Positions 1 to 64,000 of a stretch of DNA of 64,000 nt are shown piece by piece. Source of the DNA: Eutreptiella sp. 'Long Island Sound 2002'. Its lineage: Eukaryota; Protista; Euglenida. How positions within the stretch are numbered: the first letter of the stretch is position 1; every line of letters starts with the position of its first letter. The notes beneath the pieces were generated by a model. The model did no database searches and was not told where the DNA came from. It saw nothing but the letters and a program-made list of their open reading frames with translations. The translations under genes and the position numbers were made by a program. The stretch is taken from contig OZ038378.1 of the NCBI GenBank assembly GCA_964036045.1, positions 189,844,001 to 189,908,000 on the forward strand, in the 5' to 3' direction.

Positions 1-170
1 TTCAAGATATTGTTGCTCATTTTTTAGCTGCTTTTGCTCATTTTTTTAAGCTGTTTTGACTTAAATTTTAGCACTTTTCTTAAATTTTAGCACATCTAAA
101 AAAAAGATTTCGCATCTAAAAAAAAGATTACCCCCGCGGTTATAAAAAAAAACAAATACGCCGTGTATCG
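1..170. repeat. AT-rich low-complexity tract with short duplicated motifs
   Basis: TTGCTCATTTTT x2, CTTAAATTTTAGCAC x2 and CATCTAAAAAAAAGATT x2 within 130 bp. Confidence 0.55.
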
Positions 171-429
171 GTAAGTGATGTCCTCTCCTGTCTGCAAATA
201 TAATTCAGATCTTGGGTCTGGGGTACGGAGGCACGGAGATACACGGCCTCATGCACACACAACTGCCTCTTCCCCCGAAACTTACACTCACAAAACGATT
301 TATCCCCCACCTCCTAACCTAATGGATTTATTGCCTTGGCGTCTACGGCGTCGGGAAGGCACATTCAAGAAGGCTGGAACTCCCCTCCTGACCCCTGATT
401 GGGACGCTCCGAAGGAGCGCCAAATCAAG

Positions 430-1090
430 CGCTGATGAGGATTGGGAGGGGTGTGAGGAATATAACAAGAAGATTCAGGAGCGGTATCAAGATACCGTGT
501 TTGAACCACGCGATGTGGGAACTATCTCGCCGGAGGCTATGGCTAACGGAGGACCTCATAATAAGGTGCAGTTGCAGTTAAAAAAAGAGCACGCAGGTGC
601 TAAGGCCGAAAAACCTATTCGCATGGTGGGAGTCAAGGAGGAAGCCTTGTTTGAGGAAATCAATACTTTCATGAAGCGTGGTATGTTGTGGAAATGCGAG
701 GGCAACCCGCAATGGGTGGCCCGGGCGTTTTTGGTTCCTAAGCCAGGAGGCAAGTGGCGGTTGGTCATTGACTACCGACACTTGGACTCCTGCCTTGAGG
801 ATAAAAACATTTTCCCTTACCCATCATTGAGGACCAATTGGCGGACCAGCAGGGAAATTTTTTATTCACCCTCATTGATTTGGAAGATGGCTTCCATCAG
901 ATGCATCTTGAGGAGGAGAGCAAGGATTTGACCGCTTTTTGCACCCCGTTTGGGGTCTTTGAGTGGAATGTGTTGCCAATGGGGGTGAAGGTAAGCACTG
1001 CTGCGTATCAAGAAATGGTCCAACATGTAATCCGCCACACCCCCTCCTGCCCCTACATCAACGACATCATGGCGTCGAGTGGAAGAAATT
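430..1090 (+). pseudogene. Decayed Ty3/Gypsy reverse transcriptase fragment
   Basis: Motifs AFLVPKPGGKWRLVIDYRHL, IDLEDGFHQM, TAFCTPFGVFEWNVLPMG and YIND (YIDD eroded) are split over two frames by a frameshift near 815-840. No RNase H follows. Confidence 0.88.
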
Positions 1091-1182
1091 TTAGACCCCC
1101 AAAGAGCTGTGGCAATCCTCTGCAGGGCAGTACAGAGGGCAAACATTTCTTGAGATTCAGTGGGATTTACGGGAAGTGCGTG

Positions 1183-1285
1183 TGAGATTCACTGGGATTC
1201 AGAGGGGGGGGGGGGGTCTCGGGATGCACAGGATGCAGAAGGGGGAAAATTGGGAGTCACACTGGTTGGAACTCTGTCCATCACA
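1183..1285 (+). repeat. Dispersed GGGATTCA-motif repeat, copy 1
   Basis: GAGATTCACTGGGATTCA...GGGATGCA...GGGAGTCACACTGG resembles 12150-12475. Confidence 0.45.
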
Positions 1286-2822
1286 TCATCCCCAACTGCA
1301 ATGTGGCCCCAGACTACAATGTGGTTCCAGTCCCCTGGGAAACGGCATTCCACGGCTGTGCAAACACAGTAGCTGTGCATAATGATGCATTTGAAGATGC
1401 AAATGCCAAGTAATACATCTCGGTCCCGATACATCTCCGAGTACTCCCATGTGGAATGCAACACGTGCTGAGAAGTGTCAATGCATCAATGGTGCATATG
1501 CATCCCTTGAGCTGACACCATATGACGTCATGAATGATCATATCATGTCTTTTGGGACAAAACACAGCACCATTGATATGCGTCTCATTGGGACTCATAA
1601 GCTTCAAAATGGTTGGTATTGGGCCAGGACTTCCACAAGCGCTCAAAATGGGAGGAAACACGTTTCGAGGCAGTAACAAGTGAAGAATGCTCAAGCAACG
1701 TACACAGGGGTTCAGATGTACGTCTGCATTGGTGCACTTTTACCAAGTCACATAGCAGACCATGTGCAACCAGTGGCGTAACTCAGCACATGCAATGCGC
1801 CTGACTTTTCCCCAGCAATGCACAAGCAACTACACCCAACACAGGGAAGCCCATTTTTCAAACCCTTTAAATCCTGCTTTTGATGCAAAATGTGCATATA
1901 TATTTGTAATATTAATGACTTTCAAGAAATGGACACAACAATATATAAGCCACCCTATTACCTTCCAGCAATGTAACCTTCATGATCAAAAGCGGGAACC
2001 ATATATCTTGTATTGTGCTGTCCAATCTAGCCTGAATCACACAGACAGCAGAATACTCTCGTGACATTCACATCCACAGCATACTCGGTCGTTGCGACAG
2101 ACGCACAGATGGACCAGCAAAAACACCCATCGAGCATTGTAAGACGTTGGGCACTTCATGATCAATTTGCATTGTTGGCAGACTGTTGTTCAGGGCGTAT
2201 CAGGGCCACGTCGAAAAGGAGTGTGAATTGTGGCTACATAACCTCCCTGCCATTTCGGGGCCACGGTGCCAGGGCGTGGATTGTGGTGACATATGCCCTG
2301 CTCGTCAAACTGCTCCTCCGATTGCCTTAGGTACGGGCGTCTCGAAAAGGGGGGGCTTGGGGGGCTGGGGGGGTTCGAGGTCCGGCCCTATACGTGAACG
2401 CCCCCGGCGCAACAACCCTTCAAAGCTCCAAGGAGTCGTGCTATGCGACGTTGATGGGTTCGGCACTTGTTGTGAGCCTGGTTGAAGGCAGGATAGCAGG
2501 TGATAGTGTCAAATTCTTGTCCAAATACCCCAACCAGGGGGAACAGGGGCGGCAGGGTAGCAGCCTGTGAGGAATGACCATGAAAACGTGAACACACAGC
2601 CTTCAATGACCACATGTCTCTACCCGCGTTCTGCAGTCCGAAGGAATGAGTGCAACCGAAAAAAAACATATTGTTGTGGACCTTAGCATCAGAGTCCAAG
2701 GGTGAAGAGAAATCTTCGTATTTACAGCACTCCACTTGACCAATACTTGGCCAACTTCAAAAGCATCAGTAATGCTGCATAATTCTCCATCATCCGATAC
2801 ACCCTTGCCCTTTTCCTACTCA

Positions 2823-4054
2823 TTAATTCATTGTCTTTATCAAATTGTTCAGGTCAATGATAGCCCCTTTACCTTTGTTGCAATCCCACTGTACCCTGTA
2901 TTGTTGCTGTTGAGCCATTGTGCCTTTCTTCCACAGGCGCTGAAAGATTCCTGTTCCAGGGCCTGTCTCACGACATGCTGCACCCCCAGCAGGCTCTCCA
3001 AAGTCCTCATCCCATTCTTTTGCGCGTGGACGGGCGTGCTGCCCATTCGTGCAGCCACACCATGAGTACCCCAAAAGGGCATAAGGGCCACGTGTGAGCA
3101 AGAACTCCGCCGTGTACTCCGTGAAGGCTGCAGGAGATACACCCTCTCCACCATTCGGAATGTTGTACAGCTGCATTTTGTTCCAAGTCGCGGGCTTGGG
3201 CACACAAAGGGCCCGCAACGTCTGTTGGCACTGTTCTTTGTTCATCTTGGACAAGGTCTTCATGCCACCCCCATCCATCAGCTGCCAATAGAATCCCCCC
3301 ATGGCAACCACCTTTTGCGTCAGCTCTCGCATGCTTTGACGGTACGCTGCCACTTGTGATTTCATGCTCTCAGAGCTTGCGCCGGTGTCTTCAATGTAGT
3401 GGCTGTCCTCCTCGCTTGGGCCTCTCATGTCCATTTCATCATCCAGCCAACCCAGGCCAATGGGCTGAGGGCGCCCAGTCCCGGGATTCCTGTGGAGCAG
3501 GGTCTCGTTCGTAATCATGTATTCGCTGATGAACCATTCTCTGAAAGTTCGGCCTTCCACTGCACCTCCACGATGGTCGAAAATGTACTCTCCACATGGA
3601 TTCACCTCTCCACAATCACACTGCTCCTTGCAAGCACCATCCACGGGGTAGGCTGGGCCCCCACCTGGATGCTCTGGTGTTTGCTCCTGATCGTGGTAGA
3701 AGCCGGAGCACTTCGGATTGGGTGGTGCCCAATCGCACGCAGGCACATGATATGAGTTGTTGGACTGCGGTCCTTTGTAGTCCTTAAACTTGATAAACCA
3801 GGATGCGTACTTGGGATCGTCGAGCTTCTTTCGGACGCTGGAGTACCAATTGAGCCCCTTGATTGTGTTACGGTAGACCCAGACACGCGGCGCCTCTCCG
3901 GGAACTCCCGGCTCCGCCGCCAACACTGCTTTGGCATTCTTGGTCAGCAACTCCTGGGAATTCATCGGATGCGCATTCGCCCAGAGGGCCTTTGCGTTGC
4001 TCCAATCGTAAACTACAATCCCAAACTTGATGGCATGGCTCACGTCATGCATAC
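2823..4054 (-). CDS. Exon 2 of a secreted hypothetical protein, possibly a glycoside-hydrolase-like TIM barrel
   Basis: Long uninterrupted protein-like ORF (GIVVYDWSNAK, RVWVYRNTIKGLNWY, LGWLDD, LLTRGPYALLGYSW, VQWDC) ending in a stop. It begins after TGTCAG preceded by a pyrimidine tract (complement of the GGAG-rich 4081-4150). The function is inference. Confidence 0.85.
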
Positions 4055-5693
4055 CTGACATACGTGGAGCAACACATGCCAAGGAGGGAGGGAGGGAGGG
4101 AGGGGACGGACGGAGGGAGGGAGGGATGGAGAGATTGGATGGAAGGGGGTGGTTTTGGCCGGTGTGACCAGTCCCCACACGAACAGCTTGCTCTGCTCTG
4201 GCTCGGTATGTGTGCACCCTACTGTGCTTACGCTGAAAAATTCAAACTGGATTCTGCAATAACTCTAATGTCTATAATTGTACAACATCGCCTTGATGTG
4301 GTGTCCTGGATAAAATACATTCATCTGTCATGGGGTGGGGTTCGCTACACCAAACTGTATACCTCAAAATAATCCTGACGACGCGCTAATCAATTTGAGT
4401 TACACCACAGGGCAGACAAACTTTGCAAAAATGCTTTACTTTGCTGTTCATTTTCAAAGGAGTACAAGCATTTGGCACCACCCTGTTGTAGAAAACCCCC
4501 CACACCTTTGTCTCAAGACAACTAGAACCCAACGATTGACGGAAACAATGCCCAGTGTTGATCGGACAAGGGTGTTGTGTGTGGGCTACAGTGTGTATGG
4601 TCTGCACACAGATGGGGTGCATTACTCTGAAACCAGGGGGCAAAATGTGTCACAAATGCCATCAACGCCCAAATGTCCTGGCAGTACACACATGATAGCC
4701 ATCTCGCAGTCCAGTACCAAGATACCACACAACACAGAACACGAAAATTTTCAATGTTCAACAACAAGAGATGGGAAAATCCATGGTGCAAAGCAGTTGA
4801 TGGAGACAGCGCCCACATGTTGTTTGGACATGGGGGGTGTTTGGCGTAATACGCTGATGGCGGTCACCCTGGGCATGACACTCAAAGCGGAGAGGAGTAG
4901 CATGGCTACATAACCCTTGCTGCACCATGGTACCCAAAATGACTTATCGATTTTAGGATTTGTTGCTATCTTGTTGCCATTGTTTGCCATTGTACGTGCA
5001 GACCGCATGCATCAGTGCTTTGCACTTTGCATGGCCTTGCAAGCGCATGCTAAAACAAGCCCCACAACAAGCCCCCCCAGGTTCGGCACAGTCAAAGCAG
5101 TGAGCAGGACTGATGCTCTGACCCTTGAAGCCACCACGCCCTGTGAATGTAAACAACCAGGTTGCCGATTTTCCTTAGCTGCAATGCACTGGGAGTGCTG
5201 TGGCTACATATCCTCTGCCATACCGGGTCTCAAGAGTGTGGATGTGGGACAATCTACAAAACCCGTATCAGGTCCCCAAAGCCGGAAGGAATGACGTGGC
5301 CACAAAACCCTTGCTGTATCAGGATTTGGAAAGAAGTGACGTGGCTACATGAACCCTTTGCACGGAAGCGTACACTGTGCCCCACATTCCCCTCATTCTT
5401 ATGGCATGGATGGCATCAGTAGAATTGACCTCACTTTCCACCCAAGAAGCTTTGCCACCTTGTGAAAAAACCCCCGAAAGTATGGTTCAAGCAGTTGCCG
5501 AGACTTTGCGCCACTTGCGCACTGCTTGCCCAACATGTTGGTTGGTGCTGTCCCGCCGCCCAGCCTCCGTCATTTCTGCCCCCACTGTCCCTTCATGCCT
5601 GCTGTCCGTTCCCCTCTCCCTCTCTGCCGCTCCCTCTGGCATTCCCTTTCACTCACACCCCTTCACCACGATCTGTGACCACATGAAGCATAC
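4055..5693 (-). other. GT-AG spliceosomal intron, 1639 bp
   Basis: Donor AACTCAG|GTATGC at 5694/5693 and acceptor TGTCAG|GT at 4055/4054. Splicing joins ...YTCNNS-G-MHDVSHAIKFG in frame (phase 1). Confidence 0.82.
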
Positions 5694-5835
5694 CTGAGTT
5701 GTTGCACGTGTACAAAACCGTTGAGCGATACATGTCCCACGTTGGCTTCCACGTTGGCAAGCATGTCGTGCTCCCTGGCAAACACTGCGCAGCAACTGCC
5801 GGCAGCAGACACGTCAGCAACAGCAAGAACAGCAT
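5694..5835 (-). CDS. Exon 1 of the same gene: signal peptide plus N-terminus
   Basis: ATG at 5835; hydrophobic MLFLLLLTCLLPAVAA-Q signal peptide, then CLPTWKPTWDMYRSTVLYTCNNS, ending at a canonical donor. Confidence 0.82.
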
Positions 5836-5839
5836 AGAC

Positions 5840-5856
5840 CTGGAGTAGAAATGAGC
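5840..5856 (-). promoter_or_regulatory. Splice acceptor 4 nt upstream of the ATG (candidate spliced-leader trans-splice site or 5'UTR intron end)
   Basis: The minus strand reads CTCATTTCTACTCCAG|GTCT ATG. Confidence 0.45.
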
Positions 5857-6104
5857 CCGGAATCGACGGATTTACTGTTTATTTGGGGCTCGTTTGCGCC
5901 AAACTATTCGAACCATGGAGATTGCGCGTCCTTGCTATCTCAACACACCTCGCACCCGGATACTACATCTTGACAGCCAGGATTCCATTCTGTGAGGAAA
6001 TTGAATCCCCTCTAGAAGATTCGAAGATCGGCAAAATTCGGGCCTCGAGCCATCCTCTACATTGCCTCCTACGGTAGTGCTAGACTTGAGTCCAGCGGTA
6101 CAAA

Positions 6105-6202
6105 GACTACAAGACTTGTAGTCTAGTAGCACAAAGTCTGCCAGACTTGTACGGTACAACTCTACCTTATACTGTACTGGTAGACTAACAATCTACCAGT
6201 AC
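6105..6202. repeat. Cluster of three perfect inverted repeats
   Basis: GACTACAAG-A-CTTGTAGTC (6105-6123), AAGTCTG-C-CAGACTT (6134-6148) and GTACTGGTAGA-7nt-TCTACCAGTAC (6174-6202). Confidence 0.8.
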
Positions 6203-7239
6203 GAGACCGTTACTTTCATCAGTGGCCATCCTTTTGGTGTGACCATCAAGTCCAAAAATTAATCCAAAAGACAAAAAAACTCTTGTTGATGTATGTTTCA
6301 CACAACAAACACGCACACCGTCTGCAGGAAACCAGGCACTACAAACAGCAGGTTTCAGATCATTCAGTAATACATCCGTCTGAAGTGTGTCAGTGGTAAA
6401 GAGAGAATATATGACCCCGAACCCGCAGTCGGCGCTAAATGAACAAAACTTTCTGCCTGGAACTGCCAGCGATTAGGTCAATTTGTGGTTGGTGGTCAAC
6501 CGATGGCCCAAAGGGCTGTCCTGAGAGGGGGGGGATCTCGTTGTTAAAGAACAGACCTGCACCTGCAATATTCGACATAGTGTGTTACCGAAAAAATTCG
6601 GCACACAGGGCCCCTCGGCGCCACACACCACACTGTGCCACATATTTTGTGTGTGCTTCGTCTAGTACTCTCGACTGCTTCCTGATGTACTGCTGGCCCG
6701 CCTCGACCATTGGGAGTGCAATTGCATGAACACCGAAAAAACCTGACACCTGAAGGCGAAACAACAGCTGCTTGACTTGTTGGGTGATTGCAGAGAGCAC
6801 ACGGTCGTGGTGTGTGGCTGGCCACCAGAAGCACTGGGCCAATGAGAATATCAATATCGAAAATATTAATATCAAAGCCCATCCCAAGCAGCTGAAGTAA
6901 AGCGTTGTTGTGAGGAGCCACTGTCTCTGCCGGGGCCTGCTCCTGTCATTGGCACACAGGACGGTGATGCTAAGGAAGCGAGTCTGCACAGCGTGTGCAC
7001 AGCACATGTACAACACGCACTTTCAGGGAGAAGGTAGGGAACACAAAAAATATCGGGGTCTTTGTAAGCATTCTTGTCTCTCTATGGAACAGTGCAGTCC
7101 AAAAAAGATAGAAAAACCCCACATTGGATCCATCACTCTTTGCCCTGAGGTGCACCTTCATTGAAGTAGTGGGGTTCAGGGGGGGGGGGGGGCGGAAAAA
7201 AAATTCCTTGTTATGGCATACAGCGTCATTTTTGCAGGC

Positions 7240-7282
7240 AACCCCCGGGAGGGAGGGGGGGGGTACGAAAATTTTTCCTTGC
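7240..7282 (+). repeat. Dispersed G-tract repeat motif, copy 1 of 4
   Basis: ACCCCYGGAGGGGGGAGGGGGTAYGAAAAATTTT-like motif also at about 8786-8822, 17600-17715 and 18820-18915, all in the same orientation. Confidence 0.7.
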
Positions 7283-7599
7283 ACATATATCCAAAATTTC
7301 CATGAAATGTGGATGTTTCTAGCCGAATGGTCGGTTTATTGCATAGAAAGCAAACATGATAAGTGACAAACGGTGCACATTGATCTTTTGACACCATTGC
7401 TCCATCAATGTGAAGACTACGGCCCCAGCTCAACGTGCAAAGTGTGGTAACGAAGTCTCACCCTTCAACTGTGGTTAAGGAGGAGGGGCGTTGCTCCCTC
7501 GGTCAGAAGCCAGAAGCCCCAATACTACTTCTTTCCCCGTACCCCGTGGATCAAGCAACAACATGTCACACAATGGCTAAGTACTTGGTTGTCCCATGG

Positions 7600-7662
7600 T
7601 TGTGTGTGTGTGTGTGTGTGTGTGGGTGTGTTTGTATGTGTATGTGTATGTGGATGTGTGTG
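7600..7662. repeat. (TG)n / (TATGTG)n microsatellite
   Basis: Directly visible. Confidence 0.9.
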
Positions 7663-7871
7663 CCGCGGCACTCCGTGATGTTTGCACGCACATCGCTACC
7701 AAAATATGTGCCCATAAACCAAACATGATGTTCGTTTTGGGTTGTGTTTGCCTTCTGAGGAACATGGTACAATTCATATGAGGAGAGAGAAAAAAGATAA
7801 TTTGCAAAATCAAAAAAAATGCACCTCTTGGTGCCCTTCTTTGCAGGTGCCTTCTTTTGGTGGCTGGGTTT

Positions 7872-7958
7872 CTGCTGCTACCGCTGCTACTGTTGCGGAT
7901 GCTGGTACTGCTACTTGTAGTGCTCACTGAACTGCTGCCGCTGCTACTGCTACTTGTG
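7872..7958. repeat. Imperfect CTG/CTA trinucleotide microsatellite
   Basis: CTGCTGCTACCGCTGCTACTG... is directly visible. Confidence 0.75.
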
Positions 7959-8785
7959 CTACCTCCGCACACGGCAATTTCTCCCTGGATTCACCAACCG
8001 GTGCCACCCCGGTGCAAGGGGGGTTCATGGAAACCGTCCCCATACCGTCAACGTATCTCCAATGAACCTTCTCGTGTGCATGCCGCATCATGGGGTATTG
8101 GCCACACAAGGCATTGGCATTTGGCACACCAAGTGGCAGTGCTCTTGTGCACTTCCAATCGGCACTTAGGGCAAGAGCAATGCCATCGGCCCCTGGGCTT
8201 GTTGCAACCTCATCCTCCCCTTCAACTCTCCAGGAGGGGGCACATCATTATCGGCAAGCGGTGCAGGTGCAACAGCAGCCGAGAAAAACTGCGTCATTGG
8301 CAATTGGCGCTTTGCCTTCAATGGCGGAGCTATACTAGCCTTGTGTTTCTTGCCCTGGCAATGGGTGACAAATTGTTGTGTGCCCGCTCCCCACAAATGC
8401 AATTCCAACCATTCGTAGTGCGCTTTGCCCATGCAGCATCCAGTGAAGAAGAAAGCAAGTGAGTTGACATTTGCTGAGATCTAAAGTGGAAAGGAAGACG
8501 GGAGTCTTGGGGGCTTGGGATGCTAACCTTGGGTCCATACACTTCATGACCTATGCGCAATGCATACATCCTGTGAGAGGAAAGCAAGGAGCAAAATGGG
8601 ACAAGGGGCACGAGCATTGGCAGATTTTTGGGGAAGAACAAATCATCACATGCAATGTGCACAGAGGTGATCCAAGTACATTAACTAATTTGGTGCAACC
8701 ACTACCAAAATTGTACAATTTGTTGTCCAAGAGAAAAAAATTTCCAAATGCTACAATTTTAGTGCGACAGTTTTTTTTCGCGACC

Positions 8786-8822
8786 AACCCCTGGAGGGGG
8801 GAGGGGGTATGAAAAATTTTTC
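8786..8822 (+). repeat. Dispersed G-tract repeat motif, copy 2 of 4
   Basis: ACCCCTGGAGGGGGGAGGGGGTATGAAAAATTTT. Confidence 0.7.
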
Positions 8823-10216
8823 AAGGCGCGAAGTTTTTTTCCACCCCCCCCCCCTCCTGGTGGGTTTGTAGGGACTAGGCATTCCGTTCTGCGCGGAAGG
8901 GACCCTGGACAATCCCCCAACCCACAGCCCTACTTGTGCCCAAGCATCACGGGCTAAAATTTTGAAACAGACCAAAGACACCAAAACACAGCCAAAAAAT
9001 GCAGTATAAACCACAAATATGGACAATTTTGATGGTTCTGTCCTGGCCAAACTGGAGCATTTTGAGCTGTGTCAACTTGGCAGTGAAATGCCCCAAACAC
9101 TCCATGGGAGTCTGCAAAAATTTCTATGCACTTTTGATCCCCCTCTTTGGGTAGGTACTATCGTGGTTTTGTTAGCAGCCAATGTGTTTGTAATGTTAGT
9201 TTTGCTTGTAACTGAGTAAACTAAGTTGTTGTTGTCGAGAGTGTTTGTGAGGTTCATTTAACGGATGATAAGCTGTTGATTTTGACAACGTGCTTCCTTG
9301 GCAACCCCCCCCCCCCATGCTTGTGCAACAGCCAGCACTGTTTGACCACTTGGCCAGCAGGTGCTTATTGAAGAGTGGTTTCAGGCAAAAAAACACCATT
9401 TAACCAGGGGTTGGCCAGTGGACATGAAGGTGAGCACTGACAGTGACCAATGTGTAGATATTGTGTGGGCAAAGGCAGCCAGAGGGGTGCGGGGCCTAGC
9501 ACATTATGCGGCAATCTGCAAGTCTTTCAAGGTACCAAAGCTGAAGCCTAAGCCCAAGCCGCAGCTGGTTTCCAAGACAAGGACAAAGAGCACCCAGCCT
9601 GGCCTCAAAGGGCCCTGGCCACACACTCCTGGTGCAATGCACCAACAAAATTTGGAGACTGCAGAAGCAGCAAGATTTACAGCAGACTCCTTAGAACCAG
9701 AATTGGCCCTAGAGTCAAACAAATCTTCTGTCTGCATCCACAGCCACTCTCAGAATCGGAATTGGAATCCAAATCCGAATCAGAATCAAATGGTAGACAA
9801 CTACGGCAGTCTTTGTACCTGAATCAAATTTCATCCTACTTGCCTCAATTTTCGTCTTACATACGTAAAAGTTCGTCGCAAATGCCTGAAGTTTTGTCCC
9901 ATGGCAACCATAACTCGTCCCCCAAACGGCAAAAGAAAGATGTCCCATTGATGGTTTCCTCAGCACCAATCAATGTGCCTGTGGGCTATAGCGACACAAT
10001 TTAATTTCTTTGATTCTAGTGATAAATTGGCCCTCCTGAAGCCCATGTTTGATGTGTGGCCCCCACATTGTACCAGGTTCTGCCCTCACGTTCCCTTTCG
10101 TTGCACCATGAAAGCACAAATCTGTGGAAAAAGCAGTCTCCAAAAAGCGCCGTTTCACGAGGGGGTGGGCGTTACACAATGCAGTCGACTCACAAGGGGA
10201 GGTGGGGTGAATAATA

Positions 10217-10286
10217 GGTGTACAATTTTGGCATGCACCCTTGTAGCGCAGGAGGCTGCTTGGGCACCAGGTTCAATCCCTACACC
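10217..10286 (+). pseudogene. Degenerate tRNA-like sequence (possible SINE head)
   Basis: 70 nt bounded by complementary GGTGTA...TACACC, with a B-box-like AGGTTCAATCC. The A-box and the T-stem pairing are poor. Confidence 0.3.
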
Positions 10287-12149
10287 CTCAGAGCACCTAC
10301 CAAACACTCCCCATGGAGTGCCTTGCTCCTGGGGCTGGCTAGCTAGCTAGTGCAACTGAAAAATGTCCAAAACAGCTTTCGGCTATGGACAGCGGTGTTG
10401 GCCCTTCCTTGTGTTGTTCAGAAGTGGGTATTGGAAGGGTTGGGGTTTCTCCTGGCTCATCGTACCAAGCCCTTTCTAAGCATTTTGGCGACACAGCCTT
10501 GCTACGAAACCTGGCTGCTCACTGCAGCTGGCTGCGGCTAGCCACTCGTAGCCTGCATCATTCCCCCCAACTCTTGGCGGACAGCTGGTGCAGCTCGCTC
10601 TACAATGAGGATCCCCTCTCTCCCAAAACCCTGGTGGCCTCGAGTGGAGGGTAGGTATGTGTACTTTGAATGGTTGATTTGCCTTTGATTTGCCGGGCAT
10701 TTGTGTTCAGTTGTGGTGCACTGTGTTGCTAGTGTCTAGGACTGCTGTTCCTTTTGTTGCCGTATGCTTTTGTTTAGCCCAGTCTTATGGAACGCTCTAC
10801 AAAATGAGGTGGAACACCTGGTCCAGCACTTGAAGAAAAACCCAACCTAGGGCCGGGTGGAAAACACCACTCCTGAAAGATCAAACCGTGGTTGTATTGG
10901 AATGACGAAAAATGTGGTGCAGCTATTTGGCTGTATCGTTTCTCGGGGCTCCAAAAATGAAACCTACACTCTGGGTCTTCATGTCCACCTGTCCTCTGAC
11001 ATGACTGAGGTTTGGTCTAGGGCATGGAATGGCCTAGGAAGGTAAGTGTCGTGTAGGATGGAGTGCCTCAACCTCAACCTCAACCTACCATCTCGGTACC
11101 CTATTTCGTACCCACCAGAACAGGGAGCGGGTTGAACCATGCAGATCAAGGAAATGACCCACTCAATAACACTCGGAAAACACTGTTGTTTGTGTTGTAT
11201 CGCATCAAGGTCCAGGGCAGGTTCAGGTTTGCAGCGTTTTGCAGGGTTCGTTGGAGGCTTCTGGCAAAATGTCCACCCAGAGACTCATCAGCAGATCAGT
11301 GTGCGCCATTTCTTCATCTTGGGTGAGGATACTGCCAAATGTGCTCAGTCATGACTGTTGTTGCCCCTGTGGCATGGCATTGTTCACAACTTCCACCTTG
11401 GTCCCCTGCAATCTCTTATGATTGCACCACTGTCAACTGATTCAGAGGGAGACCGTGGGGTGCTCCACTCGAGTCATCCAAGAGCAGCTCTGCCAGGGCC
11501 ATGGCACTGTTTCGTGATGGCTGGGCATAAATTCGCCACCCTGAGTATGCAAATATCGTTTTTCTGCAGACTCGGGCCCCACATATCGTCTCGTCAGGAC
11601 GACCAATCTGGCGAGCCCCACCGTTGCCTCCATCGCATGCCACACGGACAGGTCTTCGAGGGCGTGTCTCCTGGGGAATCCTGCCACTTTCGAAATACCA
11701 TGTGTGCATCAACAATCCTTGCCGCTCCCTGCAATCAGGGTGCGGCTGGATACCCTGACAGTGCCACCACAGTGCCCTGTGTGCACAGAATAACCCGTGC
11801 CCGCCTAGACGCTGCCCCAGTTTCGTCTTCGCACGCAACCGGCAGAAGAGAAGTCAGAGCGGTGTGCTTTTCGGATCCTGTCAAACCTAATCCTGGACTT
11901 GTGCAAGTCTGACAGGATCAGAGCAGCGTCCGCCTGTACGCGACACTGCAGTTGATTGCTTCAGTCGCATGGTATCGTTGACGTGAATTCCCCTTGCAGC
12001 CAAGAGCATCAGATCATAGGAATATGACTCGGGGGGCACATCACGTAAGCTTCTCCTGCTGCAGCCCTCCATAACAATATTCAAATACTGCAAGAGATCG
12101 CAACGCAGACTTCAGCTAGTGCGACTCCCGTTAGCACAGGAGGCAGAAA

Positions 12150-12475
12150 TTCATGTCATGTTTTGGGATTCAATGGAATTTACGGCTAAAATTTTGGGGA
12201 TTCATGGGGATTCACAGGGACACATTGTATGTGCAGACACAGATATTTGTTGGTTTGGTTGTGCTGTTGATATTTAGACACCACATCACTGTGTTCCTGG
12301 ACACAGACTACGCCCCCGGCTCAACACCAAAGTGTGGGATTCAGTTTTCTTGGGATTGAGTGAGATTCACGAGAATTGTGTGTGGGATTCACTGGGATTC
12401 ATGGGGGGAAATACTGGAATGCACGGGATGCGGATGAACACTTTTTCGGGACTCAAACTAGCTGAAAGTCTGCCA
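12150..12475 (+). repeat. Dispersed GGGATTCA-motif repeat, copy 2
   Basis: Many GGGATTCA/GAGATTCA motifs; related to 1183-1285. Confidence 0.5.
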
Positions 12476-14344
12476 CAATAACAACAGAAATGCACCGCCT
12501 CATTAATAGGTGCTTCTTTGTGTTGTGCAATTGACTACACACGCCACGCCAAAAATGCATTCTGAATGCCTTTGTGCCTTGGGTCAAAAGCCATGTTTGA
12601 GACATGCCCCGCGGCAGGCCGGGTGTTAACAACGACGATCACTAAAATCACGATGCCAACACCAAAAGCACGACCACGGCCTACACAACACATTTGGGCG
12701 TCGAGCATCCGTATTGGATCCTGTTGCGACCCGCCAGAGCAACTCCTGTGCTCTTCCGTTTCAGAACACGCAGTGCAGATGGATGGTGATGGTTGACTAC
12801 AGCGGACACCCATGCCGGGGCCACATGCATGACAAAGGCGGGAAGTGCGGACTTCCAAGGTGAAAAGGAGTGACGCGTTGTATGAACGCCCGAAAGCACT
12901 GCCCTTTGGAGTCACGAAAGAGCAAGGGGGAGGCAGGGGACGGGTTTCGGTGGGGAGAGGGGGGAGGAGGCGCCGGGGGGGAGGGGGGGCTGAACCCCCC
13001 TCCTCCTACGGTTCCAATGTGCAGCCTGCAGCATGAAGGGGGCGACAGGGGCACAACAAACAACACATGGGTTTCGCGCGGCTACAAGCCGCGAGGCAAC
13101 TATTTAGTGTCCACAACGAGTCTTACCGCGATCATGCATTAGAAGAGGATGAGGCAGGGATAAGGGGGCCCTCCTCCGATGGTTGTCGGCCCTTCTTATA
13201 CATCCCTGCCCAAGGATGGGAGCAATCTTTGGAAGGTATGTCTGGCAGGGACGCATGTCGAGGGGCACATGGGGGACAGTTTCAGAGGTTTCCAGAGGTT
13301 CAGGGTGAATGGAGAATTCGGGACGGAGAAGCGTGACGGTCGTACTCTTGAGCTTGCGCCTTTGGGACTTGTCCCCCTATTCGCACCGATTTCCCCCCAC
13401 CCTCCCCACCACCTCAGCCGGAGGAGTCTGCTGCAATCCCTAGCTCCCATCCTTGGGCCGCGATGTATAAGACCATCATCAACAAAAGTGGGAGCATCAC
13501 CTCAGAGGGAGGTGGGGCTGGGGAGTCGTTCAACCCCGGGAGAGCGCCTGAACCCCCCAATGTTTTCTAGGTGGGGATCCTGGGTGGGTGCCTTGATCTT
13601 GGGTGGGAGGGTGCCTCAAACCCCCTCTGACCTCCCCCCCCCCATGAACTCATGTTTCGAAAACTGGTACTTGCATCCCCAAGATATGTGGGGCCAAGGA
13701 GAGGTTGCAGATAATTGAGGAGTTTTCACATGTGTGTTGGCGGTTTCCATCGAAAACACATGATTGTGCCTTTCTGTTTGGCGGCGTGTTCAGGCGCGCG
13801 CGCGCCCTACTTCACAAAGGCTTACTAGAGGGAGTGCTATCACGGTTTCCCCCTGATTCCCCATTCTTTCAACAGTAACTACTTCCACTTCCCACACGTG
13901 ACCCGCGCTGCGGAGTACGCCAGTAGCGATGCGGAAACGAGACCGGCGCCGCCACATGCCTGCTCCCAACATTCCGAACGGGCGCACCTGGCGACGGGCG
14001 AAGCATCGGGCATCCCGCAGCAGACGTTCGCTGAGATCTTTGAACTCCGCCCCATTGCGATCCAGACTTGCCAATGGGGAGGGTCGTCCCGTCAACACAA
14101 AAGCGTTCGGGTACGGCACATGGACCACCGGAAACACATGATGAACGCATCTGCCATGCAACAGCGATGGACGGCGTGAATGACCGGCCCACAGCAGAGA
14201 AACGCGGGAGGACGTGGCACTGCCCAATCAGCAGTGGCCTTCGGGGACCAGAACGCACAGCCCAGGGCATGTGCAGGCCATTCCACCACGGTGCTGCGTC
14301 CAGCTTTGCCCCATGGGCACAGCTCGGGGCAAAACGCCGGACAG

Positions 14345-14597
14345 CAACCCACACCGCCGGTGAACAATGGGGAACAACCGACTTGGGCGCCAGCGGCGCC
14401 CGGGAAATGTTTTTGGCCTCCATGGACCGGGGCGTAGAATTTTACCCCCATTTCCCTCCGTCCGTGGGGAATGGTAGAAGGGGATTGTACCCCCGGACTT
14501 CTGTACATTCAAAATGCTCAGAATGAAACGGGGAATTCAAGAATGCTCCAAACTCCCAACCCGAAAGAAAATCCCTCCCTCCCAACCCCCCTGCCCG
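14345..14597 (+). repeat. Dispersed repeat; inverted partner at 17213-17502
   Basis: CAACCCACACCGCCGGTGAACAATGGGGAACAACCG...CTTCTGTACATTCAAAATGCTC matches the reverse complement of 17213-17502. Confidence 0.85.
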
Positions 14598-15199
14598 ACC
14601 CCCCGCTCCCAACCCCCTTGTCCACGCCGTGGGGGTTGCCTGACTGCTTGCATGCGCGCGCGCGTGTGTGTGCGTCCGCGTGGCGGGGCATCGAATGGGG
14701 GCGGTGGAGGGCAGCCAATCGGTTGCAAGCGGGCTACAGCCTCATGAGGGACGTCGCACGTGTCGTTATACTTCAATACGAGACTACAAAACGTGCAATA
14801 CAAAAAGGACGCACACATATCTCCGCCCCTGGAAGAGGGTGCGAGCAGCAACGGTCGCGTGAGCGATGAGCGTGCCGTTACTGACAATCTTAACTGCTGG
14901 TACAATGCGGTTCAATATGAAACACCGCATGAACTGAGAAGATCCCCAAATTTGCGGGAGTGGCAGCCTTGAAATAAACACTGGCCCGAAGCTTTTTTGC
15001 CAGTGGCCAGCAGATTGTATATTTTGGTGCAAATTTTTGTGTTTTCCACCTTTTTTTGAGAGAAATCCAAAAAAAATTCTACCATTTTTCCTGCTTCATG
15101 CCTCTTTCTTCCTACCCGTTCCCCAAATGTTTCATAAGAAACAATTAGTTATGCATGCATATGACCTAGACACCACTAACACCACTCTGCTTGAATGTT

Positions 15200-15405
15200 G
15201 TTTTTTTACAACTCTAGATGTGTGCTGTTTATTCCTGATTGTCATATGAACATCACTGTTTATTGTTTTTACAACTCCGGATGGGTGCTGTTTATTCTTG
15301 ATGGTGATCTGGCCATCACTGTTTATTTTTTTACAACTCTGGATGTGTGCTGTTTATTCCTAATTGTCACCTGGCCATCACTGTTTATTTTTTTACAACT
15401 TCCAG
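15200..15405. repeat. Minisatellite, 62-63-bp unit, about 3.3 copies
   Basis: ACAACT anchors at 15208, 15271, 15333 and 15395; unit TTTTTACAACTCTGGATGTGTGCTGTTTATTCCT...CATCACTGTTTAT. Confidence 0.9.
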
Positions 15406-15560
15406 ATCTGTAGGGGAGCATAGCGCTGCACGATTCTGTACACAGTAGGAAAAGTGCCACAATCCCCTCCTGCACATTAACTGGCAAAGTACAAATCACG
15501 GAGGTGACGTGCCCACCAGACTGCCACAAGGCCACGGACACATTGTGTGAGCCCAAGTTC

Positions 15561-16067
15561 TCATGTTCCTTGAGACTGAACAATTTGAAGTTGGAAGTTC
15601 CTTGCACGACCGGGGCTCCCAAGCCGTGGATGCGCACAGCACGCCTCGCACCACATGAGCACACACACGGGATCGTACCGCAACCATGGCCGAGTCAACT
15701 GCCATGCATGGGAGAACTTACGTGCCTTAGGAACAGGAGCAGACATGGGCTCCCGCGCGGCACACCACGTACAAACACCATCAGTGGTGCAGGTGGGGTG
15801 CACACGGAAATAACGTGCATGAGATTCAACTGAGTGGGATGCCAACTCGTTCCCACATGCACGACAAGTACATGAAAAACACTGTACCAGTCTTTCCACA
15901 AGTTGCATGCATGCCTCATCAACAAACCGGTGGCACTTGCTGCATGTCTGCTTGGTGCCGCAAATGTTTGCACCGCAGCAAGCACATCGGACAGCCGTGA
16001 ACCCAAAGGTTGACAAATTGGGCGCGGGTGCCGCGGCGGTGCGCTGCGAGCGCGCGGGTGAAGCCAC
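15561..16067 (-). pseudogene. Cys-rich (PHD/zinc-ribbon-like) ORF fragment, probably transposon-derived
   Basis: CACC..NICG..TCSKCHRFVDEAC..QCFSCTCRAC spacing. No ATG start (GTG). Confidence 0.25.
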
Positions 16068-17212
16068 GACAAGGGATGATGGTTCGTCGAGTGTGTTGGA
16101 TGTGCTTGAGTGTGTTGGATGCGCAGAGACCCTCCCTCCTCCGAACGTAAATAGCGGAGGGCCTCAGCAACGTTGGGGAAATGCATCCAAGCGACATCTT
16201 GGGGCGCAATGGGGTCAAGCGGCCACACCCATATGTTAGAACCCATGTCAAGACTAATCAAAAGAAAGAAGGGGGGGCGGTGCAATGACAACACAAGGGG
16301 AAGGAAGAACACTCTTTCTTGTGCCGGAGGAGGCCGCCCCGAGCACCGACATTTTTCTACTCTAAAATTTGTCTTCTCTTCTTTCCATACATTCTTCATT
16401 ACCCTACCCCACCCGTTGATACCAACGTTGTTGTGCCACCAAGTTTGGGGAGGAGGCCACCCCTGTCATCAACCCTCTTCTACCCCCAAGATTTGCTCTT
16501 AACCATTTTCCTATGCATAGATTACCCTACCCCACCACGCGCGCGAAACTTGCCTTGACAACCATGTAAGAATGGCAACAATGTGAACAAAATGACAAAA
16601 AGCACGCAACTTGCAAGACAAAGAAGGTCAATTGCATCATGAAATAGTGCAACCGTAGCAATATACACCAATTTACACCGAATTTACACCGTAAACACCG
16701 CAGTGGCCCAAAAAGAGGCCGTTTTCGTAAAATTTACGCATATACGCGTAAATTTGCCATTTGGCCAGCGACCTGGCCAGCATTTAATTCAAGGCAGGGG
16801 AGTGCCCTGAACTCAGGGGCGTTAGAACTGAAATGGGACAAATATCTGCGCGTCTGACACCCAAGACTATCAGGAAAGAAGGGGAGAAAGGGGCTGTTGG
16901 TGCAAGCAAGGAAAGAATGGGTTGTGGGCATAAATGCGGCGTTGAAACTCCAAAACATGCGGTCGACAACAAGCAGGAGTGTGGAAACAAGCACTAGACC
17001 GTGGGTTGCCGGGCGTCATTTCTTCGGAAGCATTTGGCAACCAGCGGCATGAAAAAGAGGTGCATCCCCCTTTATGCCCATGCCCTTTGGTGTTCGTTGG
17101 CTGATGTCGTATCCAATTGAGCCCCACTTCCCCATAGTATAGGGGTAACGGGGAGCTAAATGTGGGGCGGGGGGGGATTCAGTCCAGTTCTAGACCGCAA
17201 CCCATATGGCGT

Positions 17213-17502
17213 GGGCAGGGGGGTTGGGCGGGGGAGGGGGTTCAAATTTTTCTTCCGGGTCTTGGGGTTTGAGGGCATTCTTGAATTCCTCGTTTCAGTC
17301 TGAGCATTTTGAGCATTTTGAATGTACAGAAGTCCAGGGGGTACAATTCCCTTTTACCATTCCCCACGAATGGGGGGAAACAGGGGGGGATGTGGGGGGG
17401 GGGGGGATTCTGCGCCCCGGTCCACAGAGGCCAAAAACATTTTCTGGGTAGTGCTGGAGCCCAAGCCGGTTGTTCCCCATTGTTCACCGTCGGTGTGGGT
17501 TG
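17213..17502 (-). repeat. Inverted copy of the 14345-14597 repeat
   Basis: Reverse-complement match with small indels. Confidence 0.85.
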
Positions 17503-17599
17503 GAGCGGGGTCCGCGCGACACGTAAGTGTGTGGGGAGGGTGGGCTTTGGAACAAAACCCTCGGACATTCATTTCGAAATTTGTGTCCAACTCAGGGGG

Positions 17600-17715
17600 C
17601 CGGTAGAAAGAAAATTCCTGGTACCACTGTGGCATTTTTTTTTCCGGGGGGTACCCCCGGAGGGGGAGGGGGGTACGAAAAATTTTTTGTGCAAAATTTT
17701 TTTCCGGGCCCAAAA
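17600..17715 (+). repeat. Dispersed G-tract repeat, copy 3 of 4
   Basis: AAAATTCCTGGTAC..TTTTTTCCGGGGGGTACCCCCGGAGGGGGAGGGGGGTACGAAAAATTTT. Confidence 0.7.
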
Positions 17716-18045
17716 GACTGAGATTTTTTAAATCTATCCCACTCCTTTGAATTCGAGAGGTGCAAATAGGATACTTTTCAAGGTCACCATTGATAATTTA
17801 GCCGATATGGGTGATATTTGTGTTCGAGGGCACCTTGCCAGTGGCGCCCCACCCAGGCTGAACCATGCCTTTTTTCAGGATGCCGCTCTCTGTGGCTGGA
17901 TAACCCCTGGGCAGAATTGCTACGTAACCCCTGCGTTCTTGGGGGTCCCCAGAAAAGGGGACAAAATCAAAGCACCGCACACCAAAAAAAAAGAAAAAAA
18001 TAGTTTGCCTTTGCATCCGAACCCATATTGCACTTCCTACACATT

Positions 18046-18115
18046 GTCCACAGCAGGATTTGAACTCAGGGCGTTGCAAGCCCAGCGCAACTGCTTTTCC
18101 ACTGAGGTACAGGCC
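18046..18115 (-). pseudogene. tRNA-derived sequence (tRNA pseudogene or SINE head)
   Basis: The minus strand has an A-box-like TACCTCAGTGG, a central GTTGC..GCAAC hairpin and a B-box GAGTTCAAATCC at tRNA-like spacing. The acceptor stem is imperfect. Confidence 0.45.
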
Positions 18116-18819
18116 AACTCTAACAACCCCCTGCTCAGTGATGGATCTCGTCCTCAGCAACTTTTGCCTGTTGTCCTGACACTTTGCCCGTTGTCGCTGA
18201 GTATTCCTTTCCCCAAAAGCGGACATCTCAGGTTGTACGCATTTTTGCGCACTGTCTCATTCTGTGCTGCTGGCCGAAGCTTGTGGCTGCACTGACATTA
18301 TGCTGTAACGTGTTGTTCATGCAATAGATTTCCAACCACCCGTGCCGTCCTTTGATGAATTCTCCAAGAAGCAGGCAAGACCAGTGCTTTACCAACACAA
18401 AGACAGGTATGTGCACAACATGTTATCAAAGGCACAAATGTGGGAAGGCTGCCGTGGACTGTGGAGCACTGAAGCAGAAACACCGTTGAACTATCAGGGA
18501 ACCCGGCACGGCATCCTTGCAGAATTTCCTTGCATTTACCCAAATCTGTTCAGCCTTAAACCTTTTCCTCAACTTCTTCTCCACCTGTGCAAACATGCCT
18601 CAGTGTGCATGAGAACAGGGTTCTGTGTCGACTCCAAATATGTGGCATTGTGGAGTGGTCCCGTCCAATATGTTTTTCATCCATTATTCAGTTCTCTTGA
18701 AAAATTTGAGTATTTTGAGTATGGACACATGGGGTGAAAAAGCCATGCCGCATCAAGGAAATTTTTCTTATGGCGCCTTTGGCGCCGACGGTCGGGCACT
18801 TCCCTGGGTTCTGCCTGCG

Positions 18820-18915
18820 AAAAAAATTTCCTAATAAGTGCAGTACCTTTTTTTTCGGAGGGTACCCCTGGAGGGGGGGAGGGGGTACGAAAAAAAATTT
18901 CTGTGAATTTTTTTC
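18820..18915 (+). repeat. Dispersed G-tract repeat, copy 4 of 4
   Basis: TTTTTTTCGGAGGGTACCCCTGGAGGGGGGAGGGGGTACGAAAAAAATTT. Confidence 0.7.
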
Positions 18916-20559
18916 CACTGCCCCCCTGGTCCGGCTGAGATATCAACAAATGCTAAAAATATCCCAAACACGGTGGTCACCACCCAAGCCCGACGGAACC
19001 GCCCCAGCCTATGCCCAAGCGCACCCCATCCAGCCAAAGGCAACCCCCTGGCTGCCCAAAGCACGGGCAGGTCCCACCTCGGAGCTGTGCTGGGTGCCCT
19101 GGCTGTGCCCTGGAGGCAGGTCCCAGTGATGGAGAAGCAGTATTTTTGGCGCCCAAAGCCTAACCCAAAGCCTATGGGCAACTGATACGGCCAATTTTCC
19201 GGAAGGGGAAACTTTCGAGGAACAGGCTGCCACGGATGCATACAATCCAGACGTGCAGACGTGTTACATCAACTCCACACTTTATCTACACGTCTGGTGC
19301 AATCGCCACCCCTGACCTTTGATCTTTGCTCGAATGGCACGTATATATAAGGGCGAGACAGGGACACATCGTGCTGGCAACTTGCAGACCTGTCGTGCAC
19401 TGTGACCTGGTCGATGTGTCGACATGGGGCCGTACTGATCCACTGGGGCCTGAGGTATGCCAGGGCCTTGCCAATCCAATCAAATTGGGACCATTCCCAA
19501 GTGTGCCAGGGCTGAAATATGGCGTCGAATGTCTTGCCTGGCCACAGCAGGAGGCAGAAGATATATTCATCTCTTCCGGAAGGCACTGAGCTACGAGGGG
19601 GGGGGATGGGGCTGCTGAGGAGGGAATCCCTTGAGGGAAAGCAGTCCTGAGGGACTGTAATGGGGCAATCAGTAAAGCGGTTGAAGCGGCGTGAGGCGGT
19701 TTTGGCGGTACAAATGCAGTGGAAACACAAACAAAGCAAACTGGCCTCACGGAAATGGTCACCCCAAGAGCAAGTGGAGAAGAGTAGGGCCTTTGGCAAA
19801 GGACACTTCGGACTCCTCTGGAATTCGGACCAAAGGTCACAATGAAATTCATCTTGGAAAAGCCGTCACTGGGATCTGGTTGTTGCCAAATCTGGCCCAT
19901 TGGTGCATTAGCAGTGAAAAATGTAACCCGAGTACAAAAAAATCGTCAAGTCGTGTAGTTTTTTTTTGCGGTAAAGCCGTGTAATTTTTTTTTGCAGGAA
20001 ATCGTGTAACTATATAAAAAAATCCCGAAAAATAAAAAAACATCGTCGGTGCGTGTAATTTTCATTTTCACGGTAAGTCATGTAATTATAAAAGAAATTG
20101 GAAAATCAAAAAATAGGGCAACTTTGCAATACACACGCAATATGCACAATTGCTGTACAGCACCCCATAGCGACCTCAACGAAGGGATGCAAAGTCCACA
20201 AAGCACCAAGTACTTTATGTGGCCACCAATGAGTTGGGACTCGGCCGATATAACGTAGCATCACATGGTGTAATTGGCACTAGAAACAAAATCACGCTCA
20301 AGAAAAGAGTCTCGACAGGGCCATGGCCAACATTAGTGTGCCGGCGTTGGGAACAAAATTAGGCTCAAGAAAAGAGTCTTGACGGGATCATAGCCAATGC
20401 TAGTGCCACCATTTAATTCGGACAAGGGCAGAAAGAATATCCACTGAGATGCGCTCAAGGCCCGAAGGCTCTTGCATGCAGTGCGAAGACCGCAACAGGC
20501 AGTGGTGCAAATAGAAATACTCTCCGCGGCCACCAGGCACTGGGATGGGGCCAATAAAA

Positions 20560-20929
20560 TAGCATGTTTAGACACCACAAAAGTGTGGCAACAGCTCCAA
20601 GCCATGTTGTCTAGTGTGGAGCCAGATTCAACAATGTGCATCCACCTGGACACTCTCTTCATGTAAGTAGCTGCAAGATTCCACATACGTGGTTCATCTA
20701 TTACCATGTGGTAGAGCTCTTGGTTCAACCAACACAAGATATCGTTGTCTGTCAACCAATCTCCCACCCCCGAAGGGTGTGTTTTGTTAGGGATGGTACT
20801 TCGAGTACGCCTTTTAGAAGTTGGAGGTGTGACAAGGGGCGCACTTGGCGAAGCCTTCTCTCCCTTCGCCTTCTGCCATGGCACAGGGGCCACAACAGGA
20901 GGTGCAAAGGGGTCCAGTTGCCAATCCAT
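20560..20929 (-). pseudogene. Possible Ulp1/C48-peptidase-like remnant
   Basis: GDWLTDNDILCWL resembles the Ulp1 WLND-IN motif. The catalytic HW motif is not recovered. Confidence 0.25.
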
Positions 20930-20950
20930 ATCCCCAACTGGACAAGGGCG

Positions 20951-21225
20951 GTCCCCAACGCTTCAAAGCGGTGGACAAAATCAGTAGTGGCCCACAAGTG
21001 GGCAGATTGGCTACATAACCCCCTGCTGGTTGGTGGGTCCCCAACACTTCCCAGTGGGGGACACAATCAAAAGGTCCCCAACGCTTCAGGAGTGGGGGAC
21101 AAAATCAGAAGTGTCCCCAACACTTCAGAGCGGGGGACAAAAATCTGCAGTGGCCCACAAGTGGGCAGATTGCCTACATAAACCCTACCGTCTGTGGGGC
21201 CCCAACGCTTAAGAGCGAGGGACAC
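20951..21225. repeat. Compound hairpin satellite (units A and B)
   Basis: Unit A (GTCCCCAACRCTTCAGAGYGGGGGAC-like) at 20951, 21037, 21074, 21113 and 21199. Unit B (GTGGCCCACAAGTGGGCAGATTG.CTACATAA) near 20987 and 21150. Confidence 0.85.
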
Positions 21226-22275
21226 ACGATTGGCTACATGGCCCATAGCATGCAATTTTTTTTGTAGTAAACATGAGTGCAAAAAAATCGTCAAGTGGCG
21301 TAATTATTTTTTATTGCAGTAAACGTGGGTACAAAAAAACCGTCGTAATTTTTTTGCGTTAAACGCGGGTACAAAATCTTGCAATGTAATTTTTTTTTGT
21401 GTAAACGCGAGTACGGTGTACTTGCAATTACCGAAAAAAATTACACGACGCTGCGATGTTTTTTGTTACACACATTTACCGCAAAAAAAATACACAGATT
21501 AGAAGATACACACATTAGCATGCCCATGGGGCGGGAGGGGCTGGTGAGATTCTTGACCCCTCCCCACGCCCTCTTCTACCGATTCCCTTCCGGAATATAA
21601 ACTTGGCACGCTTGTTGGGGTGACATGGGAGATGGTGTAGTGGTTATTGGTGCCGTCTTCCATGGGTTGGTTTAGGGCTCTGGGGGTGTAGGCAACCAGC
21701 ACCTGAACTTTGCAATCAACTCCTTCAACATCCGTGATTTGGCCCTGACGGGTGACGCCCTTGCAAGGCACGCTTTTGCGGTATTGCCCACCCCACAACA
21801 CCAACTGTGGCCTAAAGTATATCTTAGGGGCAAGGCAATTGGTTGAAGGTGTAAACAACCGCCGTTGTGGATGTGAGGGTAGTTGTGGTGGAATGGGGGG
21901 TCTCCGTCATTCGTCCAAGCGAATCTTGGGGCAGAAGCTTGGGGAAGAAGGCACTGGCTTGGGGAACACTGACATGGGGCAGGGCTAGAGCGCCGAGTAG
22001 TCAACGAGGGAGCATTACAGTCGGGGGTTGACATGGGGCATAGATCGTGGGGTGTTTAGTGAGACTTAGTAGATGATTTCAAGTTGAGTGAAAAGATGTT
22101 TCACTAAAATTACTAAGTTTTACCACACACACTTTTTTTTATCTAGGCTACTTCACTTCAATGGTGGGTGGTACTTTTGTTCAAGGGCACAAAGCCCTTG
22201 GGTTGTTTCTTGACCACTTGATAGCAGCGCTCCACCTAGGCCAAACCATCTTGCACATGTGTGCTTCTTTATCAT

Positions 22276-22329
<54 letters not shown>
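22276..22329. repeat. (GA)n microsatellite
   Basis: Directly visible. Confidence 0.95.
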
Positions 22330-22332
<3 letters not shown>

Positions 22333-22816
22333 TTGCATGTGTTCTAACCGAAGAAACTGCCAACACACTCTTGTACACGAGGTCTTCCTTGGTGTCTTTG
22401 GGGTGGGGCCGTGCAGCCTTTGGATTGGCTTTGAATAGGTCATGAAGAACACTCGTAGACTTGTGATCCCACGCCAATATCTAATTGCTTCTTTGTCATT
22501 GTACAATCTTGCCACAGGCATTTTTGGGATGACAAGTAGGAACGGAATATTTCCTACCACGAGTCAACACTTTCAGCTAGCCTCATCATGCAATCTTGCA
22601 CATACCCCATGAAGAGAAAGGCAATTAAGGCAAGGTGTGTGGGGTGTGCCATAAAAAAATTCGCATGAGTTAGGGGTGGGGACTGCACATTTGGGTCTGG
22701 AGTGCGATCTAGCCACACCCCAAGTCACTGGTGGTTGGGAGTGTGTGGGCATACTTGGATCCACTGCAATGCAAAACGACTAGTGCCATGTCACGCAATA
22801 GCCACAATCTATCTTG

Positions 22817-23034
22817 TGCAGGAGGTCACAGGCACAGGTAAGCGCAGATAGTCGCAGATGCATTGCGCTTGTAGGATTTGCGATTATTTGTAAATTCGAG
22901 ATACGTTCATCGCAGGATTCATATTGTATTTGAGTATGCAATTGTTGTATAGTATTGTGTTCTGTACTCACAGGGTTTTGTCAAATGTCACTATGATTTG
23001 GTGTATTCGTGTTCATGATCATCATACTGTTCCA
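22817..23034 (+). repeat. 5' LTR
   Basis: TGCAGGAGG...GTTCCA; differs from the 3' LTR at two positions seen. Confidence 0.93.
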
Positions 23035-23045
23035 TGGTAGCATCG
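23035..23045 (+). promoter_or_regulatory. Primer-binding site
   Basis: TGGTAGCATCG abuts the LTR. TGG pairs with tRNA CCA, and TGGTAGCA fits an initiator-Met-type 3' end. Confidence 0.7.
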
Positions 23046-23254
23046 TCTCGTTGAAGTTCTGTCCTATGGGTTTGTGTATACGCTGATTGAGAGGTCTGTT
23101 CAATGTAAAAATGCTGCCGGAGCGATTGGCGACGCTTGCGGATTCTTCAGTGCGACTTCAAAGGTTTGGCACACTGGGTCTCTATGATCGTGTTGCGTTT
23201 CAAACTGAGCAGAGTGACTGAGCGCGGGTATGGCGAGAGCGCGTGGAGAGTTAG

Positions 23255-23698
23255 TTGCGCCGACGTGAGGAAGTTTATGGAGCGACAACTGAGGTTTCGT
23301 TACCATCTACGGCCGGGCCGCTCGCGTTTTATACAGTGGCTGGTGTCAAGAGTATTAGAGAACTGGCGGGTGATTTCATTGAGCGTGACGAGTCAAAGGA
23401 CGAGAGAAGGTTGCATGAGCTGAAGGTTGCGGTGCGCAAAGTTGACTCAGAGTATGACGGTTACAGTGTAAGCGAGAGCAGTCTTGACTATGTACCTGAT
23501 CCTTCTACTGTACAGGTGATACGAGCTCTGTATGCCGCCGAGGACACAGCAAAATTACGTCGTGTTGTGGGTTTCGTAGACTTTGAGGTGTTTGACAAGC
23601 GCGCAGAAGCCGCCAGCGGGCGGCAGACATTGTCAAGAGCTCAGCGAAAAGCGCGGCAGCGCGTGCAAGCAAAGGTGGTGCCCATTTCTCTCCCTTAA
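23255..23698 (+). CDS. Internal ORF of unknown function in the non-autonomous LTR element
   Basis: 147 codons, protein-like charged composition, non-ATG start, no recognisable motif. Confidence 0.3.
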   Translation: MRRREEVYGATTEVSLPSTAGPLAFYTVAGVKSIRELAGDFIERDESKDERRLHELKVAVRKVDSEYDGYSVSESSLDYVPDPSTVQVIRALYAAEDTAKLRRVVGFVDFEVFDKRAEAASGRQTLSRAQRKARQRVQAKVVPISLP

Positions 23699-24895
23699 AA
23701 GCTCCTGAGCGCGCCGGAGTCTGGCCTGGCGCCGTGGACAGAGGTATTGGTTGACAAGTTCGTTGCATGCGCCGAGGAAAGTTCTGGGGAGTGTGATACT
23801 GAGTTACGAGAAAACTGGTTGGAGTCCCAGTGACATTGTGAAGGAGTAGGACAAGTGCGCTGCTCACGAATGGTCAAAGCAGCACGCCGCCGAGACAAGT
23901 ATGACGAATGCGAAGGAGCGTGCCGCCGACACCAAAAGCACAGCGCTGGTGGTCGTCAAGTACTGAGTCGCCTGAACAGCGTGTCGATCAACGTTGCTGC
24001 CTCTCTGTATGTCAAGATTCAAATGATTTGATGGTGAATGTAAAAAAAAGGTCAAGTCCTGAGGCGCCGAAGGCCTCAGTTAAGTATACTTGTGCTTTGT
24101 TAGTGGTGCCGGCAGTTGCACCCTTGTTTTGTTTTGTCATTACCTCCCCTTTTTTGCTGCAAATCATACTGCATGGTAAGTGCTGGGCCTGAGGCGTCTG
24201 CACTCTCAGTTTGTTGTCTCTACCCTTTTGTTGGCTCTGCTCAGCCATGTGGCTCTGACACTCGGAGCCTATGCATATTGCTTTACCATGTACTTTAGTT
24301 TGATTTGGCTGCAGTGCCACTCTTTGGGTGGTGCTTCTTCAATACGTGGACTTGTTTGGGAACATGCACAGTGAAGTTTTATTGTTTTGGATGCGCTGTG
24401 TGTGTATGGATGCCTGCTGTTTTTGATGTTTCAAAAATTTTGGATGCGAAACAGCAGGAAGTTCCAAACCCAAGCAGGGAAACAAACATTGGAGAACATT
24501 GTAGTCTTTTTCGAAATTTGAAGGCAAGGTTTTATATATCAAAAAGATAAACGCTTTTTCAGAGTTTTGATTATATAGTGCACTCTAGTGGCTTCCCCAA
24601 GAGCCCTAAGCAGTTTATAGTCTTGTTTTCACCTCACCCCAGGCCACCACACCCTTTAGTGCACGCAAAGACACTAGAGGACACCGTTGGGTCATGCTCT
24701 GAAGGTGCCAATGTACAATAGTTTGAATGAGCCCATTTGTTTTCCTAGGTGTTAGTACCCCACTCAGATTGAAGGTAAACCCGAAAAAAAGTAGGTGGGC
24801 CATGGTCTTGAAGGATGGTCTAGGGGAACACCCTAATGTACATTAGAAGCCGTGGCCTGTGCCTCCAGGTCCAATTTCCCGGCCTCAGATGGCCT

Positions 24896-24905
24896 AGGAG
24901 GGGGG
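24896..24905 (+). promoter_or_regulatory. Polypurine tract
   Basis: AGGAGGGGGG immediately before the TG of the 3' LTR. Confidence 0.8.
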
Positions 24906-25123
24906 TGCAGGAGGTCACAGGCACAGGTAAGCGCAGATAGTCGCAGATGCATTGCGCTTGTAGGATTTGCGATTATTTGTAAATTCGAGATACGTTCATC
25001 GCAAGATTCATATTGTATTTGAGTATGCAATTGTTGTATAGTATTGTGTTCTGTACTCACAGGGTTTTGTCAAATGTCACTATGATTTGGTGTATTCGTG
25101 TTCATGATCATCATAGTGTTCCA
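24906..25123 (+). repeat. 3' LTR
   Basis: Direct repeat of 22817-23034 (offset 2089). Confidence 0.93.
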
Positions 25124-26699
25124 TCTTGTGGTAGTTGCATGTGGCTATTGATAACGTGTCTAGACAAGGCACAATGCAGCATCAAAAAACATGCTGGATG
25201 GCAACACATGCCATCTTCTTACTTCATGAGAGTGGAGTAGAGGGGTTCTATGGCAAAAGCAAGACTACCAAAAGCACCCAAAATTACCACATTTCTCTTG
25301 CAATTGTGGTTCAATGCCTTCTTGCTTGGCAATCAACTCCAAAACGGCCAACCCCAATATTTGCACCAACTATGTGTGGCACATAACAACAAGCAGAGCA
25401 CCCTATGTGAATTGGCCAAATTACATACCTACACCACAAGCAAGGGTGGCACAAAAGCCATCCAATGGACAATGATTGCAAAGTGGTTTGTGTCCATGAT
25501 TCAACCAACCCTTCTCTACGTAGCATCCCCGCGAACAACACATTCCACAATGAATCATGGACAACCCATGCCACACCCATGATGTCCATCCACATTCATG
25601 ATGTAGATTGCCAGCAATCTTGGCTTCCCCCACATAACATTCCACAATATCGGCACAGTCCGTGATATAGCTAGTTGACGTGAGGTTCCGGAAATAGCAT
25701 GCCTCCAACACATATAATTAAAGCACCGAGCCCGGAACTATAACATGCAGTGGCTCCTCCCAATCATTACGGAGCACTGCCTCAACTTCTTGCAAAGATT
25801 CGCTAAATGAGCCATGGTGTGTGTTGTACAGAGTGACGAATGATTGTTCGAATGATTGTTCAGCACCAACACCACGGCAGCCGGTGTGATCCATTCAATT
25901 CCATCCACTCAATAGATGGTAGGTGACTTTAGTGCAAGGTGTCACAAAAACAATACCAGACGGAATTGAACTAGGTCCCCAAAGCAAGGAAGAGTGAAAA
26001 AAAAATTCTTTGTGGTTTCCAAAAAACAGTCAAAAATTTTTTTGATAGAAAAATTCTTTATGAAGAAAAAGAAAGCTTTCTTCTACTATTTTTTTTTCAC
26101 CGAGTCAAAAAAAAGTGCCTTTGTAGTAAGCTTTTTACTGAGTAGAAAAAATTTTCCGGAATATGGTAAAAGTTAGTTGCAAACTATTTTTAACTAAGTT
26201 TCATGAAAATTGCTTGGGGTATGATGCATTGCCCCGAATGCCATGCTATGTCCAAAAGGGTGGGCTATTACAAATGCTTGGACATTGATTAAGTGTTGCT
26301 CAAGCCAAGCTATGTCTACAGGGGTGGGGGCTGTTAAAAATTTGTTTGGGGTGGCGTTAGACATGGTTCTGCTTGCGTCCATCAAATAAGCCTAAAGCAG
26401 AACATTCTTCCATTTGAGGTGACCTCTGTATGGTATGTACTCTTGACATATAAGAATCCCCAGAAGCCGGGGCCGTGGAGCGTGAGAATGTGGACAGCGG
26501 AGCAGGGGAGAGGAATCGGGAAAAGATCCAACAACAGCAAATTGATTTTTAATGCACTGATGCATGCGTTCGTTTGTACAAGCTGGGATCAATACCCTGT
26601 TTCGCACTTGGCTAGCATTCGGCGTCTGTGGTAAAACTCAGTAAGAGCGTTAAACAAAAAATTAAGTAAGTTTTGCCCCCCCCACCTCCGAAAGCTTCG

Positions 26700-26915
26700 T
26701 CTCAGGGGCACGGCATCGTAGTCCAACCATTTTAGCAACCCCCGGCCCCGTGGACATGGCTTGGTCTGATGGGCACTGCATCGGTTGTACAACCATTGTA
26801 ACAAGCCCCATCCCCTTGGACTTAGCTTGACCTCAGGGGCACTGCATCATAGTCCAAGCATTTTTGATGGCCCCCACCCCCTCGGACATAGCTTGGCCTT
26901 AGGGGCACTGCATCA
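26700..26915. repeat. Degenerate tandem repeat, about 66-bp unit, 3+ copies
   Basis: GGGCACTGCATC anchors near 26705, 26771, 26837 and 26903. Confidence 0.75.
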
Positions 26916-27539
26916 GAGTGCTGTATACAAGGGTTGTGTGGAGCCACGCATCACACAGCAGGGCGGCTCGCTCAGCAGCCGAACAAGGCATGGTGCCACT
27001 TGCCGCCTGTGCTATGTCTGGTCGAGGCCCAACCAGGTCACCTAGTTCAGCTGGCATAGCACAGGGCGCCTGGCCTTCAGCTGGCATGGCACAGGGCACC
27101 TGGCCAAGGGGTACTGCGTTCGAGCCCGAGGGGGCTTGTAATGTAATTGCTGGAGCCTGGAGATCGCCCAGTAATTCTACCTATACCCACACCAAATTTT
27201 GGGTTCCAAGAATGGTCCAAAGAAATCTGGCCTTGAGGAAAATTTCGGTTTTTTCCTTCTCCAACTATATTGGTGAAGGGGAGAGGGGCGACTGCAGGGG
27301 TGGGCGGGGGTTGGTTTGGTTTGGTGGCAGTGCAGAGGGGGGGGGGGGGGTAGAAGGGGGACCCCATGCCAAAATAGCATTCTCATTTGGGCCAGCAAAG
27401 GCATTGAGCGTTCCTACGGACGTCGCAGGAGCCCCAGTTTACATGCCTCTGAAGTGCCTGAGCACTGTCTGCGCGTCCGTTGACCTGGGGGTATGCGGGC
27501 ACAAAGGCTGATTGCTGCCGACTTCCCCCTCCAAAAGTG

Positions 27540-27772
27540 CATGTACCCGTGCGATTGGCTGCATATGCCCGAAGCTCCGCCAGAATTGCCGTGGGGAAGA
27601 CGATCGGAAAGAAGGACATGAAATCGCGGTGGTCTGCTGGATCAAACACGCCATTGGCCTTGGCGACCCACGACCTGCATCCGTGCGGAAATGAGACCTC
27701 ACCTGTACGCTGGGAGGTGCATTCCAGCACAGGCTCAAGGATGCGCTTGGTGCAGTAATTTGGTGCAGACAT
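27540..27772 (-). pseudogene. Possible piggyBac-like transposase N-terminal remnant
   Basis: DFMSFFPIVFPTAILAELRAYAAN resembles the DFF-LFFP..LL..TN-YA motif. No DDD core or TTAA-flanked TIRs found. Confidence 0.2.
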
Positions 27773-30700
27773 GTGCGTACTGAACTACCACTCCCAGGTT
27801 CCAAGTGGCTAGCCAAATTGCACAGCTTCCGGATTGTTTGGGTTGCATATAGGCCCACAAGGGGAGGGTGTCAAAGGCGCAAGAAAATTTGTTTGATCAG
27901 GGACAGGGATCAGGGACGCTCCTATGCAGTGGAAGTTGTCCTCATTCAGACTGCATTGGAACCCGCACTGCACAATGTCACCGGGTAGCAACTCTTGCTC
28001 CATTGGGGATGAACAGAAGCGGTCGGTAGGACCGACGGTCAGCCCACAGGGTGGTACCACCTCGCCTGTAAGCGCGGCTCTGCACGTGATTCAGCTGCAA
28101 CTTCACTGCGATATCCACTGCACAAACGGCGCCTGGCAAATGTTCAAACCACACGCCAATGTACGCGACTTGCACACACAGCCCATGATGCCCGGCGGTA
28201 CCAGGCAACCGGCTGCAATAATGCAATGCATTGCACAGCGGACACCGGTACGGGACGCAGGATCAGGAGTCGCAAATGCGCAGCTTCTGACATACCGCCC
28301 GGTGCCGTACCGATCAAGGTCTGCAAAATGGAACCAGAGTGGCCGCCCATGGGGATCGAACACGGCCTCGCATGTCAACGGTCTCACAAAATAGGCATCA
28401 GTGTCCATCCACATGACATACTGCAGGGGACAGCAAGAGGCATGATGGAAACGGCAAGGCCTTGACAGCCGGGGGGGTAGACCGGATATGCGGACGTGGC
28501 GTCCACCAGCAGTAGCAGTTAACACACACAGTCCGCGTGGAGAGCCACGACAGCCGCGGGGTACGACCGTTGGCAAATATCACACACAAAAAGACTATTC
28601 CGTCACAATTCAAAAAGCCATGGCCCGGGGGACGACGTCGACCACCGGCGGGGCCGAAAATGGTCGCATCAAGTGTACTCCATGCGCCCCATGGGCTGTA
28701 GCAATACGGGGAGCGGTTCAACCAGACTCAAACGGCAGAGGTGTGGCAGCATAAGCTGCCGATGTGGAGCAGGAGACAAGCGACATGTCGGCGGAGTGCC
28801 TCCCACTGACGGGGGTCAGACAACAGTGGCCCAGCCCAGCCCAGCGACAGGGGCTTTCCGCCAAGCAAACTGCGCCCCAAAAAACAACATGCCCGGGTTC
28901 TTTCGGTGCCTCCCCGCAGATCCCCCCACACCACCGTTGAGTTGGACAACAAAAACGTCATTTTTGAGCTTTTCAGAAAGAGGACAACCCACTGATCATG
29001 TCCTTTGTGCGTGGTACGAAGGTCAGAGGGTGACCAACAGCGATTGGAGGGTAATCTGCGGCAATCGGAGGATGACTGGCCTCCGATTCTTTGATCGGTT
29101 CTTTGATCGGGCAGGTCTGCCGCGAAAGAAAAGTAAAAGAATGTGCCGAAAGACCGCCCGGTTTCCTTGGGGAAGTGTATACTCGACACCAGCCGGACGC
29201 AACCCCTTCATACCAGAGGCAATTCCCACCTTCCGCAAAGCAGTTCAGCCCTGGCCCCGCGCAGACGTCAATTCAAATCTAGAGACGCGTCTGCGCAGCC
29301 CACTGCCCCTGTGTCACACCTGGGCGAGCGTCAGGCCGAGAATGGCCAGAAAGGATGAGGTGAGGCACGGCAGCCGAAAGTCAGCGTTGGAGGGGGGGGG
29401 AGGGGGATGGCTTGGGTTGGCTGAGCCCAGAATCCCGTGATCCGACTGCATGACGGCACTTGTGTCTGAGCCCGGCATGGCTTTCACATATTCCAGTGCA
29501 GACACCACGAGTAAGCCCAGCCCCATCCAAGCACGGGCTCCCCGTCTGACCAAAGTTCCCCATGACCTCAGCCGTGCCTGCACACCAAGGGACGGGTTCA
29601 TATTTGGGCTCGGGGATTTTGGGGGATTTCCCTGTCACACCAGTTCGGGGCAGCCAGAATCGCTAGACTTTCGGTGTAACCTCCTGGCACTGGGATGCCG
29701 CTGCTTGTGAGCGCCCCAGCTTTTTAGATGAGGACTCCAGCAGCAGGACTCGCATGCTCTGTGGCTAGCGTGAGCGTGGTTGTCATCTGCATCCCCTTCT
29801 GCCAAGGTTTCCACTCTTCCCGTACTTGGGAGATCCTCCGCTACATCCACCAGCACTGCCTCGTCAATTGACACCTCCGTGTTTGTGTGGGTGTGCATCT
29901 GCGCACGCGTGTGCGTGTGGCAACTGCCAATTGCCCCGCCGTGGGGAACGAGTTCAATGGCCCTCAGTGCAGTCTTGTTCGCAAGCATTGCCAGAGCGGG
30001 TTGCGCCTTCAGGTCCCTTTCGCTCGTTGCCTGGGTGCCCTTTGGTTCCTGCCCCCGATATTCACGCGAACGAGGCGGCACAAGGTCGTCGATTGGGAGC
30101 GTTTCTTCGAGAGACGCATGAGCAGACCAAAATGGTGTAGTGGTGGGACCACATGAAGCAGGGCGACAACTGAGAGAAGGGGTGTTGGAAATTTCACCAA
30201 TTTCGTCGTGGGAGAGGCCACGCAGAGGGTATGGAACTTCATGTTATGACGTGCTACAGAGCATAAGCAGGAGAAGTGCCATGGTCCACGGTGGAAATAT
30301 CTTGTGCTTACAGGCAGCAATCGAAACCATACGAACATGCAAACATGCGGGCACACGAATGATGTGGGGCTGGTACCCTCGAAACCATTGGCACCGTTTT
30401 TCATTCCCTGTCACCGCAATGCCAAACTGGCGTGCAAGGCTTAAAAATCGCCCCAAATGGCCAAGCTCTACTCGTTTGGCTCTTCTGGATAGATTTCACA
30501 GGCACTGCCTAGGACTTATTTCCACCCAAGGGGGAGGGTCTAGCCCAGGAGGCAGTGATTCACTCACCATGGCACAAGGAAATCCGATGCCATGCAACAA
30601 AGCAGACCGAACAAGCATTATTGTGAGAATAGGAGCATGCCTAAAAAGGCAGCCCTGATGGCCTATCCCTACCCAAGGCGGGTGGGGAGGCACCCACCAT

Positions 30701-31040
30701 TTGGAACAATCCAGGCATCCCCCCCCCCCACACCCCCTACTGGGGTTAGGGTGTCCGCTCCATTTAAAAAAACAAGGTTTGTTCTCGGCATACCTCTGCA
30801 TTGGTGAAATTGTCGGACCAAAAAGGGATCCAATTTGCGGCCCGCTTCCATGGTGAACCTCGACGTTGTTTCCGCTTGGCGGTAGGCGGCGGCAAGACCC
30901 CAAAAAGAGAAGAGCGAGTGTGCAGGAAAGATCTGCCCGCCACGTGCTTTGCATTTGGAAGACATGCCACTATTTACCTCCGGCTAGAAGTGGAAATTGA
31001 GGAGCAGCTTCAATCTGCCATCTTCAATCAACCTTCATTC

Positions 31041-31115
31041 TGCACCGTCACTCTGTACCGTCACTCCATACAGCCACTCTATACCGTCACTCTATATGTC
31101 ACTCTACACGATCAC
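31041..31115. repeat. 13-bp minisatellite, about 6 copies
   Basis: TRYACCGTCACTC units. Confidence 0.8.
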
Positions 31116-33567
31116 AGTATCGCACCTACCCTGGAGGGACGTTCCCTAGATCCGCGTATCACTACACTGCAAGGCGTGTCGTGTCGGATAGCCTCCCAGC
31201 GAGATGGGGACAATGAATCATCAGCGTTGGACCTTTAGCAGCAAACGTTCCTTTCCTGATGCCGGTATCTCTTGTTCATGTTATACAACCCCCCCCCCCC
31301 CATCGAATTGCAACAATCCTTCGCATGGCACACACGAAACGTGTTGCTGAGAGCCCTACGTATGCGTCAGTTCATCGGGGTGTCACAATACCACCAATGA
31401 ACATAAGTTAGAGTGGTCACATGCACTACAAGCACTCCGGTCCATGAACTGTCGCCCACCACCCCTACCCCGCTTCAATTTGCCCATTCGTCAACCTGGA
31501 CACTATTCAAATGCGTCGTCCTAATACACCATCTCTGAGAGGCCATATGGGCGATTTGTGTGTTATGAATGCCAAGACTGCACGTGCGCCGCCAAGCCAA
31601 TAAGTTGACGTCGTGCCGTTTGTAGTCGTTGAGTTGTCTATGTGCAGGGTGATGATCCGAAATTGGTCTGTTTTCCATCATGGTTGCCCACGCACCCCGT
31701 CCTGGGCTCCCGCAAGAGTTGGTTCAAGAGATGCAACATACCATGGATGGTGGCAGTCACGGATTGCGGCAGCAATTTTGCGATGCCATTGACATCGGTA
31801 GGTGGACAAATCAGATGCAAAATGCCATAGCAAGGCATAAATTCCACGAAACTTTGCAACCAGTAGGATAACATCACCCATATTCTAAGCCCTACACAGA
31901 TGGCCGATATGGTAGAAGTGTTGAAAAAAATGACCCTCTTCCGAGCGCGAGTGCCTATTCACCACGTACCTAGGGCGTGAGAAACACACCTGTGAAGATG
32001 AAGACATCCACGTTACCGAAAGGACACGGCAAGCCATCGTATGGATTGATATGCAGTTTCTTGGGCTTCAGTGCAAATATCCTTGAAACGAATAGCGAAG
32101 TGTATGAACCGCTTGGTCGCGTGTTTCCCAGGAAAACACAGAGAGTACAAGGCAAACTGTTCACAATTGAAGCAAAAGACTCTTCAGCGGGCTGCCCATG
32201 CAACAAGATGGCAAGTTCATCTCGACACACAGTGACCTTCGCCTGTTCGCATGACATTAGTGGCATCCCGAGCGAACCGTATCGACTTGTTATTTATCGC
32301 ATATTGGAGGGGGTGGGGGGTTGAGGCTAGCCCCTTGAGTAACATGTTTTACCTGGTTGTCATGCTTGCTAGCCGTTTTGAGTAACATGGAGACGGGGGG
32401 GGGCGGAGGCAGATGAGGGGTTGCGGGCTGCACGCAACGTAATATGCTATGACACAATTGATCACAACAAGTGGGGCACCCTCACCACCAAACCAATATC
32501 ACACATATGTTGGGGATGATTTGTGTTTGGTGATACACTGAGTAGTACTGCTGTATTTGGCTTGGTGTCCTTGTTTCCTTGGCATTAGTTCTGTGTGTAT
32601 GTGGAGGGCCAGTCGGTGAGCAATCGGAAATGCATTCCTTTCTGCCATTATAATGTTTTGGCTTTGTTGTGAGGCAGGTGACCACGAAGGGCCGGTCACA
32701 AGGCAAGCGGAGATATGTACCCGTGGTGTGGGGCAAATGGCCCCGCAAAATGGCCACCCCCAAGGTCATGAAGTTAGCGGTTGGGGCTTTGTCACAATGG
32801 CTTCATGAATGGGCAAACTCTCGTTTTGCATGATAGCAAATGTCTTTCCTTTCCGCAAGCCTATCATGGGAGCTTTATCACGTACACCCATAGGTTGGAC
32901 GCAAAAGAATGGATGGGGGCCCAAAGAACACGTGTGTGAGGCTCCATATGTAAGTTATGCCTCTCAGCCAACAGGGTTTCAATGATGAGACTGGATGTTG
33001 TTTGTCCTAAGTTAATCGGGATGCTTGGCGTCATAAGGGCGTTACAGCAAAATGTCCAATAGTGGCCGAGAAAAAGTCTTGTAATGTCCTAGGACTTCAG
33101 GTCCCGACCTCTTGGGATCAGTCTTCTATCAATGTCCCAAAAGGCTCGGCTTCGCAAGTCTATGAATGTACTAGAAAGCCCAAACTTCGATTTTGCTGTG
33201 CATCAATTTTTGCTATTGCCAGCGGCTGTTAATAGATTTACAGCCGCGTTCAAATTTTGGGGTTTTCTCTTGGCTGCCGCCGAGTTTTCGGGACCGGATC
33301 GGGTTTGGACGTCCTGGCAGCTGCACTGATGGGGAATGGGATCCCAGGTGGGGGGGGAGAGGATTTGCCAGGGGACCCTAGATTTAGCTGCCTGAAGTAG
33401 ATGCATTTTGGGGTTGCGTCAAATTTTCATTGTAAAAAACTTTACACTTTGGTTACACACTGGCAGTGATGCTGGCGTTTTTGCTTATAGATTTGTCCTA
33501 GTACGGTCGAAATTTTAAAAAAAACAAGGCCGGGGTGGGCGCCCCGGCTCGATATCCTCACAAATTA

Positions 33568-33772
33568 CCATGCAGTGGGATGTAATGCATAAGCCATAGG
33601 AGTGATCTAGCCATTTAGCTCTTCGTATGACACGTGATACATTCTGGTTGATTGAAAAACGCTATCACTTGCTCACAGTTTATGGGCGCAAGCCACTATT
33701 GTTCATGCTCCGCTTGCCGTGCCATTGACGAGATCTTCCAGTCTGCGTGTCATTGTCTAGAACTCCCTGTAG
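33568..33772 (+). repeat. 5' pseudo-LTR
   Basis: Matches 39218-39422 (offset 5650) with two mismatches seen. Confidence 0.93.
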
Positions 33773-33896
33773 TATCACACGTTTGACGGAGTAACACCGT
33801 CATACTACCTCAACTCCTCCAAGGCCACGACAAGTCTCGCCGCCTTCGTGTACTATTTACTATTTTTTGGTCCTCACTCGTTTGGTGAACGACACA

Positions 33897-35087
33897 ATGC
33901 CGGGAAAAGGTGACCACGCTTCGAAGAAATATGAGCCTACGGCGGACACGGTTTGCGGTTTTTGCGAGGGTAAAGGACACTTCATGTACCGATGCCCGGA
34001 GAGAGCGAAGCGTTGCAAAGACGTGAATTCCGACGGCACGTATAAGAAGCGGCAAACTTGCTTTAATTGTTTGGGACCTCACAAATTGGCACATTGCACA
34101 CAAGACCTCTATTGGTGGCGCATATCCAAAAATAAGAAAAAGTTCTTTGAGGCACTTGACAACGGCACGGAATTTGTTGGCATCGCCGCGTCGCCTACCC
34201 AACCTCCATCTATGCCGCCGCCCGCCCCAGTTACACCGTCCAAGTTTGATATCCATGTACGTGCGAAAACCTCATGGACCGATTCACGCTTGACTAGCTT
34301 TAAGCAAGATTTCGAAACTCAAGAGTATCAAAACACATTTGATGACCACGTCTTGGTTGTTCATGGTGTGCCGGAAAAGGAGGTTGGCAAATTGATGTGC
34401 CAAATTCGTGATGGCAAAGATGCGGATGGGGAATCATGGGATGATGTATCACGAAAAGCCATCCAAGTTGCTACCACTCCTTTTGTTGATGCCTCGTCTA
34501 CCTCGAGCTCTTTTGATCAACGGACCGAGGACCGATTCAAGGCTATCGAGAGCACCCAAGAGGAATTGAAAGGCCAAGTCTCGGACATCCGTTCGTCGGT
34601 TACAAGTTTGGAGAGGAAAATTGACACGAATCAACAATCCGTGAACTCAAAGTTGGACATGTTGATCAATAGTATGACCGGTTCTCCCGCAAGTCCGCCC
34701 GTCACCCCGAGCAAGGAAAAGCACAACACCGCCGGTAAAGCGACGGATTCATCGGCTTCATCGAGATCCCGAGACCGTATGTCCGTTGATGAGAACACTA
34801 ACGAAACACCTGCCCATTTGACTATCAACACCGGTGACAAGGCTTGGGCCGTTTGGGGTGTGGGTTCCACGTGCCATATGGATGAAATCCAAGTGTGTTC
34901 GTACGGCGAGGAGCGGGATGTCCCGGGCTATCTTGTACAACTATGCAAGCAAGGCACTTGTGTGGGCACACCATTCTTTGTAGAGTCTGGACATGTTTGC
35001 ACTGATAGAGAGAGTGCGGTACCTATCTTTGAACGTTCACGTGGCGCGAAACGCCAAACACGTGGAAGTAGCCGTCAACCCCGTTGA
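33897..35087 (+). CDS. PLE ORF1: zinc-knuckle, coiled-coil nucleic-acid-binding protein
   Basis: First ATG at 33897. CGFCEGKGHFMYRC (CX2CX4HX4C), CFNCLGPHKLAHC (CX2CX3HX4C) and heptad segment FKAIESTQEELKGQVSDIRSSVTSLERKI. Confidence 0.85.
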   Translation: MPGKGDHASKKYEPTADTVCGFCEGKGHFMYRCPERAKRCKDVNSDGTYKKRQTCFNCLGPHKLAHCTQDLYWWRISKNKKKFFEALDNGTEFVGIAASPTQPPSMPPPAPVTPSKFDIHVRAKTSWTDSRLTSFKQDFETQEYQNTFDDHVLVVHGVPEKEVGKLMCQIRDGKDADGESWDDVSRKAIQVATTPFVDASSTSSSFDQRTEDRFKAIESTQEELKGQVSDIRSSVTSLERKIDTNQQSVNSKLDMLINSMTGSPASPPVTPSKEKHNTAGKATDSSASSRSRDRMSVDENTNETPAHLTINTGDKAWAVWGVGSTCHMDEIQVCSYGEERDVPGYLVQLCKQGTCVGTPFFVESGHVCTDRESAVPIFERSRGAKRQTRGSSRQPR

Positions 35088-35088
35088 T

Positions 35089-37728
35089 ATGAATTCGGAA
35101 CCCGATTTGGATTTGGACTTCACTCTCCGTGAATCCCGAACCCGCACTAGACATGTGCGTCCGCCGCGTCGCTACTCCCCACCTATCATTGCTCAACGTG
35201 CTCCTCGGATTACTTCGGAGCCAAGTTCCACACCGCATGTACCTTCCTCATCAAACCATGTTTGGCGTTCTTCTGCGGTTGTTCGGGCACGCAATCGTTC
35301 CCGATCCAGCGCGATGACGGAGGCGTTACGGCGACCAAAACCGAAAAATTATTCTCGTGCTCCAAGGGCATACCGAGCGGAATGCCGCTTGAGACGATTC
35401 GGCCCACTCACGTCTCGCCCGCCCCCTGCTGAGCCGGCTCCATACATGGAACTTACCAGGATCAAAGGTCTACGGTGGTTGCATGCTTTACGAAAGGTTC
35501 ATGAATCACTCCCTCCTTTGGACACGCTCCATATGCTTCCCCAAGGGAACCAATCTGGCATTGCATCAACGATCATGTCCGTACAATCTCGTGTTTTTGA
35601 TTTAAGTACCAGCCTGTCCCCTTCGGCACTACGTGCCTTTCGTTCCGATGCATTGACGTCCCTCGATGTGAATGTTACACCACACTCCAAGAACAACCGC
35701 GTCCCCGTGATGAATTTTAAGTCAAAAATTTTGTTGGAATGCATAAACTTGGTGACCAACCATCCTTTTCTCCATCGGTTGTGGGTTCAATTTCATCGGA
35801 GCGCTTCCAATCTTCATTGGTCAATGATTTCCGACCAAGAATGCCATACATTTTGTACCGAGACTTTGGGGTATGCAGCTAACCTCAAATCAGCTTGTAC
35901 CATCCATCCGTCCTGGTGGGAACCTAATGAACCATGGTGGCACACGTGGCAGCATCTCATTCAACCCGATGCGGTCTGGGGAGTCTCCGCCTCCAGTGTT
36001 GGGGCTAGTTTAGGTGCATTCGGCGGACCCACTTCCAATTTTGAGTTAAGCTACGGTGCGCTGCCACTCCACGAGGTGGTATCCTCGGCGCGCCGCATTG
36101 TCTACCTGGCACAACCCGGTGTAACAACCGATGAGTTCAGTAGCCTCTTGACTAGTTCCCAACATGTTGAGGTAATTATTCTCGGGGTGCCCCAGTGTGA
36201 TGAGCACTGGATGACTTTTGCAGCCCAGCTAACTCAAACAGGAATTGCGTTTTGCGCGTATGAAGAAAAACTGTCCCAATCCCAACCTTATGGGTCGTCG
36301 ACGCGATCACGCCACTCCTTGCGAAGCTTCCGAGCCCCATGCGTCTCCTGGTTTTTTATTACTCGAGATACATTGCATTCCACACGACAACCGAATGGTT
36401 TTGTGTTTCGCGCACCGCCGTTTGATATGCACCTTTATATCGCCTCGCTAAGCACGAGATCCAAGCATGGCCGTGGCACATGGTCCATGCCCCCAAAACA
36501 CTGCTACCAAACCGTGGGTAAAGGCCTTATAAAATGTATGTTCCTTGAATCACTACGCAGATTGCAAGTGGTGCGGCAGCACCTGTACTTGCGCGATACG
36601 AATTACCTCTCCAACTTGACAATTGGTCAAAAATTGTCGGCTCATTTAGATGAGATGCGTGCACTGCTAAAATACACCAACTACACATGGATCCGAAGGA
36701 TTATTGGTGTGTCTAAGGCATTGTATGCCCCCTTTGATAAAACACAGAGTGTTGTTTATGTAGTTTTTTCGCTGATTGATGGTACTGTGTATGTTGGGCG
36801 CACGGGGCGATCCATAGTCGAGAGGTTTATTGAGCATTTGAATGGCGGTATCCGTGCAGCATTCCATCTGCGCAGAGGGGAACCAGAATTTCTGGACGGG
36901 TTGGAGTTATACGCGGCCATGGCACGCCACGGCATCGAAAATTTTCTGATTCTACCATTGCAGGTATCTACCCCCGAGCGACTCCCATCTGTTGAGCGAA
37001 GATGGATAAAGTTTTTTGGAATGCATGATTACAACACTCGTGATGCCTCGCAGCCATGCCACTTGCGGTGGCGTTTCTTTAAGCGCATTCCGGCCTCCTC
37101 TGAGGTTCTTCACCGGCAGAGGGTGAAAACTACTGTAGGACAGCTGCTCAGTAATCACAGGAGAGTTAACATGTCGGTGCCAGCACTGCTCGATGTGATG
37201 TGTGAGTCTCAGTCCATGGTTACACGTGCCCATTGGATTGAACTGTGGCGTATTGTGAAACTAAAAATCCATCAACGCACAGGTGTGCATATACCGAGGG
37301 AACTGGCGATACCCTCTGCTGCGAGTAATGAACCCCCCCCCATGTCGCTGACGCATTTTGTTAAAAGCACCATCATGCAAGCGCCCCTGCCGCTCCCCCT
37401 GCGACATTATCTGTGTTCCGTGACACGCCTACAGGCTGTTGGTGGCAAACGTGTCCGTGATCTGTTATGCACAACCCGCATCAATGTACCATGGAAACGC
37501 CTGTGTCACATAGCTGACCAACGCTGTGGCTGTGCCCATGTGAGGGATGTTACCAAGGTGCAAGGGTGTGTGTGTACAAGACTGCATGCGGATTGGGTGA
37601 CGCTGTTTGGTCCGGATGCCACCATCCTTAAACAACATATGGGTAACAGAACCATCACACCCTGGCAGTGCGCCTTCTCTATCAGGATGATGTACAGTTT
37701 GAAACACTGCATACCCTCCCCACCGTGA
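35089..37728 (+). CDS. PLE ORF2, N-terminal part: unknown region plus GIY-YIG endonuclease
   Basis: ATG one base after the ORF1 stop. VVYVVFSLIDGTVYVGRTGRSIVERFIEH...ERRWI...YN at about 36751-37040, followed by a Cys cluster (RCGC..CVC). Confidence 0.85.
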   Translation: MNSEPDLDLDFTLRESRTRTRHVRPPRRYSPPIIAQRAPRITSEPSSTPHVPSSSNHVWRSSAVVRARNRSRSSAMTEALRRPKPKNYSRAPRAYRAECRLRRFGPLTSRPPPAEPAPYMELTRIKGLRWLHALRKVHESLPPLDTLHMLPQGNQSGIASTIMSVQSRVFDLSTSLSPSALRAFRSDALTSLDVNVTPHSKNNRVPVMNFKSKILLECINLVTNHPFLHRLWVQFHRSASNLHWSMISDQECHTFCTETLGYAANLKSACTIHPSWWEPNEPWWHTWQHLIQPDAVWGVSASSVGASLGAFGGPTSNFELSYGALPLHEVVSSARRIVYLAQPGVTTDEFSSLLTSSQHVEVIILGVPQCDEHWMTFAAQLTQTGIAFCAYEEKLSQSQPYGSSTRSRHSLRSFRAPCVSWFFITRDTLHSTRQPNGFVFRAPPFDMHLYIASLSTRSKHGRGTWSMPPKHCYQTVGKGLIKCMFLESLRRLQVVRQHLYLRDTNYLSNLTIGQKLSAHLDEMRALLKYTNYTWIRRIIGVSKALYAPFDKTQSVVYVVFSLIDGTVYVGRTGRSIVERFIEHLNGGIRAAFHLRRGEPEFLDGLELYAAMARHGIENFLILPLQVSTPERLPSVERRWIKFFGMHDYNTRDASQPCHLRWRFFKRIPASSEVLHRQRVKTTVGQLLSNHRRVNMSVPALLDVMCESQSMVTRAHWIELWRIVKLKIHQRTGVHIPRELAIPSAASNEPPPMSLTHFVKSTIMQAPLPLPLRHYLCSVTRLQAVGGKRVRDLLCTTRINVPWKRLCHIADQRCGCAHVRDVTKVQGCVCTRLHADWVTLFGPDATILKQHMGNRTITPWQCAFSIRMMYSLKHCIPSPP

Positions 37729-39059
37729 AGGCTGCCAAGCAAGTCGCGCATGATATGCTACTACAGTCGGCCACTGAGGCTGGCCTTGCCCCATTCCTGC
37801 AACGGGGTCCGTCGTTTGGTGTCCCATGCTCTTTTGCTTTCGTTAAAAACAAGAGCAATGAGTTGATTGATGAACTTAAGTGGCGCATACTCTTCTCCCA
37901 TTTTCACCACCCACTGAAAAAATATGGACAGCGTGTCGGGAGAGCCCTAACTCTGTTAATAAAAGCTGTGGTACAAGTGTTCGATACCTGGGCCATACTC
38001 AACACAGGTGATGTGCGTGAGTTCGCCGGTCGTGTGGAGTCCTCCCTGTCAAAACTGTACCCTGATGGTATCCCTCCGAAGAAACGTCCACATTTATTTG
38101 AACTCGACGTGAAGGAAATGTTCCCTCGCCTTCCTAGGGACGGCGTGATCTCTGCGATTACAAGCCTGGCTTCGGAACTCACCCTGTTCCTGAAAACACA
38201 CCCCCCCCCCGAGGGCACGAACCTTCCCCCACGGCTGCGTGTTGGCAAATCGGGCCTGATATTCAGCATTCACAAACGCAACCGGAAACTGGACAAATTG
38301 GGTAAGGGTTATGCATCTGAGTTTCATATTTTAACGATGCAAGAAGTGATTAATTATTTGAAGTTTGACATTTACACTAATGATCTTTTCGTCATTGGAA
38401 GCCGGATCGCACGACAACGCCGCGGAGTTGCAATTGGTGGTCCATGCTCTGCACAGTGTGCGCAGCTCTATTGCCTCTACCACGAAGTGCAGTTTCGCCA
38501 AAACAAAGGGAAGGGCTGTCGTTTAATGAAACGCCTACCGACAGGTTGCATGCCCATTGATCCATATAGGTATATGGATAACATTGTGGGTGTTATTTGT
38601 GGGTCTGTGTCACTGTCCCGCATCCAGAAAGCACTGCACGCTGTCTATGGGTTAGAGCTCCAAAAAGAAGGGGAGGGAAGCGTCTTGCCTTCCTTGGAGG
38701 CGATCCTGTCACTGAACGCACTCAGCGGATCGGTGGGACTAAGATTGAAACCCAAAGTGGATTACACCCTCCCCCCTCACAAACAGTTGTCACGCTTTCC
38801 TGATAAGGACGCCCTGCAATCACAACGATCTGCCAAAAGCATTGCTGTGCAACTAGGGATGAAATCCTCAGATTATAGTTCTTCGCTGGATGACATACAG
38901 TGTAATCTGTCTGCATGCATACAGGAGTTTGAGGCGAAGCGCTACCCAGGATCCTGGTGGCGGGCCCCTCTACTCGTCGGGGTCACACGTAGTGGACGGT
39001 GCCAGAATTCCGACATATTGCGTGTCCTGTACCCACCATGTATTGCACCCACAGACTGA
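37668..39059 (+). CDS. PLE reverse transcriptase (frameshifted continuation of ORF2)
   Basis: LFELDVKEMFPRLP, RQRRGVAIGGPCS and YRYMDN motifs. Lies in the -1 frame relative to ORF2, with an overlap window at 37647-37728. Confidence 0.88.
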   Translation: MRLLYQDDVQFETLHTLPTVKAAKQVAHDMLLQSATEAGLAPFLQRGPSFGVPCSFAFVKNKSNELIDELKWRILFSHFHHPLKKYGQRVGRALTLLIKAVVQVFDTWAILNTGDVREFAGRVESSLSKLYPDGIPPKKRPHLFELDVKEMFPRLPRDGVISAITSLASELTLFLKTHPPPEGTNLPPRLRVGKSGLIFSIHKRNRKLDKLGKGYASEFHILTMQEVINYLKFDIYTNDLFVIGSRIARQRRGVAIGGPCSAQCAQLYCLYHEVQFRQNKGKGCRLMKRLPTGCMPIDPYRYMDNIVGVICGSVSLSRIQKALHAVYGLELQKEGEGSVLPSLEAILSLNALSGSVGLRLKPKVDYTLPPHKQLSRFPDKDALQSQRSAKSIAVQLGMKSSDYSSSLDDIQCNLSACIQEFEAKRYPGSWWRAPLLVGVTRSGRCQNSDILRVLYPPCIAPTD

Positions 39060-39217
39060 GTCATCCTTCACCTCCTCTCCACCTTGTTGTTCCCCCCCCC
39101 CCCCCACACGTGTACACCCGGGAAACTCGGTGCATGCCAAGTGTGATCCACAACCCCATGTCTCTGGGGTGCTCATGCAATGCGGGACGAACCACAGGGC
39201 CACCACTTATGTGGGGG

Positions 39218-39422
39218 CCATGCAGTGGGATGTAATGCATAAGCCATAGGAGTGATCTAGCCATTTAGCTCTTTGTATGACACGTGATACATTCTGGTTG
39301 ATTGAAAAACGCTATCACTTGCTCACAGTTTATGGGCGCAAGCCACTATTGTTCATGCTCCGCTTGCCGTGCCATTGACGAGATCTTCCAGTCTGCGTGT
39401 CATTGTCTAGAACTCCATGTAG
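39218..39422 (+). repeat. 3' terminal repeat of the PLE
   Basis: Direct repeat of 33568-33772. Confidence 0.93.
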
Positions 39423-39772
39423 CACTCAGTGTGCCCTGGGGCATCAATGGGCACACTTAGACGTCAAAGATGGGGCCGGAAAGCCCACACAGGCGGCATA
39501 ATATCACCAATATACCCAAAACTCACCAAGTGCACACTTGCATACACAGTCACATGCGTCTACCTCCCAAAAAATCATAACTTGGTGCCACCGTGGCTGT
39601 TTTACAAACCGTTTTTGTTTGAAAGCCCTTTTTGTGTAGAATACAGCGATGTTTTTCAATACGAGTCATGAGTAATGGGTTTTGAAACATTTTGCAATGT
39701 TTCATTTCGACTTGATAAAATTTTCCCAAAATTTTCTCTGATTTCTAGGGGGGAATTTTTTTCTCCCGGGAC

Positions 39773-40078
39773 GTAACTTGGCGCCACCGGTGAGTTTTGT
39801 GGCGTTTTTTTTTGGAGAATGTCCTTTGAAACATGTCCTAAAAGGATATCTCTGGCCGTGCTAGGCCGTCTTTTGCTCACTTTGAGCCATTTTGGTTGGG
39901 GGTTGGGGCTCTCAATGTTTGACCGCCGCAGTGGCACACAGTATTTTCGGGGGTGCAACGAAAGTGCCGGGGGGGTAACTTGGCACCACCGCTGAGTTTT
40001 GTGGCGCTTTTTTTTTTGAGAATGTAACTTGAAACATGTACTAAAAGGATATGCCTGGCCGTGGGAGGCCGTCTCTTG
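39773..40078 (+). repeat. Two diverged copies of a ~100-bp unit
   Basis: GTAACTTGGC.CCACC..TGAGTTTTGTGGCG...GAAACATGT.CTAAAAGGATAT at about 39773 and 39975. Confidence 0.8.
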
Positions 40079-41089
40079 AGAGAGAGTTGCAATCAACTTC
40101 TCATGGTCTGTGACCACAGCGCATTTGCGAGAAGATCTCCTCATAATGCTGAGAAATTTGACAGAAAAGGCAAAAAAACGGTTGTTCAAATATTGCAATT
40201 TAAAGCGGCACTTTGGCTCCAATTGACCTAGGCGAGCATTCATTTAATGCGGATTGTAATGCCAATGTAGCACAAAAGCTCGGAATCAAAAAACATGGCA
40301 TTGGCATGAAGAAATGTCCAAAATTTGAACGGCAATTTTCGGATTTTGCCAGATATGGGCCAAAGTGCCACAAACACCCAGGGCAGAAATTTTTGTACAG
40401 TGCATTGCGACAAAAATTCTGATGCTCCCAGCTATAAAACAGCTCTCAAGCTACAGATCCGGCAAAAAAAATCTACATTTGGTGGTTCCCTGCTTAAGAT
40501 ATTCCCAAAATTTGAACGAACCGGCCAAAAAGCGCCGCGCGTAACCATTATCACACCCGCTGGTAATTTGCATCTTGCATACCTCTAGTGACGACTAAGG
40601 GAAAACTCCGCGACTTAGATTACCCCGCCTGTTGGACTGGCGCGCGCCGATGCGCGCCGAAATCTGACTGCGCGCCAGTCCCCCCAAACGGAAAAAAGGG
40701 TTACGGCGGGGCTCGAACTGCCGCAATGCTCCCTCCTACGAACTAGGCACCCTTCTTTACCCATTGGACCATCGCTCCGCCTGTGACAATGTCCGAAAAT
40801 ATCATTTACGGATTTGGTCCCTCCGACGAAATTTTTTAAAAAAAACCAAGCCACCGGCCGAAGCCGGCGGCTGCTGGTTTTTCCCAGCCATGCGCCGAGG
40901 TTGTCGACGGCCCCTGGGCCCCTCGGGCACCTCGGTTGAGTCACAAACTAGACCACTTTTGGTCACATTGTGCACAATCATGGGCCCATTTCCATCATTG
41001 AGCCTAATGGTGAAGGGAGGGGCCAAAGAGGTGCTTGGGCCAAAACTTTGCCCCAAAGGTGAGTTTTCCTTGGAACTTTTTTGAGTTAG

Positions 41090-41760
41090 GAAGACCTTCT
41101 TAGAACAAAAAGAACACACCCTATCCGTCACAGCCCTAGGGATCGTCAGACCTTAGCCTAAGGATGGAGGGGTAGAAAAGTGACCCTCTTTTGAGTGGCT
41201 ACTTGTTGGTGCCAACAAGTGTTTGGCAACACAAAGTGAGGATAGTGTGCACCTTTGGAAAGCTTGTTTTCCATATTGACGCCCCTTTCCATAACAAGGA
41301 AAGGTATCAAACGAAAATGGTGACCAAGTAAGGTTGGCACTTGTTTGTAGTTTGTAGTTGTTAGTACTTTGGTGTAGCTCGGAGTGGCCACTTTTTTAGG
41401 TGGTTCGTTGTTCCCAAAGTGCGCCACTCCAAGACCTCCAAGTACTTTTGTGTGGGCTTTAGTGTGAGCCTTCCTTGATCACCGGTGCCTTTTGGTGCTA
41501 CAAAGACCGCTTGAACACAAAAAGAACACCCCATATCACACCTTACCACAAGGGTACATCTTACCACAAGAGTGGGGGGGTAGAAAAGTGGCACCCTAGA
41601 GTACCAACTCCAGAGTGCTACATCCTACAATAAAAAGTGTTTGGGTGCATAAGGAAAGGATAGCTTGGAAAGCTTGTAGGTTGATGTTAAAGCCCCGTGA
41701 GATATTATGCAAAGATATTGAAGTGCAATGGTAACCAATATAGGTTGACACTAACTTGTA
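41090..41760 (+). repeat. Degenerate duplication with a period of about 410 bp
   Basis: AAAAAGAACAC, GGGGTAGAAAAGTG, TTGGAAAGCTTGT and GGTTG.CACT each recur about 408-412 bp apart. Confidence 0.6.
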
Positions 41761-42839
41761 CTCTATGAGGGGTCGTGGAGTGACACCCCTAGAGGTGGTT
41801 TGTAGCACCCCAACACCGCCGCATAGTGTGCTACCCAAGCACTAAAGCACCACAAGTGCTGTGAGACCACTCCACAACGTATGTCAACAAATAATGTGTA
41901 TTCTCTCTGATTCTAGTGGTTTTGCAACAAAATTTGGAGCAAAAGTTGGTCACTACAACATTGTACCACACCAATTTGCCACCCTTGATGATAGGCAACC
42001 AACAAATGCTTACAATTACAACACATCCCCAAGCCAGCCTTGTGTTGTAAACGTCAAAAGCACTTAGAAACGTGTTGAATGACCATGACTTACCTTATGT
42101 AGGCAGATGCAAGCCACATTTTGGTGGCAAAAGCAAACAATCTTCACAATTGTAGATCTTCTTCCCAACCAACATGCGCAGATTTGGTGCAAACACCCCA
42201 AGGGCCGAACAACGAACTTGTGACCTAGGGAAAGAAACCCTAACCGCGAGCTAAACCCATAAAACGTACGTCACCCTGTGGCCAAACACCCAAAAACGAC
42301 TTGCTTTTTTGCAGAATAACCTGAGCTGCACAAATTTGGGGAGCGGGATTCGAACCGGGCATTAAAACACCAGGCACATCACGTACGGAGCGAGCAACAG
42401 ATGAATCGCCAGCAGACAATGCATCCAAAATTCTGACAATTCAATTTCTTTTTTGCCTGCGGCTGGATCTGTGGATGTTTGCTATTTGGAAACCCAGTGT
42501 TTGGTTTTAGTTTGGTTTTGGTTTGGTTTGTTGTGTCAGTGCCCGCTGTCAGCGGCGGTTCGAATCTGGTGTTCACAGCTTGGGATCGCGGCTGTGCGCC
42601 GCGATTCTCCAGATAAGCGGTGACGGTATGCAAACTGCGGCCGTAGCAGACTGCGAAAGACTGCGCACGAACAGGCGACGCGCGCATTTACAACAACCGA
42701 AAAAACGACTGCAAATGATCTTCTGCTAAAAGGCGCAAATGGAGCGCGGTTGTTTCGAACCGTTGTGCAGCCCGAATTTATAAAATAGTTGCATTATTTT
42801 ATCGCCAGATAAAGGAACGATACCTGACGTGTAACGAGG

Positions 42840-43067
42840 CTACTCATTTTCAACTCCCTCCTACTCAATTTCAACTCCCTCTTGCTCATTTTCAAGTCCC
42901 TCCAAGTGAAAATCCACTCCCTCCTACTCAATTTCAACTCCGTCCTACTCATTTTCAAGTCCCTCCTACTCAATTTCAACACCTTCCTACTCAATTTCAA
43001 CTCCCTCCTACTCAATTTCAACTCCCTCCTACTCAATTTCAACTCCCTCCTGCTCATTTTCAACTCC
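42840..43067. repeat. 21-bp minisatellite, 11 units
   Basis: Consensus CTACTCAATTTCAACTCCCTC. Confidence 0.92.
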
Positions 43068-43069
43068 GG

Positions 43070-44010
43070 GCCTTGCGCAACGCCCTCACCCACTGGCGCT
43101 ACCGCCGGCGGAACCCGCCGCCGCCGCAGCCCCAGCCCCCACGTAAGCGACGACGCAGGCCGGCCCAGGAGAAGAGCGCGAGGGGATGGGGAGGGGACAG
43201 TGCCGCGGGACGCACCCCCCAGCAGGGCCAGGCCCCCCGACCCGGAGCACGACCCCCACCCCCCCCACCGCACGACGCGGCAGAGGGGCGCGCACCACCT
43301 CCAGTAGGGAAGAGGGCGGGGGCAACGAGCGCGGGGGGAGGCCCACTGCCCCACAGCCCACTAACTGCTAACCGCTGACCCGAACCGCCGCCCCCAGCAC
43401 TCGCCGGCCCTCCACCCCCCCTCCCCACCGGCGGGCCGGCACGACGCGGCAGCAGCGAGGAGAGAGGGGGACCTGGGCGAGGGCCTGCACCAGGGTCTGG
43501 CACCCAAGGGATGGAGGGGGGCGGGGGAAGAGTGCGCCCCCTCCGTCGGCGGCTAGCCCCCGGGGACCGGAACCACCAGGCCGCCCCCCTGCGACTGCCG
43601 GGGGGCGGCGCCGGGGGACCAGGGGGGGACTGCGGGGAACCCCCCCTCCCCCCCCTCCCTACCCCCCCCTCTCCCCCCCCCCGGCCCACGGACGGCCGGA
43701 GGCCGGCCAGGGAGGCGGCGGCCCCGCACCCCCCCCGAGAGGGCCGCGGCACGCAGGGGGGGGGACGCCAGAGCCGCGGCGAGCGCGGGCGCGCGCCAAG
43801 TGCCCCCAGTCGGCCGCCCACTCACTCCCGCGGCGCCCTCTGCCGACCGGCAGCTCTGCGCCGGCGGTCAAGGGCGCCCCGTGGGCCGCAGCGGAATGGC
43901 GACAACCAAAAATGCAGCATGGAGGGCGGGGCACAGACGAAGCGACCCGCCTTGGTGCCCGCCTCGAGAAGGCGGGGGAACAGACCGCGGCAAAGAGACC
44001 TCCTTTGATC
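43070..44010. other. Very GC-rich, CpG-rich block with G and C runs
   Basis: Sharp compositional shift. The overlapping ORFs here are low-complexity artefacts. Confidence 0.7.
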
Positions 44011-44427
44011 GGCATGGCTAGGGTGTGCTCCTGCCCTTGGCAGAGCTGGCAGGGCAGTGCGGATCGGCTGAGTAGTTCAGACGCGTGCGCGGTCTTTCAG
44101 AATTTCCTTGCGGTGTTGTTTGTGATACGCATTTCAGAATTGATTGACAGATCTCGATGGTTGTGTGGGATACATGAATTTTGCGCTTATGAGAGCTTCA
44201 GTCCTCAGTATTAATCAGCATTTCACAATGCTTTCCCATTTAGGGGCTTTGCCATGATTATTCATGTTTCATCGACTCCGACGGGCTTTTGAGGATCGCG
44301 TGGATTTCACATTCTGATTTTCGTGCATTTGTATTCCGTGCCTTCGTCAATTGGAGAATGGGTGTTTTTCAAGTAGAGCAAGAGCTTAAAAGATTCATTT
44401 ATCGGGTTTTATACGTCAACAATCACA

Positions 44428-47400
44428 ATGATGGAAGGACTCGAAAGCGTGGTAGCAGAGCAGGATGCTCTTGCTCACCTCAACTCACAACTTAAGTCCA
44501 GAGCACAACCTTGTCCCTTGAAAGAGGAATTCATGTACACGCCTCAAAAGGAAGTGGACCCGGACGAGCTACCGGATATCCAACCGCCAATGGCTCTTCA
44601 TTTTGATGACGGTAATACTCCTCAAGCCATTCCATTTCAAGCATTGGGTGAAGAAGAAATTCAACAACATGATCCTATGACTTTGTTGAATAGTCATGAT
44701 GAGGCTATTGAAGCTTTGGGCTCGGTGATTGATCAATTGGTTGGGTTTACCACTTCCCTTGCTCAACACAATCATGGGGAAGTTGGTAAGGCATTTGAGG
44801 ATCTTTCGCAACATCGTCGAGTGCTTGAACGGTTGAGGCTCAAGATCCGTCGACTCGTTGATCATGAGGAAAATACACAAGAGTATATGGTTGGTTTCGA
44901 CAATGTGTTGCAAAACTACATCCTTCCCACCTTGAAAAAATATTCCGCCGACATTCCGACGTTGCTTTCATTCAAGAAGATCTCTGAGAGCAAGCTGTCA
45001 ACCATTGAAGCCCATTTGACGTCCATGGAGAATTCTTTGAAGGATTGGAGTATGGAGATTTCCACGACAAAAAGTACGAGTGAATATGTTTCCCAACAAC
45101 ATGATCTTTTGTCCTCTTCGGTTTTGCAACTTCAACAACGAGTTGATCAAGTACAACAAAGTATGGGTCCTCTTTCAACATCCATGGGTGAAATTCGGTC
45201 ACAAATAAATTCATTGCAATCTCTCTCTTCTTCCGTGCATACGCTTGGCTTGCGAATGGATTCCATTGAGGGAAATATCAATTCTCGGTTTTCTGACATG
45301 GAGTCTTCCGTTAAGAGTAGTTTTGCCACGGAGCTCGGCTCGATGGAGAGTCGACTAAGGAATGAATTTCAATCCCAATTTGCTTCGTTTGATTTTGCAA
45401 GGTTTCAACAACATATTGAAGTTACGAATTTGAAACTGTCGTCGTTTGAAGAACAATTGGTGAATGTTGGTTATTTGCATTCTTTTGCATTGCTTTCATC
45501 GCGATTGGAGAGGAATGAAAAATTCCTCAATGAACTACAACCTCAAATAGCGATGACTCAAGTGTGGAGTAGGCGTTTAGACACTTTTGGTGCTCAATTG
45601 GACGAATTTCGAAGAATACAAGCCTCTCTTCCTACTCTTAATGTGAAGGTTAACGAGCTTGAGTCACAAATGAGTAGTGTTTTGTCGTGGAATTCTCGTT
45701 TGGGTGCCGTTGAGGGAGATGTTATTGGTTTCAAGTCGCATTTGGAATTAATTGACAATACACCTCCGCCGCCGCCCTTACCTTCGAAGGATGGGGCCTC
45801 TTCCACCGCCTTTGATTCATTACACAGACGTGTATCGGCGTTGGAATCCCGTCTCAATCCTTTGCATGATTCTTTTTTGCAGTGCACTTCTCGTTTACAT
45901 GCATTGCAATCTTCAATAGAGAGTCACAAGGAAGTATCTATTCGATCAATGGAGCAAATTCAAGAAAAAAATTCGAAACTGGAGATTTCCCATGGAGGTA
46001 TGCGGAGCGAGTTCGAGGTTGTTGTGGGAAAATTAGGCGTCTTGACAGCCCGAGTGGAAGAATTCAATGGGGAAGCGTTTTTGCGACGCTTTCCCATAAA
46101 TGAGATCGCCCGCCCTCAATTGGATTCACTTGCTCAAACAGCATTGGATGCCTTACATTCTTGCGAGGCTAAAGTACAATTTGCTTTGGAGAATTTTATT
46201 GTATCTCCCGAGGCATTCCAATCCATGTTTGAGGGCTGTTTTTCACACCCCCGTTCGTCCTTTTGTGGCGAAGTGAGCGATCTCTTTGTTAATCGCATTT
46301 GCGAATCCCTTTCCACCTTCCAACCTGTGCCTACTATCCTTTCTCGCCTTACTAAGGTCGAAGAAGAAGTGAGTGCATGGGCCGAATGGAAAGGAGATGA
46401 AACAATTCCACCCGATAAGACTGTTGAGGTATCCCACACTCCCTCTTCCTCCTCTGCATATCATGGTTCATTGGTAGAACACGAGAAAAAGGAAGCACCA
46501 CATTTGGCGGGGGGTGGGGAGACAAGGCCATCGGTGTCTGAGCCTCTGGCCGGTTGTGGATTGCCTTCCCATAAACTGCCGCCTCAATTCCTGGATTCAC
46601 AATTTTTGCGCATTCATCCGGTCTTTGAAGCTATGGCCACCGGTAAGATGGAATTATTTCGACGCGACCCCATTCGGGACGTGCCGGTTGAGAAGATTTT
46701 CTTGGACCGCTGGTCTTTTGCATCTTTTGTAATTAATGCTTCCAAGGCTAGCTTAGGGCAAGACGCTGTCCGTGATTATGTTAAAAGGAATCCAGAGGCC
46801 GCCCCCCTGATTAATGAGGTTGACCTAAAGCAAGGCCCCGAACCCAAGGACATCCTCTGGTCTTCCATTTCTCGTGATTGGTATTTGTTGGATAATGACA
46901 CAAAGAAAGACATTAAGGATAAGTTGAAACGTCCTACTTGGAAATTGGAGGATCCTGGACACCCACCCACTTGGCCTTCTTTCAAGCGGGAATGGGTCCT
47001 ATTCGCGGCTTATTGGAAGCCGCGTGTCCCGGAGGTAATCATGACCCATACACTTCTTTTCTCCTTGCCAGAGGCCAAAAAGGAATTGTATGGGGCCCTG
47101 CACAAGCATTTGGGCTGGGATTATGATCATATCTGGGATGATCTGGTGATTAGAGGCTCTGATCAGGAGGATCGTGGAGATTTGGGTGATCTATGGCTAT
47201 CCAAACAGCCACCAAAAGAGAAAACTGTGGATGGGCACACACAATGGGTCACTATCTGGTGTCTGCATGGCCAGCGTGCATCCCCTGTTACCTCTGAGCG
47301 GGCACGTGACGTTTTTGTGCAAGCGCTCGTGAATCATGGGTCGTACGAACAGGAAATGAATGAGGTCTACCGCATTCAGCGGCAGACCGGCAAAGAATTG

Positions 47401-47973
47401 GATTGGTCAATGATTCATCGTGTTGTTCTCTGGGAAATGATCTGGCGTGAACAGGCTTTTAAGGAGAAGCTCAGGGCACAGACTTTGGCGAAAGGTGGTT
47501 CTGTGCCGTTGCAAGTGGCACCTGGGGTGGGGTGCACCCACTGTCGACCCCAGGACCATGTTGCCGTCAACTGCAGGGCTGCAGGAGCACCTCCTGGTAA
47601 AGGTAAAGGTGGCCCGACTATTCCCAAGGGGAGAGGTAAAGGATCTTCGGGGTCACTGCTACCCCCAGGGTGCGATGCCTGGTCGGAGCTTAAAAGGAAA
47701 GCTTTTGATTCCCTGGTAGCTAGTTTGGCTGAGAATCTTACTGCAGGTCACTGTGGGTGGTTGGGATCTCCAGACCACAGGGCCCCACAGTGTCCATCTC
47801 AGAAGTCACTGTCTAAGCCAGGTAACCCCAAGGCGTCCGCCGGACCCCAGCCTGAGGCTGGACCCCGTGCCAAGCCGTCTCCAAATGATGGTGGAGGATT
47901 GTCCCCTAAGCCCCCCTCCCAGAGTGGAGATGGGGGGAGGGGGTGGCAAGGGAAACGGCAAAGGCAAGGGTAA
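44428..47973 (+). CDS. Large Gag-like protein
   Basis: 1181 codons; long heptad-rich N-terminal half; zinc knuckle CTHCRPQDHVAVNC plus an eroded second knuckle; G/K-rich tail. Confidence 0.8.
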   Translation: MMEGLESVVAEQDALAHLNSQLKSRAQPCPLKEEFMYTPQKEVDPDELPDIQPPMALHFDDGNTPQAIPFQALGEEEIQQHDPMTLLNSHDEAIEALGSVIDQLVGFTTSLAQHNHGEVGKAFEDLSQHRRVLERLRLKIRRLVDHEENTQEYMVGFDNVLQNYILPTLKKYSADIPTLLSFKKISESKLSTIEAHLTSMENSLKDWSMEISTTKSTSEYVSQQHDLLSSSVLQLQQRVDQVQQSMGPLSTSMGEIRSQINSLQSLSSSVHTLGLRMDSIEGNINSRFSDMESSVKSSFATELGSMESRLRNEFQSQFASFDFARFQQHIEVTNLKLSSFEEQLVNVGYLHSFALLSSRLERNEKFLNELQPQIAMTQVWSRRLDTFGAQLDEFRRIQASLPTLNVKVNELESQMSSVLSWNSRLGAVEGDVIGFKSHLELIDNTPPPPPLPSKDGASSTAFDSLHRRVSALESRLNPLHDSFLQCTSRLHALQSSIESHKEVSIRSMEQIQEKNSKLEISHGGMRSEFEVVVGKLGVLTARVEEFNGEAFLRRFPINEIARPQLDSLAQTALDALHSCEAKVQFALENFIVSPEAFQSMFEGCFSHPRSSFCGEVSDLFVNRICESLSTFQPVPTILSRLTKVEEEVSAWAEWKGDETIPPDKTVEVSHTPSSSSAYHGSLVEHEKKEAPHLAGGGETRPSVSEPLAGCGLPSHKLPPQFLDSQFLRIHPVFEAMATGKMELFRRDPIRDVPVEKIFLDRWSFASFVINASKASLGQDAVRDYVKRNPEAAPLINEVDLKQGPEPKDILWSSISRDWYLLDNDTKKDIKDKLKRPTWKLEDPGHPPTWPSFKREWVLFAAYWKPRVPEVIMTHTLLFSLPEAKKELYGALHKHLGWDYDHIWDDLVIRGSDQEDRGDLGDLWLSKQPPKEKTVDGHTQWVTIWCLHGQRASPVTSERARDVFVQALVNHGSYEQEMNEVYRIQRQTGKELDWSMIHRVVLWEMIWREQAFKEKLRAQTLAKGGSVPLQVAPGVGCTHCRPQDHVAVNCRAAGAPPGKGKGGPTIPKGRGKGSSGSLLPPGCDAWSELKRKAFDSLVASLAENLTAGHCGWLGSPDHRAPQCPSQKSLSKPGNPKASAGPQPEAGPRAKPSPNDGGGLSPKPPSQSGDGGRGWQGKRQRQG

Positions 47974-48016
47974 TGGTAAGGGCAAGGGTAAGGGCAAGGC
48001 TTAGGGTTGTCAGAGG

Positions 48017-51000
48017 GTGTCGGTGAATCATTGTCTGGTGCGGCGCGAGGGTGAAACGACTGATTTCGCCCTGGTTCAATCATCAATGACCCCGTCGGGG
48101 CTCCCTTCTGTTAATGAACCGACTGGGTCACGACCGTTTCAGGTCTGCTTAACGTGTGTTGATGTGCCCGCCTGTCCTGCATCTGCGGATCGGCTTGGGG
48201 GCACTTTGGTGTGCCGCACCAAGGTAGCGCGGGTGAAAGCCCGGCTGCCGCAACCGGTCCACGGCAAGGCCACTGAGTTAATCGTACCAGCCACTGTCCA
48301 GCTTTCTAATTGTGAAGGCTGTGACCGCAGGGTGTCGCTTTTGCCCGATGATGGCTGTGAGGTCTTTGCCCTGGCGCCGTTTGATTTCTTTCCAGCGGGG
48401 ACTCTGATTCCAGCCCGTTGCCCCCTGAAAATTGTTGCCATTGAAGGTAGTAACATCAGGAGAGGCACACAGTGCCAGCTCGGAATTCTTCAGGGCTGGA
48501 GGAGCTCATTCATTGCAAGCGGGCCTTTGTGTACGCGGCCGACGTGCGTGGAGGCCTTGTTGTAGGGTACCCATTTTTGAAGGCATATGGGCTCTGTGTT
48601 GAGCCAGTTGCCGATTGCCTGCGGGACGACCCGTCACAGTCACTGTCGGTGTCTCCTGCAAGTTCAGAGTTAGTACAGGATAATTCTGACAAACAGGGTG
48701 ATGTACAGTGTGCATGTGTTTCACACTCTGCTCTCCATTCAGTCTCTGGGTCTGATCCAGGGGTATTGTTGGACGGCGTTTTGCAGTTGTTTTTTCCGGG
48801 GGACGCCTTGGAGACTTTGCATCTGCGCCCACTCCGTCCATTTTGCCTGTGGTCCCGCCTTTTTTGAGTATGAGCCCATATATTTTTGCATGCACGCTTG
48901 CATGCCGTTATTTATGCTCTTTCTTTCTGTTTTCTGGAATGTACCTTTCTACAGTGCTGTGGGGTACGCTGATGTGGACACCTTGGACTTCTGCGGCCTC
49001 GTCGTCTGGTTCGCAACTTGCGAGAATTTCTGCAGGTTCCTGTTCTTGTGGTGTGGGGTGTAAGTGTGTAGATGGGTGTGTGGAGTTGGGGCTGCGCGGC
49101 GCGTGGTCAATACCCATGCATCCAGAACTTATTCCACCGCCGCTGTGCGCCTGTGAGGACCCTGCAGTCAGGTGTCCCTGCGCTGTTTCGCCTGTGCCAG
49201 CAGCGCCTTCAAATTGTCCTCCTTTGTTGCCGCCGCCAGAATTTGTGCGGCGTTCCATTGTACATAGTGCTGAGGCCACTGACGATGAGTCTGATGGCAT
49301 TTCTGATTTGGAGTCCGATAGTGGCTCTGACGCTGGGGTCGTCCTGGAGCAGGACAAGCCCCCTGATTCGTTTGCTGCAGGCTGGGGTCATTCTCAGTTT
49401 TATGGGGGAGCGTGGACTGCGTCCCCTGGTGATTTTACAAGTCATGCCGTGCCTGTTACAGTTGGACCAGCCCTGCCGGAGAGAGATGATCCCCTTCTTG
49501 CTAGGGGTCTAGCTGTCAGTTCAGTACAGGATGATTTTTTTGCTTCCCGTGTTCCTCACAGTGCTGCTTCCTCTGAGGGGTGGACAGCTCATGAGCGCCT
49601 GGTTCATGAGAAAAAACGGTTCCGTATGACTGCCAAATATGTGTATGCCCGTGATCGGGCCTTCCTGGATTCCTCCGTGCGCGAGGATATTTTGTCATGG
49701 GCTGGATTGGCCTCTGATCGGAAGTCTATTCGTGAATTGTTCCCTGGGAGTTTGGATTCCTCCTTCAGGCCTTTGTTGTCTGGTGGTAAGGCAGATGTGT
49801 GGAATACGTGTTGGTCTGCCCCGTTGCTGTGGGTACAGGCCCCCCGGGCGAAATGGGGGGCTGCGCTACAAAAAGCTTTGGTTGATCAAGCCAAAGGTAT
49901 TGCCGTAATCCCGGTGGACAAGGCCAAGTCTTGGTTCTGGGCCCTGGGTGAGGTAGCGGTAGACTGGTGGGATATCCCCCATCATTTGCCCATTTTTTCT
50001 GACGCTGAAGGATGGAGGTACCCATAGCAAAAGGGTGTGACCACCCGTGTGGTGTTGTTTGATGCGTTTGGGAATGAGCAAGGGGATGACAAGCCGACTG
50101 AGGGGTGGGATGATGTCCAGCCGGGCGAGCAGCCTGGCGGGGGTGGGTACCAGTCACGGGTGAACGTGAAGCGGCTGCATGCCCTACATCCTGATTCTCC
50201 CCGTTATCATGCGGTTGAGACACGCTCAATCCGAGGTGCTGTTGAAGTCGACCAACTGGATGAGCGTCGCCAGCATTATAGGGAGTTGCTCGAAAAAGAG
50301 TTTGCTGATGTTTTCTCATTCCCAAATGTAACGGACGTTCCCGATGACCTCAGGGGCCCACACTCCATGCATCAGATTAAGCTGAAGGACGGAAGTAAGC
50401 CCCAGAAGTGTAGTCCCATTAGGCTGGCGGGGCTCAGGGAGGCTGCATTTCACTCCCAGATTCATAAGTTTGAGTCGAGAGGTATGCTGAAAACCTCTGA
50501 GTCAGAATGGGGTGCGCGGGCATTTATAGTCTGCAAACCGGGCGTCAACAAATGGCGCCTGGTTATTGACTACAGATACCTCAACACCTGCATCTCTGAC
50601 GATGCACACCCCCTGCCCTTGATTGAGGACATGGTGGCACGACAGAGTGGAAATGCACTGTGGTCCGTCTTTGACTTAGAAGACATATTCCATCAGATGC
50701 ATCTCCACGGTGACAGTCAGCCGCTGACGGCCTTTGTCACGCCGTGGGGGTTTTATGAGTGGACGGTATTGCCGATGGGCCTGAAAACGGCCCCATCGGC
50801 ATACCAGAGGTTGGTGAGTTGGTGTCTCCGGGATTTTACTCGGAGGTATGGCACTGAGCCGTACATTGACGATGTGTGTGATGGAACCGCGGATAAAGAT
50901 AATCCGGATCCGGTGGACTTGGATGCCCCATTAAGTGATACGTGTTTGCAGGAGCATTTTTCTCAATTGCGGGAAGTTTTTCTGCTCATGAGAAGGTATC

Positions 51001-53333
51001 GTCTCACCATTAAACCGGGTAAGTTTGTTTTGTTCGCTACCCGGGTGAAGTTTTGTGGTCATGTGCTCATGAGGGGGCGGAGGGCACCGGATCCAGAGAA
51101 GACAGCTGCGGTGATGCGCCCGGATTGATGCGCAATTAAGACACCCGAGCACATGAAGGCTTTCCTAGGGTTTACTCAGTGGTACTCCCTCTATGTGCGG
51201 GGTTATGCTAAGTTAGCGGCGCCACTGATGGAGTCATTGAAGGGCCTGGATGTGACTAAGAAGCAACGAAAGGAGAGTAAGGCTTCGCGTAAAAACCAGT
51301 CCACATCAGGCCCAGATTTGACCCCCCAGGAAGCTGCCAAATCCCGTAATGAGATTTTTTGGACCGAAGAGATGAAGCGATGTTTTGAGGAGCTGAAAAT
51401 CCGTACTCGGGATGGGGCAGTTTTACATCAGCCTGACATGAATGCACCCTTTTACTTGCGGTGTGACTCGTCCACCTACGCGGTGGGTGGTGTGATCGAG
51501 CAAATGGGGTCTGCAGGTAGTCTGCGGCCTGTGGCTTTCTTTTCTAGGAAGCTGCAGGGAAAAGTGGGGTATGGTCAGCGGGGCTGGTCCATACGGGAAA
51601 AGGAGACGTACGCCATTGTGGCTACGTTATACAAGTTTCGCAGTTGGCTGCGTAATTCCCCCATCAAGGTTCAGGTGCTCACTGATCACGAGTCGCTGTA
51701 GCAGTGGCACACTGAGCAGTTGGATACAATGGCTGGCCCCATTGGTAGGCGTGGCCGTTGGCATCAGTTTTTATCCACCTTTGACATAGAAGTCATTTAT
51801 GTCAAATGTGAGGATCAGCAGGTGCCTCATATTTTGTCACGTTGGAGTTACCCTGCGCATCAGGCAGCACCTGATGTCAGCATACATGGGTGTGAGACTG
51901 ATGTTTCCGGTTGGGAGCAGGATGAACAGGAGGTGAAGGCCTGGGCTGATTCTGAGTTGCAATTCTCTCGGCGGGTGCGGCGTTGGGTGCGGTCAATAGG
52001 CGGAACGCCCTCCTGTAGGTCCAGGCCTGTTGAAGGCCGCCTCCGGGCCTTACAGACTGGTCTGAAAAATCAGTGCTGGAGTCCCAACTCGTTTGCTTCT
52101 GCTACTGTGCATTCTCCTGATGCCTTGCTGCTTGGTGATTTGCCTGTTGCTTCTCTCAGGAGTGGTAGAGCGCATCCTAAGGCTGTCCCGAAATTGGCAG
52201 CTGATGTACAGGTGCTGTTCGATGACTGGACAGACTCCTATTTGGCAGATCCAGATTTGGCAGGTAAGTTCGCTGCACTCAGTTCAGGCATTTCATTCTG
52301 GCGGGATTACCTGCCGCAGCATGTGATTTCTGGCAACAAGCTGCGCTGTGCAGGAAAAATTTTAGTACGTGCTGCCCTCGTGCCGCGGGTGATGGCTGCT
52401 GTACATAGTTACATGCATGGGGGCATAGAGAAGACATATTAGTTGGTGCTACGGCATTTTTCTGTGCCCAGTTTGAAGCTTGATGATCTGTATGCCGCTG
52501 TTAAGACTCACTGTGATGCCTGTCATGTCTATCAGCAGTCCAAGCCACGTGTAGGGGTTCACCCAGACTCCTCGCACTATTATCCGATCCCGGATGAGCC
52601 TTTCAGTAGCTTGGCGCTTGATTTTCTGGGTTTGAAGTCTGTTGATGTCAACAGTGTACAGTATGACTGTTGTATGGTTGTTGGTTGTCGCCTCACAGGC
52701 TATGTGTTGGCGATCCCCTGTGCCAAGGCTGGCCTTGATAGTAGGCAGGCTGCTGAACTTTTCCTTTGCCATTGTGTGTTTTTTATGGGTTTGCCTCAGA
52801 AGTTTCTGTGTGATAATGCTTCTATCCTTAATCCTGATTTCCTCACCACGGTGGCGGAGTTGTCGGGGATAGAAGAATATCACAGTGTTATATACAGGCA
52901 TAACAGCAATGGTAGGGTGGAGTCAGGGGTACAGGGGGTCATGATGGCGCTCCGTAAGTATTTGTGTCAGCTTGGGCGTGATTGGTATCATGCATTGCCT
53001 GTGGCGGTGTGGGGCCTCAACGATCTGCCCGGGATCGTGGCCCCGTATTCCCCACACCGCCTGCTGTTTGGGAGGGACCCTGCTGGCTTTGAGGACTGTC
53101 CTCCGTATGTGTCGGAGGAGGGCAGCGAGGACGCCCTGGATTTTTTTTCGCGTCTGGCAGATGAGCGTCAGCACGTGAAAAGCAAGCTGGAGTCCCTGCA
53201 TGCGGCTGTGGCCAAGCGATTCTCGTCCTCCATTTCTCCGCTGAGCTTTGAAGAGGGTGATAGAGTTTGGTTGAGGGATCAGCCTAAGGCGGAGCAAAAA
53301 TTTTTTGATAAGCTGAAGCGGGTTTGGCGTGGT
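48017..53333 (+). pseudogene. pol: protease remnant, Dam-like remnant, RT, RNase H, integrase
   Basis: LVVGYPFL (PR); WRLVIDYRYLN and PYIDD (RT); LRCDSSTYAVG and VLTDHESL (RH); CDAC, LALDF, FLCDNA and SNGRVES (IN). In-frame stops at 50025, 51126, 51699 and 52440; frameshifts in the PR region. Confidence 0.92.
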
Positions 53334-54432
53334 GACTACGTTCAATCGACTTTGCACAAAATGCATCGCTGCATCTTGGGCCACCTTTGACTTTGGGTTC
53401 ACGTACATCCGGGACACATTGGCAGGAACACAATAACAATCCACAATGGAGTGGAAACGAAAAAGTTTGTCAGGTTCCATTGAAGCACCCCGGAGATTGG
53501 AGGGAGACAAGCATTCATTATCCAAAACATCAGCAACAAAGCCATCAACAAATCTATGATGCCTGTGACGAACTTGCACATTGCTCATTAACGTTTGCTG
53601 GACACTGGAACACTGATTTCGGTCCAGCAGGGTTGGTACAATACAGTACGTGTAATGTATTGTATCGTTCCGATACAGTACTGTAATGTAATGTATTGTA
53701 TCTCAAAATTTTCTGACAAAGTAGTGTTTTAGTTTACAACCTGCAATGGTTTGCGAAAACAGTTTTTTGCCTTTGTTTACGTTTTCTGGATACCTTTTGT
53801 TCTATATTTGTTTATGATGTTCAAGACAGGGTTGGGATTAACAAACGTTGCTTGTTAATTTTTTTTTGAAAATTAACGAACGAACGAACGAACGAACGAT
53901 GAAAATAAACGAACATCGTTTGTCAATTTTTTCCTTGTTCATGTTGTTTCGGTTTGCTTCTAATGGTTTACTTGCTTCTATTGTGCCCCTTCCTAGTTCT
54001 TTTTCAAAAAAAGTAGACTCACAATGTTTTTTGTGGACAAAATAATGTTTCGGATTTTTTTAAAAACCATTGTGCTTCTTTTGAAAAAAGAATAATTCAG
54101 ATATTTTTGAAAACCATTGCGTTCGAGATCAAGGCCCCAGGAATTCCAGCCTCACAAAGGCACCTGTCCCCAGGCTGACCACCAAATGGCCAAAAATGGC
54201 AAATGGCAAAAAGTGAGCAACCAGCAAAAAATAAAGCAAGCGCATGTATCTGTACAGCTGCTGCAGCACACATAACAGGTCCCTGGCGTCACTTGAAGCC
54301 TCTGTGCAGAAGTGAAATTTCGAGATTCAAATGACATCACTGAGATGCAGCAGCAAACTGACTGAGTCCACCATAAAGGGTCATATAAAGGACAACGAAG
54401 GCTCACTCAAAACTGTCGAGACAACAGAAGCG

Positions 54433-54797
54433 AGCGCGACGAACACTCAAACGACACTCACAGCACGCGCCGACACTCAAATGACACTCACAGCACGCGC
54501 CGACACTCAAATGACACTCACAGCACGCGCCGACATTCAAATGACACTCACAGCACGCGCCGACACTCAAATGACACTCGCAGCACGCGCCGACACTCAA
54601 ATGACACTCACAGCACGCGCCGACACTCAAAGGACACTCACAGCACGCGCCGACATTCAAATAACACTCACAACACGCGCCGACACTCAAATGACACTCA
54701 CAGCACGCGCCGACACTCAAATGACAATCACAGCATGCGCGAACACTCAAATGACACTCACAGCACGCGCGAACACTCAAGTGACACTGACAGCACC
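54433..54797. repeat. 30-bp minisatellite, about 12 copies
   Basis: Unit GACACTCAAATGACACTCACAGCACGCGCC. Confidence 0.95.
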
Positions 54798-55618
54798 TTC
54801 TTCCTTTTGTGCTCCTTCTTCGTCTTCTTTGTCTTCACTCCTCAGTCTTCTTCGCTGCTGCAGCTTCTCGATCTTCTTCTGTCTTCTTCTTAACGTCTCT
54901 TTGATCTCCTTCGCCTCTTCCGCTTCTTTCTTCTGTTCTTTCTCTCTTCATATTCTTCCCTCCTGTTCTTCTTCTCCTTCTTCTTCACTTGCTTCTTGTG
55001 AGGCCCTGCAAACGCAAGACAGGCAGTAAAATTCAACCACCAATGTTAATCAAACGAAATCCAAATTAAAATCATTGCAAATTCTATAAAGTACCTCACA
55101 TTTGCACGATCAATCCTTGGCCATGTTTGTTTGCTCAGCGGCGCCCGCGGCTGGCGCCAGATGCTAGCCTAGGAACAAGACGCGTACTGTATTGTATTCT
55201 CGCGATACAGTACGCGTGTATATACGTTACGCGTATATATACGCCGTCTTTTCCAACCCTGCGGTCCAGCCTTATGTCCTGCACACCCTGTCCTGCACCC
55301 TGTCCTTCGCTCTCCTTTTGGCTCGGACCAAGATGAGCTGGCGTAGGCTGCTCACTTCACAGTACTCGAGGTGACCCCTCGGGATCAAGGATCAGAGCTG
55401 TTCAGTGCTAGGATGATCCCACAAATGACTGTGGTAGCGGATCTGACACGTAGTGAGGATTAGCTGAGTCTGAAACCAGGCCATGCAGTGGGAGACTGCC
55501 ACGCCCGTAGGCTTCCCTGTGTGCATGAGGCACGATGACTGTAGGCTGAAAAGGACAGCGGTGTGAAGATTGAAGGCCGAGGTGAATGAGCAGGTTGCAT
55601 GTCATACACTATCAGAGT

Positions 55619-55825
55619 GAGAGGGGGATGACATTCAGGCACGATTGGTCAATCAGGGACAATGGGTCACTATTCGCTTGGGGTAGAGTGCACTGCTGTG
55701 GAGTGGTCGGTGACACACAGAAGAGGACTAAGATGGGAGTGAAGCGGTACCCAGAACCTATGGCCCATGGCCCGGAGGCCTGTGAGCCGTCACACCCGTG
55801 CGGAAGCCGTTGACACCGGCTGTCA
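55619..55825 (+). mobile_element. Orphan PPT plus 3' LTR (LTR about 55629-55825)
   Basis: GAGAGGGGGA followed by TGACA...TGTCA inverted termini. No second copy in the window. Confidence 0.6.
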
Positions 55826-57563
55826 GCGGGATATCCCTGTTCTGCAACCCGCGAGATCTGGAACCCGATTTCTAACCATTAAATCAATGTAGAATTACCA
55901 TAACTTTATTGTCTTAGGCGACTCTCGGTCAGAAATCGGTGAAATACCCAATTTTTACCGCGATTTCCAATTGTCGTGAAATCGCCGCAGTCGCGCCGCC
56001 TGTCGTCGCCCGTTCCGTGGACTTGAAGCCGGTTCGGACCCCCGTGGCCATCTTTGGGTCACTTGGGCTGTGTATCTATGTGCCGGCAAGCCGCCATTGG
56101 CTGATATCATACTCTCCCATCCACCTGACCTAACCCGATGTGATAGTGTGATAGGTTTGGCCATTCCGGCTATGAGCGGCCATATTCAGTACTGAGGCGC
56201 CGCCAGCGGAGATCTATATATCAGAATATCAGGAATCAACAGGGTTTTTTTATCATAATGTTTCCGTAATTTTTGAGCCTTCCGTTCTGATGGTCAATGT
56301 ATCGGCGACTGTCAGTTGGCTCGCGATTTTGCGGTAACCGAATGGTTAAATGTTATTTACGGATATTTTGGCGGAAACCCCGATGAAGGGTCAGATTTCA
56401 TCAGTAAAGGGTTCGTTGCTTCCGCAATTTTCATATTATACACTCGCAAAATTAATCCGATTTTTTCAGACTTTCAGAATCGGATTTTCGAGTTCGACAT
56501 CGCCGCACTTGATATGACGAATCTCGAGTGGTCCTACATTTTCCCCCGATCACGAATCAACTTTCCTTTTGTTATGCCCTTCGCTTTTCTTGGAGATATA
56601 GGAGAAACAAAATTGATTCGTGAGACCACTTTGAAAGGTCATATCTCCGGCTCACGGCGAGGAATATCAATTTCGAGAATTGGGTTGGAACCGCCTTGGT
56701 CTCAACTTAATTTAGGAAGCATCAAACGCCTTTTTGTGTGTACACATGCCCGGTGTAGCAAGGGATAATGGTCAAGAGGGTAGAAAGTGATATATAACTC
56801 TTGGACCGTGCGACCGAACATTTTATTGTGACTTTCGAGTGTACCGCATGAGTGTTGGGGTTGCATAGATAATTTTTTTGGGTTCCCACGTATTTTGAAC
56901 GTGAAGTTATGTCCATGGAGGGGCTTGGCATACCATGGTGGGAGCCACTTTTCGAGGGTATGTGTTATATGCATGGTATGTGCTTCGATATGCTCACGCC
57001 CATGTTATATATCTTCGTGTGGCCGAAGAGATGGGGAGCCACACGTGACAAGGGCTTTGCCCATGTCCCAATTGTGGAATTCAAAGCGCTAGACCAAGTC
57101 TACCGCGTATGTATTGCTCATGGTATGTGTGGCAAAGAGATCCATGAGTGCACTCCCATTTTCATGGGGCATGTAGATATGAGTGGCGAAGGTATCTCCA
57201 TGCGCCCGATTGGGGATCCAAGTGGGGGAATTGTTCGCAAAGGGTTCCAATCATTTGTGTATTGAACCATGAGCGGATATCATGGGTGAGCATAGAGATA
57301 TACTATCATGACAACTTTGTATTTGGACATATTTTCATGTTTTTGACCTCATTTTATGCTCATTTTTGTATTTTATGTGCTCAACTGGTCGGCTAGCAGT
57401 AAAGTGCCTAGAGATCCCTGAACTATGGTATGTTGCTTATATGTTGGCATATGCTTCGGTGTTGTACCTCACCATATGCCGGATCACATGGTCACTTTGG
57501 CGTGGCACACGAGGCCTCACAAAATTAGGTCTCAAATTCATGAGCTGACTCGCGAAGCATGCC

Positions 57564-58043
57564 TGTAACCGCTGCATACTGGTTGATCTTTGTTGTAACT
57601 GCGAAGCCTGTAGCCTTGATGCCCCAGGGGTCGTAACGCCCGACACTGCCCCTGATATCTCCGAACCCACATAACCCTCTTCGGACCCATATCCAGCCTC
57701 TGGGAGCGACATATGCAAAGCACTTGTAAGTCCTTTGAACTCCATGGTGGAATATGAAGAGTACGAAAACCCGGTCTACAAAAATGGAGCAGACATAGAA
57801 TCTCAATGCGCATTCATCGCACATAATGACACAACGTGAAATCATTCGAAATAATTGAAATAAATCCGATTGGGAAATCACGAAAGACAAATGCGACTCG
57901 ACGCGCGCTCACAGGCGACATCTGGCGGCGAACGGAAAACATGAAATGAAGCGGAAAATTTACTGCACTAATGTACATCTGAGAATCATTGAAATTCTGA
58001 TCACATCAGTGTATAATTGAGTGCTGTCACTGCTGCCGTTACA
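57564..58043 (-). repeat. 3' LTR, about 480 bp
   Basis: TGTAAC...GTTACA inverted termini, preceded on the minus strand by a PPT. The far end is inferred because the 5' LTR is absent. Confidence 0.7.
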
Positions 58044-58053
58044 CTCCCCCTCT
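58044..58053 (-). promoter_or_regulatory. Polypurine tract
   Basis: AGAGGGGGAG directly before TGTAAC. Confidence 0.85.
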
Positions 58054-59387
58054 GAAAACATACGCCAGTATGTCAGGCTGGGTCAAGTGAAGTGAACGAA
58101 ACGGCGAAAGTGACCAAAAACCGACTAATCTAAGGCAAAATGTGTGAAAATGAGCTGAATTGAGCAAAATTGTGCTGAGATCTGTGCTTCGCGATGGCCA
58201 TCGACTTGAATGAAACGCATAGGTACCTCAGGGCACACAGAAAAAGCTTCGTTCAAGCTCGAAAATTCGAAAATTGAAAGTCTGAGTGAAGAATGTACAT
58301 GATGATCCATGATCCATGATTCATGATGAAATCAGGATCTGACATCCCACTGCCAGAAAACAGAAAACGAGCGTCGCCATGTCGTCGAGCGTCAAAAAAA
58401 TAGGGTATCCCTTCATGGAGTCCAAGATATGTGAAACTGGCTGGTGTCATTTGCAGTCATGAGACCAGATGCCAGATTATGGTACAAAATGTGCCTGAAT
58501 TGGGACCAAAATCAGTGAATCGCCCACGGATTGAGGGTGGCGAAGTTCACAGCAAGCCAAAATAGGTCCAATTCAATGTCGATAGACACTGTGTGTTGTG
58601 TTGAACGGAAATCCAGTTCTCATTCATAGCCAATCCAGGTCAAATCCTCATGATGATGATGAATCCCATGATGGAAATCCAATCATTTAAAGTAATGATA
58701 GCCAAGAAAACCCAGTGCGTGCACTACACTGTCAGTATTGTTCCCAGGGCTTCATGTTTAGTCCAGTATGAGCCAGAAGGGGTAATTGACTCGTTATAGT
58801 CCCAGGATGTATAAGCATCCAATGCTTGGTACTGGGAATTTGCCAAAATTGAGCTGATTCTGAGGGGGATTCCAACACAATCCACAGATGAACAGCGAGT
58901 CGACACAAGTAAGAACACCATCGTCGTCACTTGGTCTATATAAGCCCTTTGACAGTGGTCGATTGAAAAACAAACCAACCGTCTCAATGTAAGAGCTGAT
59001 GGAAATGGCATTCTGAGCAGATCCGTCAAACACATGAAATCAATCAGACTCAGTCATGTGCCAGAATCTCTGTAATGAGCATGAACTCGAACGAGTCCTT
59101 CCCAAGGCGAGTAGAGGGGTCCAGTCGACAGCAAAACACGAGAGTGTCGTCGTGGTTGAGGATAATGGCCTTTCGGATCTTCGGATTGGAATCATCTGAG
59201 ATGAAGCACATGATTCACATGATGACCATGATGGGAATGATGGATGGAATGACCAGGATGACCCCAGAATGTCCCATCATCTGTTCATCGAACCACATAG
59301 ACGATGCGTCAGGACTGTATTGTCCCCATGCCAAGGGTATATGTCGACCGTAAACCTCTTGGAAAGTTTCGGCGGTCTCAATCCTGA

Positions 59388-62300
59388 TCAGATCTTGTCA
59401 TGAATGGATGATGCCACAATTGGAGCTTCTTCTTGTGCTTGTAAGTCTTCCTTGGTGACACAATCCTTGATCAGCGAGAGCTCTTTGTCAATCTCAGGGT
59501 GTTTCTTCAGGAACTTGATGAAAGTATCCGTATACCCATGGATGAAACTTGAAGCTGGCTCCCATTTGTCTTCTTCTGGACCGAATCCTTTCCATCTGCA
59601 CAGAAAGTACCACTTGTTTCGAGCATTCTTCTTGTAATCAAGGATCTTCTCCAACTCGAAACTGCTTGTGACCATCTTCCTGTCGCTCAGGTACTTCGAA
59701 GTCCAATAGAGAGGCTTGAACCTTCCTTTCGGGCAGGGTACTTCGGCCTTCAAACGATCACGATGTACTTCTTGATGCCTGCCTGGCTCAATCTGAATGT
59801 TGAATGTAGTCTCACTTAGTTGACCACTGACTTGGAATGGGCCATCCCACAAAGGTAACAATTTGTTGTCGTCCTTCAGGGTCTCGTCTGACTTGCGAAG
59901 CCAAACTTGCTGGCCTTTCTCGAAGGGTTTTCCTTGCGTTCTTGACTTTTTTTTGAAATTCAACCAATCTGCTTGACTTTCCACTTTGGCTTGGATCCAC
60001 TTGGCTTCTAAATCCTTGATCCTCTCAAACCATTGCGAGGCGTCGTAGCACTGCCTTGGATGATACATCACTGGTCCTGGACCCATCTTCTCGCGACCAA
60101 AAACCAGCTCATTCGGACTTAATCCAGTGTAATTCTTGGTGCGATGGTATCTTCTCAAGACACAGTAAATTGTCTCCAACCAATTGTAGTCTTTTTCAGT
60201 CGCCAGGAATTTTCTCAGAATGGAGATAAGAATTCTTCCAGCGCGTTCAGCAGGGAGAGCTCGATGGTCGTAGACTCGGGCACGAAGGTGATGAACTCCC
60301 AATAGGGCACACATGTTCTCCCACCAAGTCCCAATGAACTCTTTCCCACTGTCCGTCAGAATTTCACTGGGTACATCCCAGTTACTCATCCACTGACTTG
60401 CAGTCCACTTGGCAGCCATTTCAGAGGTGAGATGCTTCGTGTTGCAAGGGAGGACTTGGATGTAGCCACTGTGGCGGTCTTGAATTAACAAAACCCCATC
60501 GATAGGCTTCCTCGTGTAGAGACATTCCTCTTGGATTTGTCCCAACTCGAAGACATCCGCCGTCACCTTGTCGAACAGCCTCTCAGGAATTGGTAATCCC
60601 TTCAGTAGTCCTTCTGCCTTTTGATTCTTCGGGATAGTCGCCTGACATTGCTTGCATCCTTTGGCAACTCGTTCACAGGCACTCCTGAGGTCCCTTGTGT
60701 ACACTCTGTGGCGTAGCTCCTGCTCCAGCACACGAGAATGTGTGTGGGCTGTCTCATTCCGATGCCAATGTTTGACATATTTGTCAATCAGACAATCAGG
60801 AACACAAATCCGTCCTTGCCAAAATAACTTGTCGCCTTGGATTTTGAAATCAGACGTCTCTTCAGAGTCGTAAGGCTTGTCCCCTTTCAACTTGTGGTAT
60901 ACAGACCCAAACAACCTGTCCTCCTTGTACATCTTCGTCCAATCCACATAGAGGAAGGAAGTTTCCTTGTCCGTTTGTTGTGGAGGGAGCGTGGATTTCG
61001 CTTTGGATCTCGTCGTAGGAAACACATTCAGGAGTGGCAGCGACGACTCAGAGTCAGAGTTAACTCCTGCAGTCTGATCTGCCTTGGTAATCTCCTTGCA
61101 TCTGACCAAATCCACCTTCATCCGATTTTTAATCGAACATTGGAGACAATGTTTCTTGATCAGTGCTTGTTCCTCCTTTTCGAACTCGATCACTTCAGCT
61201 TTATCCGTCGCTGTCCCATGAAAACTCACTTCAGAGTAAGCCTCTGAGGCTGGGTAGGCCCAGCGACTCAGGGCGTCTGCCACTGTATTGTAGCGACCCG
61301 GAATGTAAGTCAGATTGGAGGTCAAATCTGCTGAGAGTTTCATGCCAACGGCCTCTTCTCCCAGCTGGTCCACCAGGGGTATCCACATGTTCTGTCCTCC
61401 AGCTCTCCAGTGACTTGTGGTCAGTCAGTACCTCAACGCGATGGCCCAAGATCCAACCTTCATAACGCCGTAAGGCACAAAGGATTGCGTAGGCTTCTTG
61501 TTCCCTTGGACTCCAATTTCGCTGTCTTGTTGTAAGCTTGCGAGACCAGAAAGCCAGAGGATGATGGTGACCTTCGTCATCGACTTGTTCGATCGTAGCA
61601 CCAATGGCGTAACGACTGGCGTCTGTACGAATATAAAAAGGTCTTCCATCCAACCACGGAGTCTTTAATGTAACCACATTTGCCAGTGCTTCCTTGAGAC
61701 CAATAAAGGCTTCTTCACATTCTGGCGTCCACTTGAGCTTGACTTGAGATCCTTTCTTTCCTTCTATTTTGCCAACCTTGAGTAACTCTGTCAATGGACC
61801 AGAGAACTTGGCGTAGAGAGGAAGGAACTCGTGGTAATAATTGCAGCAGCCTAAAAAGGCACGAAGCTGCGTGATGGTTTTAGGCCTTTCCCAAAGCTGC
61901 AGGGCAGCCATTTTTCCTGGGGCTGGTCTTCTTGTCCCATCTTCCAAGACAGAGCCACAAAATTCCACACTCTGGAGGAACATCTTGCCCTTCTTGGGTC
62001 CACACACGAGCTTCTCTTGTCGAAGGACTTCGAGAACTTTTCGAACTTGTTCTTCGTGCAACTTCAGGCACTCATCAAAGTTGTTTCCCAACGGCGTGGC
62101 AATCAGAAGGTCGTCAATGTAGATGGAGCAGAATTCTTGTAAATCCAGATCTTTGTGCTTCTGAAATAAAATAGTCTCCATCATCTTCTGGAACATCGAC
62201 GGCGCATTCTTCAGACCCATCGGCAGTACAGTCCACTGGACAGTGCCACAGGGCGTGCACATTGCCGTCAAATGCCTATCCTCCTTTCGAAGGGGCATCT

Positions 62301-63999
62301 GATGAAAGCCATGGCGCAAATCCAACACAGTAAAGAGCTTGCCTTTGGCTCTCACGGCGATCTCCTTCTCGATTAGAGGCAGAGGATGCGCGTCTGGTAC
62401 TGTGGCGGCATTCAGGGCTCTGCAATCCACCACTAGACACCAAGCATCTATGCTGGATTGGTCAGCAGGTGGGGGTTCTGGCACAGTAAATGGTGCTGAA
62501 CACCACTCAGAACTCATGCAGCCCTCCAACCAAACAAACTCATAGAGATTGCGCTCAATAATCTTTCGCAGGGCATCTGCTTTGGTGCCGTGGAGATAGA
62601 ATGGACGTTGTTTGTGCACCTTTGAGCCTTCGATTATGTCAATCTTGGCTTCCCCATTTTCACATGGAATTCGGGGGTTTTTCCACAACTTCCCACTCAG
62701 CACGTCATCTTGATAATCTTCGAACACTGCGTCCCTTCTTGCAGCTATCTTGTCTCCGTCGACCTGATTCCCACATTTAATCACCGACATTATGTCCACC
62801 AATTTGCGAATTGTTGGTCGTGGTCTCATGTTCTTGGCCACTTCATTCCAAACTTCTTCGTCGCATTGCTGGCGGATGAAGCTCACCTGAGCTCGCTCCT
62901 CCGTGGGATCCCACCAATCAAAGGGGTCCACGAATGTCTTGAAAAGATGGTCGGACGAATTCAGCTTCATTCCTGTCAATTCAGGCGAGATTCTTGGAGA
63001 TTTGTCTTCATTCTTGCTTGAAATCTTGACATTTTTGGCTTGATTCTTGTCTGATGGGGACGAATTGTAGTGGATGGAGGCGTTCTCTTGAGGGACGCCG
63101 ATTGTCCTTCCCTCCTTCCGCGACGATACGTCGGGATTCCGCTCTCGATCGTCTTCATCCACCTCAATTTCGTCGATTCTTGAGGAATTTGATATGACCT
63201 CTTCTGTTCCCATTTCACTGTCATCTTGCCAATAATCTCCCAGATTCCCGTCAACTAAGCACGCCAACGTGCTCCACGAACGCTGTGGCAAAGGCTTGCC
63301 ATTGTCTTCGCAATACAGCTTCACTCCTTTGTGAGGTAGCTCGACAATGTCGATTGAAATGTCCATAATGTCCTTGAACCACTCTTGTCTTGGCCAATTG
63401 GGGACAATTAAAATCGCCTTTGCGCCGGATTGCTTCAGCCTCTGCACCACACGAGGGAAAACGTCCAAGGGCGGATTGATCCAAAGAGGTTCAGACCAGT
63501 CCTCACTCCAGGCATCGTCGTAGAACTTCGGAAATCTTTTATTCTTTTTGTTTGCAAAGGCATCAACTTCAGGACGAAAATTGTGGTTCTTTTCGAAATA
63601 ATCCACCAGAATGTCCCGCCATTTGTCGACTACTCGATAGCAAACTGACCCTCACTTCTTGCAGTTCAATGATTCCACCTTTCCTTCGTCGAATTCTTCT
63701 TGATTCCCTGTCCATTCTTGCCCATCTTCCTGAAAATGCAGCTTATTTCGCTCTTTGAATTGGTGGATACTCTTGGTATATGGGTGCAGATAATACAGGT
63801 CAGACGGGTCGCTGGTCGACGGATCCTGGAGGAAGCATGTCCTGTGTCCCATGGGCGACACGCGGTGAGCGTGAAGCCAGGGTTGACCCAAGAATAAATC
63901 ATACTTTATACTGGCTTCATAGAATTTTCCAGGAAACCACTCCTCCGTGACCGTCTCTTCCACGCTCCACACAGATTGTTTCACCAATCTGACCGCCAA
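59388..63999 (-). pseudogene. pol polyprotein with one TGA (63652-63654) and one frameshift (about 61310)
   Basis: DLFLGQPWL (PR); EVDAFA..WINPPL (MTase); YIDD (RT); IRTDAS and LTDHKSL (RH); H-H/C-C, TADVF, LTDSGKEF and PAER (IN); FELEKILDYKK..YFLCRWKGFGPEEDKWEP (chromodomain). Confidence 0.93.
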
Positions 64000-64000
64000 T

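Follow-up and report, generated by a model that had tools for sequence, protein, structure and literature searches.

The locus at 33568–39422 of the window, the whole stretch of 64,000 nucleotides of Eutreptiella DNA analysed here, is very probably a defective copy from a young Penelope-like retrotransposon (PLE) family with two ORFs and many copies, which belongs to the N-terminal-endonuclease (Naiad/Chlamys) group and, within it, to the Chlamys type. The layout of an ORF1 followed by a joined endonuclease (EN) and reverse transcriptase (RT) is not new; what is new is the euglenid host and some of the details. The earlier note had taken an ORF1 combined with an N-terminal EN and an RT for an architecture not yet recognised, and in this it was mistaken: the arrangement is already published for Chlamys-2_cBra of Chara braunii, in which an upstream zf-CCHC ORF is separate from the main ORF (Craig et al. 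2021, PMC8557442).

Element structure, copies and the deletion in the window

A complete element measures about 6.1 kb and consists of a 205-bp pseudo-LTR (pLTR), ORF1, ORF2 and a 3′ UTR that closes with the same 205 bp. Its main parts in the window are the following.

33568–33772, + strand: 5′ pseudo-LTR, repeating the last 205 nt of the element
33773–33896, + strand: 5′ untranslated stretch from the pLTR to the ORF1 ATG, read directly from the sequence
33897–35087, + strand: ORF1, 396 aa, ATG at 33897; knuckles, middle domain, coiled coil and conserved C-terminal domain
34993–37728, + strand: ORF2 part A (frame 1); basic N-terminus, N-domain, helical linker, GIY-YIG and CxC linker, out of frame past 37669
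37668–37671, no strand: deletion junction, 268 bp, private to the window copy, with GT microhomology, from comparison with other copies
37668–39059, + strand: ORF2 part B (frame 3), the RT
39060–39422, + strand: 3′ UTR with a C-run (about 39096–39110) and, as its end, the 3′ pLTR (39218–39422)

The two direct repeats, each of 205 nt, are 99% identical and enclose both ORFs as had been claimed. The outer edge of the 5′ pLTR is ragged among copies (−47, 1, 3, 4, 4, 4, 5 and 21), and its 3′ edge, ...CTCCCTGTAG, is exact in the copies compared. There is no poly(A) at the 3′ end of the element, and no consistent target-site duplication was seen by eye at the copies compared. Eleven copies have flanks of unique sequence that are unrelated to one another and contain no (CA)n or (C)n microsatellite target. 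A search for a hammerhead ribozyme gave nothing in Rfam at E ≤ 1, and the CUGANGA...GAAA core is found on neither strand. Integrase, RNase H and recombinase, reported as missing in the first reading, are indeed not found by Pfam.

BLAST detects at least 59 pieces of it in the 2.28-Gb genome, and because of this copy number a chance occurrence is excluded. At least ten full-length copies, 95–99% identical, lie elsewhere in the genome, many fragments comprise the 3′ end only (5′-truncated), and the copies are dispersed over many chromosomes. The window copy differs from all other full-length copies in missing 268 bp at 37669/37670. In intact copies the missing segment encodes ...TYTFLMVDKNSGRTWVMC..., including the region of the DKN motif. 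It is not an intron, since it codes for DKN, has no GT..AG ends and shifts the frame by its absence. In the window, ORF2 is split into 34993–37728 (frame 1) and 37668–39059 (frame 3); with the segment it reads through without interruption (1444 aa) in L032, L033 and L040, and in one of these, L033, both ORFs are intact. The window copy has lost these 268 bp inside ORF2 and therefore no EN-fused RT can be made from it. The description of ORF2 as one frame of N-terminal extension, GIY-YIG and RT was thus right as to domain order, which is unbroken over 1444 aa in three copies, and wrong for the window, which has two frames. In the same way, “near-identical repeats and long intact ORFs” holds for the repeats and for the ORFs of other family members but not for ORF2 of the window.

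Endonuclease, reverse transcriptase and class assignment

ORF2 of the full element runs in the order N-domain, GIY-YIG, CxC linker, DKN, TERT-like RT with a long A–B insert, and thumb. In the intact protein of 1444 aa the GIY-YIG occupies aa 587–690 and the RT aa 1000–1440, and the same EN-then-RT order is found in 13 long homologues; the GIY-YIG had been placed correctly on the N-terminal side of the RT. The corresponding positions in the window are as follows.

About 35710–36492, + strand: conserved N-domain, from aligned relatives
About 36745–37050, + strand: GIY-YIG endonuclease
37525–37533 and 37564–37581, + strand: CxC linker, CGC and GCVCTR, respectively
From 37842, from 37878 and from 37938, + strand: RT motifs KNKS, K.R..S and GRxLT, respectively
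38094–38126, + strand: RT motif A, LFELDVKEMFP, with the long A–B insert after it
38415–38456, + strand: RT motif B
38568–38591, + strand: RT motif C, RYMDN, then the thumb

The N-domain of ~300 aa that precedes the EN is a candidate for a class-I methyltransferase-like fold, with a cap-specific adenosine methyltransferase as the best match. It has no match in Pfam, and an Atlas language-model search with the ORF2 N-terminus gave nothing usable. Conservation in the endonuclease covers the catalytic R, H, E and N; neither in the GIY-YIG core nor before it is there a conserved Cys/His pattern in 9–17 aligned relatives. The two cysteines of CxC (C286 and C288 of alignment A1) are invariant and are followed by G-H-V/I-x-x-R. 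N-terminal to the RT core lies the DK(N) motif, deleted in the window copy, in which D and K never vary and N almost never does (15–20 homologues). RT motifs 1, 2, 2a, A and B are present across 15–20 homologues. The D of motif A and the Q of motif B are separated by ~100 aa, modelled as a helix and strands and, by their position, a candidate insertion-in-fingers domain (IFD).

The RT of an intact relative was modelled with AF2 (pLDDT 91.6, pTM 0.88). Using Foldseek against the PDB, the top 16 matches of this model are all TERT, with E values from 2e-10 to 6e-6; DRT2, LINE-1 ORF2p and group II RTs rank lower. Against Atlas clusters the model matches at TM 0.63–0.77, the clusters being of GIY-YIG + RVT_1, streptophyte, animal PLE (HTH_animal/DUF8422/GIY-YIG) and rotifer type. 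By sequence, Pfam RVT_1 does not match the RT, and a profile of it gives weak RT matches in the PDB (E 0.03–0.3), with no TERT. The RT had been called PLE-type, and the fold (TERT as top matches, PLE clusters) and the motifs agree with this. Motif C reads D-N and not D-D, which is unexpected for an active RT. The tree of relatives, which contains no named PLE references, has a supported clade of 16 rows with D-N and a clade of four rows with D-D.

From these motifs and the modelled fold, rather than from a phylogeny against named PLEs, the element can with good confidence be placed in the Chlamys type. The marks of that type are found in it: an N-terminal EN without CCHH, CxC, DK, a long A–B insert, pLTRs and no hammerhead. 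The Chlamys group likewise has an EN without the CCHH and CX2-5CxxC fingers, the CxC linker, the DK motif and the long A–B region, together with pLTRs, 5′ truncation and usually no hammerhead (its absence is the rule in both Naiad and Chlamys). Variable length and accessory domains are also shared, the group being structurally diverse in its N-terminal extensions, its accessory domains and its length of 3.3–8.2 kb. Many Chlamys families, though not all, insert into (CA)n or (C)n microsatellites, whereas the euglenid family has no such target. Known Chlamys hosts are green algae, Selaginella and Physarum (PMC8557442) and Ectocarpus (PMC12477816), so that Discoba is absent from the reported host supergroups. 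As to motif C, D-N is stated here for the euglenid element only.

The closest published counterpart in layout, Chlamys-2_cBra, resembles the euglenid element in having an N-terminal GIY-YIG and then the RT in its main ORF, a second ORF, upstream and separate, that encodes a CCHC zinc knuckle of gag-like type, and copies spread across the genome. The Chara family differs in carrying a canonical 3′ hammerhead, which the euglenid element does not have, and in its streptophyte host. Set beside the published description of the Chara family, the euglenid ORF1 has in addition a coiled coil and, C-terminally, a conserved domain; its ORF2 has the ~300-aa N-domain. Naiads have the same permuted EN–CxC–RT order, pLTRs and no hammerhead, but they retain two fingers, CCHH within the GIY-YIG and CX2-5CxxC ahead of it, neither of which is present here, and have DKA, a single ORF of 3.4–4.4 kb and animal hosts. 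The Athena, Terminon and Coprina elements are also multi-ORF PLEs, of which the ORF1 can carry a coiled coil (PMC8557442, Figure 1 legend), and between the RT model and the rotifer cluster the TM is 0.67; unlike the euglenid element, with its complete GIY-YIG and dispersed copies, they are EN-minus and located at chromosome ends. TERT itself provides the best solved structural matches, over ~600 aligned columns, and has a long A–B insert as well. It is set apart by the lack of TEN or RBD domains (by Pfam) in the euglenid protein, the gene for which is multi-copy, mobile and fused to an endonuclease.

The families found here could instead constitute a separate deep PLE clade of euglenids, sister to or outside Chlamys and Naiad, with the N-domain, the D-N motif C and the coiled-coil ORF1 as its marks. 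We consider this unlikely. The close relatives all come from the same organism or from metagenome contigs, the 16 rows with D-N form a supported clade and four rows form one with D-D, the ~300-aa domain is conserved yet matches nothing in Pfam, and the host supergroup is unlike that of any reported Chlamys element. On the other hand, each diagnostic Chlamys feature open to testing is present, and N-terminal extensions and accessory domains already belong to the described diversity of Chlamys.

ORF1 and its linkage to ORF2

ORF1 is an integral part of the element. The features concerned are the following.

33954–33995, + strand: CCHC-type knuckle 1, C-X2-C-X4-H-X4-C, aa 20–33
34059–34097, + strand: CCHC-type knuckle 2, C-X2-C-X3-H-X4-C, aa 55–67
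About 34509–34682, + strand: coiled coil (heptad region), about aa 205–262
35085–35091, + strand: TGA-T-ATG, comprising the ORF1 stop, one base and an in-frame ORF2 ATG (Met33 of the long frame)

Both zinc knuckles described in the earlier note can be read in the sequence, and the coiled coil it described is backed by a model of the heptad region as a trimer. This gave 0.80 against 0.00 for the best control, a mark reached by 21 of 30 solved one-chain pairs and by none of 23 single chains in a calibration made on two copies and not on three. The model runs share at least 71% of contacts, with a partner pLDDT of at least 77. Pfam gives weak coiled-coil-type matches only in this region.

In every full-length copy ORF1 lies between the pLTR and ORF2, which settles the question, raised at the outset, of whether it always does so. 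In a sister family, the ORF1 is 37% identical over its full length (E 3e-98) and the ORF2 51% identical, and in at least 15 copies an intact ORF1 is followed directly by an intact ORF2 of 1460 aa. Other families of the genome repeat the order of ORF1 then ORF2 on one strand, and more than 1000 first-look candidates are present in the genome; in divergent families the linkage is deduced from coordinates. The spacer is ~90 nt in the sister family and ~51 nt in family D, and the first 45 aa of the long ORF2 frame have no conservation in the sister family. The upstream ORF of family D was rejected as a homologue of ORF1: the knuckle alone aligns, the hhalign probability is under 1% and shared ancestry is unsupported. 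A word-index protein search found no ORF1 homologues outside this organism, an Atlas language-model search with ORF1 gave nothing usable, and there is no similarity to LINE ORF1 families in Pfam.

The two-gene layout invites comparison with LINE-1, which also has two ORFs with a short spacer, an ORF1 with a coiled coil (the trimer is predicted for the euglenid protein) and nucleic-acid-binding modules, probable target-primed reverse transcription in common and frequent 5′-truncated copies. LINE-1 differs from the euglenid element in that the latter has a TERT-like RT, a GIY-YIG and not an APE endonuclease, and no poly(A) tail. The likeness is best read as convergence. That the element is instead LINE-like, with an acquired GIY-YIG and an ORF1 inherited from LINEs, is very improbable. 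The bicistronic arrangement with its short spacer, the knuckles and coiled coil of ORF1, and the presence of LINE-1 ORF2p and R2 among the weaker fold matches would fit such an origin, but the E values of TERT are three to five orders of magnitude better than those of any LINE RT, the PLE-specific CxC is invariant and DK(N) (nearly) so, the RT model superposes on animal PLE clusters, and there is neither an APE or REL nuclease nor a poly(A) or microsatellite tail.

We give almost no credence to an LTR-type or DIRS-type retrotransposon in which the 205-bp repeats are true LTRs, and for practical purposes this identity is refuted. Most copies do have direct terminal repeats of equal length and a gag-like ORF1 upstream of a pol-like ORF2. 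Pfam, however, finds no integrase, RNase H, protease or tyrosine recombinase, the RT is TERT-like and not retroviral-like, the 5′ repeat edge is ragged and in one copy 47 bp longer, and the abundance of 5′-truncated copies points to target-primed reverse transcription. Least credible of all is a one-off capture of ORF1, as a host or foreign gene, by the window copy, for which nothing speaks except the lack of database homologues outside this organism, and which is refuted by the position of ORF1 in all full-length copies, its conservation in the sister family (E 3e-98) and the recurrence of same-strand ORF1–ORF2 pairs in several families and among the >1000 first-look candidates.

Host, proposed mechanism and meaning

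One assembly encodes both a 99%-identical protein and the sister family, and the latter shares 96% identity with a protein from the transcriptome of Eutreptiella gymnastica; another relative clusters with a second protein from E. gymnastica transcripts. The host is accordingly placed in Eutreptiella or close to it. Of 30 relatives, two carry a taxon name, E. gymnastica in both cases. Word-index protein searches with the EN–RT part, its profile and ORF1 returned proteins of the same organism only, which has little bearing on distribution. Among read-derived assembled contigs, five short ones from one estuary metatranscriptome match and may represent DNA carry-over; the one joint at which such contigs “go back” is the terminal repeat.

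The mechanism that we propose takes its steps from established PLE biology. Transcription would run from the upstream pLTR to the end of the downstream pLTR; with a transcript of this span, a full-length cDNA would therefore recreate both repeats. The ORF1 protein is predicted to bind the RNA through its knuckles, to form a parallel coiled-coil trimer and to act as a chaperone of the LINE-1 ORF1p type. ORF2 could be translated from the same RNA by termination–reinitiation at UGAUAUG or, alternatively in a euglenid, after spliced-leader trans-splicing. The GIY-YIG would then nick the chromosome and the RT would copy the RNA from the freed 3′-OH (target-primed reverse transcription), incomplete copying giving rise to the many 5′-truncated copies.

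We found no report in the literature of PLEs in euglenids, nor any description for PLEs of a methyltransferase-like N-domain, a D-N motif C or a LINE-1-like trimeric ORF1. Tentatively, the euglenid families may represent a distinct deep branch of N-terminal-EN PLEs in Discoba, marked by the methyltransferase-like N-domain, by a D-N motif C in families that are evidently still moving, and by a LINE-1-like trimeric ORF1 that arose or was acquired independently of LINEs; we regard this as a possibility with some, but limited, weight.

No mobile elements are more closely related to telomerase than PLEs, and how far these extend beyond animals is still being worked out. Chlamys elements were reported in 2021 from the green lineage and Physarum (PMC8557442) and in 2025 from a brown alga, where they were called a new supergroup (PMC12477816). 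A large, diverse and apparently active population of Chlamys type in a euglenid would add Discoba to this range. The fully intact copies of the sister family, at least 15 in number, together with the thousands of first-look candidates in the genome, fit a view of N-terminal-EN PLEs as ancient and widespread. For annotation, the failure of Pfam RVT_1 to detect such elements means that they are easily mis-called LTR or remain unclassified. The recurring ORF1–ORF2 layout is a second case, and a richer one, in which a TERT-like RT is combined with two genes arranged as in LINEs.

The window copy and its genomic family

The copy of the element at 33568-39422 (forward strand) consists of the following parts.

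Parts of the window copy
33568-33772, upstream direct repeat, 205 nt
33867-35087, +, ORF1 as an open frame, with its real ATG at 33897; 396 aa
34993-37728, +, ORF2 part A, a long frame between the repeats (frame 1)
37668-39059, +, ORF2 part B, a long frame between the repeats (frame 3)
39218-39422, downstream direct repeat, 205 nt, 99% identical to the first

Repeats, ORF1, endonuclease and reverse transcriptase (RT) are thus all present as the earlier note described, except that endonuclease and RT sit in different frames here. Pfam gives a weak GIY-YIG match in frame 1 (aa 587-627) and no RVT match in frame 3, though RT motifs can be seen there by eye. The copy lacks 268 bases at 37669/37670, with a 2-bp GT microhomology at the breakpoint; the segment is present in every one of 10 full-length copies from elsewhere in the genome. 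It codes for ...MVDKNSGRTWVMC..., the invariant DKN motif; this makes it coding sequence and rules out an intron. The family is young, and the window holds a dead member of it that arose by deletion. The long intact ORFs once credited to it are found instead in three other copies (L032, L033 and L040), which have the segment and an ORF2 of one 1444-aa frame; in L033 ORF1 is intact as well. Nothing supports a 148-aa frame opposite the ORF1 start (33810-34256, reverse strand), which is probably spurious.

The family gives at least 59 BLAST pieces spread over many contigs of the 2.28-Gb assembly, whose contigs are chromosome-sized. Twelve copies were fetched for comparison, of which 10 are full-length, with 95-99% identity. 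Pieces holding only the 3' part are numerous (e.g. 4834-5855 and 5035-5855 of the query), the pattern expected of target-primed reverse transcription.

The 3' end, ...CTCCCTGTAG, is exact in all copies, whereas the upstream repeat begins at varying points (-47, 1, 3, 4, 4, 4, 5 and 21 on the numbering of the window copy); in this it behaves like a pseudo-LTR and not like a true LTR. The bunching of 5' edges near position 4 would fit an RNA start inside the upstream repeat, as has been shown for Penelope and Chlamys-3_cRei (PMC8557442). No poly(A), microsatellite tail, consistent target duplication or hammerhead was seen at the element ends. One copy carries 47 extra bases of 3' UTR sequence ahead of its 5' pseudo-LTR (L031:954-1000), which represent either a partial tandem of greater length or the 'tail' of 30-40 bp known from insertions of Penelope-like elements (PLEs).

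Just 3' of the window copy, at 39765-40078 and 41034-41537, are short dispersed direct repeats spaced ~200 bp, each with a T-run (CCCGGG..GTGAGTTTTGTGGCG..TTTTTTTTT), probably another small repeat family. Further on, a 1181-aa open frame (44428-47973, forward strand) has weak Pfam matches of coiled-coil type (Occludin_ELL, E 4e-6, below the cut-off) and probably belongs to a further repeat or to a coiled-coil gene.

Domains and class of ORF2

With the endonuclease-RT part as HMMER query, 462 matches were obtained among 1.84 billion representative proteins, and the 13 long ones running from GIY-YIG to the RT end have the same domain order. The alignments show the catalytic R, H, E and N of the GIY-YIG core kept, no conserved cysteines in that core, and a linker to the RT with an invariant C-x-C followed by G-H-(V/I)-x-x-R. 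Next come an invariant D-K, with the following N nearly so, and the RT motifs KNKS, K-x-R-x-x-x-S and G-R-x-L-T; ~100 residues separate the motif A aspartate from motif B (Q-x-x-G-x-P-x-G-G-x-x-S-A).

The RT part of an intact copy (aa 835-1444), modelled with 20 aligned sequences, has a predicted fold with pLDDT 91.6 and pTM 0.88. In the PDB, all of the first 16 Foldseek matches are telomerase RTs (E 2e-10 to 6e-6), from Candida, human, Tetrahymena, yeast and Tribolium, followed by DRT2, LINE-1 ORF2p and group II intron RTs. Against ESM Atlas models, TM is 0.63-0.77 across 450-552 residues, and the clusters matched are some that carry GIY-YIG and RVT_1, a streptophyte one, animal ones with Pfam families linked to PLEs (HTH_animal, DUF8422 and GIY-YIG), and a rotifer one. 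From the motifs, the telomerase-like predicted fold and the matches to PLE clusters, taken together, we assign the element to the PLEs of the permuted Naiad/Chlamys kind, which bears out the earlier proposal of an endonuclease placed before the RT. Chlamys differs from Naiad, as published, in lacking the CCHH and CX2-5CxxC fingers, and the element likewise has neither.

Motif C (window 38568-38591; D451/N452 of the RT alignment) reads R-Y-M-D-N and not D-D; the alignments give R-(F/Y)-x-D-N. Every row of the 16-row clade to which the euglenid families belong has D-N, and D-D is confined to its 4-row sister clade. Since D-N families hold many identical intact copies, either an RT can be active with D-N or the missing carboxylate comes from another residue.

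Ahead of the endonuclease, aa 245-500 are kept in at least 7 relatives in the alignment. A model of aa 240-720, which takes in this N-domain, is of moderate confidence (pLDDT 73.5), and the Foldseek matches of the domain reach only E 0.014-0.1. A methyltransferase-like fold is a tentative reading of the model, somewhat less probable than its converse; no member has a Pfam methyltransferase match, no glycine-rich SAM loop was seen in the domain, and an active methyltransferase is quite improbable.

ORF1 and its link to ORF2

ORF1 has two zinc knuckles (C-X2-C-X4-H-X4-C, aa 20-33; C-X2-C-X3-H-X4-C, aa 55-67) and a heptad-rich stretch near aa 205-262. Its constancy of place, on which the earlier note had made its reading depend, holds in all full-length copies. 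A sister family (L043, from an assembly of the same organism), with an ORF2 51% identical, has an upstream ORF that aligns with ORF1 along its whole length at 37% identity (E 3e-98), both knuckles and the C-terminal domain being shared. When the two ORF1s were made into a profile, it gave more than 1000 first-look candidates genome-wide, of which at least 17 are intact sister-family ORF1s, and the endonuclease-RT profile gave 8854; an intact 1460-aa sister-family frame lies 1.6 kb 3' of those ORF1s on the same strand in at least 15 copies. Two more divergent ORF1-like frames are likewise followed by endonuclease-RT frames (C19:22410956 and C22:21341394). ORF1 is part of the element.

In the more distant family D, whose ORF2 is only ~25% identical, a 485-aa ORF lies upstream (L047:2492-3949, ORF2 at 4001-8743) and carries a single CCHC knuckle as well as a heptad stretch; its homology to ORF1 is not demonstrable beyond the knuckle. 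In another family (P0161) the ORF ~1 kb upstream, of 678 aa, is unrelated (L046:885-2921).

The ORF1 stop is separated by one base from an in-frame ORF2 ATG (TGATATG, 35085-35091), and the 45 long-frame codons ahead of that ATG show no conservation in the sister family. The corresponding spacers are ~90 nt in the sister family and ~51 nt in family D. ORF2 may be translated off a bicistronic RNA by termination-reinitiation; a euglenid-specific alternative would be spliced-leader trans-splicing.

Three copies of ORF1 aa 195-275 were modelled as an in-register parallel bundle with a score of 0.80 (best of three controls, 0.00), contact agreement between runs of at least 71% and partner pLDDT of at least 77. 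That score was reached by 21/30 solved one-chain pairs and 0/23 solved single chains, and among eukaryotes by 17/29 and 0/30, this calibration being for two copies and not three. The model supports, and does not prove, self-association of ORF1. In its presumed function the protein resembles LINE-1 ORF1p; no sequence relationship between the two was found.

Relatives, activity and host lineage

ENA assembly ERZ25074135 is the source of the sister family as well as of a protein with 99% identity to this ORF2; estuary metagenomes hold near-identical DNA. The sister family is 96% identical to a Eutreptiella gymnastica transcriptome protein (UniRef A0A7S4CSN5), and a second transcript protein of that species clusters with another relative. 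These matches put the host in Eutreptiella or very near it, and families related to that of the window are transcribed. RNA evidence for the window family itself amounts to five short contigs from one estuary metatranscriptome, in which DNA carry-over is possible. Compared with P0158, the A0A7S4CSN5 protein is missing all that lies between GRxLT and motif B, motif A and the long insert included, and the expressed copy sampled is therefore an internal-deletion derivative. The sister family looks currently active, with at least 15 genomic copies of near-identical score that have intact ORF1 (430-codon) and ORF2 (1460-codon) frames, for example:

C21:23281546-23287034, sister-family copy
C20:23949470-23954958, sister-family copy
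C27:5576755-5582242, sister-family copy

Naiad and Chlamys were defined by Craig et al. 2021 (PMC8557442), who describe a two-ORF, endonuclease-first layout; this layout is therefore already catalogued, and the claim of an unrecognised combination of ORF1 with endonuclease-RT falls. Euglenids are unmentioned in that paper. In brown algae Chlamys is reported by a 2025 study of Ectocarpus (PMC12477816), which presents TSAR as a supergroup new to PLEs. In the limited literature searched we found no report of a PLE or Penelope in Euglena or euglenids, a provisional result. The architecture that made the element seem notable has already been published; the kind of element is known, and the host lineage is new.

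Follow-up and report, generated by a model that had tools for sequence, protein, structure and literature searches.

What is a methyltransferase-like sequence doing inside the polyprotein of a chromodomain-bearing retrotransposon, and is it a methyltransferase domain at all? The question was raised by a stretch of 64,000 nucleotides of Eutreptiella DNA (hereafter the window), in which the original prediction, made from the letters alone, had placed a Dam-like amino-methyltransferase between the protease and the reverse transcriptase (RT) of a chromovirus. The predicted peptide maps to 63247-63651 on the minus strand, at the top of a stop-to-stop frame of 806 residues that also contains the RT and RNase H downstream of it, and it shares its frame with the protease half upstream, with one stop in between. 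Its two signature sites are where they had been placed in the pol frame: DAFA, which we take to be motif I and which would form the SAM-binding loop, lies at 63553-63564, and NPPL, the motif IV of this copy, at 63466-63477. As had also been pointed out, the latter is one base from NPPF or NPPW, its last codon being TTG. The paired motif I/IV pattern occurs once across the six frames of the 64-kb window. The domain is 135 residues long and balanced in charge, with 20 K+R against 20 D+E and hence no net positive charge. The observation of a methyltransferase-like domain is real and is confirmed by what follows.

Profile searches, comparison with phages and structural comparison (Pfam, PHROG, phage tblastn, Foldseek, VIA-align and an AlphaFold2 model) all bear on its assignment as a PF05869-type amino-methyltransferase domain. 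Taken in isolation, the 135 residues score 25.1 bits against Pfam Dam (PF05869; E 1.5e-5), below the curated cut-off of 28.1, and Dam was not reported when the whole 806-residue ORF was scanned against Pfam. PHROG 111 is matched at E 3.4e-6 and TIGR01712 at E 3.2e-4, the latter far below its cut-off. With tblastn we found 16 phage records (E 4e-4 to 9e-3), every match lying over an annotated DNA methyltransferase; the annotations read DNA or adenine methyltransferase, and N4-cytosine in none of the 16. A phmmer search with the domain over 1.84 billion representatives returned 1439 proteins at E up to 0.001, of which 150 were listed and 92 of these scanned with Pfam: Dam was matched in 75 of the 92 at E up to 0.01 (a hand count, among the matches listed), and the PCIF1 model weakly in five (E 0.0015-0.007). 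Among 62 diverse relatives, hand-picked from the 150 as short proteins spanning most of the domain, motif IV aligns as NPP[FYW] in 54, and the D and F of the motif I-like DAFA are each conserved in 61. Against PDB sequences, neither direct phmmer with the domain nor a 63-row profile search gave a significant match. The proposed relation to the PF05869 domain of DIRS elements and phages thus withstands the profile search, with both the Pfam and the PHROG matches in its favour.

The predicted fold agrees. From an alignment of the domain with the 62 relatives, AlphaFold2 produced a model with a mean pLDDT of 96.1 and a pTM of 0.90. Among predicted viral structures this model comes closest to N6-adenine methyltransferases of phages (E 1.9e-8; the first four have TM 0.71-0.79), as expected of the amino-methyltransferase fold that had been predicted. 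Among solved PDB structures, ranks 1 to 6 of Foldseek are all PCIF1/CAPAM (best E 9.2e-4, TM 0.62). VIA-align likewise puts CAPAM on top (Z 9.7, rmsd 3.0, 123 aligned), followed by a putative archaeal RNA methyltransferase (Z 9.0), METTL5 (8.1), T4 Dam (7.7) and E. coli Dam (7.3). The modelled fold is that of an amino-methyltransferase, but the match does not separate DNA from RNA enzymes, since the top two are tied, with Z within 1, and the sequence searches turned up no solved structure of a close relative. We are nearly certain that this is a phage-Dam-like (PF05869) methyltransferase domain in a Gypsy Pol.

The surrounding pol, all of it on the minus strand, confirms the predicted order, with the domain between protease and RT and an integrase and chromodomain downstream, as judged from Pfam and from comparison with a close relative, P0029. 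At the window end lie the C-terminal half of an aspartic protease and a linker (63655-63999), which share 94% identity with P0029, beginning at residue 98 of the latter; the catalytic aspartate falls past the window end. This half has no Pfam match of its own, but with residues 26-170 of P0029 the protease regions of several relatives are matched (E 5e-17 to 6e-11), and three of these relatives have weak Pfam protease matches. An in-frame stop (63652-63654) separates protease and methyltransferase in this copy, where P0029 and a second relative, P0031, read through. Below the domain come a poorly conserved, partly acidic linker (62700-63246), an RT core of the Ty3/Gypsy type (61954-62439; RVT_1 E 1.5e-25; best solved relative Ty3 RT, E 6.5e-52) and RNase H (61324-61731; RT_RNaseH E 5.7e-27). 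These are followed by a DDE-type integrase with zinc-binding, core and C-terminal domains (59748-60803), which has three Pfam matches, each below its curated cut-off (Integrase_H2C2 E 0.004, rve E 1.7e-4, Integrase_p58_C E 5.6e-5), and, at the end of pol, by a chromodomain (59547-59660; Chromo E 6e-7, above the cut-off; best solved relative CDYL2, E 2.9e-11). The frame is broken at 61313-61316, past RNase H and ahead of the integrase, where P0027 is uninterrupted in one frame and where contigs from three runs differ by an indel. This copy is dead, given the stop above the domain and the frame break near 61315.

Further downstream, a candidate polypurine tract (58053-58044) is followed by TG, the possible start of the 3' LTR (58038-58053, minus strand); the 5' LTR lies beyond the window. 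No direct repeat marking an LTR pair was found in 40000-64000, the search for an inverted LTR end remained at chance level and Rfam gave no match. The JGI metagenome contigs scanned yielded 43 pattern matches, 0 confirmed loci and no full element with both LTRs. One contig of run X8 has a loose end that resembles an adapter; it falls at 59063, within the 3' untranslated part.

The other copies show what the domain looks like elsewhere in the family. Of 60 candidates, 16 proteins were retrieved by a search with the domain, and they split into A (about 81-97% identity) and B (53%), a sister family. Their largest clusters have 1584 and 964 member proteins, not all of which need span the domain, and the family proteins in ENA may largely stem from the window's own assembly, in which case they are copies and not independent species; P0223 is identical to a window gene. 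The domain was matched in 63 of the 72 family proteins examined, so that the prediction does not fall for want of the domain in other copies. The family consensus that had been called for gives NPPF as motif IV in 23 of the 31 members of family A that span this site (NQPF, NRPF and NTPF in two each, NPLF and NPPL in one each) and in 26 of the 28 such members of family B (DPPF and IPPF in one each). A further close representative, P0073, also has NPPL, which indicates that the variant is common to a few copies. NPPL is thus a minority variant, and the family motif is NPPF. Departures from the majority in family A affect 8 of 124 cells of motif IV (6.5%) and 202 of 4268 cells of the whole domain (4.7%), similar rates that are the pattern expected from decay after insertion. 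The element is a high-copy, chromodomain-bearing Ty3/Gypsy retrotransposon with the domain between protease and RT.

Both P0029 (family A) and P0031 (family B) hold protease, domain and RT within a single ORF. In this one protein pair the domain is 54% identical, against 47% for the protease, 67% for the RT and 20% and 24% for the linkers before and after the domain. That the domain is conserved like the protease and the RT, and unlike the linkers, suggests that it has been under selection in active lineages. In place of the D-T-G protease triad of relatives, both proteins have D-N-G; the site lies past the window end. The stretch is present, in whole or in part, in at least 20 runs; these belong to 11 studies and comprise three coded organisms as well as metagenomes from estuary, sediment and urban samples. 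In X3, an independent metagenome run, a single contig (61838-63447) links the RT to the lower half of the domain. One RNA run contains 0.06 of the window words, and its six contigs do not reach the domain.

The arrangement is not confined to these families. The order protease, domain, RT recurs in the distant long proteins P0089, P0094, P0121 and P0165, and P0121 also terminates in a chromodomain. In a quick tree of 114 rows the domain clusters with protease-DAM-RT Gypsy relatives and some proteins of DIRS order, on long branches; the tree reveals no donor. By atlas taxa, which draw on few records, the domain falls to Preaxostyla and another RT to a mixture of groups. P0178 has the DIRS order of RT, RNase H and domain. 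Two further proteins are of the Copia type, P0093 with integrase, Dam and RVT_2, and P0157 with Dam (E 0.037) and RVT_2. A search of the literature for adenine methyltransferases in Copia elements brought up no relevant paper, and the word 'Copia' is absent from the main text of a recent survey of DAM domains in transposable elements (Fernandez-Moreno et al., bioRxiv 10.64898/2026.05.21.726589, May 2026), although its Chloro-Ochrophyta clade, in which integrase and RT flank the domain, may correspond to these Copia-type proteins. Other layouts were seen as well: P0182 combines Dam with a weak C5 methyltransferase match (E 0.005), P0192 has Dam heading a long RT protein whose RT reads as LINE-like, and P0197 has Dam downstream of a Gypsy-type RNase H. 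The first two echo layouts reported for Euglena.

The window also holds a second Gypsy family with the domain, family C, at 44377-53387 on the plus strand, the domain lying before the RT at about 49626-50084. Homology is clear from the profile (E 3.7e-20; HH probability 97.8), and the domain is 42% identical to that of a relative with NGPF, against 25-30% in the linkers. None of 10 copies, which span 62-88% identity, has NPP[FYW] as motif IV (QAPR in eight, QAPS and HAPK in one each), motif I is ELFP in eight copies, and 11 of 31 proteins were matched. The degenerate catalytic motif is a trait of family C. The domain went undetected in a Pfam scan, and a Pfam screen such as that of the preprint (hmmsearch, E 1e-5) would thus be likely to miss the family. 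For P0343, a family C protein, modelling gave high confidence across the domain and a match to N6A methyltransferases of phages, but the fold is biased because 43 of the 49 alignment rows came from other families. For a weak tblastn match at 56356-56457 the profile search gave no confirmation.

Other features of the window can be noted briefly. At 33795-39056 (plus strand), zinc-knuckle-like motifs and a GIY-YIG endonuclease (E 0.0016) precede an RT-like ORF that has YMDN where the catalytic motif is expected; with its nuclease before the RT, this element is presumably Penelope-like. A third Gypsy RT fragment, frameshifted and nearest to P0165, lies at 392-1092 (plus), and an intronless host-like gene with no Pfam match and 194 relatives from transcriptomes and metagenomes at 2826-4241 (minus). 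Two tandem arrays lie at 54353-54856 (30-base period) and 42819-43112 (21-base period). Over the whole window CpG (0.69) and TpA (0.57) are both under-represented.

How might such a domain serve the element? The identity of the domain, its place in pol, its conservation in the family and the decay of this copy are observed; beyond the identity of the domain, we infer each step of the following mechanism, to which, taken as a whole, we give an even chance. In intact copies the domain would N6-methylate adenines in the element's own replication intermediates. It would be made and packaged as part of Pol and, as a part of Pol, would sit in the particle beside the RT. As 135 residues leave little room for a target-recognition domain, closeness and not sequence would pick the substrate, probably nascent cDNA or an RNA:DNA hybrid. 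The methylated cDNA would be inserted by the integrase, with the chromodomain as a guide, and the mark could then favour an open state or be kept up by host 6mA enzymes, as in the model of the preprint.

In favour of N6-methylation of replication intermediates are the profile and fold matches, the single ORFs of P0029 and P0031, the conservation of the domain between families A and B, the motifs in relatives and the 6mA excess of the preprint. There, DAM-LTR insertions in three species are reported to carry more 6mA than other LTR elements do, an enrichment that is a correlation and occurs at ApT, the site of the host AMT1; RNA:DNA intermediates are proposed to be methylated, with upkeep by AMT1 thereafter (bioRxiv 10.64898/2026.05.21.726589). 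Against it stand the E. coli assay of the same work, in which domains from DIRS, DAM-LTR and adintovirus elements gave no 6mA in a dam-minus strain, the RNA enzymes ahead of T4 Dam among the nearest solved folds, the absence of net positive charge and the presence in the window of family C, which has spread with a degenerate motif. Literature searches for a caulimovirid Dam assay and for phage HP1/VT2 Dam found no relevant paper.

Family C raises the question of whether catalysis is what is retained. The domain may be kept for binding (of nucleic acid or SAM), for Pol processing or for particle assembly, as would suit a family that keeps a homologous domain, more conserved than its linkers, while NPP[FYW] is absent from all 10 copies, and also the negative E. 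coli assay (bioRxiv 10.64898/2026.05.21.726589) and the judgement of Iyer et al. that the DIRS domains are likely to be inactive (PMC4738411). However, the family of the window copy and the great majority of the diverse relatives (54 of 62) retain an intact catalytic motif, which a role in binding alone would have no obvious need for, and family C may be a local loss of the motif. We regard retention for a non-catalytic role as possible, albeit rather unlikely.

If the domain is catalytic, its substrate could be RNA: an N6-adenosine methyltransferase could mark the element's transcript, next to the cap or internally, and aid stability, translation or packaging. CAPAM leads in both structural comparisons, five of the 92 scanned relatives weakly match the PCIF1 model and Iyer et al. 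assign the domain of DIRS elements to the PCIF1 clade (PMC4738411); such an activity would also account for the negative DNA assay in E. coli, and neither PCIF1 nor CAPAM is mentioned in the main text of the preprint (bioRxiv 10.64898/2026.05.21.726589). By sequence and predicted fold, however, the domain is much nearer to phage N6-adenine DNA methyltransferases (E 2e-8, TM 0.71-0.79). CAPAM, whose Z is within 1 of that of rank 2, may lead by default because no close solved relative was found, and its helical domain, needed for cap and RNA binding (PMC8287941; bioRxiv 10.64898/2026.10.22.757692), has no room here. On balance we think that marking of the transcript is unlikely.

The product could also be N4-methylcytosine and not N6-methyladenine, as the N6A and N4C amino-methyltransferases share their motif IV chemistry. 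N4C enzymes follow an SPPY rule, but it is NPP and not SPP that predominates among the relatives, and no phage match (0 of 16) is annotated as N4-cytosine. The E. coli assay of the preprint scored 6mA, according to its main text, and would be compatible with an N4C product (bioRxiv 10.64898/2026.05.21.726589); we nevertheless find this product very improbable. Finally, an accidental arrangement, be it through a motif arisen by chance, a DIRS fragment nested in the element or a chimeric assembly, for which one could invoke the Pfam score below the cut-off, the silent scan of the full ORF and the preprint's own warning on nested insertions and assembly artefacts in Euglena, is refuted by the domain matches in 63 of 72 family proteins, by the fact that the domain sits in frame between protease and RT in two families that share 53% identity, by the same order in P0089, P0094, P0121 and P0165 and by the independent X3 contig that joins RT to domain.

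One might speculate further that the retrotransposon 'DAM' is a minimal PCIF1-like enzyme, whose substrate in the particle would be RNA or RNA:DNA hybrid of the element itself and not chromosomal DNA. We consider this improbable; if it were true, NPPF families writing the mark beside a QAPR family with the fold but without catalysis would amount to a natural experiment, with a module that has also spread to Copia elements. Catalysis by the DIRS/LTR methyltransferase domain is here a prediction. With two large NPPF families and a motif-degenerate family in one genome, the model of the preprint becomes testable within a single epigenome: under that model, 6mA would be expected to go with the NPPF families, not with the QAPR one.

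How does the element compare with known systems? DIRS elements carry a methyltransferase domain of the same Pfam family (PF05869; PMC3783388), in the order RT, RNase H, methyltransferase, with a tyrosine recombinase and without protease or DDE integrase. The order here is protease, methyltransferase, RT, RNase H, integrase, chromodomain, and this order, together with the presence of the protease and the DDE integrase, rules out a DIRS identity. The phage N6-adenine methyltransferases (PF05869, TIGR01712, PHROG 111; for example gp40 of Pantoea phage PSKM) share the motif I/IV spacing and the fold, but they are free-standing genes in replication modules, with 25-31% identity to the window domain. 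PCIF1/CAPAM (PDB 6irx, 6iry), the best solved structural match, has the NPPF catalytic loop and 14-16% identity; the window domain lacks the WW and helical domains that are joined to the methyltransferase there, having about 45 residues between protease and domain and a variable linker after it. No C5 cytosine methyltransferase (DNMT) was matched in the scanned ORFs of the window, where tblastn with the DNMT-like part of P0182 also gave nothing at E 0.01, and the end of P0027 coincides with the end of the window pol. Within the window, the lack of a DNMT thus indicates that the element is not an EpiLTR, a class that has a C5 cytosine methyltransferase in addition to DAM and chromodomain.

The closest comparison is with the DAM-LTR elements. 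The original prediction implied that such a capture in a chromodomain-bearing Gypsy element was novel, a claim that does not stand: Fernandez-Moreno et al. report DAM domains in Ty3/Gypsy elements of five lineages, with chromodomain LTR elements as the largest class (30.9% of DAM-TEs; bioRxiv 10.64898/2026.05.21.726589). Their Chlorophyta DAM-chromovirus-like clade and Euglena DAM-LTR/DIRS group likewise combine an Asn-Pro-Pro pocket, a Ty3/Gypsy pol and a chromodomain. The word 'protease' is absent from the main text of the preprint, and its figures or supplements may already show the protease-DAM-RT order or the family of the window element. Here, the profile match is borderline for this copy (E 1.5e-5), Ty3/Gypsy RT and RNase H share one pol, Asn-Pro-Pro is followed by an aromatic residue at the family level (NPPF), with NPPL in this copy, and the chromodomain typical of chromoviruses sits at the integrase C-terminus. 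The element thus has the testable defining features of DAM-LTR elements. It is a new example of their kind, and it adds a lineage and a set of controls to a system already described.
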